Shown: piece by piece, positions 1 through 64,000 of the stretch
Numbering within the stretch: position 1 is the first letter of the stretch
Layout of the letters: each line of letters opens with the position of its first letter
Assembly: GCA_050015375.1 (NCBI GenBank)
Contig: JBEKBN010000006.1
Location: 454 to 64,453, forward strand
Direction: 5' to 3'
Source of the DNA: Minisyncoccia bacterium
Lineage (GTDB): Bacteria; Patescibacteriota; Minisyncoccia; 2-02-FULL-40-12; IGHO2-01-FULL-4-A
Length of the DNA: 64,000 nucleotides
Translations under genes and position numbers: made by a program
The notes under the pieces: model-generated
The model's database searches: none
What the model was told of the DNA's origin: nothing
Seen by the model: the letters and a program-made list of their open reading frames with translations, nothing else

Positions 1-208
1 GGTCAAGGTCATTGCGCCGGCCGGAGTCAGTTTCTCGGTTGAGAAGAACGTCATCAAAGTCACGGGCATAGACAAGGAAGCCGTCGGCCATGTGGCCGCC
101 GAGATCCGGGCAGCCAAACCGACCGAACCCTACAAAGGCACGGGCATTAAATACAAAGATGAGGTCGTGATCAGAAAAGCCGGAAAGAAAGCGGTTACGG
201 GAGCATAA
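1..208 (+). CDS. rplF: 50S ribosomal protein L6, C-terminal part (partial, runs off window start)
   Basis: Frame-2 translation [61 protein letters not shown] ends at TAA 206-208. It sits directly upstream of rplR and rpsE. Confidence 0.85.
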
Positions 209-292
209 TGGCAAAAATTTTTCCCGATTTCGTTTCACGAAATCGAGGATCCTCGATTTTTCAAAGAAAAATCGGGACAATTTTCAAAAAAA

Positions 293-649
293 ATGAAACG
301 GGATAAAAATCAAAAAAGGACGAGTCGGCATAAAAGAGTGAGAGCCAAGATCTTTGGGACAAAAAATGTTCCCAGGGTTTCCGTGTTCAAAAGCAATAAA
401 AATATCTTCGTTCAATTTATTGACGACGAAAAAGGAAGGACCCTTTTGAGCGGCAAAGGGACAGTTGTTTCAAAGGACGCCGCCCAAAAAACAAAAACAG
501 AAAGATCGGCGGCCATTGGTGAGACATTGGCCAAAGAAGCCGTGAAAGCGGGAATCAAAAAGATCGTTTTTGACCGCGGCGGCTTCAAATATCAAGGTCG
601 GATAAAAGCTTTAGCCGACGGATTAAGAAAAGGCGGACTTCAGTTTTAA
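293..649 (+). CDS. rplR: 50S ribosomal protein L18
   Basis: 118-aa basic protein with L18 signatures (RVSVFKSNKNIFVQ...GFKYQGRIKALADG). Canonical position between L6 and S5. Confidence 0.9.
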   Translation: MKRDKNQKRTSRHKRVRAKIFGTKNVPRVSVFKSNKNIFVQFIDDEKGRTLLSGKGTVVSKDAAQKTKTERSAAIGETLAKEAVKAGIKKIVFDRGGFKYQGRIKALADGLRKGGLQF

Positions 650-653
650 TTTT

Positions 654-1214
654 ATGGATAATATCACACCACAACCCCAGACCCAACACAGAAATAGTTT
701 CGGCGGAAATCGCGGCGGATTTGGCGACCGCGGACCAAGACGCGACAATCGCCCGCCTCGGGAAAAATCCGAATTCGAGACGGCGGTTCTTGATATTGCC
801 CGCGTAACCCGCGTTACCAAAGGCGGTAAACGATTCAGTTTTCGGGCGACGGTGGCGCTTGGCGACGGCAAAGGCCGAGTTGGCGTCGGCGTAGCCCAGG
901 GCATCGATGTCGCCCAGTCAATGGCCAAGGCGTCTCATCAGGCCAAAAAGAACATGATCACGGTCAACATCGTCAAAGAGACCATTTCCCATGAAATAAC
1001 CTGCAAATACAACAGCGCCGTGGTCATGCTCAAACCGGCCCGTCTGGGAAATGGCGTCAAAGCCGGCGGTCCGGTCAGGGTCATTGCCAAACTTGCCGGC
1101 ATCGCCAACATCACCGCCAAATTAATTGAACGAACCGGCAACAAGATCAATATTGCCCGGGCGACGATCGAGGCCCTAAAAAATTTAAAAATCAAAAATC
1201 AAAATGCAAAATGA
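654..1214 (+). CDS. rpsE: 30S ribosomal protein S5, with a roughly 40-aa Gly/Arg-rich N-terminal extension
   Basis: Core VTKGGKRFSFRATVALGDGKGRVGVG...MLKPARLGNGVKAGGPVR is typical S5. The N-terminus carries GGNRGGFGDRGPRRDNRPPRE. Confidence 0.9.
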   Translation: MDNITPQPQTQHRNSFGGNRGGFGDRGPRRDNRPPREKSEFETAVLDIARVTRVTKGGKRFSFRATVALGDGKGRVGVGVAQGIDVAQSMAKASHQAKKNMITVNIVKETISHEITCKYNSAVVMLKPARLGNGVKAGGPVRVIAKLAGIANITAKLIERTGNKINIARATIEALKNLKIKNQNAK

Positions 1215-1237
1215 CAATGTAAAATTCAAATTCTAAT

Positions 1238-1699
1238 ATGCAAATTCATGATCTAAAGCCAACAATTAAATCGAAAAGCAGAAAAAGAGTCGGACGCGGA
1301 GGCAAGCGGGGAACTTTTTCCGGCCGTGGTTCGAAAGGCCAGAAATCGCGGGCCGGTCATCGGATCCGTCCCGGTTTTCGGGGTGGCGACAATCCGGCTT
1401 GGAAACTTTTCCCGAAACAACGCGGCGCCAGCAAAAAAGTCGGGATCAAACACGCTTTATTCCAAACCCGGAGCGTCAAACCGGCAATCTTGAATTTGGA
1501 TGTTTTGAGTGAGAATTTTAAAGACGGCGATAAAATAACCGCCAGAATTTTAGTCAAAAAAGGTTTGGTCAAGACCGCCAAAAAAGGCGTGAAGATCTTG
1601 GGCGGCGGAGTTATCAATAAAAAATTATCTTTTTCTCGCATTACCATTTCCGAACCGGCTCGGGAAAAAATATTGAAAGCCGGCGGAACGGTAGAATAA
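1238..1699 (+). CDS. rplO: 50S ribosomal protein L15
   Basis: MQIHDLKP...KRVGRGGKRGTFSGRGSKGQKSRAG is the L15 N-terminal signature. It follows rpsE directly; there is no L30 gene between them. Confidence 0.9.
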   Translation: MQIHDLKPTIKSKSRKRVGRGGKRGTFSGRGSKGQKSRAGHRIRPGFRGGDNPAWKLFPKQRGASKKVGIKHALFQTRSVKPAILNLDVLSENFKDGDKITARILVKKGLVKTAKKGVKILGGGVINKKLSFSRITISEPAREKILKAGGTVE

Positions 1700-1700
1700 T

Positions 1701-2960
1701 ATGAACCGAATCTGGAAAGTTTTCAAGATAAAAGACCTTCGCAACAAGATATTTTTCATCTTGGCGCTTTTAGTCGTCTTCCGGGTGGCGGCGGCGATCC
1801 CGATCCCGGGCGTAGACGCCGTGGCTTTGAGGAATTTTTTCCAAAACAACCAGCTTTTCGGTTTGATCTCGAGTTTCACCGGCGGCGGTTTGAATAATTT
1901 TTCGGTGGTCATGCTCGGCCTCGGTCCTTACATCACCGCATCGATCATCATGCAATTATTGACCATGATCTTTCCGTCACTGGAGCAAATGTACAAATAT
2001 GAGGGCGAAGCCGGCCGCCAGAAATTCAATCAATACTCCCGCATTTTGACTGTGCCTTTGGCGATCGTTCAAGGTTACGCTTTCATCACTCTTTTTGCCC
2101 GCCAAGGCATCATCGGCAATTTGTCCCTGACCGCCTGGGCAAGTTCGCTCATCACTATTGCCGCCGGCTCGGTGTTTTTGATGTGGCTTGGCGAACTCAT
2201 CACCGAAAAAAATATTGGCAATGGCGTTTCACTTTTGATCTTTGCCGGCATTGTCGCCCGTTTCCCGACCGAACTTGGCCAAGCGCTGGCCACCCGGACC
2301 TCGGGCGATATCATCACCGGTATTGTTTTCATTTTGATCGCCTTGGTGGTCATTGCCGGTGTCGTTTATCTGACCGAAGCTCAGCGAAATATTCCCATCA
2401 ATTACGCTCGGCGGGTCCGCGGTTCGCGGGTCTATGGCGGCGTCTCGACCTATCTGCCGATGCGGGTCAATAACGCCGGCGTCATGCCGATAATCTTCGC
2501 TTTGTCTTTGCTTTTGTTTCCAAGTATGATCGCCACTTTTTTCAGCGCATCAAGAATCGCTTTCATCGCCTCGGCCGCCAAAGCCGTGGCGGCGTTCATC
2601 CAAAACCAAACCATCTATGCCGTTCTGTATTTCATTCTGGTCGTGGCTTTCACGTATTTTTACACGGCCGTTACTTTTGACCCGAAATCAATTTCCGAAA
2701 ATGTCCAAAAACAAGGCGGCTATGTTCCGGGCATCCGGCCGGGCGAGCAGACCGCTCAATTTCTGACCCATCTTTTGAATAGAGTTACTTTGGTCGGCGC
2801 GGTTTTTCTGGGGCTCATTGCCATTCTTCCTCAAATCGTTCGTGGCGTCACCGGTGTGACGGCCTTCACCGTTGGCGGCACTTCGGTGCTGATCGTAGTG
2901 TCGGTTGTTCTTGAAGTCATCAAGGCATTGGATGCTCAATTATCCATGTATGAGTACTAG
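1701..2960 (+). CDS. secY: preprotein translocase subunit SecY
   Basis: 419-aa polytopic membrane protein with SecY motifs (GLGPYITASIIMQLL, GGVSTYLPMRVN). Canonical position after rplO. Confidence 0.92.
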   Translation: MNRIWKVFKIKDLRNKIFFILALLVVFRVAAAIPIPGVDAVALRNFFQNNQLFGLISSFTGGGLNNFSVVMLGLGPYITASIIMQLLTMIFPSLEQMYKYEGEAGRQKFNQYSRILTVPLAIVQGYAFITLFARQGIIGNLSLTAWASSLITIAAGSVFLMWLGELITEKNIGNGVSLLIFAGIVARFPTELGQALATRTSGDIITGIVFILIALVVIAGVVYLTEAQRNIPINYARRVRGSRVYGGVSTYLPMRVNNAGVMPIIFALSLLLFPSMIATFFSASRIAFIASAAKAVAAFIQNQTIYAVLYFILVVAFTYFYTAVTFDPKSISENVQKQGGYVPGIRPGEQTAQFLTHLLNRVTLVGAVFLGLIAILPQIVRGVTGVTAFTVGGTSVLIVVSVVLEVIKALDAQLSMYEY

Positions 2961-2981
2961 CTTCTAGTTAAGGGGGAGGAT

Positions 2982-3269
2982 ATGGGCAGTGTTGCGGTTT
3001 TAGCGAAAATAGCGGTAGAAATCGAGCAAACGATAAAAAGCAAAGAGTCGTTTGAACAAATTTTCGGACCTGTTTTGGGAAGCGAGGAGATGATCGTCGT
3101 TGTTGGTCGGCAGGGATTGTTTGGAAGCGAACAGCTTACAAATGAAGAGATTGCTTGCGAACTCGGTCCGGGAAGACAGAGCACGGAAGTAATTCGTATT
3201 TATTTTGGTGCTCTTGAGAAAATCAAAGCGCATATGGCGTCAACTGGGCGAGTGAGGTTGTTAGAATAA
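2982..3269 (+). CDS. small protein with a sigma-70 region-4-like helix-turn-helix
   Basis: Strong SD AGGGGGAGG precedes the ATG. The C-terminus LTNEEIACELGPGRQSTEVIRIYFGALEKIK resembles the sigma-70 region 4 HTH. The location between secY and adk is unusual. Confidence 0.45.
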   Translation: MGSVAVLAKIAVEIEQTIKSKESFEQIFGPVLGSEEMIVVVGRQGLFGSEQLTNEEIACELGPGRQSTEVIRIYFGALEKIKAHMASTGRVRLLE

Positions 3270-3360
3270 ACTGTTCTTTATCGGCGGTTCCACGGAGCCG
3301 CTTTTTCTTTTTCTCCGGGATTGGAAAAGGAAACGGCGAAATGGTATGATTTAGGCAAAT

Positions 3361-4029
3361 ATGACGAAGAAACTGGTGATTTTAATTGCCCCGCCCGGAG
3401 CCGGCAAAGGAACTCAAGCCAATCTGTTGGCCAAAAAATTTGGCTTATTTCATCTTGAAACCGCGAAAATAATAGAGGACAAATTCAAAAATGCCATACC
3501 CGAAGATCCAGTGATAAAAGCGGCTAAAGAAAAATGGCTGGACGGTGGTTTGGTCGAGCCCAAGGTCGTTGCCCAATGGTTTTTGGAAAAGATCACTAAA
3601 TTGGCCGACGAAAATAACAGCGTTATTTTGTCAGGTTCTCCCCGGACTTTGTATGAAGCCAAATTTGATATGCCGATATTAAGCCGGTTGTTCGGCAAAG
3701 AAAATATTAAAATATTCCATATCAAATTAAGCGAAACAGAATCGATAAAGAGAAATTCTGGCCGAAGAATATGCAAAGCCCATCGCCACCCAATACCGAA
3801 TTTTCCGGAATATAAAGGTCTTACCATGTGCCCCGAAGATGGCTCTGAGCTGATGAGACGCGAACTTGATAAACCTGAAGTGATCAGACAGCGTTATCTG
3901 GTCTATCTTGAAGAAACCGCGCCGATACTAAACTATTTTCACGAAAATAATTATCCGGTAACGGAGATCAACGGCGAACAACCGATAGAGAAAGTTTTTG
4001 AAGATATTCGGAAAAACTTCAATGATTAA
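3361..4029 (+). CDS. adk: adenylate kinase
   Basis: P-loop IAPPGAGKGTQA and a Cys/His lid (CKAHRH...CPEDG). Canonical secY-adk-map order. Confidence 0.9.
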   Translation: MTKKLVILIAPPGAGKGTQANLLAKKFGLFHLETAKIIEDKFKNAIPEDPVIKAAKEKWLDGGLVEPKVVAQWFLEKITKLADENNSVILSGSPRTLYEAKFDMPILSRLFGKENIKIFHIKLSETESIKRNSGRRICKAHRHPIPNFPEYKGLTMCPEDGSELMRRELDKPEVIRQRYLVYLEETAPILNYFHENNYPVTEINGEQPIEKVFEDIRKNFND

Positions 4030-4792
4030 TATCAAGTCCCCGGATGAAATTGAAATAATGGCCGAAGGCGGGAAAATCTTGGCCGAGATTTTGCAAAAAT
4101 TATCTGCCGCCGTCAAACCCGGCATCGCTACAATTGAACTTGATAAGCTCGCTCGCGAGCTTTGCTTGTCATATAAAGTCAAACCGGCGTTTTTGGGTTA
4201 CAATGATTTTCCGGCGGCGCTTTGCGTTTCGGTGAATGAGGAAGTTGTCCATGGCGTGCCCTCGGAACGGTCACTTAAGGAGGGCGACATTGTCGGACTT
4301 GATATGGGCGTTATCAATGGCGGTTTCAATACCGACAGCGCCATCACCGTGCCGGTTCTCGGAAATTTAAAATATGAAGATTGGGCGAAAAAAGATCCGA
4401 AACACGCGAAATTAATTGAGGTCACAAAACACGCACTCAATGCCGGAATAAAAAAAGCCGTTGTCGGCAATCGTATCGGCGCAATCGGTCATGAGATCCA
4501 AAAAATTGCCGAAAAGGAAAACTTTGGCGTTGTCCGAGATCTCTCCGGCCACGGCATTGGCCGGGTTTTGCACGAAGAACCGGATGTGCCTAATTTCGGC
4601 AAAACCAGCGACGGCCCTGAGCTCGCCGAGGGAATGGTCATCGCCATTGAGCCGATGATCACCACTGGTGACTGGAAAATTAAACTTGCCTCCGACCACC
4701 AGGCCTACGTCACCCAAGACGGCTCATTCTCGGCCCATTTCGAGCACACCGTGGCGGTTACTTGTAATGGTCCATGGGTATTGACAGAATAG
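4022..4792 (+). CDS. map: methionine aminopeptidase type I
   Basis: MINIKSPDEIEIM...HGIGRVLHEEP...IEPMITTG aligns with bacterial MAP. I chose the ATG at 4022; the ORF track extends to a TTG at 3998. The gene overlaps the adk stop. Confidence 0.85.
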   Translation: MINIKSPDEIEIMAEGGKILAEILQKLSAAVKPGIATIELDKLARELCLSYKVKPAFLGYNDFPAALCVSVNEEVVHGVPSERSLKEGDIVGLDMGVINGGFNTDSAITVPVLGNLKYEDWAKKDPKHAKLIEVTKHALNAGIKKAVVGNRIGAIGHEIQKIAEKENFGVVRDLSGHGIGRVLHEEPDVPNFGKTSDGPELAEGMVIAIEPMITTGDWKIKLASDHQAYVTQDGSFSAHFEHTVAVTCNGPWVLTE

Positions 4793-4872
4793 CCCAAAAA
4801 GAGTAGAAATAAAATTGTTGAAAGGGCTCACTCTCGAGCTAAAACAAGCTTTTTAACAAAGGAGAACTGACT

Positions 4873-5742
4873 ATGACTGATAATCTAGTCGGGGCGGTGC
4901 CGGATGACAATCTTGGCATCGTGGAAGATGTAGCTCGCCGTTTGCGGAAGGAGAAAGGTTTTCCAGAACGGATCAAGTTATTCTTGGCTGGAAAACTTCA
5001 GCCAGCAGAAGGTGTTAAGATCATCCCGCGTCCTTTTGCCAAACTTGATCGGATGCTCTCGCGCCGTTTCGGCGAGAGGATTTATGTGAATCCTTATCCG
5101 AAAGAATTCACGCCGGAATTTCTGGCCAATGCTGTGAAATACAATATGCGGCCGGTATTTTGGCCAGGCAAAGATATGATCCCGGACCTCCGGCTGAAAA
5201 AGTGGATTATGCCGAATGCCTGGTTTTACAACCAAGTGTTTGCCGGTAAAATCAAATCCCATGGCGATTTATCGCCAACGAAACTCCAACGCGGTTGGTA
5301 TCTCGCCGATTTCACGATTGGCGCGGACTACACCGACGGCACCCAGGTCTTTATTGACGACCCGTTCGCGCCGATAATCGCGAAACTGCGGGAGCAGAAG
5401 CTCGTTGGCAAATATGACAACACGCCGGTAGGTTCACGCTTCTCAATCGCCCGGAACGAATGGCAAGATTGCGTTTTAGCTCACATTGCCTCCGCTCTAA
5501 ATGTTACCCGATCTCAAATCCGTCTGGAGCGGGCGATTGAATTTAATGCGATTGGAAATCTCTATGATCCTAATCGTGGGAAATTCAAGATGTGGGAATG
5601 GTTTGCCGATCATTTCGGGGGCTCCGGCCGGCTTGTCGGCGGTAGCCGTGGCGTTGGCGGGCTCGCGGGTGTCTGCTGCGTTTGGTTCTGCGATTGGAAC
5701 GATGACATCGCCGCTCGTCCTCTGGTGAGTTTCGTTTCCTAG
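4873..5742 (+). CDS. hypothetical protein with a GC-rich Gly-rich C-terminal tail
   Basis: 289-aa ORF with strong SD AAAGGAGAA. No motif recognised. The last roughly 45 codons are markedly GC-rich. Confidence 0.5.
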   Translation: MTDNLVGAVPDDNLGIVEDVARRLRKEKGFPERIKLFLAGKLQPAEGVKIIPRPFAKLDRMLSRRFGERIYVNPYPKEFTPEFLANAVKYNMRPVFWPGKDMIPDLRLKKWIMPNAWFYNQVFAGKIKSHGDLSPTKLQRGWYLADFTIGADYTDGTQVFIDDPFAPIIAKLREQKLVGKYDNTPVGSRFSIARNEWQDCVLAHIASALNVTRSQIRLERAIEFNAIGNLYDPNRGKFKMWEWFADHFGGSGRLVGGSRGVGGLAGVCCVWFCDWNDDIAARPLVSFVS

Positions 5743-5778
5743 TCCCTTGGACTCTTGGTCCCTTGACCCTTGATGCCC

Positions 5779-5816
5779 CGAGGGCGTTCGCTTTGCGAAC
5801 GCCCTCGTTTTATTTT
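5779..5816 (+). terminator. Rho-independent terminator
   Basis: Perfect stem CGAGGGCGTTCGC / GCGAACGCCCTCG with loop TTTG, followed by TTTTATTTT. Confidence 0.75.
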
Positions 5817-5848
5817 GAATTTATCAGTTTTCTGATATAATAATTATT

Positions 5849-6574
5849 ATGTATTTATCCGTCATTATTCCCGCCTACAACGAAGAAAAAAGGATCGGCA
5901 AGACGCTTTTGGCGGTGGATGAATATCTATCGGGACAAAAATACGATTCTGAGATTATCGTGGTGGATAATAATTCAAAGGACAAAACGGCCGATATTGT
6001 CAATAATTTAAAATTTAAAATTTATAATTTAAAATTAATTTCCCAGCCAATTCAAGGCAAAGGCAATGCCGTAGCCAAAGGAATGCTTGAAGCATGGGGC
6101 GATTATCGGGTTTTCATGGATGCCGACAATTCCACCTCCATAGATCATATTGAAAAAATGTGGCCGTTCATTTCGACCGGTTACGATGTTGTCATAGGAT
6201 CGCTCGCGGTCAAAGGCGCAAAGATTCTCCAAGGCGGAGCCGAACCGTGGTGGCGAGTGCTTTTGGGGAAACTCGGCAACAAATGGATCCAGATCTTCGC
6301 GGTCTGGGGAATAAACGATACCCAAAGAGGTTTCAAAATGTTCACGGCCAGAGCGACGGAAAAAATATTTCCGAAATTGACAATATTTGGCTGGGGATTT
6401 GATGTCGAAGTTTTGGCTTTAGCAAAAAAATACGGATACAAAATAAAAGAAATTCCGATAATCTGGGATAACGACCCAAATTCAACGGTGAATTTCTGGG
6501 CCTATCCACAAGTTTTAATGCAAACCGTAAAAGTCAGATGGAATCTATTGATCGGGAAGTATAATAGCCATTAG
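5849..6574 (+). CDS. family 2 glycosyltransferase (dolichyl/polyprenyl-phosphate sugar transferase-like)
   Basis: N-terminus SVIIPAYNEEKRIGKTL...IVVDNNSKDKT...DADNS carries GT2 DxD-type motifs. Confidence 0.8.
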   Translation: MYLSVIIPAYNEEKRIGKTLLAVDEYLSGQKYDSEIIVVDNNSKDKTADIVNNLKFKIYNLKLISQPIQGKGNAVAKGMLEAWGDYRVFMDADNSTSIDHIEKMWPFISTGYDVVIGSLAVKGAKILQGGAEPWWRVLLGKLGNKWIQIFAVWGINDTQRGFKMFTARATEKIFPKLTIFGWGFDVEVLALAKKYGYKIKEIPIIWDNDPNSTVNFWAYPQVLMQTVKVRWNLLIGKYNSH

Positions 6575-6638
6575 TTATTAGCCATTAGTTTTTAGAAAAA
6601 TCCTAAGTTCTAATGGTTAAGTCCTAATTACTAACTTG
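6568..6638. repeat. tract of ten heptanucleotide units (CCATTAG/TTATTAG...CTAATGG/CTAATTA/CTAACTT) filling the GT2-galT intergenic region
   Basis: Strict 7-nt periodicity with TAG/TAA anchors, running from the GT2 stop to the galT TTG start. The same CTAACTTG junction occurs at ftsE. Confidence 0.6.
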
Positions 6639-7646
6639 ATAAACGAATTTAGGCAAGATCTGGTTTCGGGCGAATGGGTGCTTTTCGCGACCGGAAGAGC
6701 GAAGAGGCCGGGCGAACCAACGGCGAACGGCAACGGCATCCGCATCGGCAAAAATTTTGAGGATTGTCCTTTCGATGACCCGGAAGCGAAGGGCAATGAG
6801 GTCTTGATGACCTATAAAAACGCCGACGGCTCGGATTGGTTCGCTAAGATCATCAAAAACAAATTTCCGGCGGTTTCCGAAGGCGAAATGGCGCCCCGCC
6901 AGAAAGTTGGCCCTTTCGAGGTGACCGATGCCAAGGGTTTGCACGAAATTTTGATCTTCAAAGATCATAATAAATCTCCATATCATTTGTCGCCAAAAGA
7001 ATTTTCAGAAATTATCAGGATCTACCGCGACCGTTATTTGACTTTGGCCGGCTACAGCGGCAGCAAATATATTTTGATATTTCACAATCACGGCTTAGCC
7101 GCCGGCGCCAGCATCCCTCATCCCCATTCCCAGATAATCACCATTCCGATCTTGCCACCCGACATCAAGCGGAGCATTTTGGGTTCGGAACGCTTTTACC
7201 GCGAGAACGGAAAACGGGTCTATGACCTGATGCTTGACTGGGAAATGAACGACAAAAAGAGGATCGTGGCTGAAAATGACGATTTTGTGGCATTTTGCCC
7301 GTTCGTTTCCAAAACCCCTTATGAAGTCAGGATATTCGGCAAAGAAAGCCACGCCCATTTTGAAAGAATTCCCGACCCCAAACTTCAGACATTGGGGGAA
7401 ATTATGAGCAAAGTTATGCGGAAGGTCAGCAAGGCCTTGAATGCTCCGGATTTCAATTATTTCATCCACACCGCGCCGACCGACGGCATGAGCCAAGATG
7501 TCCATGATTTTTACGCTTGGCATATTGAAATTTTACCCAAAATGAAAATTGAAGGCGCGTTCGAACTTGGCAGTGGCGTGGAGGTGAATGTAGTTGATCC
7601 CGACGAAGCGGCGAAACTTTTACGCGAAGCTGAAGTTGAAAATTAG
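6636..7646 (+). CDS. galT: galactose-1-phosphate uridylyltransferase (HIT family)
   Basis: TTG start. N-terminus GEWVLFATGRAKRP, a CPF zinc motif and the HIT-like active site PHPHSQI. Confidence 0.8.
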   Translation: MINEFRQDLVSGEWVLFATGRAKRPGEPTANGNGIRIGKNFEDCPFDDPEAKGNEVLMTYKNADGSDWFAKIIKNKFPAVSEGEMAPRQKVGPFEVTDAKGLHEILIFKDHNKSPYHLSPKEFSEIIRIYRDRYLTLAGYSGSKYILIFHNHGLAAGASIPHPHSQIITIPILPPDIKRSILGSERFYRENGKRVYDLMLDWEMNDKKRIVAENDDFVAFCPFVSKTPYEVRIFGKESHAHFERIPDPKLQTLGEIMSKVMRKVSKALNAPDFNYFIHTAPTDGMSQDVHDFYAWHIEILPKMKIEGAFELGSGVEVNVVDPDEAAKLLREAEVEN

Positions 7647-7648
7647 AG

Positions 7649-8260
7649 ATGTCAATATTTACCGCGATCATTAACTGGGCTTTGGCGATCATCGGCGCGA
7701 CTGGATATTTGGGCTTGTTTTTGGCGATGATGTTGGAAAGCGCCGGCGTTCCGATCCCCTCAGAAGTCGTTTTGCCATTCGCCGGTTTTTTGGCGGCTTC
7801 GGGGAAATTCAGTTTGATATTGGTGATCGTAGTGGCCACTACCGCCAACTTGACCGGCGCGCTCATTTTTTTCACTATTGGATATTTTGGCGGCACGAGA
7901 TTTTTACGAAAATATGGACACTTTTTATTTATACGCGAAAAAGAAATTTCGAGAATGGAGCGTTGGCTTGACCGCCACGGCGGCAAGGTCGCTTTTTTCT
8001 CAAGGATGTTGCCCGGCGTCAGGACCTACAGCTCATTGGTGATAGGTTCGGGCAAGTCAAGATTGCGGACGTTTATCGGTTATACGCTTCTGGGCTCGGT
8101 CATCTGGAATTCCATCTGGGCCTATCTCGGATATTACACCGGAAACCGCTGGGAAATATTCGGACCCTACGTCAGAAAATTTGATTATTTAATTCTGGCA
8201 GCGATAATCATTTATATCATTGCTTTTTTTGCCAGACATTTCGGTAGAAAAAATAAATGA
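7649..8260 (+). CDS. DedA/SNARE-associated family membrane protein
   Basis: Multi-TM protein with a DedA-type motif (GLFLAMMLESAGVPIPSEVVLPFAGFLAASG). Confidence 0.75.
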   Translation: MSIFTAIINWALAIIGATGYLGLFLAMMLESAGVPIPSEVVLPFAGFLAASGKFSLILVIVVATTANLTGALIFFTIGYFGGTRFLRKYGHFLFIREKEISRMERWLDRHGGKVAFFSRMLPGVRTYSSLVIGSGKSRLRTFIGYTLLGSVIWNSIWAYLGYYTGNRWEIFGPYVRKFDYLILAAIIIYIIAFFARHFGRKNK

Positions 8261-9015
8261 AGACATTAGTAGCAAACTGGAAAATGAATCCCCAAAAATT
8301 GGCTGAAGCCGAGGAACTTTTTGAATACACCATCGCCGAATCGGCCAAATATCCGAACGTCAAAACGATAATTTGTCCGCCGTTCGTCTTTATTGAGGAA
8401 TTGTCCAAATTTCTACAAACTACAAACTACAAACTACAAACTAGCATCGGTTCCCAAAATATTTTTTGGGAATCCAAAGGAGCATATACCGGTGAGATTT
8501 CCACCGAGATGCTGAAAAATTTCGGCGTTAGCCATGTTTTGGTCGGCCATTCCGACCGGCGATATGTCATCGGCGAAACGGACGAGGAAATTAATAAAAA
8601 AATAAAAGCCGCGCTTTTGACCGATATAACCCCGGTGCTTCTAGTTGGCGAGAGAGAAGGCGAGAACCGCGAAGAAATTTTGAGGAAACAATTATCCGCT
8701 GACCTGGCCGGCGTTTCGGCGCCCCATTTGGGGAAGATCCTTTTTGCCTACGAACCGGTCTGGGCAATAAGCACAAATCCGAATGCAAAACCCGATACGC
8801 CCGAAAACACTTTGAAGGCGATCACATTTATAAATAATCTTCTTGCTATCAGCTATAAACTACCAGCCATAAGCTGTCTCTATGGCGGTTCGGTCAATGA
8901 AAAAAATATCGTTGATTTTCTCAAACATCCGGAAATCTCCGGCGCCGTCGTCGGCGGAGCCAGTTTGCGAAAAGAAGAATTTGGAAAAATGTTAAACTTA
9001 GTTTCAACAATTTAA
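8257..9015 (+). CDS. tpiA: triosephosphate isomerase
   Basis: ANWKMNP...VGHSDRRYVIGETDEEI...GGAS motifs. Overlaps the dedA stop (ATGA). Contains an in-frame heptamer-repeat insertion. Confidence 0.9.
   Translation: MKTLVANWKMNPQKLAEAEELFEYTIAESAKYPNVKTIICPPFVFIEELSKFLQTTNYKLQTSIGSQNIFWESKGAYTGEISTEMLKNFGVSHVLVGHSDRRYVIGETDEEINKKIKAALLTDITPVLLVGEREGENREEILRKQLSADLAGVSAPHLGKILFAYEPVWAISTNPNAKPDTPENTLKAITFINNLLAISYKLPAISCLYGGSVNEKNIVDFLKHPEISGAVVGGASLRKEEFGKMLNLVSTI
8413..8447. repeat. (CTACAAA)x4 heptamer tract inside tpiA, in frame, encoding LQTTNYKLQT
   Basis: Four perfect CTACAAA units plus a degenerate fifth (CTAGCAT). They map to a loop that is shorter in B. subtilis TPI. Confidence 0.7.
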
Positions 9016-9078
9016 TCCAATTTTATCATATAGATATATTTCCACGATCGTGGGAATAGGTCTATATCCAAATTTCAA

Positions 9079-10248
9079 ATGATTCGTTACATTTCCGAAT
9101 TGAATAGAGAACAGTTGAACGGCAAAAAAGTTTTATTGCGGGTTGATTTTAATGTGGCGCTATCGCAACTTCCGGCTGTCAACAACCAGCCGCCGACTTT
9201 CAAAATTGCCGAGGGTTTCAGGATAAAGTCGCACAAAGAAACAATTGATTATCTGACCGGCAATGACGCGAAAGTGATGCTGGTGGCGCACATTTCGCAG
9301 ATAAACAGTTTTTTGCCGATCGTGGAAAATATCGGAGAAATTCTCGGCCAGACGCTGACCCTAGTGCCGTTGGAGCATATTTCAGATTCTGGAAAACTTT
9401 TTAGTGCCAGTTCAGTTCTTTTACTGGACAATATCCGCCAAGATTCGGGCGAAGAAAAGAATAGCGACGAATTGGCGAATAAACTGGTTCAGGGCTTTGA
9501 CTTGTATGTCAACGACGCTTTTTCGGTCAGTCATCGCAAGCACGCTTCGGTGTCGGCGGTGGCCGGAAAACTCCCGGCTTATGGCGGATTGCTGATAAAA
9601 AAAGAGATCGAGGGATTATCAAAAGCGCTCAACGCGCCGGTTCAAGGGAAAACCGTGATTTTGGGTGGCGCCAAAATCGCCACTAAGTTGCCGGTCATTG
9701 AGAATTTTTTGGACAAAGCGGAGAAAATACTAGTCGGCGGAGCGATTGCCAACAATTTTTTCAAGGCAAATGGAATTAATGTCGGCGCGTCCTTGGTTGA
9801 CGATGGCACTTTGAGTATAAAAAACCTGGATATGAATAAAATTGTTTTGCCGGTTGACGCGTTGGTTTCCGACGATAGAACCGGAAATGGTAATGTCAGA
9901 TTTGTTGACCTGAAAAAACCCGACATCGCGGCTCAAGAATCGATACTCGACATCGGCAAAGAAAGTATAGCTAACTTCACTGAGATCATCGGCCTTTCAA
10001 AAATGGTGGTTTGGAATGGACCGATGGGTTTGAACGAGGTTGAACGATTTAAAAACGGAACCAACGCTGTGGGCGTTGCGGTTTCAAAAGTCGGCTATTC
10101 TGTCATTGGCGGCGGCGACACGGTGGCGGCGCTTTCTGAAGAGATAAGATCAAAATTCACTTTTGTTTCCACCGGCGGGGGAGCAATGCTTGATTTTCTT
10201 GCCGGCAAACCCATGCCCGGACTTGTTGCTTTGGGCTATCAGGAGTAA
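9079..10248 (+). CDS. pgk: phosphoglycerate kinase
   Basis: LLRVDFNV near the N-terminus and GGGDTVAA / STGGGA near the C-terminus. Confidence 0.9.
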   Translation: MIRYISELNREQLNGKKVLLRVDFNVALSQLPAVNNQPPTFKIAEGFRIKSHKETIDYLTGNDAKVMLVAHISQINSFLPIVENIGEILGQTLTLVPLEHISDSGKLFSASSVLLLDNIRQDSGEEKNSDELANKLVQGFDLYVNDAFSVSHRKHASVSAVAGKLPAYGGLLIKKEIEGLSKALNAPVQGKTVILGGAKIATKLPVIENFLDKAEKILVGGAIANNFFKANGINVGASLVDDGTLSIKNLDMNKIVLPVDALVSDDRTGNGNVRFVDLKKPDIAAQESILDIGKESIANFTEIIGLSKMVVWNGPMGLNEVERFKNGTNAVGVAVSKVGYSVIGGGDTVAALSEEIRSKFTFVSTGGGAMLDFLAGKPMPGLVALGYQE

Positions 10249-10259
10249 GCTGAATTACC

Positions 10260-10694
10260 ATGAAGAAACTCATTATTCATTCTGACGGCGGGTCAAGGGG
10301 AAATCCTGGAGACGCAGCGATCGGCGTGGTCATTGAAGAAATCGGCGGCACGCTCAAGAAACAATACGGCGAATATATCGGCCGGGCGACGAACAACGAA
10401 GCCGAATATCAGGCGGCGATATTCGGTTTAAAAAAATTAAAACAACTTATCGGCAAAGAAGCCATCGAAACGGCGAAAGTCGAGGTCTGGGTGGACAGCG
10501 AACTCTTAGAACGCCAGATCAACGGATTTTTCAAAATTGAAGATACCAATATCCAACCGTTATTTTTGCAATTGTGGAATCTGAGAATTGATTATGGCGA
10601 CATTAAGTTCAAACACGTTCCGCGCGAGCGAAACCGCGAAGCCGATAAGATGGTCAATGCGACACTTGACAAGGAATTAAATAAGCTGATATGA
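10260..10694 (+). CDS. rnhA: ribonuclease HI
   Basis: SDGGSRGNPG...NNEAEYQAAI...VDSELL...HVPRERNREADK are RNase H catalytic motifs. Confidence 0.8.
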   Translation: MKKLIIHSDGGSRGNPGDAAIGVVIEEIGGTLKKQYGEYIGRATNNEAEYQAAIFGLKKLKQLIGKEAIETAKVEVWVDSELLERQINGFFKIEDTNIQPLFLQLWNLRIDYGDIKFKHVPRERNREADKMVNATLDKELNKLI

Positions 10695-10739
10695 TGCGAG
10701 CGGAGTTGGATTGCGAACGTTAAAAAAAAGGAGGACCCC

Positions 10740-10994
10740 ATGAGCATTTCTGACTGGCTTGTGCTTGTCGAAATTGTTGTCTTTGTGTTGACGATCCATT
10801 TTCTTTTGTATCGAAGCAGCAAGGTTTTTAAGTATAGAGGTCGGCTGTTGGATAAGATCCTCAAAATTATTCCCGAGGATCCGGATAGAGCGCTTAGATC
10901 CGTTAAAAAATTAAACTCTACGTCCTATAGTAAAATGGTTTTCGTTTTTTGGAAACCGCTGACCAGTTTTGTGAAAGAAGAAGATTTTGTCTAG
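10740..10994 (+). CDS. small hypothetical membrane protein
   Basis: Strong SD AAGGAGGA 6 nt before the ATG. One predicted TM helix. Confidence 0.45.
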   Translation: MSISDWLVLVEIVVFVLTIHFLLYRSSKVFKYRGRLLDKILKIIPEDPDRALRSVKKLNSTSYSKMVFVFWKPLTSFVKEEDFV

Positions 10995-11102
10995 ATGGCC
11001 ATTGCGCCGTCTTTTTTTATTTCAATGAAAAAATCTTGCCGAAGTTTTTGTTTTATGCTTTCATGGCTTGAGCATCATTAACAATCTTTTATGGGGTAAA
11101 AC

Positions 11103-12254
11103 ATGAAATATCGCGATCCATTGTATGGGGAATGGGAATTACCACCGGTTATTAAAGAATTGGTCCAATCTCGAGCGATGGACAGATACCGGAAGATCAC
11201 CATGTCTTTGTTGCCAAATTCCATGGAACCGCTGGGGACAATTCCAAGCCGATTTCATCATGGAATGGGCGTCTGTTTTTTGGCCCAGGTGGTCGTTGGA
11301 AATAGCATCTCATGGCCCGAAGCAGTTTTCGATCCTTTGGTACTGTTGGTTGCTTCACTGCTTCACGATATCGGCAATCCGTCTTTTCCGCATTTGTCTG
11401 AACCATTTTTAATAGAATTTTGGGGTAAAAATGGTGAAACATTCGCCGCGGACATTATCGCCGGTACGGATATTCCGGAAATTCTCGAGAAATATGATAT
11501 TCCAATCGAAAATGTTCTTGATTTCATTGCCGGAACATTAAGGCCGTATTCAGATGTTCTGAACGGTTCGCTCGATCTCGATAATCTGGACACTCTCCGC
11601 TATGATTATTTCGCGAAATTGGGTGGAATTGACTACGACCCGGTCAAGATCGCCGGAAGTTTCCGGTTTAAAAATAACCGCTGGGTTTTGGATAAAAAAT
11701 GCCAAAGCAATGTTGCCGCATGGAAAATGAATCGGGGAATGGTCTACCGTAAGATTTACAGTTCTCAACATTTGTCTGTGGTTTCAATGGTGCATCGGGC
11801 GCTTGAACTCGCGTTTTTAAAAGGCGAGCTGAACCACGATTTTTTCTTCCTGAATGACGAAGAGGCGGTCAATTTCCTTCGAACCAAATGCAATCCAAAA
11901 ACGGCTAAACTGATGGATATGGCGACGAGATGGCAGTGGTATGATCTGGCTTACGATTATCAGACGACAAATCCCAACCAATGGTTGATTAAAGCATCAA
12001 CTGGCTGGCGAAGCAGGAGGGCCTTGGCTGATGCGATCTGTTTGGACCTGCATTTGTTGCGTGAAAACGTCTGTGTTTATATCGACCGAGGGAGAGACAC
12101 GAGAAGGATCAAAATCCCATTTAGCGACGGGAAAAACCTTGTATTCGATGATGAAGTCGAGATTCCGATTTATCGAATAAAAGTATTTATGGATCCATCC
12201 ATTGGTTACACGAGAAACGATATTAAAGAAATTATTGATGACCTCATCAACTAG
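11103..12254 (+). CDS. HD-domain phosphohydrolase-like protein
   Basis: H...LLHDIGNPSFPH...D pattern typical of the HD superfamily. Confidence 0.6.
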   Translation: MKYRDPLYGEWELPPVIKELVQSRAMDRYRKITMSLLPNSMEPLGTIPSRFHHGMGVCFLAQVVVGNSISWPEAVFDPLVLLVASLLHDIGNPSFPHLSEPFLIEFWGKNGETFAADIIAGTDIPEILEKYDIPIENVLDFIAGTLRPYSDVLNGSLDLDNLDTLRYDYFAKLGGIDYDPVKIAGSFRFKNNRWVLDKKCQSNVAAWKMNRGMVYRKIYSSQHLSVVSMVHRALELAFLKGELNHDFFFLNDEEAVNFLRTKCNPKTAKLMDMATRWQWYDLAYDYQTTNPNQWLIKASTGWRSRRALADAICLDLHLLRENVCVYIDRGRDTRRIKIPFSDGKNLVFDDEVEIPIYRIKVFMDPSIGYTRNDIKEIIDDLIN

Positions 12255-12279
12255 CGGTCTTAAACAGCCGCTTTTTTTA
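12253..12279 (+). terminator. Rho-independent terminator of the HD-domain gene
   Basis: AGCGG-TCTTAAACAG-CCGCT hairpin followed by T7. Confidence 0.6.
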
Positions 12280-12281
12280 TG

Positions 12282-12311
12282 CAAAAAATCCGCTTGAAAG
12301 CGGATTTTTTG
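12282..12311 (-). terminator. Rho-independent terminator for rnpB (minus strand)
   Basis: ATCCGC-TTGAAA-GCGGAT hairpin flanked by A6 and T6. On the minus strand it is followed by a U-run. Confidence 0.55.
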
Positions 12312-12875
12312 ATGTCTTGGCAAATCTGTAAGCCGAATTCTGTTCCCCCACTTTTTGAGTTGCCCCAAAAGTGGGGGAGGCGATCATTTATCTGGTCCCT
12401 CGGTTACCCTCGGGATCTAGCGTCTCTTCCCCCACTTTTTAAGTTGCCCTAAAAGTGGGGGACACGGACTTGCACCGGGCAGGGTTTAGCGCGCATCCAT
12501 GTCGCCATGGAGCGGTCCCGTTCGGGGCCTTTTCACCCGTGATCCGCTTGCGCGGACTCGGAATAGTTTCTGTGCCACTTTCCCTGAATTTTGATAAATA
12601 ACTTTTGTCTTAAGAACAAAAACTATCCATCTTATATTCGGTGGCCATTAGCCACTGCCCTGCTTACGCAATCACCAACTGCTAATCTCTAATCTCAAAT
12701 AAAACCATTGGCGATCTTAGTTAACAATTAATGATTGCGTAAGCGGTGTTCGGACTTTCCTCCCTAAAACATTTTGCTTTCGCAAAATGTTCGGGCGATC
12801 AATTCGCAAAGCGAATTGATTTAGCCCCAAATCCAATAAGAATTCGTAGAGTAATCACCCGATTTACCAGGACTT
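12312..12875 (-). ncRNA. rnpB: RNase P RNA (bacterial type A-like) with an extended helix and twin hairpin insertions
   Basis: Reverse complement carries GGGAGGAAAGUCCGAAC (P4 5'), CAGGGCAG, AGUGGCACAGAAAC, CGCGCAAGCGGAUCACGGGUGAAAAGG, CUAAACCCUGCCCGGUGCAAG and ACAGAAUUCGGCUUACAG (J/P4 3'). These align with E. coli M1 RNA. The 5' and 3' ends are approximate. Confidence 0.8.
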
Positions 12876-12879
12876 TACA

Positions 12880-12908
12880 ATTATACCAGTATTGTGCTAT
12901 CTTTGCAA
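12880..12908 (-). promoter_or_regulatory. sigma-70-like promoter for rnpB (TTGCAA-17 nt-TATAAT on the minus strand)
   Basis: Forward-strand ATTATA at 12880-12885 and TTGCAA at 12903-12908 with a 17-nt spacer. It lies just upstream of the RNase P RNA 5' region. Confidence 0.55.
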
Positions 12909-12947
12909 TGGTTTTTTGAAATTTGAAAAATGTAAGGAGAATTCACT

Positions 12948-13151
12948 ATGGCCACTAGGAAAACAGGAAAAGAAAGAAAGATTAGGGTAACCTTAGACCT
13001 TGGGCAGAAACATTACGAGATGCTTAACGAGTTGGAAAAGATGACAGAGGGATGCAAAGCAGACGTAGTACGAAGGGCCCTGAAAGATTATTTCATGAAA
13101 TTAGCAAGTGATAAACCAGATCTGATTTCCAGATTTCACGAGATTCTTTAG
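12948..13151 (+). CDS. ribbon-helix-helix (CopG/Arc/MetJ-like) DNA-binding protein
   Basis: KIRVTLDLGQKHYEMLNELEK...KADVVRRALKDY is an RHH beta-strand plus two helices. SD AAGGAGAA. Confidence 0.6.
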   Translation: MATRKTGKERKIRVTLDLGQKHYEMLNELEKMTEGCKADVVRRALKDYFMKLASDKPDLISRFHEIL

Positions 13152-13167
13152 TGAAACTTAAGAATCC

Positions 13168-13196
13168 GCCCGTCCCCCGCGAGGAGGGCTTTTTTC
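13168..13196 (+). terminator. putative Rho-independent terminator
   Basis: GC-rich bulged hairpin GCCCGTCCCCCGCGAGGAGGGC followed by T6. Confidence 0.5.
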
Positions 13197-13267
13197 TTGC
13201 CATTGAAATTAAATTAACCCCGGTGTATATTGTACTAGCGATATTCACTTGTTCCTTGGAGGAAAAG

Positions 13268-13465
13268 ATGGCGACAGACACAATTGAGGCAACCGAGTGT
13301 ACCTGTCCAAAAACCTGCATTTGCGAGGACCCGCCCTTGACAATTGAGGTTAATGGTAGGTTAGATTTCGTTTTTGAAGGTGGCGCGTATCAGATTGGTG
13401 ATGAGTGCCCAATTCACAATAAATCTCCACAGCCAAATCCCAAGTGTCCGGTTCACGGCGGTTAG
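13268..13465 (+). CDS. small cysteine-rich protein (65 aa; motifs CTCPKTCIC and CPIH...CPVHGG)
   Basis: SD GGAGGAAAAG before the ATG at 13268. Eight Cys/His in CxC and CxxH arrangement. A strong terminator follows. Confidence 0.5.
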   Translation: MATDTIEATECTCPKTCICEDPPLTIEVNGRLDFVFEGGAYQIGDECPIHNKSPQPNPKCPVHGG

Positions 13466-13497
13466 ATGAAAAAGTTTGCTCGTTGAATATGCGCTTT

Positions 13498-13535
13498 GCC
13501 CATCCTATCTTAAAGTGATGGGCTTTTTGTTTTTG
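13498..13535 (+). terminator. Rho-independent terminator
   Basis: GCCCATC-12 nt loop-GATGGGC followed by TTTTTGTTTTTG. Confidence 0.7.
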
Positions 13536-13589
13536 TTGAATTATATGCGGTTTTGGGGTATAGTAAACCCGACCTAAAATGACTAGATC

Positions 13590-14975
13590 ATGAAAAAATC
13601 CGAACTATTTTTCAGCGCGTTGCTTTTGCCGGTGGATTTCCTGATGCTTTTGGTGGCGGGAGTCGCGACCTATTTTTTGCGTACCCGGATACTGAACGCT
13701 TTCCGGCCGGTTTTGTTCGAGTTCAATCTGCCTTTTGAAAAATATTTTCTGTTGGTCGTTTTCGTTTCCCTGATTTTCCTAGCCGCTTACGCCCTCTCCG
13801 GCTTATACAGTTTGCAGAGCACCCGCAAAACCATTGCCGAGTTTTTCCGCGTGGTCATCGCTTCTTCGGCGGCGATAATGGTGGTCATCATTTATATCTT
13901 CTTGAGTCAATCATTGTTCAATTCCAGGTTTTTGGTTCTGGGCGCTTGGTTTTTGGCAATAGTTTTCGTGTCGTTTGGCCGTCTTGTCATGCGGTATCTT
14001 CAAAGATTTTTGGTCTCAAGATATGATTTTGGGATCCACAAGGTTATGGTCATCGGCGATGACGAACTTTCCCAAAAGATCGTTGATGACATCAGAACAA
14101 ATCCCGCCTACGGTTATCGGATCGTTAAGCATTTGGCTAACCCCGAGGTCATTGAAGTTAAATTGGCCATCGGTAATCCGGGAATTGACGAGGTCATTCT
14201 CGCCAACCCGAATTATCCCGCCGACAAAGTTACCGAGATCGTGGATTTTTGTCACGAGAATCATCTGGTTTTTAAATTTGTGCCCAATCTATTTCAAACA
14301 TTGACCGCGAATTTCGCCGTTGACACTTTTTCGGGCGCGCCGTTGATAGAATTAAAACGAACCGCTCTCGATGGCTGGGGAAGGATTATAAAAAGGATAG
14401 TTGATATCTTTGGTTCGGGTATCGGACTTGTGATATTATCACCCTTTTTTCTAATCATCGCTTTCGCCATCAAATGGGAAACCGAAGGACCGGTTTTCGT
14501 TCATCTTGAACGAATCAGCCGGAACAAGCATTTCAAATTATTGAAATTCAGATCAATGATAAAAGATGCCGAGAAATACAAAGACCAGCTCTGGCAATTC
14601 AACGAGCGAAGCGACAGTCCGCTTTTCAAAATGAAAAATGATCCGCGCATCACCGGCGTCGGCAGATTCTTGCGCCGGCTCCGGTTGGATGAATTGCCCC
14701 AGCTTTATAATGTCTGGACAGGTGATATTTCGCTCGTCGGCCCGCGACCGCATCAGCCGGACGAAATCGAAAAATATCAGAAGCATCACCGACGGCTTCT
14801 GGCCATCAAAGCCGGCGTAACCGGCATGGCCCAGATATCGGGCAGTTCCGATCTGCCGTTCGAAAAAGAAGTTGCCATTGACACGCTCTACATCGAGAAC
14901 TGGTCTTTCGGGCAGGATGTTAAAATCCTGATCCTGACAATCCTCAAACTCTTCCGAGACAAATCGGCGGTTTGA
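13590..14975 (+). CDS. polyprenyl-phosphate glycosyl-1-phosphate transferase (WbaP/bacterial sugar transferase family)
   Basis: N-terminal TM helices plus the C-terminal sugar-transferase domain (IKRIVDIFGSGIGL...KFRSM...DELPQLYNVWTGDISLVGPRP). Confidence 0.85.
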   Translation: MKKSELFFSALLLPVDFLMLLVAGVATYFLRTRILNAFRPVLFEFNLPFEKYFLLVVFVSLIFLAAYALSGLYSLQSTRKTIAEFFRVVIASSAAIMVVIIYIFLSQSLFNSRFLVLGAWFLAIVFVSFGRLVMRYLQRFLVSRYDFGIHKVMVIGDDELSQKIVDDIRTNPAYGYRIVKHLANPEVIEVKLAIGNPGIDEVILANPNYPADKVTEIVDFCHENHLVFKFVPNLFQTLTANFAVDTFSGAPLIELKRTALDGWGRIIKRIVDIFGSGIGLVILSPFFLIIAFAIKWETEGPVFVHLERISRNKHFKLLKFRSMIKDAEKYKDQLWQFNERSDSPLFKMKNDPRITGVGRFLRRLRLDELPQLYNVWTGDISLVGPRPHQPDEIEKYQKHHRRLLAIKAGVTGMAQISGSSDLPFEKEVAIDTLYIENWSFGQDVKILILTILKLFRDKSAV

Positions 14976-15036
14976 CAATGGTTTCGGGTAGTAGTAACCT
15001 CTAACTAGCAATTTCACATTTTGGGAGGGGAAAGCC

Positions 15037-15546
15037 ATGGCATGGGCAACTGTCAAATCGGTCATTAAGGGTGTTTTTCTTATGTTGTTCTTTGTCGCAA
15101 CCTTGAGCTTAGCAATATTATCGGTATGTTTGTTTGTTTTGAATCCGAAACCGGCCCTGTTTTTTAATGTCGAAATTCCTGCCGGAGAGGTTTACTTGAA
15201 CGATCCAACAATACCCGGTTTCAAAGCTGATATGGCGCTTCAGAACTTTATGAAAATGAATCCCAATTCTGCGCCAATAACTTCGATTTATGGAAAGAAC
15301 GAACCTGCCAATCCTGAAGTAATTGTTGACTATTGGCTTCGACGAGACAGCGAATCGTTTTATCATGCCAGCCAGCGATTACCGGTGAAATGGTTATTCG
15401 GATTCATCATTGACCGAGTTGACCGGAATGGCCAAGTGATCATCGCCTATCCCAAACGCGATCCCGAACTTTGTATTCTTTTCCCGGGGTTGTTTCTGAT
15501 CTGTCTGGTATGCTGGATACCTATATTATTTTATAACTATCTTTGA
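15037..15546 (+). CDS. hypothetical membrane protein
   Basis: SD GGGAGGG. N- and C-terminal TM helices. No recognised domain. Confidence 0.5.
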   Translation: MAWATVKSVIKGVFLMLFFVATLSLAILSVCLFVLNPKPALFFNVEIPAGEVYLNDPTIPGFKADMALQNFMKMNPNSAPITSIYGKNEPANPEVIVDYWLRRDSESFYHASQRLPVKWLFGFIIDRVDRNGQVIIAYPKRDPELCILFPGLFLICLVCWIPILFYNYL

Positions 15547-15551
15547 TTTAA

Positions 15552-15588
15552 AAAATACAAACCGCTACGATCAAACGCGGTTTTTTTA
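15552..15588. terminator. bidirectional Rho-independent terminator between convergent genes
   Basis: AAACCGC-loop-GCGGTTT hairpin flanked by an A-run and a T-run. Confidence 0.7.
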
Positions 15589-15591
15589 TTG

Positions 15592-16833
15592 TTATTCGTA
15601 TCGCAGCGCCTCGATCGGGCTTTTCCTTGCCGCTGTCCGGGCGGGGATGATGCCGAAGGCGAAACCGATGGCCGTTGAAACCGTCACCCCCAAGATCGCG
15701 CCGGTGTAAGAAAAAATGAACGGGAAATTGATGCCCAGAAAATTATTAACAATGAAAACGGTCGCAATATTGAAAAGCGTTCCCAAGATTATACCCACCA
15801 AACCGCCGGTGAAGGTCAGCATCACCGCCTCGATCAAAAATTGAAGAAGAATGTCGTTGTTAGTAGCGCCGACGGCTTTCCGAAGGCCGATCTCTCGCGT
15901 CCGTTCGGTCACTGAGACGAACATGATGTTCATGATGCCGACTCCGCCGACGATAAGTGAAATAGCGGCGATGGACGACAAAAGCAAAGTCAAAACGGTG
16001 GTAATCGTGCCGATAGTGTTGACCAGATCAGCTTGGGTTTGGATGTAGAAATCATCTTTAACCGGGTCGGTGATGTTGTGGTCGGCCCGAAGCACGGCCG
16101 TGGCGTCGGAGATGACATTACTGATGGTGTCGGTCGAACTGGCCTGGATCATGACCCGCTGGAAATAATTGATGCCCAAAATATATTCCTGGGCCGTGGA
16201 ATATGGCGTCAAAATGGCCTCGTCAAAATTTATAATGGATGACGAACCCTTGGGCGCGACGACACCGATGATTCGCAATGACTTGTCCTTTATTTTTATT
16301 TTCTCGCCGATGGGACTTGACAGGCCAAATAATTTTTGGGCGACGGTTTGACCGATAACGGCTACAGCATTTTTGTCGGCGACATCTTCCGCCGTGAACA
16401 TCGCTCCCTCGCCGATACTGATATTAAAAAGGGCGGCCATATTTTCATCACCGCCAAGAAGCGTTGCGCTGTAAACCTCCGGGCCGTAGCTGGCGACGCC
16501 GGGGCCGGTAACCATAGCTTCAACCATGACGGCATCGGGAACATTGCTGGTTTTTTTCAAAGCGTCGATATCCCTTTGTTTTATCGAATCGGTCAGCAAA
16601 CTTCCGGCAAAACCGGACGGGCCGCTGGGCTGGCGGCCGGGCAGAATGTAAATATTGTTCGGACCCAAGCCCTGGATCTGGCCGACGATAAGTTGCTGGG
16701 CGCTTTGGCCGATGGACATTACTAAAATTATCGAAGTGATGCCGATGACAATACCCAAAATCGTCAACGCCGAACGCGACTTGTGGCTTGAAAGCCCGAT
16801 GAAAGACATTTTGACGGTATCTCTTAGTTGCAT
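15592..16833 (-). CDS. ABC transporter permease, MacB/FtsX-type
   Basis: 413 aa with an N-terminal TM, a large periplasmic domain and a C-terminal FtsX-like 3-TM bundle. Sits in an operon with an ATPase and an HlyD adaptor. Confidence 0.85.
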   Translation of the reverse strand: MQLRDTVKMSFIGLSSHKSRSALTILGIVIGITSIILVMSIGQSAQQLIVGQIQGLGPNNIYILPGRQPSGPSGFAGSLLTDSIKQRDIDALKKTSNVPDAVMVEAMVTGPGVASYGPEVYSATLLGGDENMAALFNISIGEGAMFTAEDVADKNAVAVIGQTVAQKLFGLSSPIGEKIKIKDKSLRIIGVVAPKGSSSIINFDEAILTPYSTAQEYILGINYFQRVMIQASSTDTISNVISDATAVLRADHNITDPVKDDFYIQTQADLVNTIGTITTVLTLLLSSIAAISLIVGGVGIMNIMFVSVTERTREIGLRKAVGATNNDILLQFLIEAVMLTFTGGLVGIILGTLFNIATVFIVNNFLGINFPFIFSYTGAILGVTVSTAIGFAFGIIPARTAARKSPIEALRYE

Positions 16834-16856
16834 AATTATATTTTACGGGTCAAAGA

Positions 16857-17579
16857 TTATTTCACAAATCCGTCTTTGGAAATTATTCTTCTCTCGGTGT
16901 TTATTTCTTCTCTTTGGATGGTGCCGTCATGGATATGGATGATACGCTCGGCGCAGCCGGCGACATAAGATTCGTGAGTCACCAAAACTATGGTGTGGCC
17001 ATCGTTGTGCAATTTTTCAAAAAATTCCAGAATAACTTCGCCGGATCTTGAATCTAAACTTCCCGTCGGCTCGTCGGCGAAAATAACTTTCGGATTATTG
17101 ACCAAAGCCCGAGCGATGGCCACCCGCTGTTTCTGACCGCCGGATAATTTCGTGACTTGGAAGTCCTCGCGATCATGAAGGCCGACCAGGTCCACCAGTT
17201 TTTTGGCAATCCGAGTTCTTTCCGGCTCATCAATTCCTCCGTAGACGAGCGGAAGTTTCACGTTTTCCATGACCGATAATTTCGGCATCAAGTTGAACGA
17301 CTGAAAAACGAAGCCGATTTTTTTGTTCCTGACATCGGCCAATTCATTGTCGGAGAATTTGCTCAATTCCTTGCCGTCGAGATAATATTGGCCGCCCGAC
17401 GGCCGGTCAAGGCAACCTAAAACCTGGAGCAAAGTGGATTTGCCCGAGCCGGACGGTCCGACAATGGCCACGAATTCCCCGGAGTTTATCGTCAGGTTGG
17501 CTTTGACTATGCCGGGAGTGGCTTGGCCGTCGTCATAATATATTTTTTCGAGATTTTTGGTTTCAATTAGGATTGACAT
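16857..17579 (-). CDS. ABC transporter ATP-binding protein (MacB/LolD-like)
   Basis: Walker A GPSGSGKST, signature LSGGQKQRVAIARAL, and Walker B IFADEPT. Confidence 0.9.
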   Translation of the reverse strand: MSILIETKNLEKIYYDDGQATPGIVKANLTINSGEFVAIVGPSGSGKSTLLQVLGCLDRPSGGQYYLDGKELSKFSDNELADVRNKKIGFVFQSFNLMPKLSVMENVKLPLVYGGIDEPERTRIAKKLVDLVGLHDREDFQVTKLSGGQKQRVAIARALVNNPKVIFADEPTGSLDSRSGEVILEFFEKLHNDGHTIVLVTHESYVAGCAERIIHIHDGTIQREEINTERRIISKDGFVK

Positions 17580-19174
17580 CAGTCGGTTATTATTTTGTCG
17601 CCTTCCCGAACACCGCTAAGGATCTCCACTTTGCCATCGGAACCGTAAAGGCCGGTCTGGATCTGGACTTGAGTTGAGTGGACGCCGTCCGCCGAAAGCA
17701 ATTGGACATATTTATTCCCATTTTCACGGATGATCGTTCTTTGGGGCAAAAACAAAACATTTTGGCGGTTGTCGTTCGAGATATCAAGATTGGCGGTCAT
17801 GCCGGGTTTGATCCGGTCGTCGTTTTGGCTGAGAGTGAAAATAGTTTTGTATGTCGGCACGCCCTCGATAACCGATTCTGAAGGATAGATCTGAGAAACG
17901 ACAGCGTTCCAAGTCACATCCGGACCGTAGGCGTCGAGGGTAACCGTTGCCGGGTCGCCGACTTTGATCTTTGAAACATCAGCTTCTGGAACATTGGATT
18001 CGATCTGGTATTTGTTCATGCCGATGACAGAAACAACCGTGGCCTCGGGAGCAACAATCTCGCCGACCTGGAGATCGAAAGTAGCAATAGTGCCGGCAAT
18101 GGGCGAGCGCAAAGTATTCTTGTCGAGCTGGCTTTGGATCTGAGCCTGACTGGCTTGGGCCTGTGTCAAAGCCGCTTTGGCAATGTCGATGTCATATTGG
18201 GTCGGCGGAGCGATCTTCAAAGCCAGTTGCGACTCCAAGCTGGCGACATTATTTTGAGCGGTGATGATGGCTTGGCCTTGATCGGTAACAGCGGTGATTT
18301 GGGCTAGGACACCGGCTTTGGCCGAAACAATGACCGCTTTGTCAGCATCGGTTGCCGTGATGCCGTTTAAGCCAGTGTAGATATCATCGAGCGCGGTTTG
18401 GGTCAGGACCAAAACATTTTTTACATCCTTGATAAGCTGATTGCCATCCACCAGTGACGGATTAGTTTCATAACCGGAAATTTCAGCCACTAGCCCGCTT
18501 TGCAATACCAAGAATGCCGATGAGTTGTAGTTTCCCAAATTAGGTTTGTCATAAATAGCGAACAGAGCGTCGGCTTTATCGCCAATGATCTTTTGAAATT
18601 GGTCAAAATCAATGTTGGGATATTTTTGGGCGGAGTCGGAAACGGAAACCATTGCATTTATTGCCGTGTTCAAAGCTGTTTTTGCCACTGCCAGCGAGTC
18701 CTTGGTCAAGGTGTCGTTAAGAATGTTTTTAGCGCTGTCCAAACTTGTCTGCAAAACACTGACATCTTCCGGCCGCGGACCCTGGAGAAGCTGATCGTAT
18801 TTGGCCTGTGCCGACTGGACATTGGCCGTGGCGCCAAGAAGCTGGGCTTCCAGGTCGGACGAATCCAATTTGGCGAGAACTTGGCCGGCAGTGACTTTGT
18901 CGCCGACGGCGCCGGAGATGCTGACGACCTTTCCGCTGTGGTCGAACGACAAATTGACCTGGTCATTGGCGGAAATTTGGCCGGTCTCAGAAATAACCTG
19001 CTCAATATTTCCCTTTTGAACAGCGACGGTTTTCAGCGTTGACGGTTTAGCCCGGAACAAAAAAGCTCCGCCGGCCAAGACCAAAACGATAATTCCCGCC
19101 CAAACATATGTCCGGGGGCGTTTGAAAAAGGTCGGCTTCATAATCGGTTGATTTTCATCCATAATGTTATCCAT
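17579..19174 (-). CDS. HlyD-family periplasmic adaptor subunit (MacA-like)
   Basis: N-terminal TM, a long coiled-coil, and beta-barrel/MP domains. I placed the start at MDNIMDENQ (19174) rather than the track's 19207, which reads into the IR element. Confidence 0.75.
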   Translation of the reverse strand: MDNIMDENQPIMKPTFFKRPRTYVWAGIIVLVLAGGAFLFRAKPSTLKTVAVQKGNIEQVISETGQISANDQVNLSFDHSGKVVSISGAVGDKVTAGQVLAKLDSSDLEAQLLGATANVQSAQAKYDQLLQGPRPEDVSVLQTSLDSAKNILNDTLTKDSLAVAKTALNTAINAMVSVSDSAQKYPNIDFDQFQKIIGDKADALFAIYDKPNLGNYNSSAFLVLQSGLVAEISGYETNPSLVDGNQLIKDVKNVLVLTQTALDDIYTGLNGITATDADKAVIVSAKAGVLAQITAVTDQGQAIITAQNNVASLESQLALKIAPPTQYDIDIAKAALTQAQASQAQIQSQLDKNTLRSPIAGTIATFDLQVGEIVAPEATVVSVIGMNKYQIESNVPEADVSKIKVGDPATVTLDAYGPDVTWNAVVSQIYPSESVIEGVPTYKTIFTLSQNDDRIKPGMTANLDISNDNRQNVLFLPQRTIIRENGNKYVQLLSADGVHSTQVQIQTGLYGSDGKVEILSGVREGDKIITD

Positions 19175-19286
19175 CCCGTTAGAAGTCACTGTTGCACAGT
19201 TAATCACATAAGTTATAAAACCTGCTACAGAATGACTTTATAATTGATTCCAATTCGCGAACCCGTTAGGGTGACTTCTAACGGGA
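19174..19286. repeat. 113-bp inverted-repeat element (TCCCGTTAGAAGTCAC ... GTGACTTCTAACGGGA) abutting the macA start codon; copy A of three
   Basis: 16-bp perfect terminal IRs. The element ends exactly at the ATG of the downstream minus-strand gene. Related copies are at 52085-52197 and 58608-58685. Confidence 0.75.
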
Positions 19287-19334
19287 TCCATGATTTTGTC
19301 GTAATTCAGTAATTTTATTATAAATTATAAGAAA

Positions 19335-19766
19335 TTATCGGTCAATATTTTCGGTGATTTTTTTATTAAGAGCGGCGAACTGGGTCAGCTCGTCATCAGT
19401 TAGCGCGTCGAAAAGTTTCATCATTTTCCGCAATCCTTGTTCTTTGAACTCGTTGAACATCTTTTTCGCTTTTTCAGATAATGACAAGGCAATGACTCGG
19501 CGGTCATCGGGAGCGCCTTTGCGGATCAAATACCCGTTGTCCACTAGGCCGTCTATCAATTGTGTCGCCGCGCTACTGGAAATGTGGAGCGTTTCAGCAA
19601 TGGTCTTTACATTCGTGGAATTATTTTTAGCCACGAAAAGCAGCACAAAACCTTGAGACGGGGTAATACCCAGCTCATTTTTAGCGGTATAGCCCACCAT
19701 CAGCTTATGCTTCATGGCATGCAAATTTTGCAGGAGGTCTTCAATGATATTTTTACGATTTATCAT
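19335..19766 (-). CDS. MarR-family transcriptional regulator
   Basis: Winged-helix region GITPSQGFVLLFVAKNNSTNVKTIAETLHISSSAATQLIDGLVDNGYLIR. Confidence 0.85.
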   Translation of the reverse strand: MINRKNIIEDLLQNLHAMKHKLMVGYTAKNELGITPSQGFVLLFVAKNNSTNVKTIAETLHISSSAATQLIDGLVDNGYLIRKGAPDDRRVIALSLSEKAKKMFNEFKEQGLRKMMKLFDALTDDELTQFAALNKKITENIDR

Positions 19767-19891
19767 GAATAAACGGTTAAATTATTGAGATACTTAATAT
19801 ATTAGTACCTTACATATCCGCAGTCAATAAGCCGACAAAATATGGCCGATAAATTCTTGCTATTAATTGCTTTGATTGTTATCTTGTTAGG

Positions 19892-20983
19892 GTGAAAATC
19901 GCATTGGTTCAGGACTATCTTGTCGAATACGGCGGGGCCGAGAGGGTTCTTCAGGCGCTTTGCGAAATTTTTCCGGAGGCGCCGATCTACACTTTACTTT
20001 ATGATGAGAAAGCCAGCGGCCGGGTTTTTCGCGACCGCGAGATCCACACCTCCTTTATCCAAAAGATTCCTTTCGCCCGGCGACACCACCGATTATTCGC
20101 GGCTTTGATGCCTTTGGCCATCGAACAATTCGATCTGTCGGAATTTGATTTTGTTTTATCGAACTCGGCTTCCTTCGGCAAGGGCGTCATCACCAAACCC
20201 AAAACCACCCACATCAACTACTGCATGACCCCGACAAGATTTCTTTGGGACGACAGTCATCGTTTTATTGATGAGTTCAAATTGCCTTGGCTGATCAGAA
20301 AAATGACACCAGCCGTCATCGCTTATCTTCGGATCTGGGACAAAGAGGCCGCCTTGCGGGTGGACGAATTCGTCGCTATTTCCAACCATGTAAAAACCCG
20401 GATCGCCAAATATTATCAGCGCGACGCGAAAGTCATCACTCCGCCGATAGATGTCAGCAAATATCATATAAGCCCCGAAGTTGACGAATATTTTTTAATG
20501 GTCGGCCGCTTAGTTGCCTACAAACGCTTTGACCTGGCGATCCAGGTTTTCAACGCCATCGGCAAACCATTGAAGATCGTCGGCGATGGGCCGGAGCGAT
20601 ATCGGCTTGAAAAAATGGCCAAAAAAAATATCGAATTTCTCGGTCTTGTCTCCGATGATAAATTGCCCGGACTCTACAGCCGCGCTCAAGCGGTGATTTT
20701 CCCCCAGGAAGAGGATTTCGGTTTGGTGCCGCTGGAAGCGATGGCTTCGGGCCGGCCGGTCATCGCGTATCGCGCCGGCGGGGCGCTGGAAACGGTCATT
20801 GATGGCCGGACTGGAATATTTTTTGACGAGCAAACGGAAATCTCGATGGCTTTGGCCATCAGCAGATATTACGAAACCAAATTCAATCCCAACGTTATCC
20901 GGGCCCACGCTTTGGATTTCGACAAATCCATCTTCAAGGAGAAAATTCTCAAATTGCTTGCCCCCACACTCAATCGCGATTGA
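19892..20983 (+). CDS. family 4 (group 1) glycosyltransferase
   Basis: GTG start. GT-B fold with C-terminal motif FPQEEDFGLVPLEAMASGRPVIAYRAGG. The stop codon is supplied by a palindromic element. Confidence 0.85.
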   Translation: MKIALVQDYLVEYGGAERVLQALCEIFPEAPIYTLLYDEKASGRVFRDREIHTSFIQKIPFARRHHRLFAALMPLAIEQFDLSEFDFVLSNSASFGKGVITKPKTTHINYCMTPTRFLWDDSHRFIDEFKLPWLIRKMTPAVIAYLRIWDKEAALRVDEFVAISNHVKTRIAKYYQRDAKVITPPIDVSKYHISPEVDEYFLMVGRLVAYKRFDLAIQVFNAIGKPLKIVGDGPERYRLEKMAKKNIEFLGLVSDDKLPGLYSRAQAVIFPQEEDFGLVPLEAMASGRPVIAYRAGGALETVIDGRTGIFFDEQTEISMALAISRYYETKFNPNVIRAHALDFDKSIFKEKILKLLAPTLNRD

Positions 20984-20992
20984 GTGTGGGGG
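20961..20992. repeat. palindromic element CCCCCACACTCA-ATCGCGAT-TGAGTGTGGGGG (copy 1 of 5) at the GT4 gene 3' end
   Basis: Perfect 12-bp arms. The TGA of the right arm serves as the gene's stop codon. Family copies are at 25056, 55616, 58240 and 60021. Confidence 0.75.
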
Positions 20993-21048
20993 TTGATATG
21001 GGGATAAGCTCTTTTTTTCGCCCATCGTTTTGATGATATAATTAAAGC

Positions 21049-23559
21049 ATGCCTCCATCGCGGAATATTCTTGAGGCATTATTTGACATTCGACCGATAA
21101 CCAGATCGGGGTCTCTTGATTTTGAAAAAATCGGCAAGGTCAAAGGCCGCATTAACCTCAAGAAGAAAAAAATTGTTGAGATCGAGACAGTTTCGATCGT
21201 TAAAAAACCGCCATTAAAAAAAACATTGAGCCGCGAGGGTATTTCCAGAGAATTCGAAAGAACAATTGCCGAACCGGTGAATGTGGCCGTAGAGTTGGCC
21301 AGATTCGGCGGCAAGCTTCACGATTACGTCCGAAAAGAAAGACCGGTTGAGATCGAACCGCAGCCGGAGGAAAAGATCGTCGTCGAGAGTCGGGATCTGG
21401 AGAATTTCTGGAAAAGGGAAGACCTATTCGAACAAAGCGAAGCTGAGAGAGAAATTGAAACAGAAGCAGAACCCAAGATCGAACCCGAGATCGCTCTCGC
21501 CGTCGCCGAAAGTTACCACAGCCCAGCCGAAAGAGAGATCGAAGCCGTCCTGGATCTTTATAGAAGAAATAAAATTTCTGTCGTTTCATCGCCAAAGCCG
21601 GAAGAGGAAACTTTTCATCAAAAAAAACCGAAAACGATTCGCTACGCGATGATAGCCCTGGGATTTTTAGTGCTTTTGGGCGCGTCTTTCGCTTATCGGG
21701 GCGGAGAAGATCTGAAGAACAATGTCATGGTCAATGGCGGCAAAGCCGTCGCCAATTTGGAACAAGCCAAGGCGAATCTGGCTAATTTTAATTTTGCCAA
21801 CGCCGCCGACAATTTCGCTTCGGCCTATGACGATTTCGGCAGCGCTTCCGACAATCTCAACAGCATGGGCGCGTCGTTCTTGTCGAATTTCAGCGATCTG
21901 CCCGGACTCTCGAAGGTCAAATCAGCGAACAATTTGGTTTTGGCCGGCCAGCACATTTCCAAAGCCGGCGAGAACTTGGCTTTGGCGTTCAGCACTTTGT
22001 CGAAAACGAATTTTTTGGGCAACAACCCGCTTTCAAAATTGGTTTCCGAATTCAAACAAGTTTTGGTCAACGCCAACGCCAACATCACCGATGCTCAAAA
22101 TTTGGTCGCCGATATTGACGCCTCGGCCCTGCCGACCGACAAACAGCAGTTGTTCATTGATTTCAAAGCAAAAATTCCGGAATTTCAGCAATACATCGGC
22201 AATGCCATTGATTACTCCGATTTCCTGTCGGGCGTCATCGGGGGCGCGGGCAAGACCGAGAAAAAATATCTGATGCTTCTCCAAAACACCAGCGAGCTTC
22301 GGGCGACCGGCGGTTTTCCCGGTTCATATGCCCTGGTAACTTTTGAGAACGGTTCACTGAAAAGCGTCAGTGTTGACGATGTCTATAATATTGACGGCCA
22401 GTTAAAAGTTAATATCATTCCGCCGATCCCGCTTCAGGCGATAACGCCCAACTGGGGCATGCGGGACGCCAATTGGTTCGCTGATTTTCCGGCTTCGGCC
22501 AAAAAAGTGGAGGAATTTTACAAAATGGACACAGCCGGCGCCACCGGCACCGCCGGCGACGACGTTGATGGTGTGTTCTCCATTACGCCCCAGGTCATCG
22601 GCCAAATTCTGGATGTCATCGGCGGACTCGATATGCCCGCGTACGGAATAAAATTGGATTCAAAAAATTTCATCACCCAGATCCAGAGTCAGGTCGAATA
22701 CGGCGCCAACCGCTCCCAGCCCAAAACCATCGTCAAAGACCTTCAGCCGCTGTTATTCGCTAAACTTGCCGCCCAGGATTCCTCGAAGTGGGCCGACATT
22801 TTTAAAATTTTGGTTCAAGCCGTCGGCCAAAAACAAATTCTGGCGTATTTTAACGATGCCAAATTGGAGAACATGGCTCTTCAGAACGGTCTGGGCGGGG
22901 AGGTCAGAACAACGGCTGATGATTATTTGCAAATTGTTTTTTCGAATGTCAAAGGTTCAAAAACAGACGCCGTCATTGATAATAAATTTGATCTCAAGAC
23001 CGATTTGACGGGTGGCACGATAGCGAACACATTGACCATCACCCGGACCCACAACGGCGGCGACAGCCAGTATGGATTTTACAACAAGGTCAGTCCGACA
23101 TATGTCCGTGTCTACGCGCCGTTGGGCTCGGTTCTGGGAAGCGTGACTGGCGATTCCATCACCGATTATCGTCCTTTGATCGGCTACGCGGATTACAATT
23201 TTAAAACCGACCCGAATCTGGGCGCGGTTGAAGATACCACCATTCACCCGTTCAAAGGCGTGGATGTTTTTCAGGAATCGGGTAAAACGGTTTTTGGTTT
23301 TTGGCTGGTCTTGGATCCGAAACAAACCAAATCGGTCACTGTCAGCTACGTCTCGCCGGTTCCCGTGAATACCGGCGGTTATAGCTTGCTTTGGCAAAAA
23401 CAATCAGGCACCGGTAGTGACCCGATATCATTTCAACTGACCTTGCCCGAGGGCGAAAAGATCGCGAGCGCGTCCGACAATTCAACGATTGCCGGAAACA
23501 AATTGAATATAAATTCCGACCTCTCGGTTGACAGGGAAATAAATCTGCAAATCAAATAG
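21049..23559 (+). CDS. large membrane-anchored protein (DUF4012-like) with an acidic EPEIE-repeat N-terminal region
   Basis: 836 aa with a cytoplasmic E/P-rich repeat region, one TM (IALGFLVLLGASF) and a large extracytoplasmic domain containing the ELRATGGFPGSY motif. The family assignment is tentative. Confidence 0.6.
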   Translation: MPPSRNILEALFDIRPITRSGSLDFEKIGKVKGRINLKKKKIVEIETVSIVKKPPLKKTLSREGISREFERTIAEPVNVAVELARFGGKLHDYVRKERPVEIEPQPEEKIVVESRDLENFWKREDLFEQSEAEREIETEAEPKIEPEIALAVAESYHSPAEREIEAVLDLYRRNKISVVSSPKPEEETFHQKKPKTIRYAMIALGFLVLLGASFAYRGGEDLKNNVMVNGGKAVANLEQAKANLANFNFANAADNFASAYDDFGSASDNLNSMGASFLSNFSDLPGLSKVKSANNLVLAGQHISKAGENLALAFSTLSKTNFLGNNPLSKLVSEFKQVLVNANANITDAQNLVADIDASALPTDKQQLFIDFKAKIPEFQQYIGNAIDYSDFLSGVIGGAGKTEKKYLMLLQNTSELRATGGFPGSYALVTFENGSLKSVSVDDVYNIDGQLKVNIIPPIPLQAITPNWGMRDANWFADFPASAKKVEEFYKMDTAGATGTAGDDVDGVFSITPQVIGQILDVIGGLDMPAYGIKLDSKNFITQIQSQVEYGANRSQPKTIVKDLQPLLFAKLAAQDSSKWADIFKILVQAVGQKQILAYFNDAKLENMALQNGLGGEVRTTADDYLQIVFSNVKGSKTDAVIDNKFDLKTDLTGGTIANTLTITRTHNGGDSQYGFYNKVSPTYVRVYAPLGSVLGSVTGDSITDYRPLIGYADYNFKTDPNLGAVEDTTIHPFKGVDVFQESGKTVFGFWLVLDPKQTKSVTVSYVSPVPVNTGGYSLLWQKQSGTGSDPISFQLTLPEGEKIASASDNSTIAGNKLNINSDLSVDREINLQIK

Positions 23560-23577
23560 GCGACCCTCGGTATTTTA

Positions 23578-23603
23578 GGCGGATCTGGCAACCGCTTTTT
23601 TTA
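23578..23603 (+). terminator. putative Rho-independent terminator
   Basis: GGCGG-ATCTGGCAA-CCGC followed by T8. Confidence 0.5.
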
Positions 23604-23630
23604 TCGTTCTTATCGTGGTAGTTTTATCTC

Positions 23631-25460
23631 ATGCAAAACATCCGCAATTTTTGTATAATTGCTCACATAGACCATGGCAAAAGCACCTTAGCCGACCGGC
23701 TTTTAGAATTGACGGGCACAATTGAAAAGCGCAAAATGCACGAACAATTTCTGGACCAGATGGAATTGGAGCGTGAAAGAGGGATTACCATAAAACTCCA
23801 ACCCGTCCGCATGCAATACGGCGAATATATTTTGAATTTAATAGATACGCCGGGCCATGTGGATTTCACCTACGAAGTTTCTCGTTCGCTGGCGGCGGTG
23901 GAGGGTGCGATTTTACTTGTGGATGCCGCCAAAGGCGTTCAAGCCCAGACACTGGCCAATTTGCATTTGGCGCAAAGACAGAATTTGGTCATTATTCCGG
24001 TCATCAACAAAATTGATCTACCCAATGCCAGAGTGGCCGAAGCCGAAGAAGAAATTTCCAATTTGCTTGCCGTTGAACCGGACGAAATTATCAAGATTTC
24101 CGCCAAGACCGGTGAAGGCGTGGAGAAAGTTCTTGAAGCGGTTGTCGAAAAAATTCCCCCGCCATCTACTCACTACTCACTACCAACTACCAACTATCCT
24201 CGCGCCCTGATTTTTGATTCCGCTTTTGACGCTTACAAAGGCGTTGTCGCTTATGTCAGGATTTTTGACGGCAACTTCCGGGCCGGAGACAAAATTAAAC
24301 TTTTCGCTTCCAAAGCCGAAGCCGAGATAATCGAAGTTGGTCAGTTTAAACCCGCCTTGAGCAAAACCGATTCTATCGGCGAAGGTGAGATCGGCTATAT
24401 CGCCACCGGTTTGAAAAATCCCGGCGATGTCCGCGTTGGTGATACGGTTTTCTCTACAAACTATAAACCACAAACTACAAACTTTTCACCCCTTCCCGGC
24501 TACAAAGAACCGATGCCGGTGGTTTTCGCCAGTTTTTTTCCGGAAAAAGGGGAAGATTATGATCTGCTGAAAGACGCGCTGGGAAAACTGAAATTGACCG
24601 ATGCCTCGCTGACTTATGAACCGGAATCTTCACCAGCCCTCGGCCGGGGTTTTCGCCTTGGCTTTCTGGGTATGCTCCACACCGAGATCATCAGTGAGCG
24701 GTTGCGCCGGGAATTCAAATTGTCGCTGATAATTTCCTCGCCGTCGGTGGAATATCACATTTTGAAAAAGAACGGCCAAGAAATTCCCATCCGTTCGGCA
24801 TCAGAGATGCCCAATCCGAGTTATATTGATAAAATTTTCGAACCGACGGTTGTGCTGGAATTGTTGAGCCCATCTGAATATCTCGGTTCATTGATGAAAC
24901 TTCTTTCCGAAATGCGAAGCTCTTATCTAGCCACTGATTATTTGACCAAGGAAATCGTGATTTTAAAATACAAAGTCCCGCTGACTGAAATTGTGACCGA
25001 TTTTTATGACAAACTGAAAAGCGTCAGTTCCGGTTACGCTTCGATGAGTTATTCACCCCCACACTCATTAGATGAGTGTGGGGGCAAGCAGGATGGCTAT
25101 GAGGAATCTGATCTGGTTCGGCTGGATATTTTGGTGGCCGGGGATTTGGTTGAACCGTTTTCGAGAATGGTTCCGAGATCGCGCGTTCATGACGAAGGCA
25201 AGAGAATTGTCGAGAAGTTGAAGAAAATAATTCCGCGGCAATGGTTCGCGGTGGCGATCCAAGCGGCCATCGGCGGGAAAATAATCGCTCGGGAAACCAT
25301 CAGCGCTTTGCGAAAAGATGTTACCGGTTATCTCTACGGCGGGGATATTACCCGCAAGAAAAAATTATTGGAGAAGCAAAAGAGGGGGAAGGCGAGGATG
25401 AAAGAGGAAGGCAAGGTGAATATTCCGCAGAATGTGTTTCTGGAGATGCTGAAAAAGTAG
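23631..25460 (+). CDS. lepA: elongation factor 4 (LepA)
   Basis: IRNFCIIAHIDHGKSTLADRLL...DTPGHVDF and a C-terminus matching E. coli LepA. Contains three in-frame repeat insertions. Confidence 0.92.
   Translation: MQNIRNFCIIAHIDHGKSTLADRLLELTGTIEKRKMHEQFLDQMELERERGITIKLQPVRMQYGEYILNLIDTPGHVDFTYEVSRSLAAVEGAILLVDAAKGVQAQTLANLHLAQRQNLVIIPVINKIDLPNARVAEAEEEISNLLAVEPDEIIKISAKTGEGVEKVLEAVVEKIPPPSTHYSLPTTNYPRALIFDSAFDAYKGVVAYVRIFDGNFRAGDKIKLFASKAEAEIIEVGQFKPALSKTDSIGEGEIGYIATGLKNPGDVRVGDTVFSTNYKPQTTNFSPLPGYKEPMPVVFASFFPEKGEDYDLLKDALGKLKLTDASLTYEPESSPALGRGFRLGFLGMLHTEIISERLRREFKLSLIISSPSVEYHILKKNGQEIPIRSASEMPNPSYIDKIFEPTVVLELLSPSEYLGSLMKLLSEMRSSYLATDYLTKEIVILKYKVPLTEIVTDFYDKLKSVSSGYASMSYSPPHSLDECGGKQDGYEESDLVRLDILVAGDLVEPFSRMVPRSRVHDEGKRIVEKLKKIIPRQWFAVAIQAAIGGKIIARETISALRKDVTGYLYGGDITRKKKLLEKQKRGKARMKEEGKVNIPQNVFLEMLKK
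24166..24200. repeat. heptamer tract (CTACTCA x2, CTACCAA x2, CTATCCT) in frame inside lepA, encoding STHYSLPTTNYP
   Basis: Five 7-nt units with a CTA anchor. Absent from E. coli LepA at the equivalent PAPQGDPDAPLQ position. Confidence 0.65.
24454..24488. repeat. heptamer tract (CTACAAA/CTATAAA/CCACAAA/CTACAAA) in frame inside lepA, encoding TNYKPQTTNF
   Basis: Same unit as the tpiA tract. About 7 extra residues relative to E. coli LepA. Confidence 0.65.
25056..25084. repeat. palindromic element CCCCCACACTCA-TTAGA-TGAGTGTGGGGG (copy 2) inserted in frame in lepA, encoding SPPHSLDECGG
   Basis: Perfect 12-bp arms with a 5-nt loop. Adds about 11 residues relative to E. coli LepA between GYAS and SDLV. 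Confidence 0.75.
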
Positions 25461-25645
25461 CGAGCCCCTCACTTCCCGACCTGGGCTCACCGGATTACTT
25501 TCCGGGGACTTCGCATCGCCCAGCGAGCGATTTGCTCATCCGGTTGTCGGTTGCCGTCGCTGACTTGATCACAAGTCAGACCGTGCCGACGGCACCGACA
25601 ACGGCCCCTGAAAGCAATCCAGTTCGCAGAAAGTGAGGGGCTCGC
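25460..25645. repeat. GC-rich 186-bp element bounded by a perfect 14-bp inverted repeat (GCGAGCCCCTCACT / AGTGAGGGGCTCGC); candidate structured RNA or MITE
   Basis: Starts at the lepA stop codon. The interior has nested hairpins (CTGACTTG-ATCA-CAAGTCAG, GTGCCGACGGCAC). GC content is far above the local average. Confidence 0.5.
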
Positions 25646-25696
25646 TTCTGCTTTACATTCCGCCAATTCTTGCAGGTATTGCATAAATATGTGATT

Positions 25697-25725
25697 CGTG
25701 GTAGTATATGGAAATCGCAATGAAA
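25697..25725 (+). promoter_or_regulatory. sigma-70-like promoter (TTGCAT-17 nt-TGgTAGTAT)
   Basis: Consensus-like -35, 17-nt spacer and extended -10, located 64 nt upstream of the 25789 ORF. Confidence 0.5.
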
Positions 25726-25788
25726 GCATTCGGTTTTGAGCAATAAATGAGCCGAAAAGCTCTTTGAAAAAAGGAAGGAGAAACTCAG

Positions 25789-26322
25789 ATGGTAACATTT
25801 ATTGTCTTGGCCGTAGTTGGTGTTATGGTAGGCGTTGCTTCTCAAAAGGGCTGTGGCCGAGGAGAAAAGGTTTTATTTGGGTTTGTGGGGCTGGTGTTTG
25901 GTTTGCTACTGGCAGTGGTTACCGCTCTTAAGATTGGGGCGTTATTGCCAAATTATCACGAGACCCAAGTCATCGAAAAAACTGAGCTTGTGGCGTTAAA
26001 TAACGGAACAACTATTGAGGGAAGATTTTTTCTCGGGTCCGGCCAAATCGATTCTCAGCCTGCTTACTTTTTCTACTACAAGGTTGCTAATGGTGGAATA
26101 AAACTTGGAACCTTGTCAGCAGAAGGTGTCACAATATTTGAGGAAAAGCGAAGTGATGCCTATATGGAAAAATCGAGCGAAGAGGATTATCCTAAAATAA
26201 CCGGAATTTGGGGATATCTCACATTTCCTGGCGTAACACGTAAGTGGGAGTGCGTAAACTTTCATATCCCAGAAGGCAGTATCCAGAGAAGTTTCGACTT
26301 GGATTTGAAGAACATGAGGTGA
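25789..26322 (+). CDS. hypothetical membrane protein
   Basis: SD AAGGAAGGAG. Two N-terminal TM helices followed by a soluble domain. No known motif. Confidence 0.5.
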   Translation: MVTFIVLAVVGVMVGVASQKGCGRGEKVLFGFVGLVFGLLLAVVTALKIGALLPNYHETQVIEKTELVALNNGTTIEGRFFLGSGQIDSQPAYFFYYKVANGGIKLGTLSAEGVTIFEEKRSDAYMEKSSEEDYPKITGIWGYLTFPGVTRKWECVNFHIPEGSIQRSFDLDLKNMR

Positions 26323-26477
26323 TGTCCAACTCGGCCATCTCAAAAACCCAGCCCGGCGGGAAACCGTCAGGCTTTTTTGTTGCTGGAGTTGACGCTGTGA
26401 TGGTTGTAGTATACGATAAACGGAGTTCCTGTTGGTAGCTAACGATTTCCATTGACCCTTTTGAAAGGAGAAGCACC

Positions 26478-27107
26478 TTGAAATATCAACTGGCAATGTT
26501 TGATTTGGATGGCGTTTTGATGGAAACGAGAGATGTGGCCTATCGGGCGTGCGTCGAGATATTTGAGACATACGGCGTTCCGCCGCCTCCTCGGAATGTT
26601 TTTTTCGCGGAAGTGGACGGCGATTACATGGAGTTCTATTGGAAATACGGAATTCCCAGAACCGCCTCAAAAAAAGATCTAAACGCCATTTTCAATCGCC
26701 GATATCGGGAAGAAAAAGACAAAATTCAGGCGCGGAATGGAACCAGGTCCATGCTTTCACTTTGCCGGCTCAAAAACATGAAGACGGCTATTGTCAGCGG
26801 TTCAACTAGGTATATCTGCGATCTTTTCGCTTCGTCGGAACAATTGGATCATCAATTTGATTTCATTGCCGCCAATGCCGCCAAAGCGATCGCGATACAA
26901 GCCGTAATGGGGAAATTCAAGATTGAACCCCGTCACGCGTTTTTCGTGGATGATGCGGTCAGCGGGATCAAGGCGGCGAAATCGTGCGGAGTCTTTTCCG
27001 TCGGTATCTTCGGCGGTTTCAGCGAACGCGAAGCCATTGCCAACGCAAAGCCAAGTCTGATGATCAACGAGATGGGCGAACTCTGGCAACTCATCCGAAA
27101 GCCATAA
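26478..27107 (+). CDS. HAD-superfamily hydrolase
   Basis: Motif I FDLDGVL at the N-terminus and a C-terminal DD motif (FFVDDAVSG). Confidence 0.75.
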   Translation: MKYQLAMFDLDGVLMETRDVAYRACVEIFETYGVPPPPRNVFFAEVDGDYMEFYWKYGIPRTASKKDLNAIFNRRYREEKDKIQARNGTRSMLSLCRLKNMKTAIVSGSTRYICDLFASSEQLDHQFDFIAANAAKAIAIQAVMGKFKIEPRHAFFVDDAVSGIKAAKSCGVFSVGIFGGFSEREAIANAKPSLMINEMGELWQLIRKP

Positions 27108-27206
27108 GGTTTTGAAAACCACAAGCTCGGTTCAACCCGGGCTTTTTTGTTGCAAAAAAATCCCCCGCAAAGCGAGGGAAGTGACTGGCGATTTTGATTC
27201 GGGAAA

Positions 27207-27419
27207 TTATTGTATGCCATGGATTCGGCGGAAATGGGCGCGGTGGCTGGCTTTGCGGCGGTTGTCTCTTTCTTTTCGCCGTTGAGTCCGAGTGCGCGAT
27301 GAAGGGATTGGGCTCAGCTGGCCTTTTGTTTTTTTCAGGCCCAAGTCGGCATCATCCATATCAATGTCACCCCTTTTTCCTAAACCGAAGACTTCAATAC
27401 CTGGAAACATCGTGTTCAT
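27207..27419 (-). CDS. small hypothetical protein with an acidic N-terminus and an Arg/Lys-rich tail (70 aa)
   Basis: Strong SD AAAAAGGAGAAAT on the minus strand immediately before the ATG. A minus-strand hairpin plus U-run terminator lies downstream at about 27160-27195. Confidence 0.4.
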   Translation of the reverse strand: MNTMFPGIEVFGLGKRGDIDMDDADLGLKKTKGQLSPIPSSRTRTQRRKERDNRRKASHRAHFRRIHGIQ

Positions 27420-27448
27420 GATTTCTCCTTTTTGTGCTCGTTGAACCG

Positions 27449-27799
27449 CTAATCGCCCAAATCAATATGATGGCGTAATTTGGGCTCTGGTAAACCCAAT
27501 CTTCGGAAAATGGGCGGAACTCGTAATTGGATCTCGGTAATTTCTAAAGTTAGATCATCGTCAAAATAGTTCTCGCTGTCCAAATCTGTATTCCAGTGCA
27601 ATTCCTTTACTTCAACTCCGAAGCCAACCGACACACCACTCATAAAAATATCTCGGAAAATGACACCACCATTCTCAAGACCATCCAATTCTTCTCTGAC
27701 AGCATCAATTAATTCAACGGTTGTCTGAGGCAATTTGGAGTTGTCGATCTCGTCATTTTCAACACCAATCCACAGAACCCATCTCGCATATGTACCCAT
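27449..27799 (-). CDS. hypothetical acidic protein (116 aa)
   Basis: RBS GAGGAAAAACC before the ATG. In tandem with the 70-aa gene and divergent from the P-loop gene. Confidence 0.45.
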   Translation of the reverse strand: MGTYARWVLWIGVENDEIDNSKLPQTTVELIDAVREELDGLENGGVIFRDIFMSGVSVGFGVEVKELHWNTDLDSENYFDDDLTLEITEIQLRVPPIFRRLGLPEPKLRHHIDLGD

Positions 27800-27887
27800 G
27801 GTTTTTCCTCTTCAAGTAAGTTAAGGAACTCTTGACACATTGTATGCCATGAATTACCATATGTCAAGCACACATAGGAGGCGTGAA

Positions 27888-28820
27888 ATGCAAAAGGAAG
27901 TGGAATCTTTGACAATTAAACCGTCAGATATTGATCTATCGGTGGGTTTAGAAGGTACTTTTGGAAGTTCTGATTATGACGAAGTTGCGGAAGAGCTGGT
28001 TGAACTTGCCCAATTGCAGGGTAGTTGGAATGATTTCAGTGGAGCCAAAATACCCGAGTTTTCTCTTACCTCTCTTTATCTGGACAATGCGTTGGGGGAA
28101 AAATTTGTCATAGACAACCAAGATGGAACTTACTCATTCACTTGTGACTTCATTCGCGATTGTTACAATAAAGTCATGGAAAATAAATTTGACCGTCTAC
28201 AAAAGGAATTTCTGGATGAATTGAGTAAAACCACTCGTCTCATAACGACTTCAAAACAACCATTTGTTTTGGCTCTTATCGGCATTCCGGGTTCCGGCCG
28301 AACTACGATCGGCAGATATCTTGCTCCAAAATTGCATGCCAAATTGATTCAGGCAAATTCGGCTCGAAAAATTTTAAAAGATGCGAATTTGCCTTGGGGC
28401 GACAATGTCAGGGAGATTCTTCGGAGGGTGGGGAAAGTTGTCCTTTCCGAAGGATACAACCTTATTTTGGATGGCAACGCTCTTGAAGAAAAGGACCGGA
28501 AAAATATTGCCGAAATGGCGGGATTAAAATCCGGCGTCAAAGTTTTCTATATCCGAGTCAGAATTGGTCTGGAGAATGCCTGCCAGCGAGAGAAAGAGAA
28601 GTACAACAATCCGAAATGGATTTCGTCATTCGATGATTTTCGGGTCAGCGACGATACCGAAAAAATGGTCCAAAACGTGCGAGACAGATTTCCCGTCGAG
28701 CAAGCTCTAAAATCCGGAGACATTCCGAACTTGATCGGCGAAGTTGACAACGACGACTCGCTGGATCGGACCTACCGCCAGCTGGATGTTCTTATTTGCA
28801 AGATGAGAAATTTACGCTAG
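27888..28820 (+). CDS. P-loop NTPase/kinase-like protein (zeta-toxin/AAA_33-like) with an atypical Walker A GIPGSGRTT
   Basis: SD AGGAGG before the ATG at 27888. LALIGIPGSGRTTIGRYLA is a P-loop with Arg in place of the usual Lys. An acidic N-terminal domain of about 130 aa precedes it. Confidence 0.55.
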   Translation: MQKEVESLTIKPSDIDLSVGLEGTFGSSDYDEVAEELVELAQLQGSWNDFSGAKIPEFSLTSLYLDNALGEKFVIDNQDGTYSFTCDFIRDCYNKVMENKFDRLQKEFLDELSKTTRLITTSKQPFVLALIGIPGSGRTTIGRYLAPKLHAKLIQANSARKILKDANLPWGDNVREILRRVGKVVLSEGYNLILDGNALEEKDRKNIAEMAGLKSGVKVFYIRVRIGLENACQREKEKYNNPKWISSFDDFRVSDDTEKMVQNVRDRFPVEQALKSGDIPNLIGEVDNDDSLDRTYRQLDVLICKMRNLR

Positions 28821-28828
28821 ATGGCATC

Positions 28829-28859
28829 AGCCGAACGCTCCCGCGTCTCGGCTTTTTTC
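28829..28859 (+). terminator. Rho-independent terminator
   Basis: AGCCGAACGC-TCCC-GCGTCTCGGCT followed by T6. Confidence 0.65.
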
Positions 28860-28922
28860 TTGCAAAAATCAGCTGGCTGTGGTAAAAAAGCATATCTTTT
28901 ACAATCAGAAAAGGAGGCCGAA

Positions 28923-29399
28923 ATGGCTGAGAAAAAACGAATCGCGGAAAACATCGTGATTCCCGAGAATATTAAGTTGAGTCAGATGTGCAAAATTGAG
29001 CCGAAAAACGTGAAACTTACTGGCGTCAAAATGCCTGAAGGTGTTGCCTACTTGATTAGGGTCGGAAGGAACTCGAGATTTAATAATTATATCAATTTGG
29101 AACTGCACATCATCTCAAAAGGAAAAGTAAAAACCATTCGCATTTTAGGAATGCTTACAGTCCAGCAGTTGCCTCAAAATGTTCTCGTGCCCTTCCGATT
29201 GCTTTGCGATTTTAAGAACAGCTCATTCAGGAGCGACATGATGTCGATCGCCGCCTTTGCCATAGCCCGGACCGCCAAAATCGAATTTTGCAAACTGAAA
29301 GAACCGATTGCCTACGAAACCGAATATTACTGCAAGTTCTCGGTCGGGAGTTTCAGCTGGGCGTCTCGGATCGGTCCGTCGTATTTCCTGGAAAGATAA
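28923..29399 (+). CDS. hypothetical protein (158 aa)
   Basis: SD AAAAGGAGG before the ATG at 28923. The track's 28821 start overlaps the terminator. No recognised domain. Confidence 0.5.
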   Translation: MAEKKRIAENIVIPENIKLSQMCKIEPKNVKLTGVKMPEGVAYLIRVGRNSRFNNYINLELHIISKGKVKTIRILGMLTVQQLPQNVLVPFRLLCDFKNSSFRSDMMSIAAFAIARTAKIEFCKLKEPIAYETEYYCKFSVGSFSWASRIGPSYFLER

Positions 29400-29401
29400 C
29401 A

Positions 29402-29422
29402 GCCCCCAACGGGGCTTTTTGA
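29402..29422 (+). terminator. Rho-independent terminator
   Basis: AGCCCC-CAAC-GGGGCT followed by T5. Confidence 0.65.
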
Positions 29423-29638
29423 TTGGTGGCCTAAAATGGGCTATAATAATGAGTCAGCGAAGGAGTGGGATAAGCAAAAACATGATAGAGGAAGCTATTG
29501 TTAAAATGGCAACGGTGATGGCGATGATTCGAATGGTTTTTTTGGACATGGCGGTGAATAGCGAGTAACCAATAGCAAATAGGGAACGACCGACAGTTCA
29601 ATATTATAATATTTTGAAAACTTCGGCAATATTTTAAC

Positions 29639-30022
29639 ATGTTGAAAACTATTTTCCAATCCAAGTGGTTCACACCGGTTCTTCTGGTTTTACTTGTTGT
29701 CATCGGCGTGGGGGTATATAAAATTTTACCGACGGTCATTATTGCCCGGAAAGAAATTTCCACTCTCAACCAAAAGATCGCCGATGCCGAAAATTCCATC
29801 GCCCAACTCGAGCAAAACAAAGATTTAGCTAACACCGAATCGTATCTTGAACGCGAAGCCCGGGCGAAATTGAATTACAAAAAACCGGACGAGAAGGTTG
29901 TGTATATTTATCAAAATCAATATAATGGCGTGGCATCATCAAGCCAGCCGAGCCCGACCCCCTCAACCACGCCGAAAACCGACATCTGGGACAGGATTTT
30001 GGACTGGTTTAAAAAGGAATAA
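29639..30022 (+). CDS. septum formation initiator family protein (FtsB/DivIC-like)
   Basis: N-terminal TM, a coiled-coil, and YLEREARAKLNYKKPDEKVVYI matching the FtsB/DivIC C-terminal motif. Confidence 0.6.
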   Translation: MLKTIFQSKWFTPVLLVLLVVIGVGVYKILPTVIIARKEISTLNQKIADAENSIAQLEQNKDLANTESYLEREARAKLNYKKPDEKVVYIYQNQYNGVASSSQPSPTPSTTPKTDIWDRILDWFKKE

Positions 30023-30038
30023 AAAAATATTTAGAATT

Positions 30039-30109
30039 GCGGGATTAGTACAGTGGCAGTACAATTGCTTCCCAAGCAATGGACGCGAGTTCGATTCTCG
30101 TATCCCGCT
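30039..30109 (+). tRNA. tRNA-Gly (anticodon CCC)
   Basis: Acceptor GCGGGAT/ATCCCGC, D-arm GTACAGTGGCAGTAC, anticodon loop TTCCCAA, T-loop TTCGATT. CCA is not encoded. Confidence 0.85.
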
Positions 30110-30269
30110 CAAAAATCAAAAAATTTTTTGATTTTTGAGCGGGTAAGCGAGCAAATTTATTGCTCGCGTCAAGATGAGAACGCCGGAGCGATGTTTCGCG
30201 AGTGATTGGCGAGCGAAACCGCGAGGCGGTGGCTAGACCGAGCCGCCGGAAGGCGGCGAGAGTCGAAGC

Positions 30270-30292
30270 CGATTCTCGTATCCCGCTCAAAA
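30270..30292 (+). repeat. 23-nt direct repeat of the tRNA-Gly 3' end (CGATTCTCGTATCCCGCTCAAAA), an att-like remnant
   Basis: Identical to 30092-30114. The two copies flank a 155-bp hairpin-rich segment. Confidence 0.6.
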
Positions 30293-30300
30293 TTGACAAC

Positions 30301-30373
30301 GCCGCCTTAGCTCAGTTGGTAGAGCAGCACTTTCGTAAAGTGAAGGTCCCCAGTTCGACTCTGGGAGGCGGCT
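30301..30373 (+). tRNA. tRNA-Thr (anticodon CGT)
   Basis: Acceptor GCCGCCT/AGGCGGC, D-arm TAGCTCAGTTGGTAGAGC, anticodon loop TTCGTAA, T-arm CCCAG-TTCGACT-CTGGG. Confidence 0.8.
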
Positions 30374-30432
30374 CACAGTTTTCAATCAAGTTAAACGGTT
30401 CCGTTGCAGGTTCTTTTACAAGGAGGCGACAA

Positions 30433-30987
30433 ATGTGCGAGCGGATAAAACTTAACATTCACGAAAAGGTCGAATTGATCCGGGCCTTTTTCGAAAAGAT
30501 CGAATTGCTTCCAGTAAGAATCGTACCGGGTTCTCTTCCGGCTCAATGTAAGAATATGATCGTTGATTCCGGCTCCGAAAAAGATGTTTGTTTTAATAGC
30601 CTTTTCCTGGCCAATATTTTGATCAAAACATGGAAAAAAATTGGTCGCACAGAAACCATTAATTTAGGCCTGATCGAGCGGATTTTTTGTGATAATTTGA
30701 TGCGAGACCAAATGGGCGGAAAGTCTCCGGATCTGCTGGAAAGGTTTATTTTTTCTGATCCGAGAGAACCTGAAAGGTATAGTCGGCAATTGATTCTGGC
30801 TTTGTTTATGTTAGTTCGGAATCATTTTATCGAGATTAACGGATGCGGTAACATTAGCCGTGGTTCAAGTCCTTTTTTAGAAGCTTATGCGATATGCCTG
30901 ACGCCTCAATGTCCGCCTGACAAACTTTGGCAAGTGGACATGATGGCCGAAGAAATCGCCCGCGCTACAAGACAGGAATTATCCTAA
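30433..30987 (+). CDS. hypothetical protein (184 aa)
   Basis: SD AAGGAGG before the ATG at 30433. The track's 30202 start would run through tRNA-Thr. Confidence 0.5.
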   Translation: MCERIKLNIHEKVELIRAFFEKIELLPVRIVPGSLPAQCKNMIVDSGSEKDVCFNSLFLANILIKTWKKIGRTETINLGLIERIFCDNLMRDQMGGKSPDLLERFIFSDPREPERYSRQLILALFMLVRNHFIEINGCGNISRGSSPFLEAYAICLTPQCPPDKLWQVDMMAEEIARATRQELS

Positions 30988-31048
30988 TAAAACCAGCCAT
31001 CCCCTGCGAGATGGCTTTTTTGTTGAAATATTGATGATGACTGGTAAG

Positions 31049-31342
31049 TCAGTTCTTTATCTTCTCGATGATCTTGTTGGTTTCGAGGATCTTCGGCTGG
31101 GCCAATCGGTAAAAAACCGTGAGCCCCTGCCGGCGGGGAGCGATAATATTAGCGTGGCGCAGGAGCGACAAATGCTGGGACACATTGGCTTTCCGCAAAT
31201 TCAAACCCTTGATCAGATCGGCGACTGCCGTCTCGCCTTTTTTTAAGATATCCAAAATCTCCAGCCGTATCGGGTTGGCCAGGATCTTGTAGAGTTCGGC
31301 TTTTTGCTCGTATTTCTTTTTGTCTTCTTTCGAAACAGTCAT
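31049..31342 (-). CDS. ArsR/SmtB-family transcriptional regulator
   Basis: LANPIRLEILDILKKGETAVADLIKGLNLRKANVSQHLSLLRHANII is an ArsR HTH. Confidence 0.8.
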   Translation of the reverse strand: MTVSKEDKKKYEQKAELYKILANPIRLEILDILKKGETAVADLIKGLNLRKANVSQHLSLLRHANIIAPRRQGLTVFYRLAQPKILETNKIIEKIKN

Positions 31343-31473
31343 AATATCGGATTATTGAATGTATTTCTGAAGATCGTCTGAATACTATCTATACTATACG
31401 AAAGGTTGGTGATTTTGGTGCAACGGTTGACCGGTGATTTTTTGCTGTCGGTATAAATTACGGGGGTCTCGTC

Positions 31474-31517
31474 ATAACATGTAGATATTGACCATATGGT
31501 CAATATCTACATGTTAT
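31474..31517. promoter_or_regulatory. 44-bp perfect palindrome (ATAACATGTAGATATTGACCAT|ATGGTCAATATCTACATGTTAT), putative operator
   Basis: Perfect dyad 30 bp upstream of the PaaX-like gene, in a divergent region shared with arsR. A near-copy is at 32111-32138. Confidence 0.6.
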
Positions 31518-31546
31518 TGTTTTATAGTTTCTGTTATTATGTATTC

Positions 31547-32113
31547 ATGAAGGCGATAAGAAGAGGAACCCTAGCTTTTAAAATTTTAAAAGGCATTGGT
31601 CTAACGGGTTTGTTTTTAATAAGCATGTCGAACCCGCGTTTTGGGGTTCAGTTATTGACGGGATTTAAAGAATATAACAAAAGGGAGAAACAAAAATTCA
31701 GAGAATCGTTATATTATTTGAAAAAAAGAGGATTGGTAAAAATCATAGAAAACAGTAGCGGCGGCTTTACGGCCAAATTGTCAAAGACCGGAGAAAAAAT
31801 GTTGGAATCTATCGACATTGATTGTCTTGAATTGAAAAATAAGGAATTTGATGGAAAATGGCGCGTGGTTATCTTTGATGTTCCGGTCAGATTGAATATT
31901 AAAAGACACGCTTTTACGGAACGACTGAAAACTCTGGGTTTTATCATGGTTCAAAGAAGTGTATGGATTTGTCCGTTTAGGTGCAGAAAAGAACTGGCGA
32001 TGTTAACCCAATTTTACGAAATTGAGAAATACGTCACATATTTAGAAACATCTTTTGTGGATAACGAAGAAGCGTGGAAAAAAGAGTTTTCACTAATCAA
32101 ACTGGTGGCTTAG
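31547..32113 (+). CDS. PaaX-like regulator: N-terminal winged helix plus a C-terminal Cas2-fold domain
   Basis: SLYYLKKRGLVKIIE (wHTH), then GKWRVVIFDVPVRLNIKRHAFTERLKTLGFIMVQRSVWICPF, which resembles the Cas2/PaaX_C motif (YDV..KRR...L...G.R.Q.SV). Confidence 0.5.
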   Translation: MKAIRRGTLAFKILKGIGLTGLFLISMSNPRFGVQLLTGFKEYNKREKQKFRESLYYLKKRGLVKIIENSSGGFTAKLSKTGEKMLESIDIDCLELKNKEFDGKWRVVIFDVPVRLNIKRHAFTERLKTLGFIMVQRSVWICPFRCRKELAMLTQFYEIEKYVTYLETSFVDNEEAWKKEFSLIKLVA

Positions 32114-32138
32114 ATATTCACCATATGGTCAATATCTA
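32111..32138. promoter_or_regulatory. imperfect 28-bp palindrome (TAGATATTCACCAT|ATGGTCAATATCTA), second copy of the operator-like dyad
   Basis: One central mismatch relative to the 31474 dyad. Overlaps the stop codon of the PaaX-like gene. Confidence 0.5.
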
Positions 32139-32217
32139 CACTTGGGGGTGTTGATATTGTGAGCGGATGACATAACCATGTTTCTATAAAAAGAAACACG
32201 GTTTTATTTTCCACAAG

Positions 32218-32246
32218 TTGACGGTGAAATCCATGAACATTATAAT
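32218..32246 (+). promoter_or_regulatory. sigma-70-like promoter (TTGACG-17 nt-TATAAT) upstream of the tasA-like gene
   Basis: Near-consensus -35/-10 about 80 nt upstream of 32327. Confidence 0.5.
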
Positions 32247-32326
32247 TTCGATATAACTAAACAATTTCCGTCGGAGGCGACTTTGACTTAAAGTAAAAGC
32301 CGAGAAAAACGGGAATTTTTCACGAA

Positions 32327-33637
32327 GTGAAAAAAATAATTTTGAGTTTGGCAGTTATCGGCGCGGTTTCGGTCGGCGTCATCGGAGGGACACGCTCTTT
32401 TTTCAGCAATGTCGAAACCTCGACCGGCAATTCTTTCACCGCCGGCGGAATTGATCTGAAGGTCGGGAATGTTAGTTATTACAACGGCGTCGCTTCGGCC
32501 AGCAGTTCCTGGTCGGCCAAGGATTTGGCGGCGGGAGATTTATTTTTTAATTTTTCTAATTTAATGCCCGGCGATATCGGTGAAAATTTAGTTGACCTGA
32601 ATGTCAAAGGCAATGACGCCTATGCTTGCATGACTGTTGCCATTACCGGAACTTCCAAAAACGGCCAGACCGGCGACAACGCAGGCGAATTGCAAAATGA
32701 ATTACATTTCACTTTTTGGGCCGATAACGGCGACAATGTTCTTGAAAGCGATGAAGTGGGCAAAATTTTTGTGGATAATGAAACTCTGGCGCAAATTGCC
32801 AGCAGTCAGGCGAAGATCATCTTAGCTGATTCGACAAAAAATGTTTGGAATACTGCCATGGTTGCCGGTTCGATGACCAGCGGCCAGACATACCACATCG
32901 GCAAAGTATTTTGTTACGGATCGTTGACCCAAGCCCTGGCCGCGCCCGGCATAAACGATCCGACTAAAGTCAGCGGATTTAATTGTAACGGGACATCGGT
33001 GAGTGATGCTTCCCAAACCGACGGTGTTTTGGGAGATATCAGTTTCACGGCGATCCAGTCGAAGAACAACGGTTCCTTCCGATGCAATCCCGTGGCGACA
33101 GTGACGCCGACCCCGACCCCGATTGCAATCTGGAATGATAATTTCGGAATTGGAGATGATAGCAATATAGTTGACAGCTGGGCCAAAACAAATGGTAACA
33201 CCGCCAGTGTCAGCGCTTATGGTACCTATGCCAAAAAGCCAACCACGGGTGATAATTCGGAAAGCCCCGACAATGGGCGGTTTGCACTTATTGCCGGCAA
33301 AGAATGGATTTGCCATCAGGTTGACGCGACGGGCTTGATGGATTTAACTCTTAGTTATTATTGGCGGGGAGATATTGACGCCGGCGTTTTAGATAATGGA
33401 GTAGTTGAATATCTTATTAACGGCGCCTGTGATTCATTAACTGGCTGGACAACTTTGGCAAATCATCAGCTTATCAAAGATGATTCTGGTAAAACCTCTT
33501 GGAGTGCGCTCCAGACCTTGAACTTGCCGGGCGACTTAAATAATACCCAATTTTTGATTCGCTTTCGCAGCAACTCTTCATCTCAAACGAAAAGCTTTCG
33601 AATTGATAACGTGAGCATGACCGGAATTCCAAATTAA
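32327..33637 (+). CDS. TasA/camelysin-like secreted protein with a SipW-cognate signal peptide
   Basis: N-terminus MKKIILSLAVIGAVSVGVIGGTRSFFSNVETSTGNSFTAGGIDL is the TIGR04088-type SipW-cognate signal. SipW is encoded immediately downstream. Confidence 0.7.
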   Translation: MKKIILSLAVIGAVSVGVIGGTRSFFSNVETSTGNSFTAGGIDLKVGNVSYYNGVASASSSWSAKDLAAGDLFFNFSNLMPGDIGENLVDLNVKGNDAYACMTVAITGTSKNGQTGDNAGELQNELHFTFWADNGDNVLESDEVGKIFVDNETLAQIASSQAKIILADSTKNVWNTAMVAGSMTSGQTYHIGKVFCYGSLTQALAAPGINDPTKVSGFNCNGTSVSDASQTDGVLGDISFTAIQSKNNGSFRCNPVATVTPTPTPIAIWNDNFGIGDDSNIVDSWAKTNGNTASVSAYGTYAKKPTTGDNSESPDNGRFALIAGKEWICHQVDATGLMDLTLSYYWRGDIDAGVLDNGVVEYLINGACDSLTGWTTLANHQLIKDDSGKTSWSALQTLNLPGDLNNTQFLIRFRSNSSSQTKSFRIDNVSMTGIPN

Positions 33638-33666
33638 TTCACGGGTTAACTGATTTACCGGTTCAA

Positions 33667-34536
33667 ATGAAAATAATTTTCAGGATTCTTTATTATTTGT
33701 TTTTCACGGCGGTTATTGTCGTTGTTTTGGCGTTGCTGGTGTCATTATTTCCGATTTTCGGGGGATTGAAGTTTTTCATTGTTCGATCGGGCTCGATGGC
33801 ACCGGCGATCAAAACCGGAAGCGTAGTGATGGTCAAACCCGAAGCCGATTACAAAATCGGGGATATAATATCGTTCAGTTTGGATGAAAAAAATGAAATA
33901 CCCACGACTCACCGCATCAAGGAAATAAAAATCAAAAACGGAATTCAGAAATTTATCACTCAAGGCGACGCCAACAACGCGCCGGACATGGTTGAAATTG
34001 AAAAAGAAAATATTATCGGCAAAGTGATTCTGACCGTTCCTTTAGCCGGATATTTGGTTGCAGTCGCTCAAAAACCGAGCGGTTATCTGGCGCTGATATT
34101 GATTCCGGCGTTCGTGATAATCGGCGACGAAATCTCGAAGATCATCAGGGAAACGAGAAAAAAACGTCAAGAGAAAAGCCAATCAAGCAACAAATCAATC
34201 CCATTCTATATTTTTTGTTTGGGTCTGGGACTTGCCGAGCTTTTACTCCCATCAATTCGCGCAAATTCGTTTTTCACGGCGACTGAAACCGGTGGGTTGA
34301 TGATAGTTGCCGGTTCGTGGTCACACGCCAAGACATCGGGCATCGCTATCGTGGCTCAAGAACCGACTTCTGATTCCGAGATTGACGTTCAAATCGCGAG
34401 TGGCGCTTCGGGAATCGAGTCAAATAAGGATGAACTAGCCCCAGAGCCGGCGGCGCCTCCGGCGCCGCCGGCCCCCGAAATCCCGCCGGCCGAAACCACC
34501 GTGGCGAGTCCTTCCGCCGAAATCATTCATGATTAA
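33667..34536 (+). CDS. sipW: signal peptidase I, SipW/archaeal type (S26B), with a Pro/Ala-rich C-terminal extension
   Basis: FIVRSGSMAPAIKTGSVVMV (SGSMxP), catalytic His in PTTHRI, and a second TM. The C-terminus is PEPAAPPAPPAPEIPPAE. Confidence 0.8.
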   Translation: MKIIFRILYYLFFTAVIVVVLALLVSLFPIFGGLKFFIVRSGSMAPAIKTGSVVMVKPEADYKIGDIISFSLDEKNEIPTTHRIKEIKIKNGIQKFITQGDANNAPDMVEIEKENIIGKVILTVPLAGYLVAVAQKPSGYLALILIPAFVIIGDEISKIIRETRKKRQEKSQSSNKSIPFYIFCLGLGLAELLLPSIRANSFFTATETGGLMIVAGSWSHAKTSGIAIVAQEPTSDSEIDVQIASGASGIESNKDELAPEPAAPPAPPAPEIPPAETTVASPSAEIIHD

Positions 34537-35410
34537 AACAAAAGTAAAACCAATTTTGACGGCAATTATTCTGTTTTTCGTTTTTTCGACCATTTTTTTG
34601 TCCGTCGTCAGTGTTCAAGCCGCCGATTTTCAGGTTACCTTCCAAAATCATCCGCTTTTCAAAAACGCCAATTTCATTCCCGGCGATTCGATCACTCGTT
34701 GGATCAAGGTCGTCAACAACAGCGGCCAAAATCAAACCGTCTTGATAAAAAGCGACAATGCCAGCGACCCCAATCACATGGACGGCGCAATGAATCTGAC
34801 CATCAAACAAGGGACCGCCACGCTTTATCAGAATTCTTTCGCTGATTTTTTGAGCGGGGACTTGATCGCTCTTTCTGAACTTGATAGCGGAAAAAGCGCT
34901 CAATATAATCTGACGGTTACATTCGATTTGTCCGCTGATGATCTTTATCAAAACAAGACGCTTGGTTTTAATATTCTTGTCGGTTTTGAACCGACCGGCT
35001 ACGAACAAAGCGATACCGGCACAACTTTTCTAACTGACAATCCCGATAATAAAGTCGAGGTTGTAACAATGACGCCGACGCCTTCGATAATTTCGTCGTC
35101 GCCGACGCCGACTCCGTCGGCGTCGGCGACCCCATCTCCCCGGCTAAAACCCAGCGTGAGTCCAATTTTACTTCGATCATCGCCAGCGCCCGTAATCGTT
35201 CACAATATTTCTTCCGCTACCACGTTATCCGCCAATTCACTTGCAACCCCGAACCTCCCGCCGTCTCTGACGACCGCCAATCCCGTCCGCCAACCCCAAC
35301 TCGCCCTCATTCTCGGCGTTTCCCCGACCCGCTGGCTGATCTATATTTTCATTTCCCTATTTGTCGGTATCGTTTCTTATGTAATTTCAAAAAAGTGGTT
35401 TAAAAATTAA
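34529..35410 (+). CDS. secreted surface protein with a Pro/Thr/Ser linker and a C-terminal TM anchor
   Basis: Signal peptide, a beta-rich domain, a PTPS-rich linker and the C-terminal anchor IYIFISLFVGIVSYVISKKWFKN. The anchor-coding segment is duplicated at 36193-36262. Confidence 0.5.
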   Translation: MIKTKVKPILTAIILFFVFSTIFLSVVSVQAADFQVTFQNHPLFKNANFIPGDSITRWIKVVNNSGQNQTVLIKSDNASDPNHMDGAMNLTIKQGTATLYQNSFADFLSGDLIALSELDSGKSAQYNLTVTFDLSADDLYQNKTLGFNILVGFEPTGYEQSDTGTTFLTDNPDNKVEVVTMTPTPSIISSSPTPTPSASATPSPRLKPSVSPILLRSSPAPVIVHNISSATTLSANSLATPNLPPSLTTANPVRQPQLALILGVSPTRWLIYIFISLFVGIVSYVISKKWFKN

Positions 35411-35411
35411 A
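35343..35411 (+). repeat. direct repeat copy 1 (about 70 bp, C-terminal anchor-coding segment)
   Basis: About 92% identical to 36193-36262. Together they bracket the PEP-CTERM gene cassette. Confidence 0.7.
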
Positions 35412-35517
35412 GATCGGAAACGGCGCGCGGATTTGCTTTATTATTTATCCTATGCTAGAGTGTTCGTAAGCTCATTAAGTTTGGCATCGAACCTTCACAC
35501 GAGGAGAGGAGAAGTTT

Positions 35518-36135
35518 ATGAAAAGAATGACCGTTTTGGGTTTGTTTCTGGTGGTTTTCCTGACCGTGTTTGCCGTATCGGTGAACGCCGAGACATTGGC
35601 ATTTAACGGCTATCCGTGGGGACTGAACGACGGTTCCTTCTATGTTGGAGACGCCGCCGGCACGCTGGGGACGAATAATATTGTAATGTGGTGCGTGGAT
35701 CCACTTCACGAAATCACGTTGAGTCCCTGGGATGTTACTGTCGTGTCTCTGGCAAATCCAATCGGACTAAACGGATTGCCCTTGACTGTGGCCGACTACG
35801 AGGCAATGTTTCTCCTCGGTCAGCAGTTCACGAATACAAACCAAACGATAGATGTGGCGCTACAGCACGAGATCTGGTCGTTCGCTAACCCGTCGGCATA
35901 TCCTCTTACGGTAGCCGAGCAAGGGCAGAAAAACGACGCCATAGCAGCGATCGGCGGTTATAACTTTTTGGGCGCTGACGTTCTTGTTCCCCAGGGAGAT
36001 CCTAGCGGGTGGACAGGGCAGGTTTTCGAGACCGGCACCGCGACTATGGTCCCTGAGCCCGCGTTCATCTTACTGTTAGGCCTGGGCCTAATGGGTGTCG
36101 TTCTGGCGGCCGGAGGAAGAAAACAGAAAAACTAA
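35518..36135 (+). CDS. secreted protein with a C-terminal PEP-CTERM sorting signal
   Basis: SD GAGGAGAGGAG. Signal peptide. The C-terminus VPEPAFILLLGLGLMGVVLAAGGRKQKN is a canonical PEP motif plus TM plus basic tail. No exosortase gene is in the window. Confidence 0.65.
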   Translation: MKRMTVLGLFLVVFLTVFAVSVNAETLAFNGYPWGLNDGSFYVGDAAGTLGTNNIVMWCVDPLHEITLSPWDVTVVSLANPIGLNGLPLTVADYEAMFLLGQQFTNTNQTIDVALQHEIWSFANPSAYPLTVAEQGQKNDAIAAIGGYNFLGADVLVPQGDPSGWTGQVFETGTATMVPEPAFILLLGLGLMGVVLAAGGRKQKN

Positions 36136-36192
36136 CCACCTTTTCGTATACGGTGGCCATTCCTTGAAGGAACGGCCACCGATTTTTTTTAT

Positions 36193-36262
36193 TATATTTT
36201 TAATTTCCCTGTTTGTCGGTATCGTTTCTTATATAATTTCAAAAAAGTGGTTTAAGGATTAA
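36193..36262 (+). repeat. direct repeat copy 2 (orphan anchor-coding remnant, LFLISLFVGIVSYIISKKWFKD*)
   Basis: Noncoding copy of the 35343-35411 segment that still reads as an in-frame anchor peptide. Confidence 0.7.
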
Positions 36263-36412
36263 ATTGTCAGCAGTGGATAACCTATTGCATTGTTTCGGTA
36301 TCTGATATATAAGGTAGATAGTCACGTTTTTTTCAACTTTCTTAAATCGTCTCACCGGATGGCGCCGACTCCGAACTCTTGTTAGCCGCCAGCACTGCCC
36401 GATGGACCTGTT

Positions 36413-39400
36413 TTGTTTATGAAAATAAACAAACTTGGGGGGGGGCTTAAGTGGTCGATTTTCGCAACTCTTTTAGCAACCGCTCTAGTAGGCGGATTTT
36501 TTGTACACAATGCCAAGGCGACTGTTAGCACCTGTTCTGATATCACCCTTGGTGTGACTCAAATCACTGCTATCCAAACCTATGCCACCGCTGACAATAC
36601 TTTTGCCGACGGCTGGAAATGGGTTTTCAATGTTACCGTTCCGACTTGCCAAACACTTCTTCAAATGAGATTCGGTGACTGGGTTGGAACCGCTGGCACC
36701 ATTCCAGCCGCGACAAATATTCAATTTTATTCTAATCAATCTACAAATGCAGCCGATGAGGCGCACGCAATAATTATCAGTGCCGCTAATACATATAGTG
36801 GTTTGATGATCCTTTCTGGTGCTGATCTTGATGGGTCAACACCCGGCACCCAGATCCAAATAACAGTTGAAGCGAGAGTTCCAATTGATTCAGCTGGTGG
36901 TTCTTACTCGACAAGTTATGGCATACAATCGAATCCTGCACCGACCGTTCTATTCGTTCTCCCTATCGGTAACATCAATGTTGCTAATGGCACCGCTCTT
37001 GATGCTGTAGGTTTGCCGGCTAATGCTACCGTAGGTTTGAGCAACGGAAACACTCAATTAATGGCAGTCGTTTGGGATGGTGGTACGCCAACTTATGACG
37101 GCACAACAGCTGGCACCTATGCTTTTACAGGTGCATTGACTTTACCTGCTGGTGTTACTAATCCGGACGGCAAAACAGCCAACGTAAACGTAATTGTGGA
37201 ACCAATACCTACCCACACCATTACCTCCTCTGTTGTAGGCGCATCTGTCTTTGGTCCGAAACACGGCACGATTTCTCCTCTCGGTGCAACGACCGTGAAT
37301 GATGGCGACAGCCAGACCTACACGATTACGCCCGATACCGGCTACCAGATTCTTGAGCTTAAAGTGGACGGTGTTTCCACAACGCCGGCCGACAGTTATA
37401 CTTTCACCAATGTCACAACTGACCATACCATTGCCGTGAGCTTTGCCCCGATTACTTATACCTTAACCTATTCCGCCGGAGCCCATGGTTCCATTGTTGG
37501 AACTTCGCCCCAGGCAGTAAATTACGGCGCTGATGGAACAGCCGTGACTGCGACGCCAGCCGAGGGTTATCATTTCGTAGGTTGGAGCGATCAGTCAACA
37601 ACTAATCCGAGAACCGACAACGATGTAACCGGCAATATTGATGTCACTGCCAGTTTTGCAGTTAACCAATATACAATTACTTTTGGTTCAAATGGTGGCT
37701 CAGCCGTAGCTTCCATAACTCAGGATTATGGCTCACCGGTTACTCCACCAGACGATCCAACTCGAGCAGGTTATACCTTCGCCGGTTGGGTTCCAACAGT
37801 TCCGGCAACGATGCCATTAGGCGGAGCGAGTTTAGTTGCCCAGTGGACTGCTGTTGTTGCACCAATCACCCACACTCAAAAGGATCTGACGACTTGGGTT
37901 CCGATTCAGGGTGGAATAACTGCCGATGTAACAATTTCAACAGTAAATAATAAATTCCACGCAGACGGAGTTCCAACTGGATATACTTTGGTGTATTACC
38001 CTAATGTTGGAACTTATGATACCTACACTGGAGAAGTTTATCCTGTAGAGGGCACTAATATGGATCTTCCAATGTCAGATGATTTGAATCGCGGTAAAGA
38101 AGATTACTGCAATAATGGATTTAATCCACACGCAATTCACTGTGATGGCGCTAAGTTGTGGCTTGTTCCAACCGAAGACATATCAACAACAATTAATTCT
38201 GATGGAAGCCAGACATTGGTTGGAGATTGGAATACGATCGCTCCGAATATTTTGTTCGAGACAAATCTGATAACTTATCAAGCAACTCCGATCACTCACA
38301 CCCAAAAGGATCTGAACACCTGGGCTCCACTTCCAAATGGAATAACTGCCGATGTTACATATGACCTGACCGGAGATACTTTCCAAGCGACCGGAGTTCC
38401 ACCTGGATATACTTTGGTGTATTATCCTAAACCCGCAACTTGGACCGGATTGGTCTATTCCGTCATTGGTAATAGCATGACCCTTCCAATGCCAGGTGAT
38501 TTGAATGGTAGTCCATCATCAGATTACTGTACCGTTAGAAATAGTGAGGGGAATTTGGAAAATCCGCATGAAATAATTTGCCAAGGAGCCGCGTTGTGGC
38601 TTGTTCCAACGGGTGAATTAACAGATAACCACGATGGGACTTATACAATTAATTGGGGCACTGCTTCTGATATTTTGTTCGAGACAGACCTGATAAATTA
38701 CACAGCTCCGACTTCTACCCCAAGCGCTAATCTTATTCTCACCGCTCCAGATGCCACAACTATTAATCAATCTGCTTTAGTTCCTGAAACGAGCAACGGA
38801 ATACCCACTGGCGGAAACTCAACAGTTGATACTGCCATCAATGGCCTTAGCCCGATTGCGGTGAGGTTGCAGAATACCGGCGATGCCGCTTCTGCTAATG
38901 TTCGCATCAGCCCGATTGGCGACGCTTCTGGGCACATTCAGTTATGGGCAAAAGATACTTTAGGTAATTGGTATGACATCAATGTTACTGGCTGGGGGCC
39001 AGCCGAAGGTTTTCCAGTGCCAGCCCCATACGATGCCACTACTAATGTCTATGCGATTTCCGACGAAGTAGGATCTTATGACATGATAGCTAATTTGATT
39101 TTGGTAAGTAATTCATCACTCGTTGCGCACACAAAGGGAATAATTACCGTTGCCCCTGCCCCGACCCTTTTGTTTGATACCGGCATCACTGATGGTTCCA
39201 CTATCTTACCGGGTACACTTGCAACTCAGTTCACGATTACAACTACGGGTGTCCCGGGTACGATGCACACGCTTGGGTTAACGGGCACCACAGCAACTCC
39301 AGCTCTTGCAGATGGCAATTATGACTTTAAGCTTGTGGCAACCTCAGACGTGCAAGCCGCTTTGACTTCTTATTTTGGAGCTAAGGCAGGATGGACTTCG

Positions 39401-40051
39401 GATATGCAAATGCAAACTCAAATCAATTCTGAAATTGCTGGCAGCTCGCCATTCTTCAAACTAAACGCTGCCAGCGGCGCCTATTCCTTAGTGGATAATT
39501 TCAAACAAACACTTGGCTTGCCAGATACATCCCTGACTATTGATGATGATTATCCAACCGGCACATACGTCTATACCGGCACACTTACTGGAACAAACAG
39601 CGCGACCCTGCCGGTTACTGTAACATTGGTAGTTGAAGGACCAACTCCGCCACCAACTCCTTCTGTAACACAATTGAAAATTATTACTAATCCGCAAACT
39701 ATTCTGGTAGATACCGCTTCAGGTGTGATTAGAGTGGAATCAGAGGACGCGTTAGGGAATCCATTAAAAGTTTCAGTTGCGACAGAAGTAGATTTCACCT
39801 CCAGTCCTGGAACAGGTTTGTTTTCTTCGGCAAATTATGAAAGTAAAACGTGTAATGACGATTGGTTAAGCACGCAAAGTTTAACCATAGAGAAAGGAAC
39901 TGCACATATAAGTTTCTGTTACAAAGACAACGTGGCGGGAACGCCGACACTAACAGCTTCTTCTGATGACTTGACTCCTGGTACTCAAGTAATTACAATA
40001 ACCTCAACTGATACCAGCTCAACTGACACTAGCGACACCACGCAACAATAA
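36413..40051 (+). CDS. giant repeat-rich cell-surface protein (Listeria-Bacteroides/flg_new-type repeats, Ig-like domains)
   Basis: 1212 aa with a signal peptide, repeated modules (ITHTQKDL...GVPTGYTLVYYP twice) and GYTFAGW-type repeats. A G9 tract sits in the signal-peptide coding region. Confidence 0.75.
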   Translation: MFMKINKLGGGLKWSIFATLLATALVGGFFVHNAKATVSTCSDITLGVTQITAIQTYATADNTFADGWKWVFNVTVPTCQTLLQMRFGDWVGTAGTIPAATNIQFYSNQSTNAADEAHAIIISAANTYSGLMILSGADLDGSTPGTQIQITVEARVPIDSAGGSYSTSYGIQSNPAPTVLFVLPIGNINVANGTALDAVGLPANATVGLSNGNTQLMAVVWDGGTPTYDGTTAGTYAFTGALTLPAGVTNPDGKTANVNVIVEPIPTHTITSSVVGASVFGPKHGTISPLGATTVNDGDSQTYTITPDTGYQILELKVDGVSTTPADSYTFTNVTTDHTIAVSFAPITYTLTYSAGAHGSIVGTSPQAVNYGADGTAVTATPAEGYHFVGWSDQSTTNPRTDNDVTGNIDVTASFAVNQYTITFGSNGGSAVASITQDYGSPVTPPDDPTRAGYTFAGWVPTVPATMPLGGASLVAQWTAVVAPITHTQKDLTTWVPIQGGITADVTISTVNNKFHADGVPTGYTLVYYPNVGTYDTYTGEVYPVEGTNMDLPMSDDLNRGKEDYCNNGFNPHAIHCDGAKLWLVPTEDISTTINSDGSQTLVGDWNTIAPNILFETNLITYQATPITHTQKDLNTWAPLPNGITADVTYDLTGDTFQATGVPPGYTLVYYPKPATWTGLVYSVIGNSMTLPMPGDLNGSPSSDYCTVRNSEGNLENPHEIICQGAALWLVPTGELTDNHDGTYTINWGTASDILFETDLINYTAPTSTPSANLILTAPDATTINQSALVPETSNGIPTGGNSTVDTAINGLSPIAVRLQNTGDAASANVRISPIGDASGHIQLWAKDTLGNWYDINVTGWGPAEGFPVPAPYDATTNVYAISDEVGSYDMIANLILVSNSSLVAHTKGIITVAPAPTLLFDTGITDGSTILPGTLATQFTITTTGVPGTMHTLGLTGTTATPALADGNYDFKLVATSDVQAALTSYFGAKAGWTSDMQMQTQINSEIAGSSPFFKLNAASGAYSLVDNFKQTLGLPDTSLTIDDDYPTGTYVYTGTLTGTNSATLPVTVTLVVEGPTPPPTPSVTQLKIITNPQTILVDTASGVIRVESEDALGNPLKVSVATEVDFTSSPGTGLFSSANYESKTCNDDWLSTQSLTIEKGTAHISFCYKDNVAGTPTLTASSDDLTPGTQVITITSTDTSSTDTSDTTQQ
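36437..36445 (+). repeat. homopolymeric G9 tract within codons 9-11 of the giant surface protein gene
   Basis: AAACTTGGGGGGGGGCTTAAG. The only G/C homopolymer of 8 nt or more that I found in the window. Confidence 0.8.
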
Positions 40052-40065
40052 ACAACTAAAACCCT

Positions 40066-40749
40066 ATGAAAAAAAATATATTGATAATTTTAGTGTATGG
40101 ATTGCTGGCGGTGTCGCTGTTTGTGTTTGGTAATCGGGTGTTTGCGGACCAAGTCACCGGAACTCTGACAACAGGAATTAGCGGCAATAACGGCCAAACA
40201 ATGAATGGCGTGGTCATTGCTCCGCCGATACCTAGCCCATTGCCCGGAACCTATCCCTTAACACAGGATAACGTGGCCCTAAAAGTTGGTTTGTCTTCCG
40301 CCGGTTCGATGAGTATTCGCTATGCTACAGATGGGTCTGTACTGACATGCGCTAACGGGAATCTATACAATGCTAATGCTCTGATTCCGGTGAGTGTCAC
40401 AACGACAATTGAGGCAATCTCGTGTTATCCAAATGGAATTTCATCTGCGGTCGCTGGTTTCACTTATACAATTAATCCGGCGACTCCGACTCCAACGCCT
40501 ACCACATCTACTGGTGGCGGCGGGGGAGGCGGGGGCTCATATTATTCCTTTACCCCGACCCCAACTCCGAGTCCAGGTGTGGCCATAGTGGGCGATATAA
40601 ACGGTAATGGTAAGGTGGATATTAGTGACTTCGATATGTTGATGAACAATTGGGGGAAAACCGGAACTGGAATCCAAGGCGATTTGGACCACAACGGCGT
40701 TGTTGATATATTGGATTTTAATTTATTGATGGCTAACTGGAGTAAATAA
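40066..40749 (+). CDS. dockerin-domain secreted protein
   Basis: C-terminus GDINGNGKVDISDFDMLMNNWGK...GDLDHNGVVDILDFNLLMANWSK is two canonical dockerin type I Ca-binding repeats. Also carries a signal peptide and a Gly8 linker. Confidence 0.7.
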   Translation: MKKNILIILVYGLLAVSLFVFGNRVFADQVTGTLTTGISGNNGQTMNGVVIAPPIPSPLPGTYPLTQDNVALKVGLSSAGSMSIRYATDGSVLTCANGNLYNANALIPVSVTTTIEAISCYPNGISSAVAGFTYTINPATPTPTPTTSTGGGGGGGGSYYSFTPTPTPSPGVAIVGDINGNGKVDISDFDMLMNNWGKTGTGIQGDLDHNGVVDILDFNLLMANWSK

Positions 40750-40768
40750 TTACGACAAAATCACAAAC

Positions 40769-41518
40769 ATGAAAAAAATATTGTTCAGTTCAATACTGGT
40801 CACTGGATTCGCGGTTTTTTTTGTCGGAAATGCTCTGGCCGATTCATCAATATCGTTGTCGCCGGTTAGTATTTCTCCGAAAGCGGGAAGCACGGTCAAT
40901 GTTACCGTGACGGTCAATCCAAATAGCGTCAGTAATTCAACCGTAAAGCTTGTACTTAATTATCCCGCCGATCTTCTGCAAGCAACAGGATTCACTTTTG
41001 CCGGTAACTGGATGCCGTTGACTCAAACCGGTTACGATTCCATCGATAACACAGGAGGTACCCTGATTAAAACTGGCGGTTATCCGGGCGGATTCTCGAC
41101 AACCACGACCCTTGGCACGGTAACATTCAAAGCGAAGAGAACCGGCACCGGCGCAATCAGTATCGGAAGCGGTTCAATGGTTCTGGATTTAAGCAGTAAA
41201 AATGTTTTGACCGATATTTCTTCAACTGTGACAATTTCAATTCCGACTTTAACAGCGCCGACTCCGAAACCGTCAACAATTGTAGGCAATATTCCGGCAG
41301 TTTCGCCGGTAACTGGCGTCACTGAATCGGCGACGCCGAGCCCCATTGTCGCCGCCAATGCATTGCCAGCCAATGGCCAGCAATACGGCACTATCGCCAC
41401 GGCCCTCGGAATTCATAACGGCACGTGGTGGATTTGGCTAGTAGTTCTCTTGGTCATCATCTATCTCATCTATCGGATATTCAGGAAAAGATCCGGCCCG
41501 AGCCAGCCGACTCAATAA
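40769..41518 (+). CDS. cohesin-like domain protein with a C-terminal TM anchor
   Basis: Signal peptide and a beta-sandwich region (VKLVLNYPADLLQATGFTFAGNW...GTVTFKAKRTGTGAISIG) resembling cohesin. C-terminal anchor WWIWLVVLLVIIYLIYRIFRKR. Confidence 0.5.
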   Translation: MKKILFSSILVTGFAVFFVGNALADSSISLSPVSISPKAGSTVNVTVTVNPNSVSNSTVKLVLNYPADLLQATGFTFAGNWMPLTQTGYDSIDNTGGTLIKTGGYPGGFSTTTTLGTVTFKAKRTGTGAISIGSGSMVLDLSSKNVLTDISSTVTISIPTLTAPTPKPSTIVGNIPAVSPVTGVTESATPSPIVAANALPANGQQYGTIATALGIHNGTWWIWLVVLLVIIYLIYRIFRKRSGPSQPTQ

Positions 41519-41569
41519 GTTTCGGAGACAGTAAGCAACTCGCCTGCCCGAAGGGGTAGGAGGTGGATA

Positions 41570-41597
41570 TTGACAACAAAAACCAGCTTGATATAAT
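41570..41597 (+). promoter_or_regulatory. strong sigma-70 promoter (TTGACA-16 nt-TGaTATAAT) upstream of the panA-like gene
   Basis: Consensus -35 and an extended -10, about 110 nt upstream of 41707. Confidence 0.6.
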
Positions 41598-41706
41598 GGA
41601 GGTACTAAACGTGAAAAGCATCCTAGATGGGTGCTTTTCGGTCTATGGTGCATAACTTCATAGAGTTTGCCTGTTAAAACTGTCATAATTAATATAAAAA
41701 GAACTT

Positions 41707-42243
41707 ATGAAAATACCGCTACCAAAACTCAAGGCGATTATTAGGTATTTTGGTACCCATACTGATCCCAAATTTCTCGGCAAGGTTAAATTAATGAAAC
41801 TTTTCTACTTTCTTGATTTCATGCATGTCAAAAAATTTGGTGCACCCATAACATATGACTGTTATATCAACTTAGAACATGGTCCAATACCGTCAGCTAT
41901 TAAAAATCTAGTTGACTCGGCCGCAGATGATATTGATAATTCCGTCCTCGCTGACGCAATCAGGATTGAAAGACCGCAAAGTACCGATATGTACAGAGTG
42001 GTGCCTCTTAGGGAATTCAATAAAGCTGATGAAAATTATTTCTCTGAAACCGAGCTCGAAACATTAAAAAAAGTATGCGCAAGGTTTAGCGACAAAAATA
42101 CGAAATTCATTGAAGATGAATCTCACAAAGAAGCTCCGTGGAAAGAAACCAAGTTTTTGGATGTAATACCCTACGAACTCGCCACTAAGGACAAAGATTG
42201 TTTAATATCCGAAGAAGAAATAAAACTACTTCTTTCTATCTGA
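41707..42243 (+). CDS. Panacea-domain (DUF4065, SocA/PanA-like) antitoxin
   Basis: KVKLMKLFYFLDFMHVKKFGAPITYDCYINLEHGPIPS and ESHKEAPWKETKFLDVIPYELA match the DUF4065/Panacea consensus (KLQKLLYF..., SHxExPW). Confidence 0.75.
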   Translation: MKIPLPKLKAIIRYFGTHTDPKFLGKVKLMKLFYFLDFMHVKKFGAPITYDCYINLEHGPIPSAIKNLVDSAADDIDNSVLADAIRIERPQSTDMYRVVPLREFNKADENYFSETELETLKKVCARFSDKNTKFIEDESHKEAPWKETKFLDVIPYELATKDKDCLISEEEIKLLLSI

Positions 42244-42244
42244 A

Positions 42245-42655
42245 GTGCTTAACCTAATAAAATTTGGGGATGTTTTTGTTTATAAAGGTACTGAATGGGT
42301 TTTCTTGGCAAAAACCGAAGAACTCCTTTTCGCAGCCCAAATACTGGATAAAGAGCAAACGGCTCAAATAGATTTATTATTTAATAAGCTAGCCTCAAAG
42401 GGCAGCAAGATTGCCGACCAGATAAAAGATAAACCTCTTTATTGTTATGTTGTCCTCGAGACAGAAAAATTTAAAAGAAGAGCAGCTCATTTCAAAACAG
42501 CCATCAGCGGCAAAAGCGCAAATGATAATGAGCCTTTTTTTGATAAAATACTGGATCCTTTGATAAAAAGCGATTTGGTTAATATTAAAAAACAAATTAT
42601 AAATGGTCCGTTTAGCAAATTACTTAAGGATATAGTAAGGGATATTGATATTTAA
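42245..42655 (+). CDS. candidate PanT-type toxin of unknown family (136 aa), translationally coupled to panA
   Basis: GTG start 1 nt after the panA stop. No recognisable domain. Classified by its position in a two-gene module. Confidence 0.4.
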   Translation: MLNLIKFGDVFVYKGTEWVFLAKTEELLFAAQILDKEQTAQIDLLFNKLASKGSKIADQIKDKPLYCYVVLETEKFKRRAAHFKTAISGKSANDNEPFFDKILDPLIKSDLVNIKKQIINGPFSKLLKDIVRDIDI

Positions 42656-42667
42656 AATGAAACTACT

Positions 42668-43213
42668 ATGAACATACCGACGAAAATATTTTTTACAAAA
42701 GGGGTGGGAGCGCACAAAGACCGGCTGGCTTCTTTTGAGATGGCTTTGAGGAATGCCGGCATTGAAAAATGCAATCTGGTTTATGTCTCAAGTATTTTTC
42801 CTCCCCGGTGCAAGATCGTTACAAAAGAAGAAGGTATGAAATCGCTGGAGGCGGGCCAGATAACTTTTTGCGTCATGGCAAGGAATGAAACCAACGAACC
42901 CAACAGATTGATCTCTTCGGCGATCGGAGTCGCCGTGCCAAGAGACAATAGCACTTACGGTTATTTGTCGGAGCATCATAGTTTTGGAGAGAAAGCGGAA
43001 ATAGCCGGCGAATACGCGGAAGACCTGGCCGCCACCATGCTTGCCACCACTCTTGGAATAGAATTTGATCCGGCCACGGCCTGGGAAGAAAGAGAACAAA
43101 TTTACAAAGCAAGCGGGTACATATTTAAGACATCAAATTTTTGCCAGACGGCCGAAGGAAACAAAAACGGATTATGGACAACAGTCATCGCCGTCGCGGT
43201 AATGCTGGAATAA
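42668..43213 (+). CDS. pdaD: pyruvoyl-dependent arginine decarboxylase
   Basis: [37 protein letters not shown] matches the PdaD family, including the Ser-Ser self-cleavage site. Confidence 0.8.
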
Positions 43214-43265
43214 AACAGACCCTCCCTTTGGCATAATTGTATCAAAATGATACTATTGTGGTCAG

Positions 43266-44390
43266 ATGAAGTATAGAAATCATGAAACTGAAGTTGTTTT
43301 GTTTTTCGCCGTTTTTTTGATGGGAATTTTGGTTTTTGCGGTCGGGGCGGAAAATGCCAGGGCGAGCTATCACTTTGCCAATTATCGGGGACAACCGCCG
43401 ATCCATATTTACGGCGGGACGAGTAAAACACCCAAAGGCATGACACCGGCACAAATCAAAAAAATCTACAATTTGCCGGCAAGCGGGGGCTCGGGCACGA
43501 TCGCTATTGTCGGCGCGTACGATGACGCGACGATCGAGGCCGATCTGGCTGGTTTCGATAAACAATTCAATCTCGTGTCTTGCACGACTAAAAACGGCTG
43601 TTTTGAAAAACATAAAATGAGCTCGGCAATTTCGGCCAACAGCGGCTGGGCGTTGGAGACGACGCTTGACGTGGAATGGTCGCATGCCATTGCGCCGAAC
43701 GCCAAAATACTTCTCGTCGAAGCGACGACGCCAAGTGGAGCCAATCTTCTGAAGGCCATTGATTACGCAACGGGCCGAGCCGACGCAGTGGCAATTTCAA
43801 TGAGTTGGGGCGGAGCTGAATTTCCGGAAGAAACCACATTAGATAGTCATTTCGTCAGCAAATCAGGCGCCGTCTTTTTTGCATCCTCGGGCGATAACGG
43901 CTGGGGCGCGTCTTGGCCGGCATCGAGTCCGAATGTCATCGGCGTCGGCGGGACGACCGTTGTCATGAGCTCGAACGGAACTTTTCAAAAAGAAACTGCC
44001 TGGAGCGGCAGTGGCGGCGGTGTCAGCAAATACGAAAAACAACCCGGCTTTCAGGCGGATTATTCAATAACCAAAAGCAACGGCATGCGGGCGATCCCTG
44101 ATGTCGCTTATGATGCCGATCCGGCTTCGGGTTTCCCGATCTATCGTCTTGGCATTTGGCGAACGGTTGGGGGAACTTCCGCCGGCGCGCCTCAATGGGC
44201 AGGTATCGCCGCTTTGAACCACTCGGTTTCAAACAGCAAGATTTATCAGGACAAAGCGGCCGACAATTTCGCATCATATTTTCGCGACATCGTCAGCGGC
44301 GCGAACGGCGATTGTAAATATTATTGTCAAGCCCGAAAACATTACGACTACATCACCGGCCTGGGCAGTCCTCAGACATCATCATTCTGA
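43266..44390 (+). CDS. secreted subtilase/sedolisin-like serine peptidase (S8/S53 clan)
   Basis: Signal/TM region, then SSGDNGW and GGTSAGAPQWAGIAAL (catalytic Ser motif). The subfamily is not resolved. Confidence 0.65.
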   Translation: MKYRNHETEVVLFFAVFLMGILVFAVGAENARASYHFANYRGQPPIHIYGGTSKTPKGMTPAQIKKIYNLPASGGSGTIAIVGAYDDATIEADLAGFDKQFNLVSCTTKNGCFEKHKMSSAISANSGWALETTLDVEWSHAIAPNAKILLVEATTPSGANLLKAIDYATGRADAVAISMSWGGAEFPEETTLDSHFVSKSGAVFFASSGDNGWGASWPASSPNVIGVGGTTVVMSSNGTFQKETAWSGSGGGVSKYEKQPGFQADYSITKSNGMRAIPDVAYDADPASGFPIYRLGIWRTVGGTSAGAPQWAGIAALNHSVSNSKIYQDKAADNFASYFRDIVSGANGDCKYYCQARKHYDYITGLGSPQTSSF

Positions 44391-44431
44391 TCTTATTTGA
44401 GCCGCAGGGGATTTCAGTGTATTCTTAAACC

Positions 44432-44758
44432 GTGAAATACTCACCACAAAAAATCGGATTTTTTCAGGCGATCGGGGTCGTTTTGTATATTTGTCTTTTC
44501 GCGACGGCAGTTCAGATCGTCCAAAACTGGAGACCGAGTTTTTTCATGCAATCCGGACCGGCCAGCGGAATTATAATTTTTCTTTTGGTTTTCGTGGTTT
44601 CGGCCACGATTTGCGGGGCGATGTTTCTGGGTTATCCGGCGGTTCTGTTGTTTGAAGGCAAAAAATCCGAAGCCGTCAAAACGGTGCTTTGGTCAATTCT
44701 CTGGCTGGTCATCTTTGCTATCGTCATCGGCTCGGCTTTTCTTCTTTTGGTTTATTGA
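44432..44758 (+). CDS. hypothetical membrane protein
   Basis: Three predicted TM helices. No motif. Confidence 0.45.
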   Translation: MKYSPQKIGFFQAIGVVLYICLFATAVQIVQNWRPSFFMQSGPASGIIIFLLVFVVSATICGAMFLGYPAVLLFEGKKSEAVKTVLWSILWLVIFAIVIGSAFLLLVY

Positions 44759-44818
44759 CCGCTGGCAATTTTTCAAGCAGTTTTTTCTTCATTGACGCCA
44801 ATGATTTTTTGAGATATT

Positions 44819-45520
44819 GTGTTTTTGCGTTCTTTTAATAATCCATATCATTTTGAAAGGCGGTGGCAAGTGGAGCCAGGTGCGGTATTGACGGGCCATG
44901 CGGCCGTTCGGATCAGTGGTAGATTAAGTTTAACCGCTCAGGTAGTGAGAGTTTTGCTGGATTCAGGTTTGTTTGTCTTATTATCCGAGGACAAAAATAA
45001 GAATTGTGTTCGCAAGCTGATCTACTCTGAGATTGATGATTTGTGTTTCGTTGTCATTCAGAATTGTGTCAACGGGAATATAGTGACAATTCATGAAGCC
45101 GAACATTGCGCAGAAATTTCAACCGAGGCGATGGCGCAAGCAAAAGAACTGGTCGGGAACATAGAAATCGGGACATACTTTAATCCCGTTTTGATCCAAA
45201 ACGACCAGAAAATCAGGTTTGGAATATATTATCTGGATTCAGCTGCCAACCAAACACGAGTATTGAACATCAAAGTTACCGCGAATAAGTATCTCGGGAT
45301 TCTTGATCCTTTGGAAGCAAACGCGGAACTGGAGGATGAACTTTGCGAGATGATAAAGCGATCACTTCGTCCAAAAGATATAATTATGTCGGCATTTTTT
45401 AAAATCACTGAAAAAGATAAAGCCAGATACTTCCCAGTTAAAAACCTCCTTATCCACCTGGACTCTTTGCGAAGAAGGTCTTTGCGAAAAAAATCCTTGA
45501 CCAAAACCGCCTCTACCTAA
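44819..45520 (+). CDS. hypothetical protein
   Basis: 233-aa ORF. No motif recognised. The start is uncertain. Confidence 0.4.
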   Translation: MFLRSFNNPYHFERRWQVEPGAVLTGHAAVRISGRLSLTAQVVRVLLDSGLFVLLSEDKNKNCVRKLIYSEIDDLCFVVIQNCVNGNIVTIHEAEHCAEISTEAMAQAKELVGNIEIGTYFNPVLIQNDQKIRFGIYYLDSAANQTRVLNIKVTANKYLGILDPLEANAELEDELCEMIKRSLRPKDIIMSAFFKITEKDKARYFPVKNLLIHLDSLRRRSLRKKSLTKTAST

Positions 45521-45635
45521 GTCGGACAACATCCGGCTTTTATGTTTGACATTGTGGATAACTTCTGGTATGATGGGTAAATCAGAGTTGTTCTTTGCCA
45601 TCACGATATTTACCTAAACCTGAAAAGGAGAATCC

Positions 45636-46037
45636 GTGGAAAAAAAGAATGAATTAATTCGGTCTGCTGCTTATTTGATGATCTGCCCGACATGTCTAGT
45701 TCATGGCTGGTTCATCTCCGCTGACGGGAAAAAAAGTCGCGGATTTGCTTCAAAGGAATCCGCCAAAATCGAGCTCGAAAGAGGTTTTTCGGCCGGCGTT
45801 TATTCACTGGAGGAGAGGCAACATCTGAAGGTCGAGATTGAGTCATGTTCATTGGCTGATCTCGAGATTGAAGTTGGGTATTTCAACCATGTGCTCGATG
45901 TCTCCGAGAATTCAAGCGTGGATCTATCAGTTTTCACGCGCATACTCGCCGCCTTGTCAAACGAAGAGGTGAATCCGGCGATTTATACCGACAAAGAACT
46001 CGCCAGTTTGCCGACCGGCAGTAAGTATGCCATGTGA
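45636..46037 (+). CDS. hypothetical protein
   Basis: GTG start with SD AAAAGGAGAA. N-terminal CPTC motif. Confidence 0.45.
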   Translation: MEKKNELIRSAAYLMICPTCLVHGWFISADGKKSRGFASKESAKIELERGFSAGVYSLEERQHLKVEIESCSLADLEIEVGYFNHVLDVSENSSVDLSVFTRILAALSNEEVNPAIYTDKELASLPTGSKYAM

Positions 46038-46048
46038 AAGGAGCCGGT

Positions 46049-46264
46049 ATGAAAGATATCCTTGAATTTTATGTCGCGGTTATCTTGGTATTTTTTGCGA
46101 TTATTTTTTCGGACGATATCGCTGGTATGATTATGTATTCATTTCAGCCGTCGCGTCCGAGAATTGTCGTGAATGATCTGAAGAAGGAATTGAAAACCAT
46201 TCCATTCCTCGTACTTCCGCTATACCTTTCCAGACGCAAATCGCGCCACATCCCGCCAGAGTAA
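46049..46264 (+). CDS. small hypothetical membrane protein (71 aa)
   Basis: SD AAAGGAG before the ATG at 46049. One TM helix and a basic C-terminus. Confidence 0.4.
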   Translation: MKDILEFYVAVILVFFAIIFSDDIAGMIMYSFQPSRPRIVVNDLKKELKTIPFLVLPLYLSRRKSRHIPPE

Positions 46265-46392
46265 TCGGCGGGATTTTTTCTTTTCTTTTTTTCCAATTTT
46301 GATATAATAAAATCAATGCAAGAACTGCGAGAAATGATCGAAGAAATGCAGTTGAAAGTCCCTGTTCACCCCTCACCCAGAAAGCTAAAATT

Positions 46393-46647
46393 ATGTTCTG
46401 CGTTTATTTAATTAAAAGTTTAAAAGATGGCTCGATCTATATCGGATACACGCCTAATTTAAAAAGGAGGTTAGCAGAACATAATTCAAATCAAAGTGTG
46501 TATACAAAAAATAAAGGACCATACGAACCGATTTATTGCGAGTTTTACAAATCGAAACAGGATGCAATAAATCGAGAACAAAATTTGAAAAGATTTGCGC
46601 AAGCATATTCGCAGTTGAAAAAAAGAATTACTTTTTCTCTGGAGTAG
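46393..46647 (+). CDS. GIY-YIG nuclease-domain protein (UPF0213/Slx1-like)
   Basis: VYLIKSLKDGSIYIGYTPNLKRRLAEHN...REQNLKR is the GIY-YIG motif set. Confidence 0.7.
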   Translation: MFCVYLIKSLKDGSIYIGYTPNLKRRLAEHNSNQSVYTKNKGPYEPIYCEFYKSKQDAINREQNLKRFAQAYSQLKKRITFSLE

Positions 46648-46683
46648 CTTTCTGGGTGAGGGGCAAGTCCGGGAGTTTAACAT

Positions 46684-47758
46684 ATGACTACTTTGCGTGA
46701 AGAATTGAATAGTATGCAAGATAAGTGCCGTGCCGTGCGGCACCGTCTTTGACCTAGGCGAATCGCGAGAAAAAATCAAGCAAATTGAAACCGAAATGCA
46801 AGCGCCCGGTTTTTGGAATAACAACGAAAAAGCCGGTAAAGCGTCAAAAGAATTAAATGATCTAAAAACCGAAGTCGAATTCTGGGAAACAACGATGCTG
46901 GAACTGGACGAATTCGGAAAGATGTCCGACGAGGAAATTCAGAAAAAAGAAATCGAAATCCGAGCTTTCAAAAAGAATTTCGACAAAGAATACATAAAAA
47001 TATTTTTGTCAGGAAAATACGACAAAGGCAATGCCCTTTTGTATGTCTATTCCGGCGCCGGCGGCGTGGACGCCCAGGATTGGGCTTCAATGCTTTTGCG
47101 GATGTATCAGAAATACGCCGAGCGCGAGGGTTATGGCTGGACGCTTTTGCAACAGTCCTTTGGCGAGCAGAACGGCACCAAAAGCGCCGTCGCCGAGATC
47201 ACCGGCCGCTGGGCTTACGGAAAATTGCGGGGCGAGGCCGGTGTTCATCGTTTGGTCAGGATTTCACCCTTCTCGGCCAAGTCGTTGCGCCACACATCGT
47301 TCGCTCTCGTGGACGTGCTTCCCGAGATTGAAGATGTTAAAATTAATATTGACCCGAAAGATCTGCGAATTGATACTTTTCGGTCATCGGGACCGGGCGG
47401 ACAGAATGTCAACAAACTGGAAACGGCCGTCAGGATCACCCATATTCCGACGAATCTGACCGTTGCCGTCCAATCGGAGCGTTCTCAAGCCCAGAACAAA
47501 GCCAAAGCCATGACGCTCTTGCAATCCCGTCTGGCGCAATTGATGGAAGAGAAAAAAATTCAGGAAATTTCCGAGCTTCGGCTTGACACCAAAGACAGCG
47601 CCATTGAATGGGGTAGTCAGATCCGTTCCTATGTCATTCATCCTTACAAGATGGTCAAAGACCACCGGACCGAGGTTGAGACGACGCAGGTTGACAAGGT
47701 TCTGGAAGGGGAGTTGGATGAATTCATAGAAAAAGAGTTGGTGGTTGGTAGGTCGTAG
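46684..47758 (+). CDS. prfB: peptide chain release factor 2, with a programmed +1 frameshift: join(46684..46749,46751..47758)
   Basis: Frame 0 reads MTTLREELNSMQDKCRAVRHRL then CTT TGA C (46747-46753). The +1 frame continues DLGESREKIKQ...SGPGGQNVNK...GSQIRSYV. Confidence 0.88.
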
Positions 47759-47780
47759 TTTGTAGATTGGAACGCCAAAA

Positions 47781-47816
47781 CTACTTACTACTCACTACTT
47801 ACTACAAACTAACTTG
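47781..47816. repeat. heptamer tract (CTACTTA/CTACTCA/CTACTTA/CTACAAA/CTAACTT) abutting the ftsE TTG start
   Basis: Five 7-nt CTA-anchored units ending CTAACTTG, the same junction as at the galT TTG start. Confidence 0.6.
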
Positions 47817-48497
47817 ATCGAGTTTAAAAATCTGACAAAAATTTACGAACCAAATATCGTGGTTCTGGACAACATCAACCTTGAAATTAAAAAAGGCGAG
47901 TTTGTTTCTTTGGTCGGACTTTCCGGCGCCGGCAAATCCACGATGATGAAAATGCTGACCAAAGAAGAAAAACCGACCAAAGGCAAAGTTCTAATAGACA
48001 AAATCGATGTTGATTCGATCGAGGGTAAAGAAATTCCATATTTCCGGCGGACCATCGGCACGGTTTATCAGGATTATAAATTATTAACCGCCAAAACCGC
48101 CTACGAAAATGTCGCCTTCGCCATGGAAGTTTCCGATGCCACCAAAGACGACATCGCCAAAGACGTGCCTCAGATCTTATCTATCGTCGGTTTGGCCGAC
48201 AAGAGCGGAAATTTTCCCAGCCAGTTGTCGGGCGGCGAGAAACAGCGACTGGCCATTGCCCGGGCGCTCATCCACCGGCCGAAAATCCTTCTCGCCGACG
48301 AGCCGACCGGCAATCTGGATTTGGTCAACAGTTTTGATGTGGTAAAATTATTATTGAAGATAAACGAGCTGGGCACGACAGTCATTTTGGCCACCCATGA
48401 CACCAATATCGTCAACACCATCGGCCGGCGGGTGGTCAGCATGGACAAAGGCAAGATCGTCAAAGACCAATTAGAGAACGGAAGATACGTAATATGA
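47814..48497 (+). CDS. ftsE: cell division ATP-binding protein FtsE
   Basis: TTG start. Walker A GLSGAGKST, LSGGEKQRLAIARAL and ILLADEPTGNLD. An ftsX-like gene follows immediately. Confidence 0.88.
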   Translation: MIEFKNLTKIYEPNIVVLDNINLEIKKGEFVSLVGLSGAGKSTMMKMLTKEEKPTKGKVLIDKIDVDSIEGKEIPYFRRTIGTVYQDYKLLTAKTAYENVAFAMEVSDATKDDIAKDVPQILSIVGLADKSGNFPSQLSGGEKQRLAIARALIHRPKILLADEPTGNLDLVNSFDVVKLLLKINELGTTVILATHDTNIVNTIGRRVVSMDKGKIVKDQLENGRYVI

Positions 48498-49402
48498 TCC
48501 AAACATTCAAAAACGTTATTGGTCGCGGGTGGACGAATTTCAAGCGCAACAGATATCTTAGCTTGGCCGCCACCGGCGTGATGTCGCTTTCTTTGATATT
48601 GTTTTTGGGTCTTTTGTCTTTGCAATATGTTTCTACCGAATCCATCGCTTCTCTTGAAAACAAAGTTGATGTCAGCGTCTATTTCAAAACCGACGCTCCC
48701 GAAGACCAGATCCTCGGGGTCAAATCCGACCTCTTGGCTCAAGCCGATGTTCTGAGCGTGAATTATGTTTCCCGCGACCAGGCCTTGGCGGATTTCAAAG
48801 CCCGGCATTCCCAAGACGCCATGATCGAAGAGTCGCTGTCGCTTCTGGACGACAATCCGCTGGGCGCATCTCTGGATGTCAAAGCCAAAGAATTTTCCCA
48901 ATACGCTTCCATTGCTGATTTTTTGAATAACGATAAATACAAAAGCATCATTGAACAAGTCAACTTTGAAGAGAACAAAGGCGTCATTGACAGCATCGCC
49001 AACATTTCCAACTCCATCCGAAATTGGGGTTTGACGGCGACATTTTTGCTGGCGCTGATCGCGGTTCTGGTGACATTCAACACCGTCCGGCTGACGATCT
49101 TCAATCAAAAGCAAGAGATCGAGATCATGCGCTTGGTCGGCGCTTCCAACTGGCACATCCGCGGGCCATATCTGATGGAAGGCGGATTTTACGGACTTTT
49201 CGCGGCCATAATTTCGCTGGTCATCTTCTACCCGATCGTCTATTTGGTTTCGGGCAAGGTTTCCAACTTCGTCGAGCAGGTCAATCTCATCCAATATTTC
49301 ACCGACGGCGCCCTTGAGGTCGTTCTTCTGACCGTTTTTCTGGGCGTCGCCCTCGGCGTCATCTCCAGCTTCATCGCCATCAGGAAACATCTCAAGGTAT
49401 AA
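48494..49402 (+). CDS. ftsX: cell division permease-like protein FtsX
   Basis: N-terminal TM, a periplasmic domain and a C-terminal 3-TM FtsX bundle. Overlaps the ftsE stop. Confidence 0.8.
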   Translation: MIQTFKNVIGRGWTNFKRNRYLSLAATGVMSLSLILFLGLLSLQYVSTESIASLENKVDVSVYFKTDAPEDQILGVKSDLLAQADVLSVNYVSRDQALADFKARHSQDAMIEESLSLLDDNPLGASLDVKAKEFSQYASIADFLNNDKYKSIIEQVNFEENKGVIDSIANISNSIRNWGLTATFLLALIAVLVTFNTVRLTIFNQKQEIEIMRLVGASNWHIRGPYLMEGGFYGLFAAIISLVIFYPIVYLVSGKVSNFVEQVNLIQYFTDGALEVVLLTVFLGVALGVISSFIAIRKHLKV

Positions 49403-49443
49403 AAAGAGCTCCATAATTTGGAGCCCCCGATAACAAGTGAAAT

Positions 49444-49830
49444 TTATTTGAAGAACAAAGTGAAATTGCCGATTATATGGCTGATTTTAGAACGGTTGAT
49501 TTTTTTCAATCCTCCGTCAATGATGTTAATTTCAACTTGGGTCGTTCCATCCGCAATTACGCTGCCAATATCTCGAATCATCACTTGGCCATCGTGGCCA
49601 ACCGCAAACCCACCCGGGATATTGCACTCTGTTTTTTGCAGACGCGTGACAGTGTGATGGAAACGAAGAGCGGTCCAGCACCGATTGCCCCTGCCCTCGG
49701 CAAAGTCGAAACACAAATAACCCCCGTCATCTAGTCGGATGCCGGAAACAGTTGATGAACCGTCTGGTCCATCAATTACATCGCCTACCCGAATTTCACT
49801 TGCGCGCACAACTTCACATTTTTTGATCAT
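49444..49830 (-). CDS. hypothetical protein (128 aa)
   Basis: Last ORF of the minus-strand ABC operon. No motif. The plus-strand alternative is shorter and less plausible. Confidence 0.35.
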   Translation of the reverse strand: MIKKCEVVRASEIRVGDVIDGPDGSSTVSGIRLDDGGYLCFDFAEGRGNRCWTALRFHHTVTRLQKTECNIPGGFAVGHDGQVMIRDIGSVIADGTTQVEINIIDGGLKKINRSKISHIIGNFTLFFK

Positions 49831-49927
49831 TTCGCTCTCCTTTTCGGTTGTGACGGGACTTATTATTGTATATCAATATTATCGAATGTTGTCAATTCCT
49901 GATGGATAGCAGGGGAATATTCAGATG

Positions 49928-50674
49928 TTAAATCTGAATCTTGGAGAAGAGATAACTGCCTAGCGCCAGAAAGATGATGACGATGACCGTGAGAACGATG
50001 AGGTCTGTGGAAAGGCCGAAATTGGAAACTTGACCCGAAAGCGTCGTCCGGATGCCGTCAATGCCGTAACTTAACGGATTGAACTTGGCGATGTCGGTCA
50101 GAACGGACGGTGCGCCATTGAGAGGGAACAAAGCGCCCGACAGAAAGAACAACGGCATGACCAGGAAGTTGATGATAAGTTGAAACCCTTGCATATCGTC
50201 GAGGATAGAAGCGATAGCCGTGCCCAAGGCCGTGAAAAGCAAAGCGATAAGCAAACCGAACAGAAGCGCCAGAAGAACCAGATGAAATGCCGGAACATGC
50301 AGACCAATGAACAAAGAAATGATAAAAATGAGAACTCCTTGCATCAAAGCCACCGTCGCTCCACCCAGCGTTCGGCCGATCATTATCTCAAAACGCGAAA
50401 CTGGCGCCACCAACGTCTCTTTCAGAAAACCGAATTGTTTGTCCCAAATGATCTCAATGCCTGAGAAAACCGAAGTGAATAAAATTCCCATGGCGATGAT
50501 GCCCGGCGCCAAGAATTGGATATAATTACCACCTCCGGCTTTGGCAAAAACCGGCCCGAAGCCATAGCCCAAAGCCACCAAAAACAAGATCGGCTGGCCT
50601 AAAGAGCCGACGATTCTCGCTTTTGACCGCAGATATCTTTTTATTTGTCTCAACCAGAGAATGTAGATTACCAT
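49928..50674 (-). CDS. ABC-2 type transporter permease
   Basis: Six TM helices with the ABC-2 pattern. Adjacent to a DrrA-like ATPase. Confidence 0.75.
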   Translation of the reverse strand: MVIYILWLRQIKRYLRSKARIVGSLGQPILFLVALGYGFGPVFAKAGGGNYIQFLAPGIIAMGILFTSVFSGIEIIWDKQFGFLKETLVAPVSRFEIMIGRTLGGATVALMQGVLIFIISLFIGLHVPAFHLVLLALLFGLLIALLFTALGTAIASILDDMQGFQLIINFLVMPLFFLSGALFPLNGAPSVLTDIAKFNPLSYGIDGIRTTLSGQVSNFGLSTDLIVLTVIVIIFLALGSYLFSKIQI

Positions 50675-50730
50675 AAAAATTAAAATTTATTATCGGCGTC
50701 GCGCGAAGCGCGACGCCGATGCCAATTTTT

Positions 50731-51534
50731 TTATCGCCTCCGCCACAGACGCCCGCGCATCCGCATGTGATCCGCTGCGCCGGCTTCTTCATCGCGGATG
50801 CCATGACCCGTCAGATCAATGAAAGCGTCTTCGAGCAAGGTCTTTCCGGTCTTGGCTTTCAGTTCCTCGGCCGTTCCCTGGGCGACTATTTTTCCGTTAT
50901 CAATGACAGCCATGAGTGTCGCGTTACGGTCTGCCTCTTCCATGTAATGGGTTGTGAAAAAAACCGTCACGCCTTCTTCCTTGTTCAGATCCTTGATATA
51001 GGTCCAGATGTGATTGCGGGTTTGAGGGTCAAGGCCCTGGGTCGGCTCGTCCAAGAACAGGACTTTCGGATGATGCAAAAGCGCCCGGCCGATCTCAAGC
51101 CGGCGTTTCATGCCGCCAGAATATTTTTTGACCTGGTCGTTCCTTCTTTCCCAAAGTTCCAGCAATTTCAATAGCTGTTCAATGCGCGTTCTGCGGGTGG
51201 CTCTGGGAATGCCGTATAAAACTCCGTGAAGGTCCATATTCTCCCTTGCCGTGAGCTCGTCATCCAAACTTTGGTCTTGAAAACAGATACCAAAAGAATT
51301 TCTGACATCATTTTGCTGGCTGACCGGATCTTTGCCGTTGATGCGGATATAACCCGAAGTCGGGTGGAGAAGTGTCGTTAACATCTTGATGGTCGTGGTC
51401 TTGCCGGCGCCGTTGGGACCCAAAAAAGCAAAAACCTCGCCGTGTTTGACGTTGAACGTAATGTTATTAACGGCGGTGAAATCCTTGAATTTCTTGGTTA
51501 GATTTTTGACTTCAATGATCTGTTCGATTTCCAT
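50731..51534 (-). CDS. ABC transporter ATP-binding protein (DrrA-like)
   Basis: Walker A GPNGAGKTTTIKML, signature YSGGMKRRLEIGRAL, Walker B LFLDEPTQGLD. Confidence 0.88.
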   Translation of the reverse strand: MEIEQIIEVKNLTKKFKDFTAVNNITFNVKHGEVFAFLGPNGAGKTTTIKMLTTLLHPTSGYIRINGKDPVSQQNDVRNSFGICFQDQSLDDELTARENMDLHGVLYGIPRATRRTRIEQLLKLLELWERRNDQVKKYSGGMKRRLEIGRALLHHPKVLFLDEPTQGLDPQTRNHIWTYIKDLNKEEGVTVFFTTHYMEEADRNATLMAVIDNGKIVAQGTAEELKAKTGKTLLEDAFIDLTGHGIRDEEAGAADHMRMRGRLWRRR

Positions 51535-51569
51535 GTGTGAATATTACCTAAAACATCATGAGGTAAAAA

Positions 51570-52085
51570 TTAAGAATCCTTCGAGATCAAGCTGGCCGTG
51601 AAATATCCGACGATGATCCCGATAAGCGCGCCGCCGAGAATATCAGAAGGATAATGGACGCCGGCCATGACTCTGGCGACGCCCATCACGATACTGCCAA
51701 CAAAGAACGCCGTTCCCCAGCGTTTGTTGTAATAAAATATTATCATTGAAAGCGCGAAGAAGAAACTGGCGTGGCCGGAGGGAAAAGAATTGCCGCTCTC
51801 GGAGACGAGCTGGTGAACCTGATAAATAGCGAATGGCCGGGGATGATGGTAAAAATATCGGATGACCGTGGTCAAAATCCCGCGGGAAATGAAAACCGAA
51901 ATAATTCCGGCCCAAAAAACTTTCCAGCGAGTCGCCAAGAAAGGTTTCAACCATAAAAAGACCAAAAATAAAATTCCCAAAAGATACGCCCAGTAGATGG
52001 CGAAAAAAACCGTGAGCCAACTCAAAAAACCCGGCGAGCCGACGAGATCGTTCAAAGCAAAAAATATTTTTGTATCCAGATTCAT
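51570..52085 (-). CDS. PAP2-family phosphatase (undecaprenyl-diphosphatase-like)
   Basis: PAP2 motifs PSGHASFFFAL and GVHYPSDILGGALIG. I placed the start at MNLDTKIFF (52085), not the track's 52118, which reads into the IR element. Confidence 0.75.
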   Translation of the reverse strand: MNLDTKIFFALNDLVGSPGFLSWLTVFFAIYWAYLLGILFLVFLWLKPFLATRWKVFWAGIISVFISRGILTTVIRYFYHHPRPFAIYQVHQLVSESGNSFPSGHASFFFALSMIIFYYNKRWGTAFFVGSIVMGVARVMAGVHYPSDILGGALIGIIVGYFTASLISKDS

Positions 52086-52197
52086 CCCGTTAGAAGTCAC
52101 TGTTTCACAGCTAATCACCTAATTTATACAACTAACGACAGCTGACTTAATTAAAGTATCTATGGTTGCAAACCCGCTAGGGTGACTTCTAACGGGA
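52085..52197. repeat. 113-bp inverted-repeat element, copy B (TCCCGTTAGAAGTCAC ... GTGACTTCTAACGGGA), abutting the PAP2 start codon
   Basis: Same length and terminal 16-bp IRs as copy A. About 40 bp at each end are conserved and the centre is divergent. Confidence 0.75.
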
Positions 52198-52207
52198 TTC
52201 ATTTTAT

Positions 52208-52663
52208 TTAACGGTTTTCGGCCTTGCTGGCGTAATAGTTCTCGATCAAGCCGGTGATGATTATCGCCAGAATTATCACGCCGACCACGAGCATGAAAAT
52301 ATCAAAAGTGTCGGGAAAAGCATAAACGCATAGGCGATTCAACGTCGTGCAGTTAAGCAAAAGTCCGATCTCATCGGCGAACAAACCGATGCCGGCGCCG
52401 ATAAAAATACTGGCCACCTCCAGCGGTCGTTTGTCCCGGCTAAGCACGCCCAGCACTCCACCGACGGAAAGAAAAAGCATACCGTAGAAAAAATGGTGGA
52501 TATGAAAGCCGTGAATATATATCACGCGGGTGACATACAAGGAATATAACCTTGCTCCAACAAAAAAGATCAAGAACGAAACCAGGATAACATTCAAAAG
52601 CCGTTTTTTTTCGTCCTTAAAATTGAAGATCCATCTGAAGGACCTGATGACCAAATTGGACAT
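52208..52663 (-). CDS. hypothetical membrane protein
   Basis: Four TM helices. No motif. Confidence 0.45.
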   Translation of the reverse strand: MSNLVIRSFRWIFNFKDEKKRLLNVILVSFLIFFVGARLYSLYVTRVIYIHGFHIHHFFYGMLFLSVGGVLGVLSRDKRPLEVASIFIGAGIGLFADEIGLLLNCTTLNRLCVYAFPDTFDIFMLVVGVIILAIIITGLIENYYASKAENR

Positions 52664-52701
52664 TTCTCAATTTTACGACAAAAAATGATTCTGCGCCAGT
52701 A

Positions 52702-52965
52702 TTAATTTTTCTTGTTGACCCAATTCCAAACGGCGGCGAACAACCAGCCCACGATATACCAGGCCACGAAAGCCATGATCATCAATCCCACGAACCGCAG
52801 AATGGTCACGCCTTTGATTACGAAAGGATTGGCCAAATAATGCATCCTAAAAACCAGATCCAAGCCCCATTTTCCCAAACCGATCAAAACCACGATCGTC
52901 CACAAAAAATGAACAATGACCCCGAAAACTCCCAACGCAAGACCAGTTTTATTTTGATTTAACAT
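52702..52965 (-). CDS. small hypothetical membrane protein
   Basis: Two or three TM helices. 87 aa. Confidence 0.4.
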   Translation of the reverse strand: MLNQNKTGLALGVFGVIVHFLWTIVVLIGLGKWGLDLVFRMHYLANPFVIKGVTILRFVGLMIMAFVAWYIVGWLFAAVWNWVNKKN

Positions 52966-52996
52966 TTAACACCCCCTTTCTATATATTTATTCTGC

Positions 52997-53067
52997 TGCG
53001 GGGCCTGGACTCGAACCAGGATCTTCAGATTCAGAGTCTGACGAGACTACCAATTGCTCAACCCCGC
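52997..53067 (-). tRNA. tRNA-Gln (anticodon CTG)
   Basis: Reverse complement has acceptor GCGGGGT/GCCCCGC, anticodon stem TCAGA/TCTGA with loop CTCTGAA, and T-arm CCTGG-TTCGAGT-CCAGG. Confidence 0.8.
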
Positions 53068-53166
53068 AATATTTGCATTATGCCTTAAAATTATTATTTT
53101 TTCAAATAAAATACCCCATGTTGTGCGTGTTAAGCGACAACATGGGGTCGTCTTTTTTCGGGCGTT

Positions 53167-55140
53167 TTATGTTGTTGGAGATTCCGACTTCAGAGCCGGA
53201 ACCTGTTTGGAGAACATTCCCGTCAAGGTAGCAGCCAAGCCGTCAAGAGAACCGCCACCGCCAGCCACAAGGATCTCGGGTACGATCTTGATGCCCTTGT
53301 CGGCCAAAACAGTGGCAATGTTGACAAGCATCGTGCCGGTCTGGCCGATAGCTTCATTTTGAGCCCTGAAGCCCTCGGCCTTGGCCACGCCCTGAGCTTT
53401 AATAACAGCGGCTTGGGCAAGACCAGTTTGTTCGACATACTTGGCCTCGCCTCGCCCTTCCTGTTCCCGAGCGTCGGCATTGTTTTTCTTGATGTCAATA
53501 CCAACCGCGGACTTAGCCAGGTCCTTTTGCATGTCAGCCTTGCCCGTTGCCTGTTCGGTCTCAATTCGCTGGTCCTGGGCGGTTCTTTGCATCTTGAATG
53601 TTGCCACCTGCTGATTGGCGATCTCCCGCTCAGTCAGAACTTTTACCAGTTCTTCGGGAAGCATGACATTCTGAATGTAGACGCCCTTTGTTTCAACCAT
53701 GTACACCTCAAGTTGCCTTGAGATGTGATCAGTTGCTTCCTCCTGAACTTTCTGCCTTGTCTCGATGAAAGTGACGGCTGGCATTCCGCCGAGTTTGTCT
53801 CGGAAGAGATTACCCACGGCTGCCTGAAGAACCTCGTTGACGAGATTCAGCATACTCCCAACCATGGAAATCACATAGGGTGCTTTTGTATCCGGGACAT
53901 GGATCAAAACCTGGAGATCAATGGTGAACACAAACCCCTCACAGCTCTTGGCCACAATAGGACTGAGCTTTTCGTCAAGTTTGTGGGCACCAGTAACACC
54001 TTCCGACCAGTCAAGCTTGAGAATGGCCGTGGGAACTACCTCGGCCTGGTAGATTCGCGGGTTAATGGGATACTTGCCGGTACGAAGCGGCTCTTCCCAA
54101 ATTCCGCGATGGCCGGGCTTGACCAGCGAGCCAAACTTGAATTCGGTGCCAGAAGTGTCTTCGGTGGGCAGGCCGACGTATGCCTTAATCACCGCCACCT
54201 GACCTTGTTCCACGACGAGCATAGGAACTTTCTCGACGCGAACAAGGAACGGGTTGAGGTTGTAGGCGCCATAGAGCAGTGGATCATGCTGGAGTCCGAT
54301 TTTGCCGCCTTTATCCAGGAAGGTCTGGAAATCCTGGTAGCTATTATGCGCGACATTCTTGCTACCAAGGATCGTCTCAATTAATTTGGCGTTTGTCGCG
54401 CCGCTTGATTCGAGCCCTTTGACATCATTGAACCCATCGAGACGACTGGCAATGTCACCTTCCGAGAGTGATTCTCCTTCAAGGGCAATGACAACACCGA
54501 CCATGTCAATGACATGTCCACCTTCCGTGGCTTTTGGTTCAATCCGAGTCACATCGAGACAGTCCACGTTGTCTTTCAGTTGATCCCATGCCTTGAAGGT
54601 GAGTTCTCCGTCCTTTGCAAGACGCCGAAGCTCTTCAGAAACTGGGACGCCGAAAACTTGCAGTTTGGTAATGACCAAAAAGGCCACAGGATGGATCGGA
54701 GCCAGAGTTCCCGGAGAAAGCACTGGCCGCTGGACACCCTTCTGGCCATCTTTAGTGATGAAGATGTCCAGGTCCGTGAAATTACCGAATTCAGATTTGT
54801 AAACCGCGGACTTGACACCCATTGGCGTTGGCTTGCCAACCTGGGCGATCACCACACCGATCTGACCGGCCGGAACTTGAACCCAAGGATGTTTGGTTAC
54901 AGCGTATAGAAAACAAAGCTTGAATCGGAGACCAGGCATCAACAATTCAGCCTGATATCCTGCCTCTTTGTGAAAAGCGATCGGATTGTCACCAGGCAGT
55001 TTTTTGCCGAAACGTTTTCTCACCAATCCGACCTGCGTGGGTCCGATTGAGTAGATTGAGCAGAAAACGACTAGAAGCACAACAAGTCCAAGAAAGGCTA
55101 AAAGCCCTCCAAGAACGAAAGCATCGAGATTAGGTGCCAT
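53167..55140 (-). CDS. flotillin-family (SPFH/band 7) membrane protein
   Basis: N-terminal TM, an SPFH domain and a long Ala/Glu-rich coiled-coil (flotillin EA repeats). 657 aa. Confidence 0.8.
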   Translation of the reverse strand: MAPNLDAFVLGGLLAFLGLVVLLVVFCSIYSIGPTQVGLVRKRFGKKLPGDNPIAFHKEAGYQAELLMPGLRFKLCFLYAVTKHPWVQVPAGQIGVVIAQVGKPTPMGVKSAVYKSEFGNFTDLDIFITKDGQKGVQRPVLSPGTLAPIHPVAFLVITKLQVFGVPVSEELRRLAKDGELTFKAWDQLKDNVDCLDVTRIEPKATEGGHVIDMVGVVIALEGESLSEGDIASRLDGFNDVKGLESSGATNAKLIETILGSKNVAHNSYQDFQTFLDKGGKIGLQHDPLLYGAYNLNPFLVRVEKVPMLVVEQGQVAVIKAYVGLPTEDTSGTEFKFGSLVKPGHRGIWEEPLRTGKYPINPRIYQAEVVPTAILKLDWSEGVTGAHKLDEKLSPIVAKSCEGFVFTIDLQVLIHVPDTKAPYVISMVGSMLNLVNEVLQAAVGNLFRDKLGGMPAVTFIETRQKVQEEATDHISRQLEVYMVETKGVYIQNVMLPEELVKVLTEREIANQQVATFKMQRTAQDQRIETEQATGKADMQKDLAKSAVGIDIKKNNADAREQEGRGEAKYVEQTGLAQAAVIKAQGVAKAEGFRAQNEAIGQTGTMLVNIATVLADKGIKIVPEILVAGGGGSLDGLAATLTGMFSKQVPALKSESPTT

Positions 55141-55256
55141 AATTTTACCTCCTTTTACGTGTTTTTAAACATCAAAAAACACTAGTTAGACCATCCAACC
55201 AGTGTTCATTTATAATATACCAATAAGGTAAAGGATGTCAATAGCCACTAACTTTC

Positions 55257-56543
55257 ATGACCGTTTCTGATATAATTAAACAAATGGAGGAAAAAGAAAA
55301 TGAATTGAAATTCCCCAACGGGTTTTTGTGGGGGACGGCCACGTCAAGCTATCAGATAGAAGGTGGAATAAATAATTGCGACTGGGCCCAAGCGAATCGC
55401 GGTCCCTCGACAAGTTCAGGACATCAGATTCCTGATGCTGGGCGCGCTTGCGATAGTTACAATAAATACGAGGAGGATTTTGATATTGCCAAATCGCTTG
55501 GCCAGAACGCCCACCGTTTCTCTATAGAATGGGCGCGGATCGAGCCGGAAGAGGGAAAATTCGACGAGAAAGAAATCGAGCATTATAAAAAAGTGCTGGA
55601 CGCCTTGCGAACTCGCCCCCACACTCAAGATTTGAGTGTGGGGGGAACGGGATTGGAACCATTCGTGACCCTTTGGCATTTCACGCTTCCGGTTTGGTTC
55701 GCGAAAATGGGCGGTTTCGAAAATCCGAAATCACCGGAAATATTTTCCCGATATTGCGAATTTGTCGTTGGCAAAATGGGGGATAGAGTTCACCCTGTTA
55801 AATCCGGCGAAGCCGGTGCCGCGGAGCGGCAATTTAACAGGGTAAAATTCTGGGTAACTATAAACGAACCGATGGTTTATGCCTCGAATGGTTACCGAAA
55901 AGGTCAATGGCCGCCGTTTGAAAAAAATATTTTCAGGTTCATGAAGGTTATCAAAAATCTAATCATGTCGCACAATCTAGCATATGACAAAATCAAGAAC
56001 ATTGATCCTTCGGCTCAGATCGGCATCGCTAAAAATAATATAAATTTTGAGGCAAATTGGAACCCAATCAATCGCCTCTTGTCAAGCTTTCTGAATTTTT
56101 TCTGGAATCGCAGATTTTTGAATAAAATTTCACAGGATTTCATCGGTTTGAATTATTATTTCCACAAAAAGTTCGGGGATAGGGCGAAGTATCCGAAATC
56201 CGACATGGGTTGGGATATTTATCCGAAAGGAATTTATAATTTGCTGATGGAACTGAAAAAATATGGTAAACCGGTTTACATCACCGAAAACGGATTGGCG
56301 GACAAAGAAGACAAACAACGCGCCGATTTCATCCGTGAACATTTGAAATGGGTTTCGAGAGCGATCCGGGATGGCTCTGACTGCCGCGGATATTTTTATT
56401 GGTCGCTTCTGGATAATTTTGAGTGGGCGGAGGGTTACAAACAAAAATTCGGTTTGGTGGAAATTAATTTTGAAACAATGGAAAGAAAGATCAGGAATTC
56501 AGCGTGGGAATTTGCAAAAATTTGTAAAAATAACGAAATATGA
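55257..56543 (+). CDS. glycoside hydrolase family 1 (beta-glucosidase-like) carrying two in-frame palindromic insertions
   Basis: FLWGTATSSYQIEGG, TINEP (acid/base) and ITENGLA (nucleophile). Carries insertions RTRPHTQDLSVGG and HPVKSGEAGAAERQFNRV relative to canonical GH1. Confidence 0.88.
   Translation: MTVSDIIKQMEEKENELKFPNGFLWGTATSSYQIEGGINNCDWAQANRGPSTSSGHQIPDAGRACDSYNKYEEDFDIAKSLGQNAHRFSIEWARIEPEEGKFDEKEIEHYKKVLDALRTRPHTQDLSVGGTGLEPFVTLWHFTLPVWFAKMGGFENPKSPEIFSRYCEFVVGKMGDRVHPVKSGEAGAAERQFNRVKFWVTINEPMVYASNGYRKGQWPPFEKNIFRFMKVIKNLIMSHNLAYDKIKNIDPSAQIGIAKNNINFEANWNPINRLLSSFLNFFWNRRFLNKISQDFIGLNYYFHKKFGDRAKYPKSDMGWDIYPKGIYNLLMELKKYGKPVYITENGLADKEDKQRADFIREHLKWVSRAIRDGSDCRGYFYWSLLDNFEWAEGYKQKFGLVEINFETMERKIRNSAWEFAKICKNNEI
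55616..55644. repeat. palindromic element CCCCCACACTCA-AGATT-TGAGTGTGGGGG (copy 3), in frame in GH1
   Basis: Perfect 12-bp arms. Encodes RPHTQDLSVGG, inserted before the conserved GxEPFVTLxHxxLP block. Confidence 0.75.
55793..55842. repeat. second, distinct GC-rich palindromic insertion (CCCTGTTAAAT-28 nt-ATTTAACAGGG), in frame in GH1
   Basis: 11-bp perfect arms. The loop itself holds two hairpins (CCGGC-GAA-GCCGG and GCCGC-GGA-GCGGC). Encodes about 16 extra residues between GDRV and KFWVTINEP. Confidence 0.65.
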
Positions 56544-57427
56544 TCTGGATCCTTCTGGCAATTCTGTCCCAATTCATCTCCGCCGGCGTTTACATGGCCG
56601 ACAAGTATCTTGTTGGACCCAAAGCCATCGGCCGGCCGGTGGTTTACGCCATCTATGTCTGCTTGCTTTCGGGTTTCGTTTTGGTTTTATTGCCTTTTGG
56701 CGTGGTTTTGCCGCTGACCTGGCCGCTAATTGCGCTTTGTCTGGGGATCACGGTTGCTTTCACGACTTCCCTATTATTTCTTTATTCCGCTCTTAAAACT
56801 TCTGATGTTTCGGATGTGGCGCCGGTCATGGGCGCGATCTCGGCCGTGGCCACATTGGCTTTCGGACTGTATTTTTTGGATTCAATGCTGCCCAGATTAT
56901 TTTTCATCGGCTTTCCGCTTTTGATATTCGGGACTTTTCTGATGTCGCGTTTTCGGTTTAATAAGAAATCCTCCTTTTATGTTATCGCCGCCGGAATTCT
57001 TTTCGGACTTTCATCGATTTTAATAAAAATATTGTTCGGAGAAACCTCATTTCTTAACGCGTTTTTCTGGTCGCGGATGACGAATGTTTTCGGCGCGATA
57101 ATTTTACTTTTGTGGCCGGCGAATTTCAAAGCCGTGTTCAGCAATGTCAAAAGTTCGACCGGCGGAACGAAAATTTTGGTCGTCGGCAACAAAACGCTGG
57201 CCGGTATCGCCTATCTCTTATCGCTGGTGGCAATAAAACTCGGCAATGTTACCGTCGTCAACTCATTGGCCGGTTTTGAATTCGTTTTTATTTTGCTTCT
57301 GGCTTTTATTTTCACTTATAAATTTCCGAAATATTTTCAAGAGGCCGTTCACAACAAAAACGACCGGCTGAAAAAGATCTGGGCTTCGGGTTTGATAATA
57401 ATCGGGTTCGTGATCATGTTCCTATGA
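56540..57427 (+). CDS. hypothetical polytopic membrane protein (about 10 TM)
   Basis: 295 aa and strongly hydrophobic. No motif. Confidence 0.5.
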   Translation: MIWILLAILSQFISAGVYMADKYLVGPKAIGRPVVYAIYVCLLSGFVLVLLPFGVVLPLTWPLIALCLGITVAFTTSLLFLYSALKTSDVSDVAPVMGAISAVATLAFGLYFLDSMLPRLFFIGFPLLIFGTFLMSRFRFNKKSSFYVIAAGILFGLSSILIKILFGETSFLNAFFWSRMTNVFGAIILLLWPANFKAVFSNVKSSTGGTKILVVGNKTLAGIAYLLSLVAIKLGNVTVVNSLAGFEFVFILLLAFIFTYKFPKYFQEAVHNKNDRLKKIWASGLIIIGFVIMFL

Positions 57428-58509
57428 AGAAGCACAAAAAATATTTTTCAATTCCCATTATCCTTTTCTTGATCCTTTTGGTTTTAACCTTGGCTTGGAA
57501 TTTGCTTTCCATCAGGCCGGTTCCCGAAAAAGTAAATTACGGCGTTTCGTTCAGCGTTTTTCATTCCAACGAACTCAATCTGGATTGGAAAAAAACATAT
57601 TTGGCGATCTTAGACGATCTTAAGGTCAGGAACTTGCGGCTTACCGCTCATTGGCCGCTGACCGAGCCGGCCGACGGCAAATACGATTTCTCAGAATTGG
57701 ATTTTCAGATAAACGAAGCCGATAAACGCGGCGCGACCTATATTCTGGCCGTCGGCCGGCGCCTGCCCGGCTGGCCGGAATGCCATGTGCCGGATTGGGT
57801 TATGAATCAAGAATCACAAATCACGAATCAAGGTGAAAAAACTGATTTTGAGAACCAAAAGTTATTGGAATATATTCAGACGACCGTTGAGCGTTACAAA
57901 AATTCCCCCGGTCTGAAATATTGGCAAGTCGAGAATGAACCGTTCCTAGGATTTTTCGGCCGTTCGAGCTGCCAATTGACCGACGAGAATTTTTTCAAAC
58001 AGGAGATCGCTCTTGTCCATAAACTCGATCCGACCCATCCGGTTCTGGCGACCGACAGCGGCGAGTTCGGCTATTGGTATCAGGCCTACCGCGACGGTGA
58101 TGTTTTCGGCACCTCCTTGTATCTGTATGTTTGGTGGCGGGCGCTTGGCATCGGCCCCTTGCGTTATCCCATCGGGCCGTCGTTTTTCCGAGTGAAGCAA
58201 AATGTGGTTGATTTTATCGGTTGTGTCTTGGGCGATTCACCCTCACACTCAATTTTTGAGTGTGAGGGCAAGCCGACAATTCTCATTGAACTGGAAGCCG
58301 AGCCCTGGCTTTTAACACCGATCGTTGACGCGCCGATGGCGACTCTCCTTGACCGGATGGGGATTGATAAATTCGAAACCATGATCCAAACCGCCAAAGA
58401 AGCCGGTTTTGGCGACCAATATCTCTGGGGCGCCGAGTGGTGGTATTGGATGGAACAAAATGGCCATCCGGAATTTTGGCAGGCGGCGAAGCAACTTTTT
58501 AACCAATAA
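57424..58509 (+). CDS. glycoside hydrolase, clan GH-A (GH5/GH113-like)
   Basis: Signal/TM N-terminus, then YWQVENEPF (acid/base NEP) and LIELEAEPW (nucleophile Glu). The family is not resolved. Confidence 0.55.
   Translation: MKKHKKYFSIPIILFLILLVLTLAWNLLSIRPVPEKVNYGVSFSVFHSNELNLDWKKTYLAILDDLKVRNLRLTAHWPLTEPADGKYDFSELDFQINEADKRGATYILAVGRRLPGWPECHVPDWVMNQESQITNQGEKTDFENQKLLEYIQTTVERYKNSPGLKYWQVENEPFLGFFGRSSCQLTDENFFKQEIALVHKLDPTHPVLATDSGEFGYWYQAYRDGDVFGTSLYLYVWWRALGIGPLRYPIGPSFFRVKQNVVDFIGCVLGDSPSHSIFECEGKPTILIELEAEPWLLTPIVDAPMATLLDRMGIDKFETMIQTAKEAGFGDQYLWGAEWWYWMEQNGHPEFWQAAKQLFNQ
58240..58268. repeat. palindromic element variant CCCTCACACTCA-ATTTT-TGAGTGTGAGGG (copy 4), in frame in the GH-A hydrolase gene
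   Basis: Both arms carry a compensatory change (C to T paired with G to A), so pairing is preserved. Encodes SPSHSIFECEGKP. Confidence 0.75.
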
Positions 58510-58607
58510 TCCGTAATGTATATTAGGGGTCTTTAAACTTGCAAAAACATTTAAATATTTTCCGCTAAAGGTAGATTTGCCCGCGGCGGAAAAAATATAA
58601 ACATGAA

Positions 58608-58685
58608 TCCCGTTAGAGAGCGTGATTTAATTCAACATTTTAGACCGGTTGAATTACACGATTTTAACGGGACTCTCTAACGGGA
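58608..58685. repeat. 78-bp inverted-repeat element, copy C (TCCCGTTAGAGAG ... CTCTCTAACGGGA), abutting the htrA ATG
   Basis: 13-bp terminal IRs related to copies A and B, with an internal TTTTAACGGG half-site. Ends ...TCTAACGGG ATG. Confidence 0.7.
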
Positions 58686-59956
58686 TGAATAAAAAAGAAA
58701 TTTCCAGGTTTTTCAGAAGACATTTTATGCTGACCACGATCGTGGCTTGTCTGATCGTCTCGGCACTGGCCGGCGGAATCGTCGGCTATTACAGCGTCGA
58801 GGGCGCGCTTGGCCAGAAACCGGCTTTGCCGAATTTTGTCAAGCAACTGATCAATCCTCAAGCCGGCAATTCAACACCCGCTTTTACCAACGAACAATCT
58901 CAGGTCATCAGCGTCGTCAAAAGCGCCTCACCGGCGGTGGTCAGTATCGTGGCTTCAAAAGATCTGACCACGGTTGAGCAGAACGGCTACAATCCGTTCC
59001 AGGATTTTTGCAGCGATCCGTTCTTCAAACAATTTTTCGGCGACCAGTGCGATTCGGCAACGCCGGCGCCGAAATCCACGACCCAGAAACAACAAGTCGC
59101 GGCCGGCACCGGATTTTTGATAACTTCCGACGGTTTGATCCTGACCAACAAGCATGTCGTTGACATTTCGGGCGCCGATTTCACGGCCATCACCAGCGAC
59201 GGCAAAAGTTATCCGGCCAAGATCTTGGCCACCGATCCGGTTTTGGATGTGGCCTTGGTCAAAATTTCCGGGACTAATTTCCCAACCTTGCCTTTGGCCG
59301 ATTCGAGCCAAATTCAGATCGGTCAGACGGTCATCGCCATCGGCAACGCTTTGGGCCAATTCTCGAACACGGTTTCAAAAGGCGTAATTTCCGGCCTTTC
59401 CCGTTCGATTACCGCCGGAGACAATGCCGGTTCTTCGGAAACGCTAAACTCCGTTATCCAAACCGATGCCGCCATCAACCCGGGTAATTCCGGCGGACCG
59501 CTTTTGGATCTGAGCGGCAATGTCATTGGCATCAACACCGCCATTGCCCAAGGCGCCCAAAATATCGGTTTTGCCATTCCTATCAATCAAGCCAAAAAGG
59601 ATATCGGCCAGGTTAAAACCAGTGGCAAGATCAGCACCGCATACCTTGGCATTCGCTACATCGCCATTGACGACACGGTCAAACAGGAAAATAATCTGAC
59701 GGTGAATTACGGCGCGCTGGTAGTCAGAGGCGACACTCAGGATCAGGTGGCGGTCATGCCCGGCTCGCCGGCCGATATCGCCGGCATCAAAGAGAACGAC
59801 ATTATTCTCGAGGTTAACGGAACCAAAATAGACCAGAACAACGACCTGGCGACATTGCTTCAAAAATACAATGTCGGCCAAACGATCCAGCTGAAAGTTT
59901 TAAGCCAAGGAAAAGAAAAAACCGTTTCGGTGAAACTGGTGGAGAGACCTCAATGA
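58685..59956 (+). CDS. htrA: HtrA/DegP-family serine protease with a PDZ domain
   Basis: Trypsin-like core (TNKHVV...D...GNSGGPLLDLSGNVIGINTA) plus a C-terminal PDZ. I placed the start at the ATG at 58685, not the track's 58649, which is inside the IR element. Confidence 0.85.
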   Translation: MNKKEISRFFRRHFMLTTIVACLIVSALAGGIVGYYSVEGALGQKPALPNFVKQLINPQAGNSTPAFTNEQSQVISVVKSASPAVVSIVASKDLTTVEQNGYNPFQDFCSDPFFKQFFGDQCDSATPAPKSTTQKQQVAAGTGFLITSDGLILTNKHVVDISGADFTAITSDGKSYPAKILATDPVLDVALVKISGTNFPTLPLADSSQIQIGQTVIAIGNALGQFSNTVSKGVISGLSRSITAGDNAGSSETLNSVIQTDAAINPGNSGGPLLDLSGNVIGINTAIAQGAQNIGFAIPINQAKKDIGQVKTSGKISTAYLGIRYIAIDDTVKQENNLTVNYGALVVRGDTQDQVAVMPGSPADIAGIKENDIILEVNGTKIDQNNDLATLLQKYNVGQTIQLKVLSQGKEKTVSVKLVERPQ

Positions 59957-59963
59957 TCCATCG

Positions 59964-60001
59964 AAGAGCGGCCCGCTCGCGAGCGAGCGGGCCGCTCTTC
60001 A
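59964..60001 (+). terminator. GC-rich 17-bp perfect stem-loop after htrA (no U-tract)
   Basis: GAAGAGCGGCCCGCTCG-CGAG-CGAGCGGGCCGCTCTTC. Probably a transcript-end or processing structure. Confidence 0.4.
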
Positions 60002-60020
60002 TAACAGTATGTTGCTTTAA

Positions 60021-60049
60021 CCCCCACACTCATGCATGAGAACGGGGGC
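60021..60049. repeat. degenerate intergenic copy (copy 5) of the CCCCCACACTCA palindromic element
   Basis: CCCCCACACTCATGCATGAGAACGGGGG has a left arm identical to the family and a decayed right arm. Confidence 0.5.
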
Positions 60050-60098
60050 CAACAATTTTTTTGTTGAATAAATACTTTATTTGTTGTAGAAATGGGGA

Positions 60099-60527
60099 AT
60101 GACGGAAGGTGAGAAAAAATATTTACTGGCGCGGCTGGATGACCTGTCGGGATCGCTCGAAAAAAATATTGGCGGCGCCGATCTGAAAAATATTTTGGAA
60201 TCCGAAAAAATGGTCTTGAAAATGAAACTGGATATTTTGTCGTTGCCGGTTTCGGAAAATGTTAACATGGATTTGCTGAAAAAACCTCGAACTTCGAGTA
60301 TCGGATTTATCCACAGGTTGGGAAATAAAAAAAATCGAGAGGAGATCGAAAAAAAGATTTTGGATCTGATCGGCGATAGGTTAGAAGTTGATAGCCAAGA
60401 AATTTACGCTTTCCTTCCCGAAATTAACAAACGAAACGTCCGGAGAGTGCTAAGCCAGCTTGTCGCGTCAGGAAGGATCAGAAGAGCGGTAAAGGGTAAT
60501 TTGGCGTTCATCAGCCGAATTGAATAA
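60099..60527 (+). CDS. hypothetical protein (142 aa)
   Basis: Charged coiled-coil-like protein. No motif. Confidence 0.45.
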   Translation: MTEGEKKYLLARLDDLSGSLEKNIGGADLKNILESEKMVLKMKLDILSLPVSENVNMDLLKKPRTSSIGFIHRLGNKKNREEIEKKILDLIGDRLEVDSQEIYAFLPEINKRNVRRVLSQLVASGRIRRAVKGNLAFISRIE

Positions 60528-61278
60528 AAGTGAGGAAAATCAGTTGTGCCGCCTCGGTTGCCGCCTCTAGGTTTAGAGGCAAAAAACGGGGGCTGGCCGT
60601 CTTCCCGGCCCGGCCGAGAAGATGGCCAGCCGACCCGCCGGCAGACCTTATCCACAGCCATTTGCTTGTGGACGGCGCGCGCGGGTTCTACAATGTATTC
60701 ATAACCGTTTAATTATCCACACTTTCGGGCTTGTATGATGTGTGGCTGATAGCATAAAATAAGGTAACGGTTAGTTTCGATGACGATGGTTGACGCAGGG
60801 AAAGGGTTTTGCTAGTATTGAGTGCGAGCCGCAAACAGACGGAGTTCATTGTTTGTTGACGGATATAAACAAGGAAAATCAATGCTTTTAAGAGATCGGA
60901 AAACTGCTGTCAGAAAGTAACCGTTTTGGTTGTTTTTTGCGTTATGCGGATCAATGTCAGTGCGAACTCTAATTACTAATGGCTATTCTTCGCTCCGACA
61001 TTGGTCTACATGGAATGGACATTGAAAACCGAATATATTGTTGCTCTTGATTGAAATTCTATGTAAGTTTTCTATTGATATTGTTGAGTCTTAAATCGGT
61101 CGAGCAAACGTGTTGGCGATAAGGGTCCGTGGTCGAACCCGGATCCGAAATAGCCAGACATGGTAAATCAAGACTCTAGTTTAAGACAAGGAATTATTTC
61201 TCTATTGTTCCCGGGTCAATTGACAAGGGAGCGATAAAGATATGACCGAATAAAAAAGGTCAAAAAATAAAATTAATT

Positions 61279-64000
61279 ATGAGTATTAACTTATCCAACC
61301 GCGGTTCCTTGAAAAAGGTTCTTCCGGTTGTAGTCATTGCGGCAGCGATGCTGGCAGTGGCGGGGTATGTCTGCTTCTCGGCGATTCAAGCCAGCGCAGC
61401 CACGCCTGCACAATACGGATTAAAGGAAGGCATGACCATCAGCGCGGTCGGTTCCAACGATCCGGATGTCTATATCATCAATGACGCGGGTTACAAGAGA
61501 TTGTTCATCAACCCGATCATTTTCAATATGTATGGTCAGTTGGGTGGATTCGCTGACGTACATTCCGTCTCGGCGGCAGTCCGGGACGCTTTCCCGACAT
61601 CGGGATTGTTCCGAAACTGCGAAGCCAACACCCAAGCAGTTTACGGCCTTGAAGTTACCGGCGAAGACACCGGTGTCCTTCACTGGGTGAATGTTACCGG
61701 CGATCAGGCGGTAGCCCAGGACCCGAACTTCTTCCAGAAAGTTTTCTGCATCAACAACAATGAGTTTAATTGGTACACGAATAATGGAACGAATTTCGGA
61801 GCCAATTATTCCTCAATCAGCCAGATCCCGAATTATTCCAGAACACCGGGAGTAACTCCGACATACACTCCAATTCCCAGCGGCCCGATTTCAGTAAGCT
61901 TAGCTTACGACAATCCGCCGTCTGGCACATTAGTCAAATCACAGGCAGCCGCTGATCTCGCCCATTTCCAATTCACCGGAAATAGCGTGGTCACCAATAT
62001 CCAATTTAACAGAATTGGCATCTCGGCTGACACCGACTTGGCTAATGTCTATCTGTACGATGGCGTGAAGCGTTTGACCGATGCCGCGAGCGTCACAAAT
62101 GGCCAGATCACTTTCAACGACACAAGCCCAACCGGCTTATTCACGGTCAATGGCTCACGGGTCATTTCCGTGCGTTCAGACCTGTCATCGAGCACCGGAG
62201 AAACTGTTGGAATTCAGCTCGTCCGCGTTAATGGCAATGCCGTTAACATTTCGGGCAACTTATTTACTGTTGCCAATGCTACATTGGCTACGGTTGTCCT
62301 TTCCAATGGAACAACTCCGGCCGCGAATGATTCTCTTGATCCGGCGAGCGATGTCGTGGTTTGGCAGGATACTGCCACTATCGGCACCCGTTATGTTTGG
62401 ATGAAGAGCTTGCAGATTCGAGTTATCGGTTCTGTCTATGTCGGCGACCTTCAGAACTTCCGTCTCTTAGTTGACGGCGTTCAACAGGGCCAGGCAATTT
62501 CGCAGTCCGATGCCAACGGTTATGTCGTGTTTGATTTGTCCGGTGCTCCGGTAAAACTTGAAACCGGCGGACGCGTCTTGAAAGTTTTGGCTGATGTCAT
62601 CAATGGCTCCAGCAGGAATTTCACGGCGTCATTGCGTCAAGCTCCAGACATATTCGTAGTTGATAACCAGTATGGTCAGAATGTGTTAGCCACGGTCCTT
62701 ACCGGTTCGTTCCCGGACAGCGCCGGCGAACAGACCATCAGCTCCGGCACTTTGACCTTCACCAGAACGCAAGATTCTCCATCGGGAGATGTAGTTAAAG
62801 GCGCCTCTGGCGTGACCTTGGCCAGGTTTGAATTAAAGGCCAATGGTGAAAAGATGAAAGCCGAAAGCTTACGGGCCAATGTTACTTATGCTCCGTTAGG
62901 AGTTACCGGCGCGAAAGCCGCATTTACCCTTCGTAACGGCGCACTGTTCGTCTATGATGAAGCGGCTGGAGTTTCTACGGCTACCCAGATCGGCAGTACC
63001 GCCGCTCTCTGCGGTTCCGGCAATCACACTTGCTCGGGCTATTCAGCTGCCGCCTCGCTTTCCTACACATCATACAGCCTGGGTTCTTCTTTGATCGTTG
63101 AACCGGGCCATCCGAAGATCATTGAAATTCGTGCTGACGCGTATGATGACGGCGATGCTACCGCGTTAACTTCAACCGATACCCTTGTTGCCAACTTTGC
63201 TATCGGCTCGACCAATGTTCAGAGCTTAACCTCTCTGGCATACACAAATGGTCCTACGGCCGCTAAAGCAGGCAATATATTGACCGTAAAAACCGGTTCA
63301 TTCTCCGTTGCAAAATACACGGGTTATGCCAACCAATCAGCGGTAACGCCGTCAAATGGCGTTAAGATCGGACACTTCACATTAATCGATACATCTACCG
63401 AAGATATCAACGTCAATACGATTACCTTCGATGTTGATCAATCCGGCAATATCGGTGCTACTTCGATTACAGACGCTTATATCAAGGTCTATAATGATAC
63501 CGGCTCTGTGATTTACACTTCGCCTTCTAAGGCCAGCATTTCAGTTTCTGCGTCAAACAGCTATTCGGTAAACTTTGTCATACCGAAGAATAAGACCTAT
63601 CAGGTTGAAGTTTGGGGTAATATCGCCGCCGGCCTTACAGCTACGACTGATTACTTCGACTTGAACTTAGACGCTTCTGGAATAACCACAAGTTCTTCCA
63701 CTACCGCGACGGCCACGCAGGCCACCGGACAGGTTATTACAATCCGGTCAGGTTCGTTGAATACCGCTAATGGTGCGGTTCCAGCAGCTCGATTGATCAA
63801 CGGAGGCCAGAGAGCGAATGTCTATAGCTTCACCATTACGCCGACTTATGACGACTACACGCTTGATGAAGTTTATGTGGATATCGCAAGCGGAACCGTT
63901 GCTTCAAACAGCGGTGCGGTTGCCAACTTGTACTTAACGGACGGTTCAACAACCTTGGGTACGGCCACATTAAACAGTTTGACTGGTTCGGCCTCATTCA
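61279..64000 (+). CDS. giant repeat-rich surface (S-layer/adhesin-like) protein, 5' part (partial, runs off window end)
   Basis: ATG at 61279. Signal peptide VLPVVVIAAAMLAVAGYVCFSAIQASAA, then more than 900 codons of open frame rich in T/S/N/G beta-repeat sequence to the window end. Not listed in the ORF track because it is open-ended. Confidence 0.7.
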   Translation, partial: MSINLSNRGSLKKVLPVVVIAAAMLAVAGYVCFSAIQASAATPAQYGLKEGMTISAVGSNDPDVYIINDAGYKRLFINPIIFNMYGQLGGFADVHSVSAAVRDAFPTSGLFRNCEANTQAVYGLEVTGEDTGVLHWVNVTGDQAVAQDPNFFQKVFCINNNEFNWYTNNGTNFGANYSSISQIPNYSRTPGVTPTYTPIPSGPISVSLAYDNPPSGTLVKSQAAADLAHFQFTGNSVVTNIQFNRIGISADTDLANVYLYDGVKRLTDAASVTNGQITFNDTSPTGLFTVNGSRVISVRSDLSSSTGETVGIQLVRVNGNAVNISGNLFTVANATLATVVLSNGTTPAANDSLDPASDVVVWQDTATIGTRYVWMKSLQIRVIGSVYVGDLQNFRLLVDGVQQGQAISQSDANGYVVFDLSGAPVKLETGGRVLKVLADVINGSSRNFTASLRQAPDIFVVDNQYGQNVLATVLTGSFPDSAGEQTISSGTLTFTRTQDSPSGDVVKGASGVTLARFELKANGEKMKAESLRANVTYAPLGVTGAKAAFTLRNGALFVYDEAAGVSTATQIGSTAALCGSGNHTCSGYSAAASLSYTSYSLGSSLIVEPGHPKIIEIRADAYDDGDATALTSTDTLVANFAIGSTNVQSLTSLAYTNGPTAAKAGNILTVKTGSFSVAKYTGYANQSAVTPSNGVKIGHFTLIDTSTEDINVNTITFDVDQSGNIGATSITDAYIKVYNDTGSVIYTSPSKASISVSASNSYSVNFVIPKNKTYQVEVWGNIAAGLTATTDYFDLNLDASGITTSSSTTATATQATGQVITIRSGSLNTANGAVPAARLINGGQRANVYSFTITPTYDDYTLDEVYVDIASGTVASNSGAVANLYLTDGSTTLGTATLNSLTGSASF

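What the first reader, a model, noticed from the sequence alone, without database searches (positions are those of the whole stretch)
36413..36460. G9 homopolymer in the signal-peptide region of the 1212-aa surface protein gene; likely slipped-strand phase-variation switch
Nine consecutive G residues (36437-36445) encode GGG within MFMKINKLGGGLKW. A gain or loss of 1 nt would truncate this giant adhesin-like protein after about 10 codons.

It is the only G/C homopolymer of 8 nt or more that I found in the window. It sits in the gene for the largest surface protein, which is the typical arrangement for contingency loci.
Basis: partly seen in the sequence, partly recalled or inferred. Interest (0 to 1): 0.6.

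Follow-up and report, generated by a model that had tools for sequence, protein, structure and literature searches.

The report
Poly-G on/off switch, surface-protein gene
A run of nine G's at the very start of a giant surface-protein gene in an ultra-small (Patescibacteria) bacterium is most likely a slippage-prone on/off switch, because related genes in other such bacteria carry similar repeats at the same place and occur in both "on" and "off" versions in nature.

Summary
The G9 tract (36437-36445) is real. It forms codons 7-9 (GGG GGG GGG) of a 1210-aa secreted protein gene (ATG 36419; Minisyncoccia MAG). G8 stops translation after 18 codons and G10 after 10.

It is the only G/C run of 7 or more in 64 kb. 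The window avoids such runs, and the tract uses the rarest Gly codon three times.

No orthologue or second strain of this gene exists in the databases, so length variation at this tract could not be tested.

The gene belongs to a Patescibacteria family with a conserved ~140-aa beta-sandwich domain, almost always followed by dockerin-like and cohesin-like genes. In ~1.04 Mb around 140 family loci, 7 of 13 strong repeats lie in the signal-peptide region of family genes, which is 0.8% of the sequence (P~4e-12). They include G9, G8, C8 and (CT)6-14.

One population shows (CT)12 (ON) versus (CT)13 (OFF) as the only small difference in 4.3 kb. One C8 allele is OFF.

The mechanism is classic slipped-strand phase variation, as in pilC, opa and oipA. 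I found no description of it in Patescibacteria. Switching at this G9 is inferred, not shown.

The parts
36437..36445 (+). G9 homopolymer = codons 7-9 (GGG GGG GGG); proposed slipped-strand switch, here in the ON register
36419..40051 (+). 1210-aa secreted surface-protein gene. Order of parts: signal peptide, conserved family domain, Big_4, InlB B-repeats (Flg_new/Flg_new_2), two ~140-aa internal repeats, Ser/Thr-rich C-terminus
   Evidence: (NCBI name: InlB B-repeat-containing protein, Minisyncoccia bacterium).
36419..36520 (+). Signal peptide MKINKLGGGLKWSIFATLLATALVGGFFVHNAKA: basic n-region holding the Gly3, hydrophobic core with the family's GGFFV motif, A-x-A end
   Evidence: Read from the translation and compared with family N-termini. 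No signal-peptide predictor was available.
36527..36937 (+). Conserved ~140-aa family domain (LGVTQITA...GWKWVF...GGSYSTSYG), a beta-sandwich with no Pfam model
   Evidence: E 1.8e-68 to the A1 profile; 761 cluster representatives in 1.84 billion proteins.
36152..36190 (+). Terminator-like hairpin (GGTGGCCATTCC / GGAACGGCCACC, then T8) that ends the upstream gene. The switch gene therefore has its own 228-nt upstream region
   Evidence: Read directly. T8 at 36183 is. The consensus scan did not list it, because the stem has one mismatch.
40066..40749 (+). Cassette partner 1: 227-aa CHB_HEX_C/Fn3_assoc + dockerin-like protein, 14 nt after the switch gene
   Evidence: A homologue lies directly downstream of the family gene in 85 of 140 loci.
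40769..41518 (+). Cassette partner 2: 249-aa cohesin-like protein with a hydrophobic C-terminal part
   Evidence: Cohesin hit below Pfam's cut-off. A homologue follows the dockerin-like gene in many loci.

Best explanation
The G9 tract is a simple-sequence-repeat switch of the translational type. During replication the nine G's mispair by slippage and gain or lose a base.

Because the tract is codons 7-9, G8 or G10 puts the rest of the 1210-codon gene out of frame, with a stop after 18 or 10 codons. No secreted protein is made (OFF). A second slip restores G9 (ON). In-frame changes (G6, G12) only remove or add a glycine in the tolerant n-region of the signal peptide.

The population would therefore always hold cells with and cells without this large surface protein. 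That is bet-hedging for attachment to a host cell or escape from phage. The assembled sequence is in the ON state.

Shown:
- the tract, its position and the frameshift consequences;
- its outlier status in the window;
- recurrence of such repeats in the family;
- ON/OFF alleles in relatives.

Inferred:
- that this G9 itself varies;
- that the variation is selected;
- what the protein does.
For: (1) Anatomy. G9 lies at codons 7-9. The in-frame ORF is 1210 aa, and it drops to 18 aa (G8) or 10 aa (G10).

(2) Outlier status. It is the only G/C run of 7 or more in 64 kb, with 0.03-0.07 expected. It uses the rarest Gly codon three times, whereas 16 other Gly-Gly-Gly triplets use mixed codons.

(3) The Gly3 is not conserved. 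No family N-terminus has it, so the peptide is not what is maintained.

(4) Family-level enrichment. In ~1.04 Mb of unique sequence from 140 loci there are 13 strong repeats (G/C of 8 or more, or dinucleotide of 6 or more units). Seven lie in the 150 nt before the domain of family genes, which is 0.8% of the sequence. Binomial P = 3.5e-12, or 8e-7 when counting only 4 independent origins. Two more lie in family genes: (TC)10 in the n-region of L092 and G10 inside the domain of L072.

(5) Different repeat types at different codons, which points to convergent gain:
- window: G9 at codon 7;
- L096: G9 at codon 20;
- L111: G8 at codon 32;
- L086: C8 at codon 30;
- (CT)6/12/14 at codons 3-7;
- L026 (CT)6 and L092 (TC)10.

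(6) Natural ON/OFF alleles.
- L004 has (CT)12 and is ON. L060 and L061, two replicate assemblies from Hainich groundwater, have (CT)13 and are OFF. Over 4282 aligned nt there are 0 mismatches and 1 gap, which is the CT unit.
- L086 has C8 and is OFF: the signal peptide and the domain are in different frames. C9 restores the frame, and the relative L037 has 9 nt there.

(7) Same cassette. The family gene is followed by dockerin-like and cohesin-like genes both in the window and in the ON/OFF locus.

(8) Established knowledge. Poly-G/C tracts of 7 or more in the 5' coding region are the standard phase-variation device in Campylobacter and Neisseria. In pilC the tract is G9-G15 (PMC4965091, PMC5320596).
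Against: - No length variation was observed at this tract. Both available assemblies show G9 and may derive from the same reads.
- No orthologue or other strain exists in the searched collections.
- Under low-order models about one G9 per ~1-Mb genome could arise by chance.
- The clearest ON/OFF evidence comes from (CT)n, not from poly-G.
- The only OFF poly-C allele is on a 1.75-kb contig and could be an assembly error or a pseudogene.
- Most family genes, roughly 85%, have no strong repeat.
- The rest of the genome could not be surveyed, either for further tracts or for mismatch repair.
Confidence: 0.65

Rival explanations
1. Incidental tract. The G9 merely encodes three glycines in a tolerant part of the signal peptide. 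It arose by drift or by in-frame slippage and is not maintained for switching. Frameshift variants arise but are simply deleterious.
For: No polymorphism was seen at this locus. No orthologue shows that the tract persists. Order-1 to order-3 models allow roughly 0.5-8 such tracts per Mb. Two G8 tracts in the relatives' flanks sit in the middle of ordinary genes (L016, L018).
Against: The rarest Gly codon is used three times while all other Gly triplets avoid it. The window strongly avoids G/C runs of 6 or more. A deleterious hypermutable tract at codon 7 of the largest gene should be removed quickly by synonymous change. The family shows repeated independent gains of repeats at this place.
Confidence: 0.22
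2. Translation-level signal. A cluster of three rare GGG codons, or a G-rich Shine-Dalgarno-like stretch, just after the start slows early elongation and so tunes secretion of a very large protein. The DNA repeat would be a by-product.
For: GGG makes up 9.4% of Gly codons. A tRNA-Gly(CCC) gene lies in the window. Slow 5' codon ramps in secreted proteins are a known idea (own knowledge).
Against: Family members have no Gly cluster there. The relatives' repeats are of unrelated codon content, (CT)n = Ser/Leu and poly-C = Pro, and include out-of-frame alleles. A codon-ramp role does not explain either point. Most genes of this genome lack Shine-Dalgarno motifs.
Confidence: 0.08
3. Assembly or sequencing artefact. 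The true tract length differs, or the tract is a poly-G read artefact.
For: Homopolymers are error-prone. The sequence is a short-read metagenome assembly (contig name k141_...).
Against: G9 keeps a 1210-codon ORF open with a complete signal peptide. The tract lies deep inside a long contig. Two records agree base for base over 19.3 kb.
Confidence: 0.03

Closest known systems
Neisseria gonorrhoeae/meningitidis pilC poly-G tract (Jonsson et al. 1991, as summarised in PMC5320596)
   Same: [quoted passage not shown] Gain or loss of one G shifts the frame and switches the protein ON or OFF. Two of the three registers are OFF.
   Different: The organism is an unrelated Gram-negative pathogen and the protein is unrelated. 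Switching there is shown experimentally and by strain comparison; here it is inferred. The host here is an uncultured environmental Minisyncoccia bacterium.
Helicobacter pylori oipA (also sabA, babA/B): CT dinucleotide repeats in the signal-peptide coding region (PMC10564699)
   Same: The repeat lies in the part of the gene that encodes the signal peptide, and ON/OFF is set by the repeat number. This is exactly what the window gene's relatives show: (CT)6, (CT)12 and (CT)14 are ON and (CT)13 is OFF.
   Different: The window gene uses a mononucleotide G9 rather than (CT)n. The proteins and cell envelopes are unrelated. No phenotype is known here.
Neisseria opa genes: CTTCT pentamer repeats near the 5' end (PMC5320596)
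   Same: A family of surface-protein genes each carries its own 5' coding repeat that sets the reading frame.
   Different: The unit is a pentamer, with many paralogues per genome. In the window only one family member is present.
Campylobacter jejuni poly-G/C contingency loci (PMC4965091, PMC8355987)
   Same: G/C tracts of 7 or more within reading frames of surface-structure genes, in a small genome that otherwise has few such tracts.
   Different: Campylobacter has about 29 such loci per genome. The number in this organism is unknown: one in 64 kb.

Membership tests
Simple-sequence-repeat (slipped-strand) translational phase-variable gene / contingency locus | A perfect repeat long enough to be hypermutable (G/C tract of about 7-8 or more) | tested here: met
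   G9 at 36437-36445. The thresholds come from PMC4965091 and PMC5320596.
Simple-sequence-repeat (slipped-strand) translational phase-variable gene / contingency locus | The repeat lies inside the ORF near the 5' end, so a change of one unit gives a premature stop | tested here: met
   The tract is codons 7-9. G8 gives 18 aa, G10 gives 10 aa and G9 gives 1210 aa.
Simple-sequence-repeat (slipped-strand) translational phase-variable gene / contingency locus | The repeat is over-represented relative to genome composition and codon use | tested here: met
   0.03-0.07 expected per window. It is the only G/C run of 7 or more. It is coded by the rarest Gly codon three times. This was tested only on 64 kb, not on the genome.
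Simple-sequence-repeat (slipped-strand) translational phase-variable gene / contingency locus | Repeat length differs between strains or within a population, with ON and OFF registers | not testable with these tools
   For this locus there are no reads and no second strain or orthologue. The feature is met in family relatives: (CT)12 ON versus (CT)13 OFF, and C8 OFF.
Simple-sequence-repeat (slipped-strand) translational phase-variable gene / contingency locus | The product is surface-exposed or mediates interaction with the environment | tested here: met
   The protein has a signal peptide, Big_4 and InlB B-repeat domains. It sits in a cohesin/dockerin-like cassette. Surface location is inferred from the domains.
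Simple-sequence-repeat (slipped-strand) translational phase-variable gene / contingency locus | Measured high-frequency reversible switching with a phenotype | not testable with these tools
Patescibacteria surface-protein family with the ~140-aa LGVTQ...GWKWVF...GGSYSTSYG domain and a dockerin-like/cohesin-like cassette (defined here) | The domain lies directly after the signal peptide or at the extreme C-terminus | tested here: met
   It covers residues 37-173 of the window protein.
Patescibacteria surface-protein family with the ~140-aa LGVTQ...GWKWVF...GGSYSTSYG domain and a dockerin-like/cohesin-like cassette (defined here) | The gene is followed by a dockerin-like gene and then a cohesin-like gene | tested here: met
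   Window genes 40066-40749 and 40769-41518. The same order is found in 85 of 140 loci.
InlB B-repeat (Listeria-Bacteroides repeat) proteins | Pfam Flg_new / Flg_new_2 hits above the gathering score | tested here: met
   Scores of 61.5 and 57.3 bits against cut-offs of 27 and 23.6. TIGR02543 scores 28.2 against 20.95.
SipW-dependent (TasA/camelysin-type) signal peptide | A match to TIGR04088 at the N-terminus | tested here: not met
   There is no hit for the 1210-aa protein. Only the neighbouring 436-aa camelysin-like protein matches.

The most novel reading that the evidence does not exclude
Patescibacteria (CPR) carry a dedicated, widely conserved surface-display cassette. Its cargo is a variable giant protein with a common ~140-aa beta-sandwich module. 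The cargo gene is followed by a dockerin-like adaptor gene and a cohesin-like membrane-anchor gene. Expression of the cargo is repeatedly placed under stochastic ON/OFF control by convergently acquired repeats (poly-G, poly-C, (CT)n) in the signal-peptide coding region. That would be the first contingency-locus system described in these ultra-small episymbionts. It would govern host attachment or phage escape, and the G9 of this window would be one instance.
Probability: 0.4. Interest if true: 0.75.

Novelty: new member of a known kind. Interest (0 to 1): 0.6.

Why it matters
Phase variation by repeat slippage is textbook biology in host-adapted pathogens. Full-text searches found no description of it in Patescibacteria/CPR: only one irrelevant paper holds both "Patescibacteria" and "phase variation".

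These organisms are uncultured, have tiny genomes and live attached to other cells. How they vary their surface is unknown. A repeat switch on their largest surface proteins gives a concrete hypothesis that can be tested in reads. It identifies a conserved three-gene cassette as the likely attachment or display apparatus.

There is also a practical warning. OFF-phase alleles are mis-called by gene finders as N-terminally truncated proteins without signal peptides, as happened for P0135.

Tried and rejected
- **Exact-flank DNA scans allowing any tract length.** Scans of GTDB genomes and JGI metagenomes gave 0 hits, so no allele comparison was possible.
- **Whole-protein homology search.** It was swamped by InlB B-repeats. 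A query with the repeats removed found only domain-level relatives, 49% identity at best, and no orthologue.
- **A third protein search with the L096 N-terminus.** It aimed to find ON/OFF poly-G alleles and returned nothing near-identical.
- **Proteins that begin inside the signal peptide or the domain.** P0251, P0141 and P0270 were fetched as candidate OFF alleles. All three have an intact in-frame signal peptide without a repeat. They are gene-caller start errors, not OFF alleles.
- **Alternative starts.** No in-frame start codon follows the tract closely. GTG 36451 is out of frame and opens only a short ORF. ATG 36403 runs into a stop after 6 codons (read). A downstream or alternative-frame start therefore does not rescue OFF variants.
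- **Known RNA elements around the tract.** None was found.
- **Promoter scan upstream.** No sigma-70-like site was found on the + strand.
- **Mismatch-repair genes.** The adjacent 836-aa and 609-aa ORFs looked like MutS/MutL by size but are DUF4012 and LepA. MMR status is unknown.
- **Fold of the family domain.** The model is confident (pLDDT 89). The PDB matches to chaperone-usher pilins are weak (E 2e-3, TM 0.43-0.46), so no assignment was made.
- **G9 in L011.** It is intergenic, 440 bp upstream of the (CT)6 gene. No convincing promoter spans it. It was left unexplained.

Full report
**The observation**

Nine consecutive G occupy window 36437-36445. They are read as GGG GGG GGG in the long + strand ORF that ends at 40051. 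The ORF opens at TTG 36413. The public gene calls start at ATG 36419 (1210 aa), which gives MKINKLGGGLKWSIFATLLATALVGGFFVHNAKA. This has a basic n-region, a hydrophobic core and an A-x-A end, like the N-termini of all relatives. The tract is therefore codons 7-9, in the n-region of a signal peptide.

Editing the tract in silico gives these ORF lengths:
- G8: 18 aa.
- G10: 10 aa.
- G6 and G12: in frame.

No nearby alternative start rescues the frame (read).

**Is it more than chance?**

The window is 46% G+C, yet it holds only two G/C runs of 6 or more: this G9 and a G6 at 55640. A/T runs reach 8 freely. G/C runs shrink about five-fold per added base. The expected number of runs of 9 or more in 64 kb is 0.03-0.07 (order-2/3 Markov, empirical decay) and 0.49 for an order-1 model.

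GGG is the rarest glycine codon (9.4%). The only two GGG-GGG pairs among 127 Gly-Gly pairs are in this tract, and the 16 other Gly-Gly-Gly triplets use mixed codons.

The tract is thus a strong outlier within the window. One such tract per megabase would not be unthinkable by composition alone.

**Source and gene**

The protein is recorded by NCBI as an InlB B-repeat-containing protein of a Minisyncoccia (Patescibacteria/CPR) MAG. An ENA contig (ERZ27250144 k141_408795) is identical over window 30730-50051, G9 included. It ends at 30730, so the window comes from another, longer record.

The protein has, in order:
- the signal peptide;
- a ~140-aa domain without a Pfam model;
- Big_4;
- InlB B-repeats;
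- two ~140-aa internal repeats;
- a Ser/Thr-rich end.

A hairpin followed by T8 at 36152-36190 ends the upstream gene. The two downstream genes follow after 14 and 19 nt.

**No orthologue**

Two protein searches of 5.8 billion sequences found only the protein itself at full length. Scans for its flanks with any tract length found nothing in GTDB genomes or JGI metagenomes.

**The family**

The ~140-aa domain (LGVTQITA...GWKWVF...GGSYSTSYG) is shared at 50-65% identity by many Patescibacteria proteins. It always sits either right after the signal peptide or at the extreme C-terminus. A profile search of 1.84 billion cluster representatives finds 761. Its model is a confident beta-sandwich (pLDDT 89) with only weak resemblance to pilins.

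I fetched 58 genome loci and 80 metagenome loci that encode it. In 85 of 140 loci the family gene is followed directly by a homologue of window 40066-40749 (CHB_HEX_C/Fn3_assoc + dockerin-like). Often a homologue of 40769-41518 (cohesin-like) comes next. The window gene thus sits in a conserved three-gene cassette.

**Repeats at the 5' end are a recurrent trait of this family**

About 1.04 Mb of unique sequence holds 13 strong repeats (G/C of 8 or more, or dinucleotide of 6 or more units). Seven lie in the 150 nt before the domain of N-terminal-type family genes. That zone is 0.8% of the sequence, so 0.1 is expected. Binomial P is 3.5e-12, or 8e-7 when counting four independent origins. Two more lie in family genes elsewhere.

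| Locus | Repeat | Position | State |
|---|---|---|---|
| L096 | G9 | codon 20 (MKSILKGSVSVFIAAVFMIGGGFYVHSAQA) | ON |
| L111 | G8 | codon 32 | ON |
| L086 | C8 | codon 30 | OFF |
| L004 | (CT)12 | codon 7 | ON |
| L011 | (CT)6 | codon 3 | ON |
| L138 | (CT)14 | codon 3 | ON |
| L026 | (CT)6 | codon 11 | ON |
| L092 | (TC)10 | codon 7 | ON |
| L072 | G10 | inside the domain | ON |

L004, L011 and L138 share a homologous signal peptide, and so do L026 and L092. In every ON case one unit more or less leaves an ORF of 7-49 aa (180 and 138 aa in L072, where the repeat lies at codon 133). Relatives without a repeat encode the same positions with mixed codons. This points to repeated gain.

**ON and OFF alleles exist in nature**

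L060 and L061 are two replicate assemblies of Hainich groundwater. They carry (CT)13 where the MAG contig L004 carries (CT)12. Over 4282 aligned bases there is no mismatch and a single gap, the CT unit. The only other difference is the copy number of a large tandem repeat further into the gene.

With (CT)13 the start codon reads into a stop after 19 codons. The gene caller fell back on an internal ATG, which produced P0135 without a signal peptide.

In L086 the signal peptide and the domain are in different frames across a C8. One more C restores the frame, and the relative L037 has nine bases (CCCCCACCC) there. L086 is a short contig, so an assembly error cannot be excluded.

**Mechanism**

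Taken together, the best reading is classic slipped-strand phase variation. Slippage at G9 during replication toggles the reading frame. This turns production of the secreted 1210-aa protein off and on, and in-frame changes are tolerated because the tract lies in the signal peptide's n-region.

Shown:
- the anatomy and the frameshift consequences;
- the compositional and codon outlier status;
- the family-wide enrichment;
- ON/OFF alleles in cassette homologues.

Inferred:
- that this G9 itself varies;
- that the variation is selected;
- that the protein serves attachment or is a phage target.

Rivals:
- An incidental, unselected tract (0.22).
- A rare-codon or early-elongation signal (0.08). 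This does not explain (CT)n, poly-C or OFF alleles in relatives.
- An artefact (0.03). This is unlikely given the intact 1210-codon frame and two concordant records.

**Comparison with what is known**

The arrangement works like the following systems:
- pilC of Neisseria, with a poly-G of G9-G15 in the 5' coding part (PMC5320596);
- opa, with 5' pentamer repeats (PMC5320596);
- oipA of Helicobacter pylori, with CT repeats in the signal-peptide coding region (PMC10564699);
- the poly-G/C contingency loci of Campylobacter (PMC4965091).

It meets the sequence-level criteria of a contingency locus. The population-level and experimental criteria are untestable here.

The proteins and the organisms are unrelated to those models. 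Literature searches found no report of repeat-mediated phase variation in Patescibacteria/CPR. It is therefore a new member of a known kind, in a lineage where surface variation is unexplored.

**What led nowhere**

- A third homology search for poly-G allele pairs found nothing near-identical.
- Three candidate OFF alleles turned out to be start-codon miscalls.
- Rfam and promoter scans gave nothing.
- Two large neighbouring ORFs looked like MutS/MutL by size but are DUF4012 and LepA.
- An intergenic G9 upstream of the L011 family gene remains unexplained.

Noticed in passing
window 36419-41518; L002-L141: There is a conserved three-gene cassette across Patescibacteria. A variable giant protein with the ~140-aa domain is followed by a CHB_HEX_C/Fn3_assoc + dockerin-like protein (window 40066-40749) and then a cohesin-like protein (40769-41518). 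A dockerin-like homologue lies directly downstream in 85 of 140 loci. This may be a surface-display or anchoring system.
   Followed up: partly
window 32327-36135: The upstream cluster resembles tapA-sipW-tasA. It holds a 436-aa camelysin-like protein with a SipW-type signal peptide (TIGR04088), an archaeal-type signal peptidase SipW-like gene (33667-34536), a 293-aa unknown protein, and a 205-aa protein with a PEP-CTERM-like C-terminus.
   Followed up: partly
L004 9880-9903 vs L060/L061 2920-2945: The same groundwater population carries (CT)12 (ON) and (CT)13 (OFF) in the signal-peptide region of a family gene. The OFF allele is annotated as a truncated protein (P0135) that starts at an internal ATG.
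   Followed up: yes
L004 ~11186-11395 vs L060 ~3934-4521: Apart from the CT unit, the only difference between the two alleles is the copy number of a large tandem repeat in the 3' half of the gene.
   Followed up: no
L011 1804-1812: A second G9 lies in a 38% G+C genome. It sits in the 640-bp intergenic region, 440 bp upstream of the family gene that also carries (CT)6. No convincing promoter spans it.
   Followed up: partly
L072 1517-1526: A G10 lies inside the conserved domain (…SSRGGGQIEI…) of a family gene in a 36% G+C genome. It is in frame.
   Followed up: partly
window 30039-30110: A tRNA-Gly(CCC) gene, the cognate decoder of the rare GGG codon used three times in the tract, lies 6 kb upstream, next to tRNA-Thr(CGU).
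   Followed up: no
window 30730: The ENA contig k141_408795 ends exactly here, just downstream of the two tRNA genes, while the window continues. The window therefore derives from another, longer assembly of the same organism.
   Followed up: no
window 41707-42655: A SocA/Panacea-domain antitoxin-like gene (178 aa) is followed by an overlapping 136-aa ORF without family hits. This may be a toxin-antitoxin pair right after the cassette.
   Followed up: no
window, gene starts: Most genes of the window have no Shine-Dalgarno-like motif upstream of the start.
   Followed up: no

Follow-up and report, generated by a model that had tools for sequence, protein, structure and literature searches.

Cell-surface anchors of the OlpA/OlpC/ScaE type use SLH domains or sortase. 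In these cellulosome anchors, which include OlpA and OlpC of Clostridium thermocellum with type I dockerins (3ul4 and 4dh2) and ScaE of Ruminococcus flavefaciens, one surface cohesin captures a C-terminal, two-repeat calcium-binding dockerin. Cohesins and dockerins are also used outside cellulose degradation in the glycoside-hydrolase toxin complexes of Clostridium perfringens (dockerin 2jnk/2ozn; cohesins 2jh2, 2vo8, and 2w1n), where secreted enzymes are linked to each other. In Bacillus subtilis, aa 44-57 of TapA, which are exposed by signal-peptide cleavage, are sufficient for function and complement the Ig-like fold of the partner protein (PMC10151520, PMC9674648).

The locus described here was found in a 64-kb stretch of DNA from an ultra-small bacterium of the Patescibacteria (Minisyncoccia), the whole of which is referred to as the window. 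It consists of three closely spaced ORFs, all on the + strand, as are all the features given below. The first (36413..40051) codes for a giant secreted surface protein of 1212 aa, as judged from the ORF, Pfam, and internal repeats, and it ends 14 nt 5' of the second (40066..40749), which codes for a dockerin-bearing secreted protein of 227 aa that has 46 full-length homologues and is the proposed adaptor. The third ORF (40769..41518) follows after 19 nt and codes for a cohesin anchor protein of 249 aa that belongs to a family of ~250-aa proteins. The layout is operon-like, and the next transcription unit starts with a perfect sigma-70 promoter at 41570. All three ORFs are present as the original prediction had described them, including the position of the dockerin and cohesin genes immediately 3' of the gene for the 1212-aa protein. 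In the NCBI annotation the 40066-40749 product is named 'dockerin type I domain-containing protein' and the 40769-41518 product is a 'hypothetical protein'. The upstream genes for a SipW-type peptidase, a TasA-like protein, and a PEP-CTERM protein were considered as parts of the system and rejected; no homologues of them were found within ~9 kb of the cassette in the other 74 loci and, since they are not conserved with the cassette, they are taken to be local neighbours.

The 227-aa protein begins with a signal peptide (aa 1-27; 40066..40146), assigned from its sequence and its aligned position in the family, with predicted cleavage after VFA. At the N-terminus of the mature protein the family alignment reveals a conserved motif, DQVTGTLTTGISG (40147..40185; family consensus SEVTGTLxTGIS), which is a candidate beta-strand for engaging A4, a domain of the giant protein discussed below. 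It is followed by a small beta-sandwich of the CHB_HEX_C_1 / Fn3_assoc type (aa 60-129; 40243..40452; Pfam 25.1 bits against a cut-off of 22) that has two invariant cysteines, C95 and C120, in the family alignment, and then by a flexible Pro/Thr and poly-Gly linker (aa 140-175; 40483..40590) evident from the sequence and the family alignment. The poly-Gly stretch lies ahead of the dockerin in nearly all loci. In the dockerin module (40591..40746), 6 aa link repeat 1, GDINGNGKVDISDFDMLMNNWGK (aa 176-198), to repeat 2, GDLDHNGVVDILDFNLLMANWSK (aa 205-227). Each repeat of ~22 residues has a calcium loop and then a helix, namely, DINGNGKVDISD (nt 40594) followed by FDMLMNNWGK and DLDHNGVVDILD (nt 40681) followed by FNLLMANWSK, which is the arrangement of a two-repeat dockerin, and D or N occupies positions 1, 3, 5, 9, and 12 in both loops. 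The pattern D.[DN].[DN]G..D..D has just these two matches in all six frames of the window and none in 200 shuffles. Among relatives the motif DF..LM.NW is near-invariant. The module matches Pfam Dockerin_1 (PF00404, type I-like) over aa 176-222 with 25.9 bits, above the gathering cut-off of 22.9, relatives pass as well, and sequence searches of the PDB with it matched the dockerins 2jnk (9.6e-4, the best match) and 9gvb_B (2.3e-3). The two canonical calcium-binding repeats that had been predicted at the end of this protein are both intact, and the module that they form is significant in Pfam.

The cohesin protein has a signal peptide (aa 1-24, ...GNALA|DSS; 40769..40840), assigned from sequence and alignment, and a cohesin beta-sandwich (aa 26-158; 40844..41242) that is modelled by AF2 with pLDDT >90. 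The best-conserved stretch of this domain is GYDSIDNTGGTLIKTGGYPGG (aa 88-108), and the motif GYD.IDN...KT.GYPGG is near-invariant in the family. Searching Pfam for both modules had been suggested in the original prediction. While Dockerin_1 scored above its threshold, the window protein matched Pfam Cohesin (PF00963) over profile positions 7-138 of 139 with 21.1 bits, which is below the cut-off of 24.1. Among its family, 28 of 52 members match this model (E<=0.01, best 6.2e-11). Sequence searches of the PDB with the cohesin protein and with the family profile matched just a TM helix and an Ig-like tail protein and found no cohesin, and because of this the fold is taken from structure prediction. 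When the AF2 model was compared with the PDB using Foldseek, the top 47 matches were all cohesins, with E from 2.8e-9 to ~5e-5, probability 1.00, and target-normalised TM of 0.5-0.78, in agreement with the nine-stranded beta-sandwich of cohesins. A sub-threshold cohesin score together with an unrelated Ig-like fold had been named as what would speak against the original prediction; the low score was indeed obtained, but the matching relatives and the 47 cohesin structures do not fit an unrelated Ig-like fold.

When species-representative genomes were scanned with 14 cohesin family sequences, 68 loci were obtained, nearly all of them titled Patescibacteria or CPR lineages; one complete genome, CP179889.1, has two of the cassettes. 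There were 67 non-duplicate cohesin genes with upstream DNA, and in 60 of these loci an ORF ending in poly-Gly and a dockerin lies directly 5' of the cohesin gene. The gap between the two genes is -38 to +45 nt in 59 of the 60, and in the remaining one, L074, there is an overlap of 100 nt between the ORFs as called mechanically. With L068, in which a 1933-aa protein has the C-terminal dockerin, and L063, in which the dockerin protein is fused in frame with the cohesin, the pairing holds for 62 of the 67 loci; in the other five no dockerin gene was found 5' of the cohesin gene. The genes flanking the cassette are otherwise unrelated between loci. The dockerin-tagged partners vary in size and kind, from peptides of 110 aa up to 1,900-aa proteases, lectins, and Ig-repeat proteins, and their cargo domains include subtilase, beta-helix, polysaccharide deacetylase, Laminin_G_3, and LTD. 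From these comparisons of sequence, the dockerin/cohesin pair is a conserved and widespread cassette of the Patescibacteria. Since the cohesin/TM gene is constant and its dockerin-tagged partner can be exchanged, the cassette seems to be a general and so far undescribed route by which these bacteria fix proteins to their surface. That the two genes form a surface-attachment pair, as was originally proposed, is supported most strongly by the 62 paired loci. The accompanying argument that such modules are rare outside cellulolytic Firmicutes was partly right, but within this lineage the cohesin family alone comprises at least 614 clusters at 50% identity (E<=1e-30). A search of the literature on cohesins or dockerins in Patescibacteria, CPR, Parcubacteria, or DPANN turned up no account of the cassette; related papers use the terms cohesin and dockerin in the context of cellulosomes or of Omnitrophota.

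The 1212-aa protein has a cleavable N-terminal signal peptide (...HNAKA|TV), Big_4 and Listeria-Bacteroides (Flg_new) repeats in Pfam, and an internal duplication of 426 nt; neither a dockerin nor a C-terminal anchor was found in it by sequence and Pfam. Near its N-terminus is A4, a conserved and unannotated beta-sandwich of ~150 aa (aa 30-179; 36500..36949; AF2 pLDDT 82.4) for which Pfam and PDB sequence searches gave nothing significant. Its fold matches, obtained with a model from a 9-sequence alignment, are weak and mostly to chaperone-usher pilins (best E 1e-3, TM 0.35-0.45). Two other identities for A4 were rejected, namely, that it is a second cohesin (hhalign probability 0.4%) and that it is related to the TasA-like 293-aa protein of the window (hhalign probability 0.2%). 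In 15 loci, copies of A4 that are 41-54% identical are present at the N- or C-terminus of the protein encoded just 5' of a small dockerin protein of 115-233 aa, and A4 is limited to this position; in the loci compared it was never found in a large protein that has its own dockerin. The adaptors that follow an A4-bearing protein have the N-terminal motif described above. This includes the adaptor of L028, which at 115 aa consists of only a signal peptide, SEVTGTLSTEVKGTVNIPT, poly-Gly, and the dockerin. The pattern is repeated in a second adaptor class (PGIPHQFYG...), whose giant proteins have another conserved module, of ~290 aa. Based on these co-occurrences, we propose that A4 is the docking site for the N-terminal segment of the adaptor, bearing in mind that the co-occurrence may come partly from the common ancestry of orthologous loci. 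In the subclass to which the window belongs, the probable role of the small dockerin protein is that of an adaptor for the 1212-aa protein and not of the sole cargo. The 1212-aa protein is a probable indirect cargo.

The alternative that survives best is that the system is strictly of two components, in which the cargo on display is the small CHB_HEX_C_1-dockerin protein itself, for instance as a glycan-binding module, and the 1212-aa protein is just co-transcribed and is retained or released independently. The adaptor does have a folded domain of its own with its two invariant cysteines, at many loci the dockerin protein has some other folded domain and is not next to an A4-bearing protein, and the giant protein is linked to the adaptor through co-occurrence. 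However, the minimal proteins of L028 and L045 (131 aa) lack any folded domain that could be displayed as cargo, yet both have kept the N-terminal motif and both follow an A4-bearing protein. The mutual exclusion of A4 and a covalent dockerin in the large proteins also argues against this alternative, as does the giant protein having no anchor of its own. On balance we regard a strictly two-component system as rather unlikely for this locus, and it is more probable that the pair holds secreted proteins on the cell surface with the small dockerin protein tethering the 1212-aa protein through A4.

Downstream of the cohesin domain is a low-confidence linker rich in Pro, Thr, and Ala (aa 162-218; 41252..41422; pLDDT 43-58) that is variable in the alignment and is presumably a wall-spanning stalk. 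Next comes a hydrophobic helix, TWWIWLVVLLVIIYLIY (aa 219-235; AF2 helix 220-241), after which the tail, RIFRKRSGPSQPTQ, is basic (RIFRKRSG); helix and tail together take up 41423..41515. The cohesin-like protein had been predicted to have a signal peptide, a beta-sandwich, and a C-terminal TM anchor, and all three were located. A hydrophobic helix with a basic tail is present in most of the scorable family members, and it would serve as a membrane anchor or possibly as a sorting signal. If it is a tripartite sorting signal like LPXTG or PEP-CTERM, the C-terminus would be cleaved by an enzyme and the cohesin would end up covalently on the wall or on a lipid, with its function in display unchanged. 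We give this alternative a small place because (S/T)(L/F)GTG(N/S) immediately precedes the hydrophobic helix, which is then followed by an R/K cluster, in many relatives. Nevertheless, it is unlikely, as the window protein has a degenerate form of the motif (ALGIHNGT) and many members lack it, no ORF with a sortase-like TLxTC was found in the window, and no processing enzyme is conserved beside the cassette.

With the helix as a membrane anchor, the cassette would work as follows. The cohesin protein would be exported and its signal peptide removed, after which the C-terminal helix would keep it in the cytoplasmic membrane with the basic tail inside the cell and the single cohesin domain outside on a Pro/Thr stalk of ~55 residues. 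The product of the upstream gene would also be exported, and its C-terminal calcium-binding dockerin, on the poly-Gly tether, would plug into the cohesin. That the two modules bind each other is what we infer from their folds and from the pairing of their genes. The opposite case, in which the dockerin-like module is a generic EF-hand calcium-binding stabiliser, the cohesin-like one an unrelated Ig-like surface protein, and their adjacency a matter of shared envelope-gene regulation, is very improbable, for although the window protein is under the Pfam cohesin cut-off, EF-hand models match the dockerin weakly, and co-regulation could conserve adjacency with no direct contact, the dockerin is at the extreme C-terminus of the protein before the cohesin gene in 62 of 67 loci while the rest of that protein is fully turned over, the fold matches are specifically to cohesins and not to generic Ig domains, and both partners have near-invariant motifs. 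In the subclass of the window, the mature N-terminal segment of the adaptor (DQVTGTLTTGIS...) would bind the pilin-like A4 of the co-transcribed 1212-aa protein and, since that protein is without its own anchor, the adaptor would serve as its membrane tether, a step that we draw from co-occurrence. It can be speculated, with considerable doubt, that this amounts to a three-part tether composed of an adhesin-like, fast-evolving giant with a pilin-like domain, an adaptor whose mature N-terminus donates a beta-strand to that domain in the manner of TapA or of chaperone-usher systems, and a membrane-anchored cohesin that receives the adaptor's dockerin, possibly for attachment to a host. If so, each adaptor class would have its own kind of partner domain, and surface proteins could be swapped while the anchor stays unchanged.

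The CPR/Patescibacteria account for a large part of bacterial diversity, and a life attached to host cells is presumed for most of them. A conserved and modular cohesin-dockerin anchor would be a concrete and testable mechanism for holding their large surface proteins on the envelope. Both domains can be expressed and their binding assayed in vitro without cultivating the organism. It would widen cohesin-dockerin biology to a membrane-anchored, one-to-one, and non-cellulolytic setting, and hundreds of 'hypothetical proteins', including the cohesin protein of the window, become annotatable through the cohesin family.

Among the known systems, chaperone-usher pilins such as FimG, FimA, PapH, and SafA, in which a donated N-terminal strand completes the fold, are the commonest, though weak, fold matches of A4. 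We do not claim membership for it, since TM is only 0.35-0.45 and E is >= 1e-3, and neither an usher, a chaperone, nor other Gram-negative machinery is present. The minimal adaptors, with a signal peptide, a segment of ~19 aa, poly-Gly, and a dockerin, are similar in design to TapA in the TapA-TasA system; unlike there, strand donation is hypothetical here, and the two have no sequence relationship. The likeness to the C. perfringens toxin complexes is that cohesin and dockerin would operate outside cellulose degradation, and in addition to 2jnk being the best PDB sequence match of the window dockerin, the best fold matches of the cohesin model include C. perfringens cohesins (TMt up to 0.78). 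In contrast to the secreted enzymes of those complexes, the cohesin here would be membrane-anchored and is encoded beside its partner. A cellulosome has a multi-cohesin scaffoldin and dockerin-bearing carbohydrate-active enzymes, whereas here there is a single cohesin, the one dockerin in the window is on a non-enzymatic 227-aa protein, and no glycoside hydrolase was found in the cassette. The parallel with the surface anchors of cellulosomes is that one surface cohesin would capture a C-terminal two-repeat dockerin, and cohesins of the OlpA/OlpC/ScaE type are indeed among the Foldseek matches of the cohesin model (ranks 15-18 and 37). Unlike those anchors, the cohesin protein described here would be held by a C-terminal hydrophobic helix with a basic tail, its partner in the window is not a carbohydrate-active enzyme, one dockerin gene lies directly beside one cohesin gene in place of many dockerins per genome, and the host is a member of the Patescibacteria and not a cellulolytic Firmicute.

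Two repeats, GDINGNGKVDISDFDMLMNNWGK (aa 176-198) and GDLDHNGVVDILDFNLLMANWSK (aa 205-227), form the C-terminus of the 227-aa protein encoded on the + strand at 40066-40749, which NCBI labels 'dockerin type I domain-containing protein'. These are the only matches to the Ca-loop pattern D.[DN].[DN]G..D..D in the six frames of the 64-kb window and none was found in 200 shuffles. Pfam Dockerin_1 matched the protein at 25.9 bits (cut-off 22.9), and its top PDB sequence matches are dockerins, namely, 2jnk (9.6e-4) and 9gvb_B (2.3e-3). Thus, the two dockerin Ca-binding repeats that the original prediction had placed at the end of this protein are confirmed. CHB_HEX_C_1 was also matched, at aa 60-129 (25.1 bits; cut-off 22).

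ORF calling places this gene in a three-gene block on the + strand, 14 nt behind the ORF of the 1212-aa giant protein (36413-40051), so the large surface protein said to lie directly upstream is indeed there, and 19 nt ahead of the ORF of a 249-aa protein (40769-41518). The next unit begins at a perfect sigma-70-type promoter, TTGACA-16-TATAAT with the TG of an extended -10 (41570-41597), which is followed by a leader of ~110 nt with a hairpin inside it (about 41613-41640) and then by a SocA/Panacea-domain antitoxin-like gene (41707-42243; 69 bits). A 136-aa gene without a family abuts the latter (region 41570-42655), and the two may be a toxin-antitoxin pair.

The 249-aa protein is a 'hypothetical protein' to NCBI, and no cohesin was matched in PDB sequence searches. 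The Pfam Cohesin match covers profile positions 7-138 of 139 at 21.1 bits, under the 24.1 cut-off. A database search gave 51 homologues of ~250 aa, all with a signal peptide, a ~135-aa domain, a Pro/Thr linker, a hydrophobic helix, and a basic tail, and Pfam Cohesin is matched at E<=0.01 by 28 members of this 52-protein family (best 6.2e-11). The AlphaFold2 model built on the homologue alignment has a mean pLDDT of 82.5, exceeding 90 in the domain at aa 26-158. When this model was compared with the PDB by Foldseek the top 47 matches were all cohesin modules, among them Clostridium acetobutylicum CohA2 (6kgd_A; E 2.8e-9, TMt 0.71), C. perfringens 2jh2 (TMt 0.77-0.78), the C. thermocellum OlpA/OlpC cohesins, and Ruminococcus flavefaciens ScaE. 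Because of these matches the modelled domain is assigned a cohesin fold and not that of a generic Ig domain. The original prediction, which proposed a cohesin-like beta-sandwich next to the dockerin gene, was to fall if the cohesin score was below threshold and the fold was an unrelated Ig-like one; the score is below threshold but the fold is that of cohesins, and the beta-sandwich stands. The C-terminal helix appears to be an anchor or possibly a sorting signal. In many relatives (P0003-P0040; L009, L024, L025, L044, and other loci) a (S/T)(L/F)GTG(N/S) motif, degenerate in the window protein, directly precedes the hydrophobic helix and basic tail, and such C-termini resemble a tripartite C-terminal sorting signal.

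In five distant homologues the order large surface protein, dockerin protein, cohesin/TM protein is kept while the other genes around are unrelated. In a scan that took a single genome from each species, 68 loci were found, with titles nearly all of Patescibacteria or CPR lineages (Paceibacterota, Jorgensen-, Wolfe-, Nealson-, Taylor-, Azam-, Nomura-, Doudna-, and Berkelbacteria are included). Proteins identical to those of the window stand in NCBI under a 'Minisyncoccia bacterium' MAG, whose phylum, Minisyncoccota, is another name for Patescibacteria/CPR. The RNase P class A RNA and the tRNAs mark the window as bacterial; the former (12313-12810, - strand) must contain sizeable insertions, because the match is 498 nt long against a 367-position model. 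Pairing was counted with ORF calls and purpose-built profile HMMs on the 67 cohesin genes that had upstream DNA and were not duplicates. Immediately 5' of 60 of them is an ORF ending in poly-Gly and a dockerin, at a gap of -38 to +45 nt in 59 loci; in the remaining one, L074, mechanical ORF calling gave a 100-nt overlap instead. At L068 a protein of 1933 aa carries the dockerin at its C-terminus, in L063 dockerin and cohesin are fused in frame, and neither an upstream dockerin ORF nor a fusion was found in five (L030, L062, L065, L072, and L073). The position of the dockerin, at the very C-terminus, never changes, while nothing else in the protein is kept between loci; the cargo, of 110 to 1933 aa, includes a fervidolysin-like subtilase (L013), beta-helix/NosD (L043), a polysaccharide deacetylase with Ig repeats (L068), Laminin_G_3 (L040), LTD (L017), and FG-GAP (L061). 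An exhaustive profile search for the cohesin family, counted in clusters of 50% identity, gave 614 at E<=1e-30 and 1292 at E<=1e-10, the best matches being nearly all ~225-290 aa. The dockerin has a near-invariant motif, DF..LM.NW, and so does the cohesin, GYD.IDN..G.LIKT.GYPGG, and we infer from this pattern a conserved interface. We consider it probable that the cohesin-dockerin pair anchors proteins at the surface.

Some relatives carry both modules in one polypeptide: the 712-aa protein of L063 (7570-9708) places the dockerin (aa 398-444) before the cohesin, and P0120 and P0134 run from cohesin through a PT linker to dockerin. These could self-associate, polymerise, or be frameshift artefacts. 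The complete 647-kb Candidatus Nealsonbacteria genome (CP179889.1) has two cassettes ~35 kb apart (L024, 378525-397280; L025, 413147-431620) with near-identical dockerin proteins of 232 and 235 aa.

The giant protein starts with a cleavable signal peptide, and Pfam identifies Big_4 and Flg_new repeats in it; neither a dockerin nor a C-terminal anchor was found by sequence or Pfam. Within its gene (37862-38700) is a ~426-nt tandem duplication, with segments 80-84% identical, that encodes two ~142-aa modules (PITHTQKDL.TW.P...GITADVT...LWLVPT...ILFET.LI.Y) without family assignment. By BLAST and HMM comparison the large upstream proteins share one ~150-aa domain, A4 (aa 30-179 in the giant protein of the window; 41-54% identity), N-terminal in some loci and C-terminal in others. 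In all 15 loci that have A4, it is in the ORF just 5' of a small dockerin protein (115-233 aa), and among the loci compared it is never in a large protein with its own dockerin. Nearly all small dockerin proteins after A4 ORFs have a SEVTGTLSTG-like motif right behind the signal peptide (DQVTGTLTTG in the window; none clearly seen in that of L021), and the smallest have essentially nothing beyond motif, poly-Gly, and dockerin, that of L028 being a signal peptide, SEVTGTLSTEVKGTVNIPT, poly-Gly, and dockerin. The giant proteins that precede a second class of dockerin proteins (PGIPHQFYG...) share a different conserved ~290-aa module, which appears to be another class-specific partner domain like A4. 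It lies at aa ~1842-2134 of the 2137-aa protein of L001, occurs also in L008, L011, L012, L015, L016, L032, L034, and L051, and varies in position among the loci (C-terminal, internal, or N-terminal). Based on the co-occurrence of A4 with small dockerin proteins, the shared N-terminal motif, and the same logic in the second class, we tentatively propose, at slightly under even chances, an adaptor role for the small dockerin proteins, which would couple the dockerin-less giant proteins to the cohesin anchor.

Neither Pfam nor PDB sequence searches matched A4, and it was ruled out as a cohesin and as a relative of the TasA-like protein of the window. Its AF2 model (pLDDT 82.4, from an alignment of only 9 sequences) gave weak fold matches (best E 1e-3, TM 0.35-0.45), mostly to donor-strand-complemented pilins (FimG, FimA, PapH, and SafA) and Pyrodictium cannulae. 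Strand donation has a Gram-positive precedent in TapA/TasA (PMC10151520, PMC9674648). The pilin-like matches would fit strand donation between adaptor and A4, which we regard as rather unlikely.

The upstream genes for a SipW-type signal peptidase (33667-34536; TIGR02228, 110 bits), the 293-aa TasA-like protein, and a PEP-CTERM protein (35518-36135) were rejected as parts of the cassette, since no homologue of them was found near the cassette in other loci. The SipW/archaeal-type signal peptidase I (region 33667-35410) has a ~110-aa Pro/Ala-rich C-terminal extension, and its gene overlaps the start of that for the TasA-like protein, which is secreted, has a C-terminal TM helix, and has no Pfam or NCBIfam match. 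A PEP-CTERM protein is unexpected in a Patescibacteria genome. Its gene is bracketed by a 66-nt direct repeat, 92% identical (35346-35411 and 36198-36263), in the second copy of which the TM helix and tail that end the TasA-like protein are encoded again (...FISLFVGIVSY.ISKKWFK.). This suggests that the PEP-CTERM gene arrived here through insertion or duplication. Elsewhere in the window, a 374-aa secreted protein (43266-44390) without a Pfam match at E<0.1 has subtilase/sedolisin-like motifs (SGDNG..., VGGTSAGAPQWAG).

No description of the cassette was found in the literature on cohesin/dockerin in Patescibacteria, CPR, Parcubacteria, or DPANN. Functionally, the closest systems are the single-cohesin anchoring proteins of cellulosomes and the non-cellulosomal cohesin-dockerin pairs. 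The Patescibacteria cassette differs from these in its C-terminal helix anchor, or possibly sorting signal, in the one-to-one pairing of adjacent genes, in its non-cellulolytic and very diverse cargo, in its CPR host, and in its probable adaptor layer.

Follow-up and report, generated by a model that had tools for sequence, protein, structure and literature searches.

A 113-bp inverted-repeat element at the start codon of a PAP2 phosphatase gene, a probable miniature member of a family of very small mobile elements in Patescibacteria

In this study, we describe a short inverted-repeat element that lies directly at the start codon of a PAP2 phosphatase gene in a Minisyncoccia bacterium, and relate it to a family of similar elements in other genomes. 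The stretch analysed (64,000 nucleotides of contig JBEKBN010000006.1, hereafter the window) carries the PAP2 gene on its minus strand (51570..52085; 171 aa; PF01569, 78 bits). Immediately in front of it is copy B (52085..52197, minus strand), a gene-less, MITE-like element of 113 bp that reads T-CCCGTTAGAAG...CTTCTAACGGG-A, with termini as found in 137 elements elsewhere. It is bounded by perfect 16-bp terminal inverted repeats, one distal to the gene (52182..52197) and one proximal (52085..52100), the outermost base of the latter, 52085, being the A of the PAP2 ATG. On both sides the element is flanked by a target duplication, TGAA in gene sense. Its upstream member (52198..52201, minus strand), together with the A at 52202, forms a relic of the original ATG (52202-52200), and its downstream member (52081..52084, minus strand), together with the terminal A of the element (52085), forms the rebuilt start codon. 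The relic ATG opens a remnant upstream reading frame (52119..52202, minus strand) that continues through MNPVRSHPSGFATIDTLIKSAVVSCIN to a TAG and so stops 33 nt ahead of the PAP2 ATG. Codons 1-7 of this 27-codon frame (M-N-P-V-R-S-H) match those that open the nuclease ORF in full-length elements, described below; copy B holds no other ORF. The gene upstream of PAP2 (52208..52663, minus strand; 151 aa, no Pfam match) ends in a TAA located 5 nt before the relic ATG, indicating that PAP2 followed that gene almost directly before the insertion.

We place the PAP2 start at the ATG at 52085-52083 (minus strand), the same codon used by public gene calls. The original prediction had named, as one of the outcomes that would speak against it, a PAP2 start at 52118, which would be a GTG inside the element. 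Comparison with 50 PAP2 homologues, the nearest of which is 56% identical, argues against that start: the MISCETVTSNG extension it would add is present in none, and all 50 begin M-x-[LI]-D, aligning with the ATG at 52085. A look-up of the GTG-extended product of 182 aa gave no record.

Two relatives of copy B are located in the same window. Copy A, likewise of 113 bp (19174..19286, minus strand), is situated at the start of a 531-aa membrane-fusion (HlyD/RND adaptor-like) gene, within a TGGA duplication (19170-19173 and 19287-19290), and copy C, a 78-bp relative (58608..58685, plus strand), at the start of an HtrA-like protease gene, within a TGAA duplication (58604-58607 and 58686-58689). On the plus strand, the duplicated letters read ttca for copy B (52081-52084 and 52198-52201) and tcca for copy A. 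These 4-bp direct duplications around each window copy had been missed in the original prediction, which otherwise described copies A and B accurately. Both are 113 bp long with identical perfect 16-bp repeats, about 40 bp are kept at each end around a divergent centre (identity 31/40 over the first 40 positions, 36/40 over the last 40 and 16/33 in the centre), and the right end of copy B is joined to the PAP2 ATG, provided that it is viewed in gene orientation (the low-coordinate end on the plus strand, 52085). The further proposal that this pattern reflects selection on the paired ends rather than on coding content stands only with respect to the conservation itself, as the ends are better understood as the terminal repeats of a mobile element.

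Aligned without gaps, copies A and B are identical at 83 of 113 positions, and BLAST recovers one segment of 44 nt (91% identity) and one of 27 nt (96%). Their 16-bp repeat, perfect in each copy, consists of CCCGTTAGAAGTCAC plus a flanking T/A pair. Exact matches to CCCGTTAGAAGTCAC occur four times in the window, at 19175-19189 (+), 19271-19285 (-), 52086-52100 (+) and 52182-52196 (-). When up to three mismatches were allowed, 100 dinucleotide shuffles contained 0.81 matches on average and none reached five. A match at 62892 with three mismatches was attributed to chance, being located in an ORF-rich region and lacking a partner end. Copy C has a perfect repeat of 13 bp and has only the outer 10-11 nt in common with copies A and B; the frame opened by its relic ATG ends at the TAA of the right repeat, 4 nt ahead of the rebuilt ATG. 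The sole GIY-YIG gene of the window (46393-46647) is accompanied by 18-bp repeats that differ from the family termini, and no cognate nuclease for copies A, B or C was found within the 64 kb.

Scanning of public genomes identified 137 distinct elements with termini YCCCGTTAGA...TCTAACGGGR, almost all of them in Patescibacteria (CPR bacteria). The termini of this family read 5'-Y CCCGTTAGA(A/G)... ...TCTAACGGG R-3', with T..A or C..G as the outermost pair. A first tally of 65 candidates, which overlaps the set of 137 partly, counted 40 with T..A and 18 with C..G; directly after the element, 37 had the triplet ATG and 8 had GTG. A 4-bp duplication surrounds 85 of the 137 elements, most commonly TGAA; the duplication measures 3, 5 or 6 bp in approximately 15, and none is visible in approximately 34, which is due to decay, nesting or the boundary calls of our analysis. 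Searching genomes with CCCGTTAGAAGTCAC returned dozens of Patescibacteria loci that read ATGAAT directly followed by CCCGTTAGAAGTCAC and, at the other end, CTTCTAACGGG directly followed by ATGAA. We rejected ATGAAT as a part of the element because the upstream flank varies with the second codon of the host gene (ATGCAAT/ATGCAAA, ATGCGT/ATGCGC, ATGGAAT/ATGGAAC), which identifies the flanking repeat as a target duplication rather than element sequence. At one start codon (locus L022), several elements are piled up in tandem. Viral contigs gave 13 matches to the CCCGTTAGAAGTCAC 15-mer, all of them lone and without a second end, and these were considered chance occurrences.

The family comprises two size classes, gene-less minis of approximately 40-130 bp, of which 68 distinct examples were found in other genomes, and units of approximately 280 bp that hold only a 93-aa GIY-YIG ORF. 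Across approximately 1.2 Mb of fetched loci, we found no element of 330-4000 bp with the family termini; an apparent long pair in locus L124 resolved into separate hairpins of 28-41 nt. Full-length units were identified at loci L006, L110 and L022, and at a further 80 metagenome loci (L119-L198) recovered by protein alignment. Their ORF encodes a single GIY-YIG domain of 93 aa (PF01541, 63.6 bits, with an overlapping weak match to T5orf172), exemplified by P0001 from a full-length copy (MNPVRSHWWYVYVL...), and its reading frame spans the unit from one terminal repeat into the other. Among 956 homologues of the nuclease, most are 93 aa long, start M[NSD]PVRS and end ..FFFA[HY]DF. Both repeat halves bound 72 of 72 oriented full-length copies, a result that holds partly by construction, since units were sought as two termini 250-330 bp apart; as an independent check, all 80 loci found by protein similarity alone show the termini. 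For 66 oriented full-length copies the codons could be compared: the nuclease ORF stops at the TAA in the right repeat in 54, and a start codon inside the element is absent in 34, 25 of which start precisely 6 nt upstream of the core. An RTG follows a far larger share of the copies that lack an internal start than of those that have one (24/34 vs 6/32; Fisher p = 2.6e-5).

Structurally, the nuclease (AlphaFold model with pLDDT 80.8) has UPF0213 BH0048 and Slx1 as its closest solved proteins, and a structure search ranked Slx1/UPF0213 far above I-TevI (E = 7e-4 vs 0.6). The nuclease scores 28 bits against TIGR01453, for which the cut-off is 56, and searching plasmids by tblastn gave no match.

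These elements are enriched at start codons. In 40 of the 68 minis, an ORF of at least 50 aa starts at the rebuilt ATG or GTG directly after the element. We compared this to a generous null model based on window counts that admits harmless sites only (170 intergenic TGRA and at most 27 start-codon sites); under this model, at most 13.7% of insertions would fall at starts (minis, p of approximately 5e-18; window copies, 3/3, p of at most 0.0026). Post-insertion selection alone could explain part of this enrichment. The genes concerned, dozens across many patescibacterial lineages, are functionally unrelated, including PAP2, efflux adaptor, HtrA, L31, S2, TopA, GluRS and CTP synthase, and minis are located at the native starts of essential genes (L31, S2, TopA, GluRS and CTP synthase) as well as of TsaD. 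For L31 behind a mini, profile positions 1-63 align to residues 1-63, so that the mini is found at residue 1. We found no signature of translational coupling in the minis, whose core lengths modulo 3 are distributed 15/15/10 and whose remnant frames mostly stop internally. Translational bypass or excision at the RNA level, as might be suggested by the identical codons around the hairpin, was rejected: insertions within ORFs are rare, and a rebuilt start would be needless.

The following sequence of events would produce this arrangement. Insertion would duplicate 4 bp of the target, most often TGAA/TGRA and mostly the TGRA of a host ATGRA start, yielding TGAA + TCCCGTTAGAAGTCAC...GTGACTTCTAACGGGA + TGAA. 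The terminal purine of the element, joined to TG, would rebuild a start codon right after the element, ATG where the outermost pair is T..A and GTG where it is C..G, leaving the host ORF complete to its first residue, and the original ATG, the host promoter and the ribosome-loading region would stay at the upstream end. In autonomous copies, the captured ATG would start the nuclease (ATG AAY CCC GTT AGA AGT, encoding M-N-P-V-R-S), whose ORF would end at the TAA of the right repeat (TTC TAA CGGG RTG), 4 nt before the rebuilt host start, an arrangement that would allow coupled translation of element and host gene. Copy B would have kept the ends only; pairing of its 16-nt arms could give a stem of 17 bp, with the A of the PAP2 AUG as the final paired base. 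Ribosomes might then initiate directly at the rebuilt AUG of PAP2, or PAP2 might be translated once ribosomes on the remnant frame have melted the stem.

From the anatomy, the family, the target duplications, the start-codon enrichment, the nuclease homology and the intact host N-termini, all of which were directly observed, we infer the mobility and the enzymology of the family, and we consider it highly probable that copy B is a miniature, non-autonomous representative of a family of very small mobile elements that is spread across the Patescibacteria. It has several of the features by which MITEs are recognised, being short and gene-less, with terminal repeats, a duplication of fixed length, dispersed copies and a longer coding relative. 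Copy B would still be movable only if a cognate nuclease were encoded elsewhere in the genome. The predicted empty site of copy B (32 nt, with CCGTTAAATAAAATGAATCTGGATAC as the predicted empty junction) had no match in the metagenome collection. The few other assemblies with the same host proteins contained neither an empty site nor an insertion polymorphism for any window copy; in these assemblies, the upstream gene spacing is the same for all three window hosts, and they therefore evidently carry the element.

The closest known system is formed by the Ssn nucleases and their NTS/SRM hairpin repeats (Chenal et al. 2025, Nat Commun, PMC11893778). Ssn enzymes bind single-stranded DNA at the hairpin repeat and cleave next to it, and the authors liken the gene-repeat architecture to insertion sequences, using the words 'is identical to', and also cite REP/BIME with RAYT (IS200/IS605-like Y1) (PMC11893778). 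Our units resemble this system in having a single-domain GIY-YIG protein of about 90 aa, a gene placed between inverted hairpin repeats and many solo repeats in the genome. Aligned with hhalign to NTS-flanked Ssn-type proteins, the CPR nuclease reached a probability of 97% (E = 1e-10, 35% identity over 65 columns), and BLASTP to the NTS-flanked homologue P0251 aligned 65 aa (70% cover) at 34% identity, with a pairwise E of 1e-9. Proteins have been assigned to the Ssn family (cd10448 clade) when BLASTP against N. meningitidis SsnA gave E < 1e-10 with a cover of 75% or more (PMC11893778), limits that the values for P0251 do not reach. Judged by these comparisons, the CPR nuclease is probably a remote homologue of Ssn-type proteins on a separate branch. 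By analogy with Ssn, the GIY-YIG protein is the putative enzyme of movement, acting probably by recognition of the single-stranded hairpin of both ends and cleavage at its base.

In contrast to Ssn/SRM, the CPR units have the repeat halves as their extreme ends, with 4 bp of target duplicated around them; many of their ORFs have no start codon and depend on a captured host ATG, and the insertions are concentrated at start codons. None of the terms 'target site', 'duplication', 'start codon' and 'Patescibacteria' turned up when PMC11893778 was searched for them. The SRM motif HGTCWYN(0-2)YYVSBRHN(0-5)WNVSBRGN(0-2)RNCYNB matched 0 of 144 elements and nothing in the window; as a control, the same expression recovers the consensus of NTS as well as five of its copies next to P0251. 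In the full-text literature, we found no description of these termini, nor of GIY-YIG elements at start codons in Patescibacteria.

We tentatively suggest, at somewhat less than even chances, that the units of approximately 280 bp represent a new class of prokaryotic transposable element, in which a minimal Ssn-like GIY-YIG transposase acts on the end hairpin. Such an element would be a parasite of start codons: having no promoter or ribosome-binding site and often no start, it would take all of these from the host, and would rebuild the host start and hand ribosomes on via its right-end stop. Copy B and similar minis would be its MITEs, and the proteobacterial Ssn/SRM repeats its relatives or domesticated descendants.

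It is also conceivable, albeit unlikely, that the hairpins are domesticated repeats of the Ssn/SRM type, now or always immobile, and serve as recognition sites for a nuclease kept by the host. A single-strand-specific GIY-YIG nuclease would then modulate DNA uptake or recombination, and copy B would mark the PAP2 locus; for the NTS repeats of Neisseria, a role in uptake or recombination of incoming DNA has been proposed. The remote homology of the CPR nuclease to NTS-flanked Ssn-type proteins and the shared architecture of a nuclease gene in inverted hairpins with many solo hairpins agree with this explanation, as does the symbiotic lifestyle of Patescibacteria, SRM expansions having been reported in symbionts (PMC11893778). 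Nevertheless, it leaves the arrival of the copies unaccounted for, and the precise 4-bp duplications at targets unrelated to one another, the tandem pile-ups (L022) and the ORFs that depend on a captured ATG are signs of insertion; the failure of the SRM search motif in all 144 elements likewise counts against it. Domestication and mobility are not mutually exclusive.

A second alternative, which we regard as very improbable, is that copy B is a cis-regulatory leader RNA, i.e. an mRNA stem kept by selection that controls PAP2 translation, whether as a thermosensor, a riboswitch-like element or a protein-binding operator. The ends of copy B do fold into a stem of 17 bp in which the A of the AUG is paired (z = -5.0), and, as read from the sequence, the internal CTAGCGGG may pair with the 5' arm to give a possible alternative fold. 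Furthermore, copy B sits between the stop of the upstream gene and the PAP2 start; given this position it is expected to be transcribed, likely within the PAP2 leader. However, the same element fronts functionally unrelated genes, and it has target duplications and coding parents. The terminal stem of 16-17 bp is more stable than in shuffled sequences in gene sense for all three copies (z = -4.3 to -7.0) and in antisense for copy B (z = -3.9). G-U pairs numbered 111 vs 84 in the comparison of sense and antisense, and the folding energies of the two were not significantly different (Wilcoxon p = 0.21), which leaves RNA-level selection on the sense strand unsupported. Searched with Rfam at gathering thresholds, the whole window contained only RNase P and three tRNAs, with no match at copy B. 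A regulatory effect of the element is more likely to be a consequence of the insertion than its cause.

That copy B is an ordinary MITE of a DDE-type insertion sequence, with its transposase elsewhere and the GIY-YIG gene as cargo, we consider extremely unlikely, for although terminal inverted repeats with a short duplication of fixed length are a classic DDE signature and strand transfer is not done by known GIY-YIG enzymes, the only longer units with these termini in the approximately 1.2 Mb of fetched loci were the GIY-YIG units of approximately 280 bp, in which, unlike with cargo genes, the nuclease ORF fills the unit and the terminal repeats are its first and last codons. To our knowledge, GIY-YIG enzymes are hydrolytic nucleases and none carries out strand transfer, which counts against a nuclease-driven 4-bp duplication.

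Considered as a family of mobile elements, the CPR minis and units share traits with several established systems. Correia elements of Neisseria are bacterial MITEs of approximately 100-150 bp with terminal inverted repeats, a TA duplication and varied intergenic positions; they are present in many dispersed copies, are co-transcribed with their neighbours, can form long mRNA stems and are thought to derive from DDE insertion sequences. The CPR minis share the small size, the inverted repeats at the termini and a target duplication of few bases, but their sole coding relative is a GIY-YIG gene, their duplication is 4 bp and they are placed on the start codon, which their terminal purine rebuilds. 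In REP/RAYT systems, a small nuclease gene lies between two inverted palindromes and solo palindromes are found genome-wide, mostly after genes and with no target duplication. The CPR units are similar in that a gene is placed between inverted repeats and recognition of a single-stranded hairpin is the likely mode of action. They differ from both IS200/IS605 and REP/RAYT, which have the HUH/Y1 fold, by their GIY-YIG enzyme, their terminal inverted repeats and duplications, and their location at start codons. Finally, GIY-YIG homing endonucleases (I-TevI, Seg) have at least 200 aa and a DNA-binding domain, target one conserved site and rely on break repair, and their genes are without terminal repeats or target duplications. 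A selfish element with a GIY-YIG nuclease as its only product is common to both, whereas the CPR nuclease has 93 aa and one domain, and its units have dozens of unrelated hosts, terminal repeats and target duplications.

The catalogued bacterial insertion sequences known to us all rely on enzymes of the DDE, DEDD, HUH, serine or tyrosine type. If the elements described here are moved by the 93-aa GIY-YIG nuclease, it would be a new type of transposase, and few if any known autonomous DNA elements would be smaller than this unit. The CPR units, with their target duplications and dependence on a captured start, also offer a handle on the question of whether nuclease-plus-hairpin units such as those of Ssn are mobile. 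Of relevance to genome annotation, hundreds of CPR genes, including those for ribosomal proteins and tRNA synthetases, have an insert of 40-280 bp exactly at their start. Automatic gene calls may run on into the element, as in the 182-aa PAP2 ORF of the window, or report fusions of nuclease and host protein. Moreover, essential genes tolerate a 17-bp stem ending in AUG, which raises the question of how initiation takes place in these weak-Shine-Dalgarno bacteria.

Copy B (52085-52197, minus strand), one of three related inverted-repeat elements at start codons in the window, is a non-autonomous element that we infer to be mobile, and not a dedicated leader RNA. The 15-mer CCCGTTAGAAGTCAC has exactly four sites in the window, all exact matches, and these are both ends of copy A (19175-19189, plus; 19271-19285, minus) and of copy B (52086-52100, plus; 52182-52196, minus); shuffled window sequence yields 0.81 matches even with three mismatches permitted. 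Including the adjoining T/A pair, copies A (19174-19286, minus strand) and B measure 113 bp each with a perfect 16-bp terminal inverted repeat, as the original prediction had it, and align without gaps at 83/113 identity. Its description of conserved ends around a divergent centre also held on measurement, with 31/40 identical over the first 40 nt and 36/40 over the last 40, against 16/33 in the central 33. Copy C (58608-58685, plus strand; 78 bp, 13-bp perfect repeat) has only its outer 10-11 nt in common with the other two. The arms of copy B give a 17-bp stem (z = -5.0), the corresponding z values being -4.3 for copy A and -7.0 for copy C.

All three copies have a short direct repeat on both sides. 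In gene sense, the flanks read ...TAA ATAAA A-TGAA-[T CCCG...CGGG A]-TGAA-TCTGGAT... for copy B, A-TGGA-[T...A]-TGGA-TAAC for copy A and A-TGAA-[T...A]-TGAA-TAAA for copy C. It follows that the host ATG takes its A from the last base of the element, and that a second, relic ATG lies at the far end (52202-52200 for copy B). The ATG of the PAP2 phosphatase gene next to copy B is at 52085-52083 on the minus strand; the relic ATG opens the frame MNPVRSHPSGFATIDTLIKSAVVSCIN-stop (52202-52119), which ends 33 nt short of it. Judged from the sequence, 5 nt would have separated the PAP2 ATG, before insertion, from the stop codon (TAA) of the 151-aa gene upstream.

The same arrangement recurs in other genomes. 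A scan with CCCGTTAGAAGTCAC against one genome per species, which also returned chance matches, found dozens of loci in Saccharibacteria, Paceibacterota and Nomura-, Zambryski-, Yanofsky-, Kaiser-, Kerfeld-, Jorgensen- and Vogelbacteria, as well as in a few bins labelled as other groups. Nearly all carry ATGAAT directly before CCCGTTAGAAGTCAC, then 60-130 nt, then CTTCTAACGGG directly before ATGAA. Since the upstream flank tracks the second codon of the host gene (ATGCAAT/ATGCAAA, ATGCGT/ATGCGC, ATGGAAT/ATGGAAC), the repeat is a duplicated target, and the possibility that it belongs to the element is ruled out. Across all fetched loci, 137 distinct elements have T..A or C..G as outermost pair; the duplication is 4 bp long in 85 of these, and its sequences include TGAA (42), TAAA (10), TGAG (7), TGGA (5) and TATG (5), with TTTA and TTGA also present. 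The codon at the downstream junction is ATG in T..A elements and GTG in C..G elements: the terminal purine and the duplicated TG together rebuild a start codon. Tandem pile-ups, expected if the target is recreated at each insertion, are seen at one locus (L022), where a mini, that is, a short element lacking a gene, comes immediately before a full-length nuclease unit at one start codon (100-442), and three left ends in a row precede one right end (1581-2021). In another locus (L124, 2484-3116), 28-41 nt hairpin versions, CCCGTTAGAG...CTCTAACGGG, lie within an apparent type I methyltransferase (HsdM-like) ORF, so members of the family may survive inside coding regions as well. Several elements in five further loci (L130, L099, L066, L173, L180) duplicate the TTGA of a TTGAC(A) sequence that has a -10-like box after it, which makes promoter -35 boxes a possible second type of target.

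Full-length units connect these ends to a nuclease. Two loci (L006, L110) hold 280 bp between the same ends, starting ATG AAC/CCC GTT AGA AGT CAC TGG TGG TAT GTT TAT... (M-N-P-V-R-S-H-W-W-Y-V-Y-V-L...) and ending ...CAT GAC TTC TAA CGGG/GTG AAC, and their ORF encodes a 93-aa GIY-YIG domain protein (PF01541 at 63.6 bits). A protein search returned 956 relatives, most of 93 aa with an M[NSD]PVRS[QH] start and an FFFA[HY]DF end, which indicates that both terminal repeats are translated; others have 86 aa, an MWYVYVL start and an ATG of their own. Metagenome scanning with an alignment of these proteins added 80 loci in which the same termini bound every gene. An internal start codon is missing from 34 of 66 oriented full-length copies; in 25 of these 34, the ORF begins at the host ATG, exactly 6 nt ahead of the core. 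The stop is the TAA of TTC TAA CGGG in 54/66, 4 nt before the base rebuilding the host start, and a TGA 11 nt from the element end in nine; in L022 it is the TGA of an ATGA overlap with the host start. An RTG comes next after 24/34 start-less copies versus 6/32 copies with their own ATG (p = 2.6e-5). No unit of 330-4000 bp with the same termini was found, so these ends are accompanied by no other enzyme gene, and the GIY-YIG protein would be the candidate mobilising enzyme. Copy B has the ends and lacks the nuclease gene, its likeness to full-length units being limited to the outer ~15 nt; likeness to a full-length parent confined to the ends is usual for MITEs.

The window holds no nuclease with ends matching copies A and B; its GIY-YIG gene, an 84-aa ORF (46393-46647) 39% identical to the CPR (patescibacterial) nuclease, lies in a second, different unit (46369-46663, plus strand) bounded by 18-bp perfect inverted repeats, CCCCTCACCCAGAAAGCT (46369-46386; 46646-46663), which have no further copies in the window. 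This ORF starts from an ATG of its own, situated 7 nt inside the left repeat, and ends in a TAG that overlaps the right one. The unit lies just upstream of a release-factor-2 gene (46684-47758, plus strand), apparently split by CTT TGA C, a classic +1 frameshift site, near 46747-46753: the short frame from ATG 46684 stops at the TGA of this site, and the long ORF carries on in frame +1. Other repeats in the window include the hairpin family CCCCCACACTCA-loop-TGAGTGTGGGGG (25053-25087, 55613-55647, 58237-58271), whose three copies, 83% identical to the reference one, may be terminators or another mobile hairpin and include one ~340 nt upstream of copy C, and a perfect 44-nt palindrome, ATAACATGTAGATATTGACCAT/ATGGTCAATATCTACATGTTAT (31474-31517), with a near-identical 30-nt copy ~630 nt off (32111-32140). 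The RNase P RNA match (12313-12810, minus strand) spans 498 nt versus a 367-position model and contains two near-identical 40-nt hairpin repeats (12339-12378, 12423-12462), which together suggest an insertion within the RNase P RNA gene.

That copy B might instead be PAP2 coding sequence, through an ORF starting at 52118 with a conserved N-terminal peptide, was the outcome the original prediction had named as counting against it. This was not borne out: the 11-residue extension implied by the GTG at 52118 occurs in 0/50 PAP2 homologues, and public gene calls hold no record of the extended product. All 50 homologues open M-x-[LI]-D-x-x-[LIF]-F, aligned with MNLDTKIFF at the element-abutting ATG, which is also the start in public gene calls, in agreement with the predicted fusion of element and ATG; by the prediction's own test, copy B is therefore not PAP2 coding sequence. 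As for translation, ribosomes coming from the upstream gene or loaded at the old site could read into the 5′ arm, which would open the stem and expose the PAP2 AUG; alternatively, PAP2 could be initiated directly. A conserved coupling design finds no support in the minis (length modulo 3, 15/15/10), and folding has no sense-strand bias (p = 0.21).

Start codons are occupied much more often than either chance or harmlessness would predict. Of the 1346 TGRA sites in the window, 170 are fully intergenic and no more than 27 lie at possible gene starts, so that survival of harmless insertions only would place at most 13.7% at starts. Observed were 3/3 in the window (p at most 0.0026) and 40/68 among minis elsewhere (p about 5e-18, with the bound derived from the window). 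In a subfamily with unequal ends, the GTCAC end lies upstream in 19/19 independent insertions, counted by eye in the locus listing (two-sided p = 4e-6), pointing either to insertion in one direction or to strong selection for orientation. Host genes of minis include those for ribosomal proteins L31 and S2, topoisomerase I, TsaD, CTP synthase and GluRS. In the host proteins, the Pfam alignments begin with the first residues past the rebuilt ATG (for L31, profile 1-63 to residues 1-63), and the insert is thus compatible with essential-gene expression.

By sequence and fold, the CPR nuclease is nearest to UPF0213 (1zg2, E = 1.2e-6) and Slx1 (7cq2, E = 7e-4), and much more distant from I-TevI (E = 0.6). 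Ssn proteins are ~94-aa single-domain GIY-YIG enzymes that bind the NTS/SRM hairpin repeat on single-stranded DNA and cleave next to it; such repeats typically flank their genes, an arrangement that the authors say 'is identical to' insertion sequences (PMC11893778). A consensus used only as bait retrieved real Ssn-type proteins. In one, P0251, five canonical NTS copies follow the gene. In a proteobacterial type I restriction operon (L199-L201, ~1810-2130), an Ssn-type gene starts on the hsdM stop (TGATG), with five canonical NTS repeats between it and hsdS. The CPR profile matches the Ssn-type profile (probability 97%, E = 1e-10, 35% identity over 65 columns); BLASTP against P0251 gives 34% identity over 70% of the protein, below the criterion of PMC11893778, and 0/144 elements match the published SRM motif. 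The CPR elements are thus remote relatives with the same architecture, and they show further features unreported for Ssn/SRM. In a word search, 'target site', 'duplication', 'start codon' and 'Patescibacteria' have no occurrence in PMC11893778. We conclude from these comparisons that they probably work like the Ssn/SRM pair; membership in that family is not demonstrable.

Neither metagenome contigs nor assemblies encoding the same host proteins yielded an empty site for the window copies, and the collections examined hold no close relative of the source genome. As to kind, the element has two precedents, MITEs on the one hand and GIY-YIG nucleases accompanied by hairpin repeats on the other. 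What appears undescribed, judging by full-text literature searches, is this variant, in which a start-less nuclease ORF between two repeats sits on start codons and rebuilds them.
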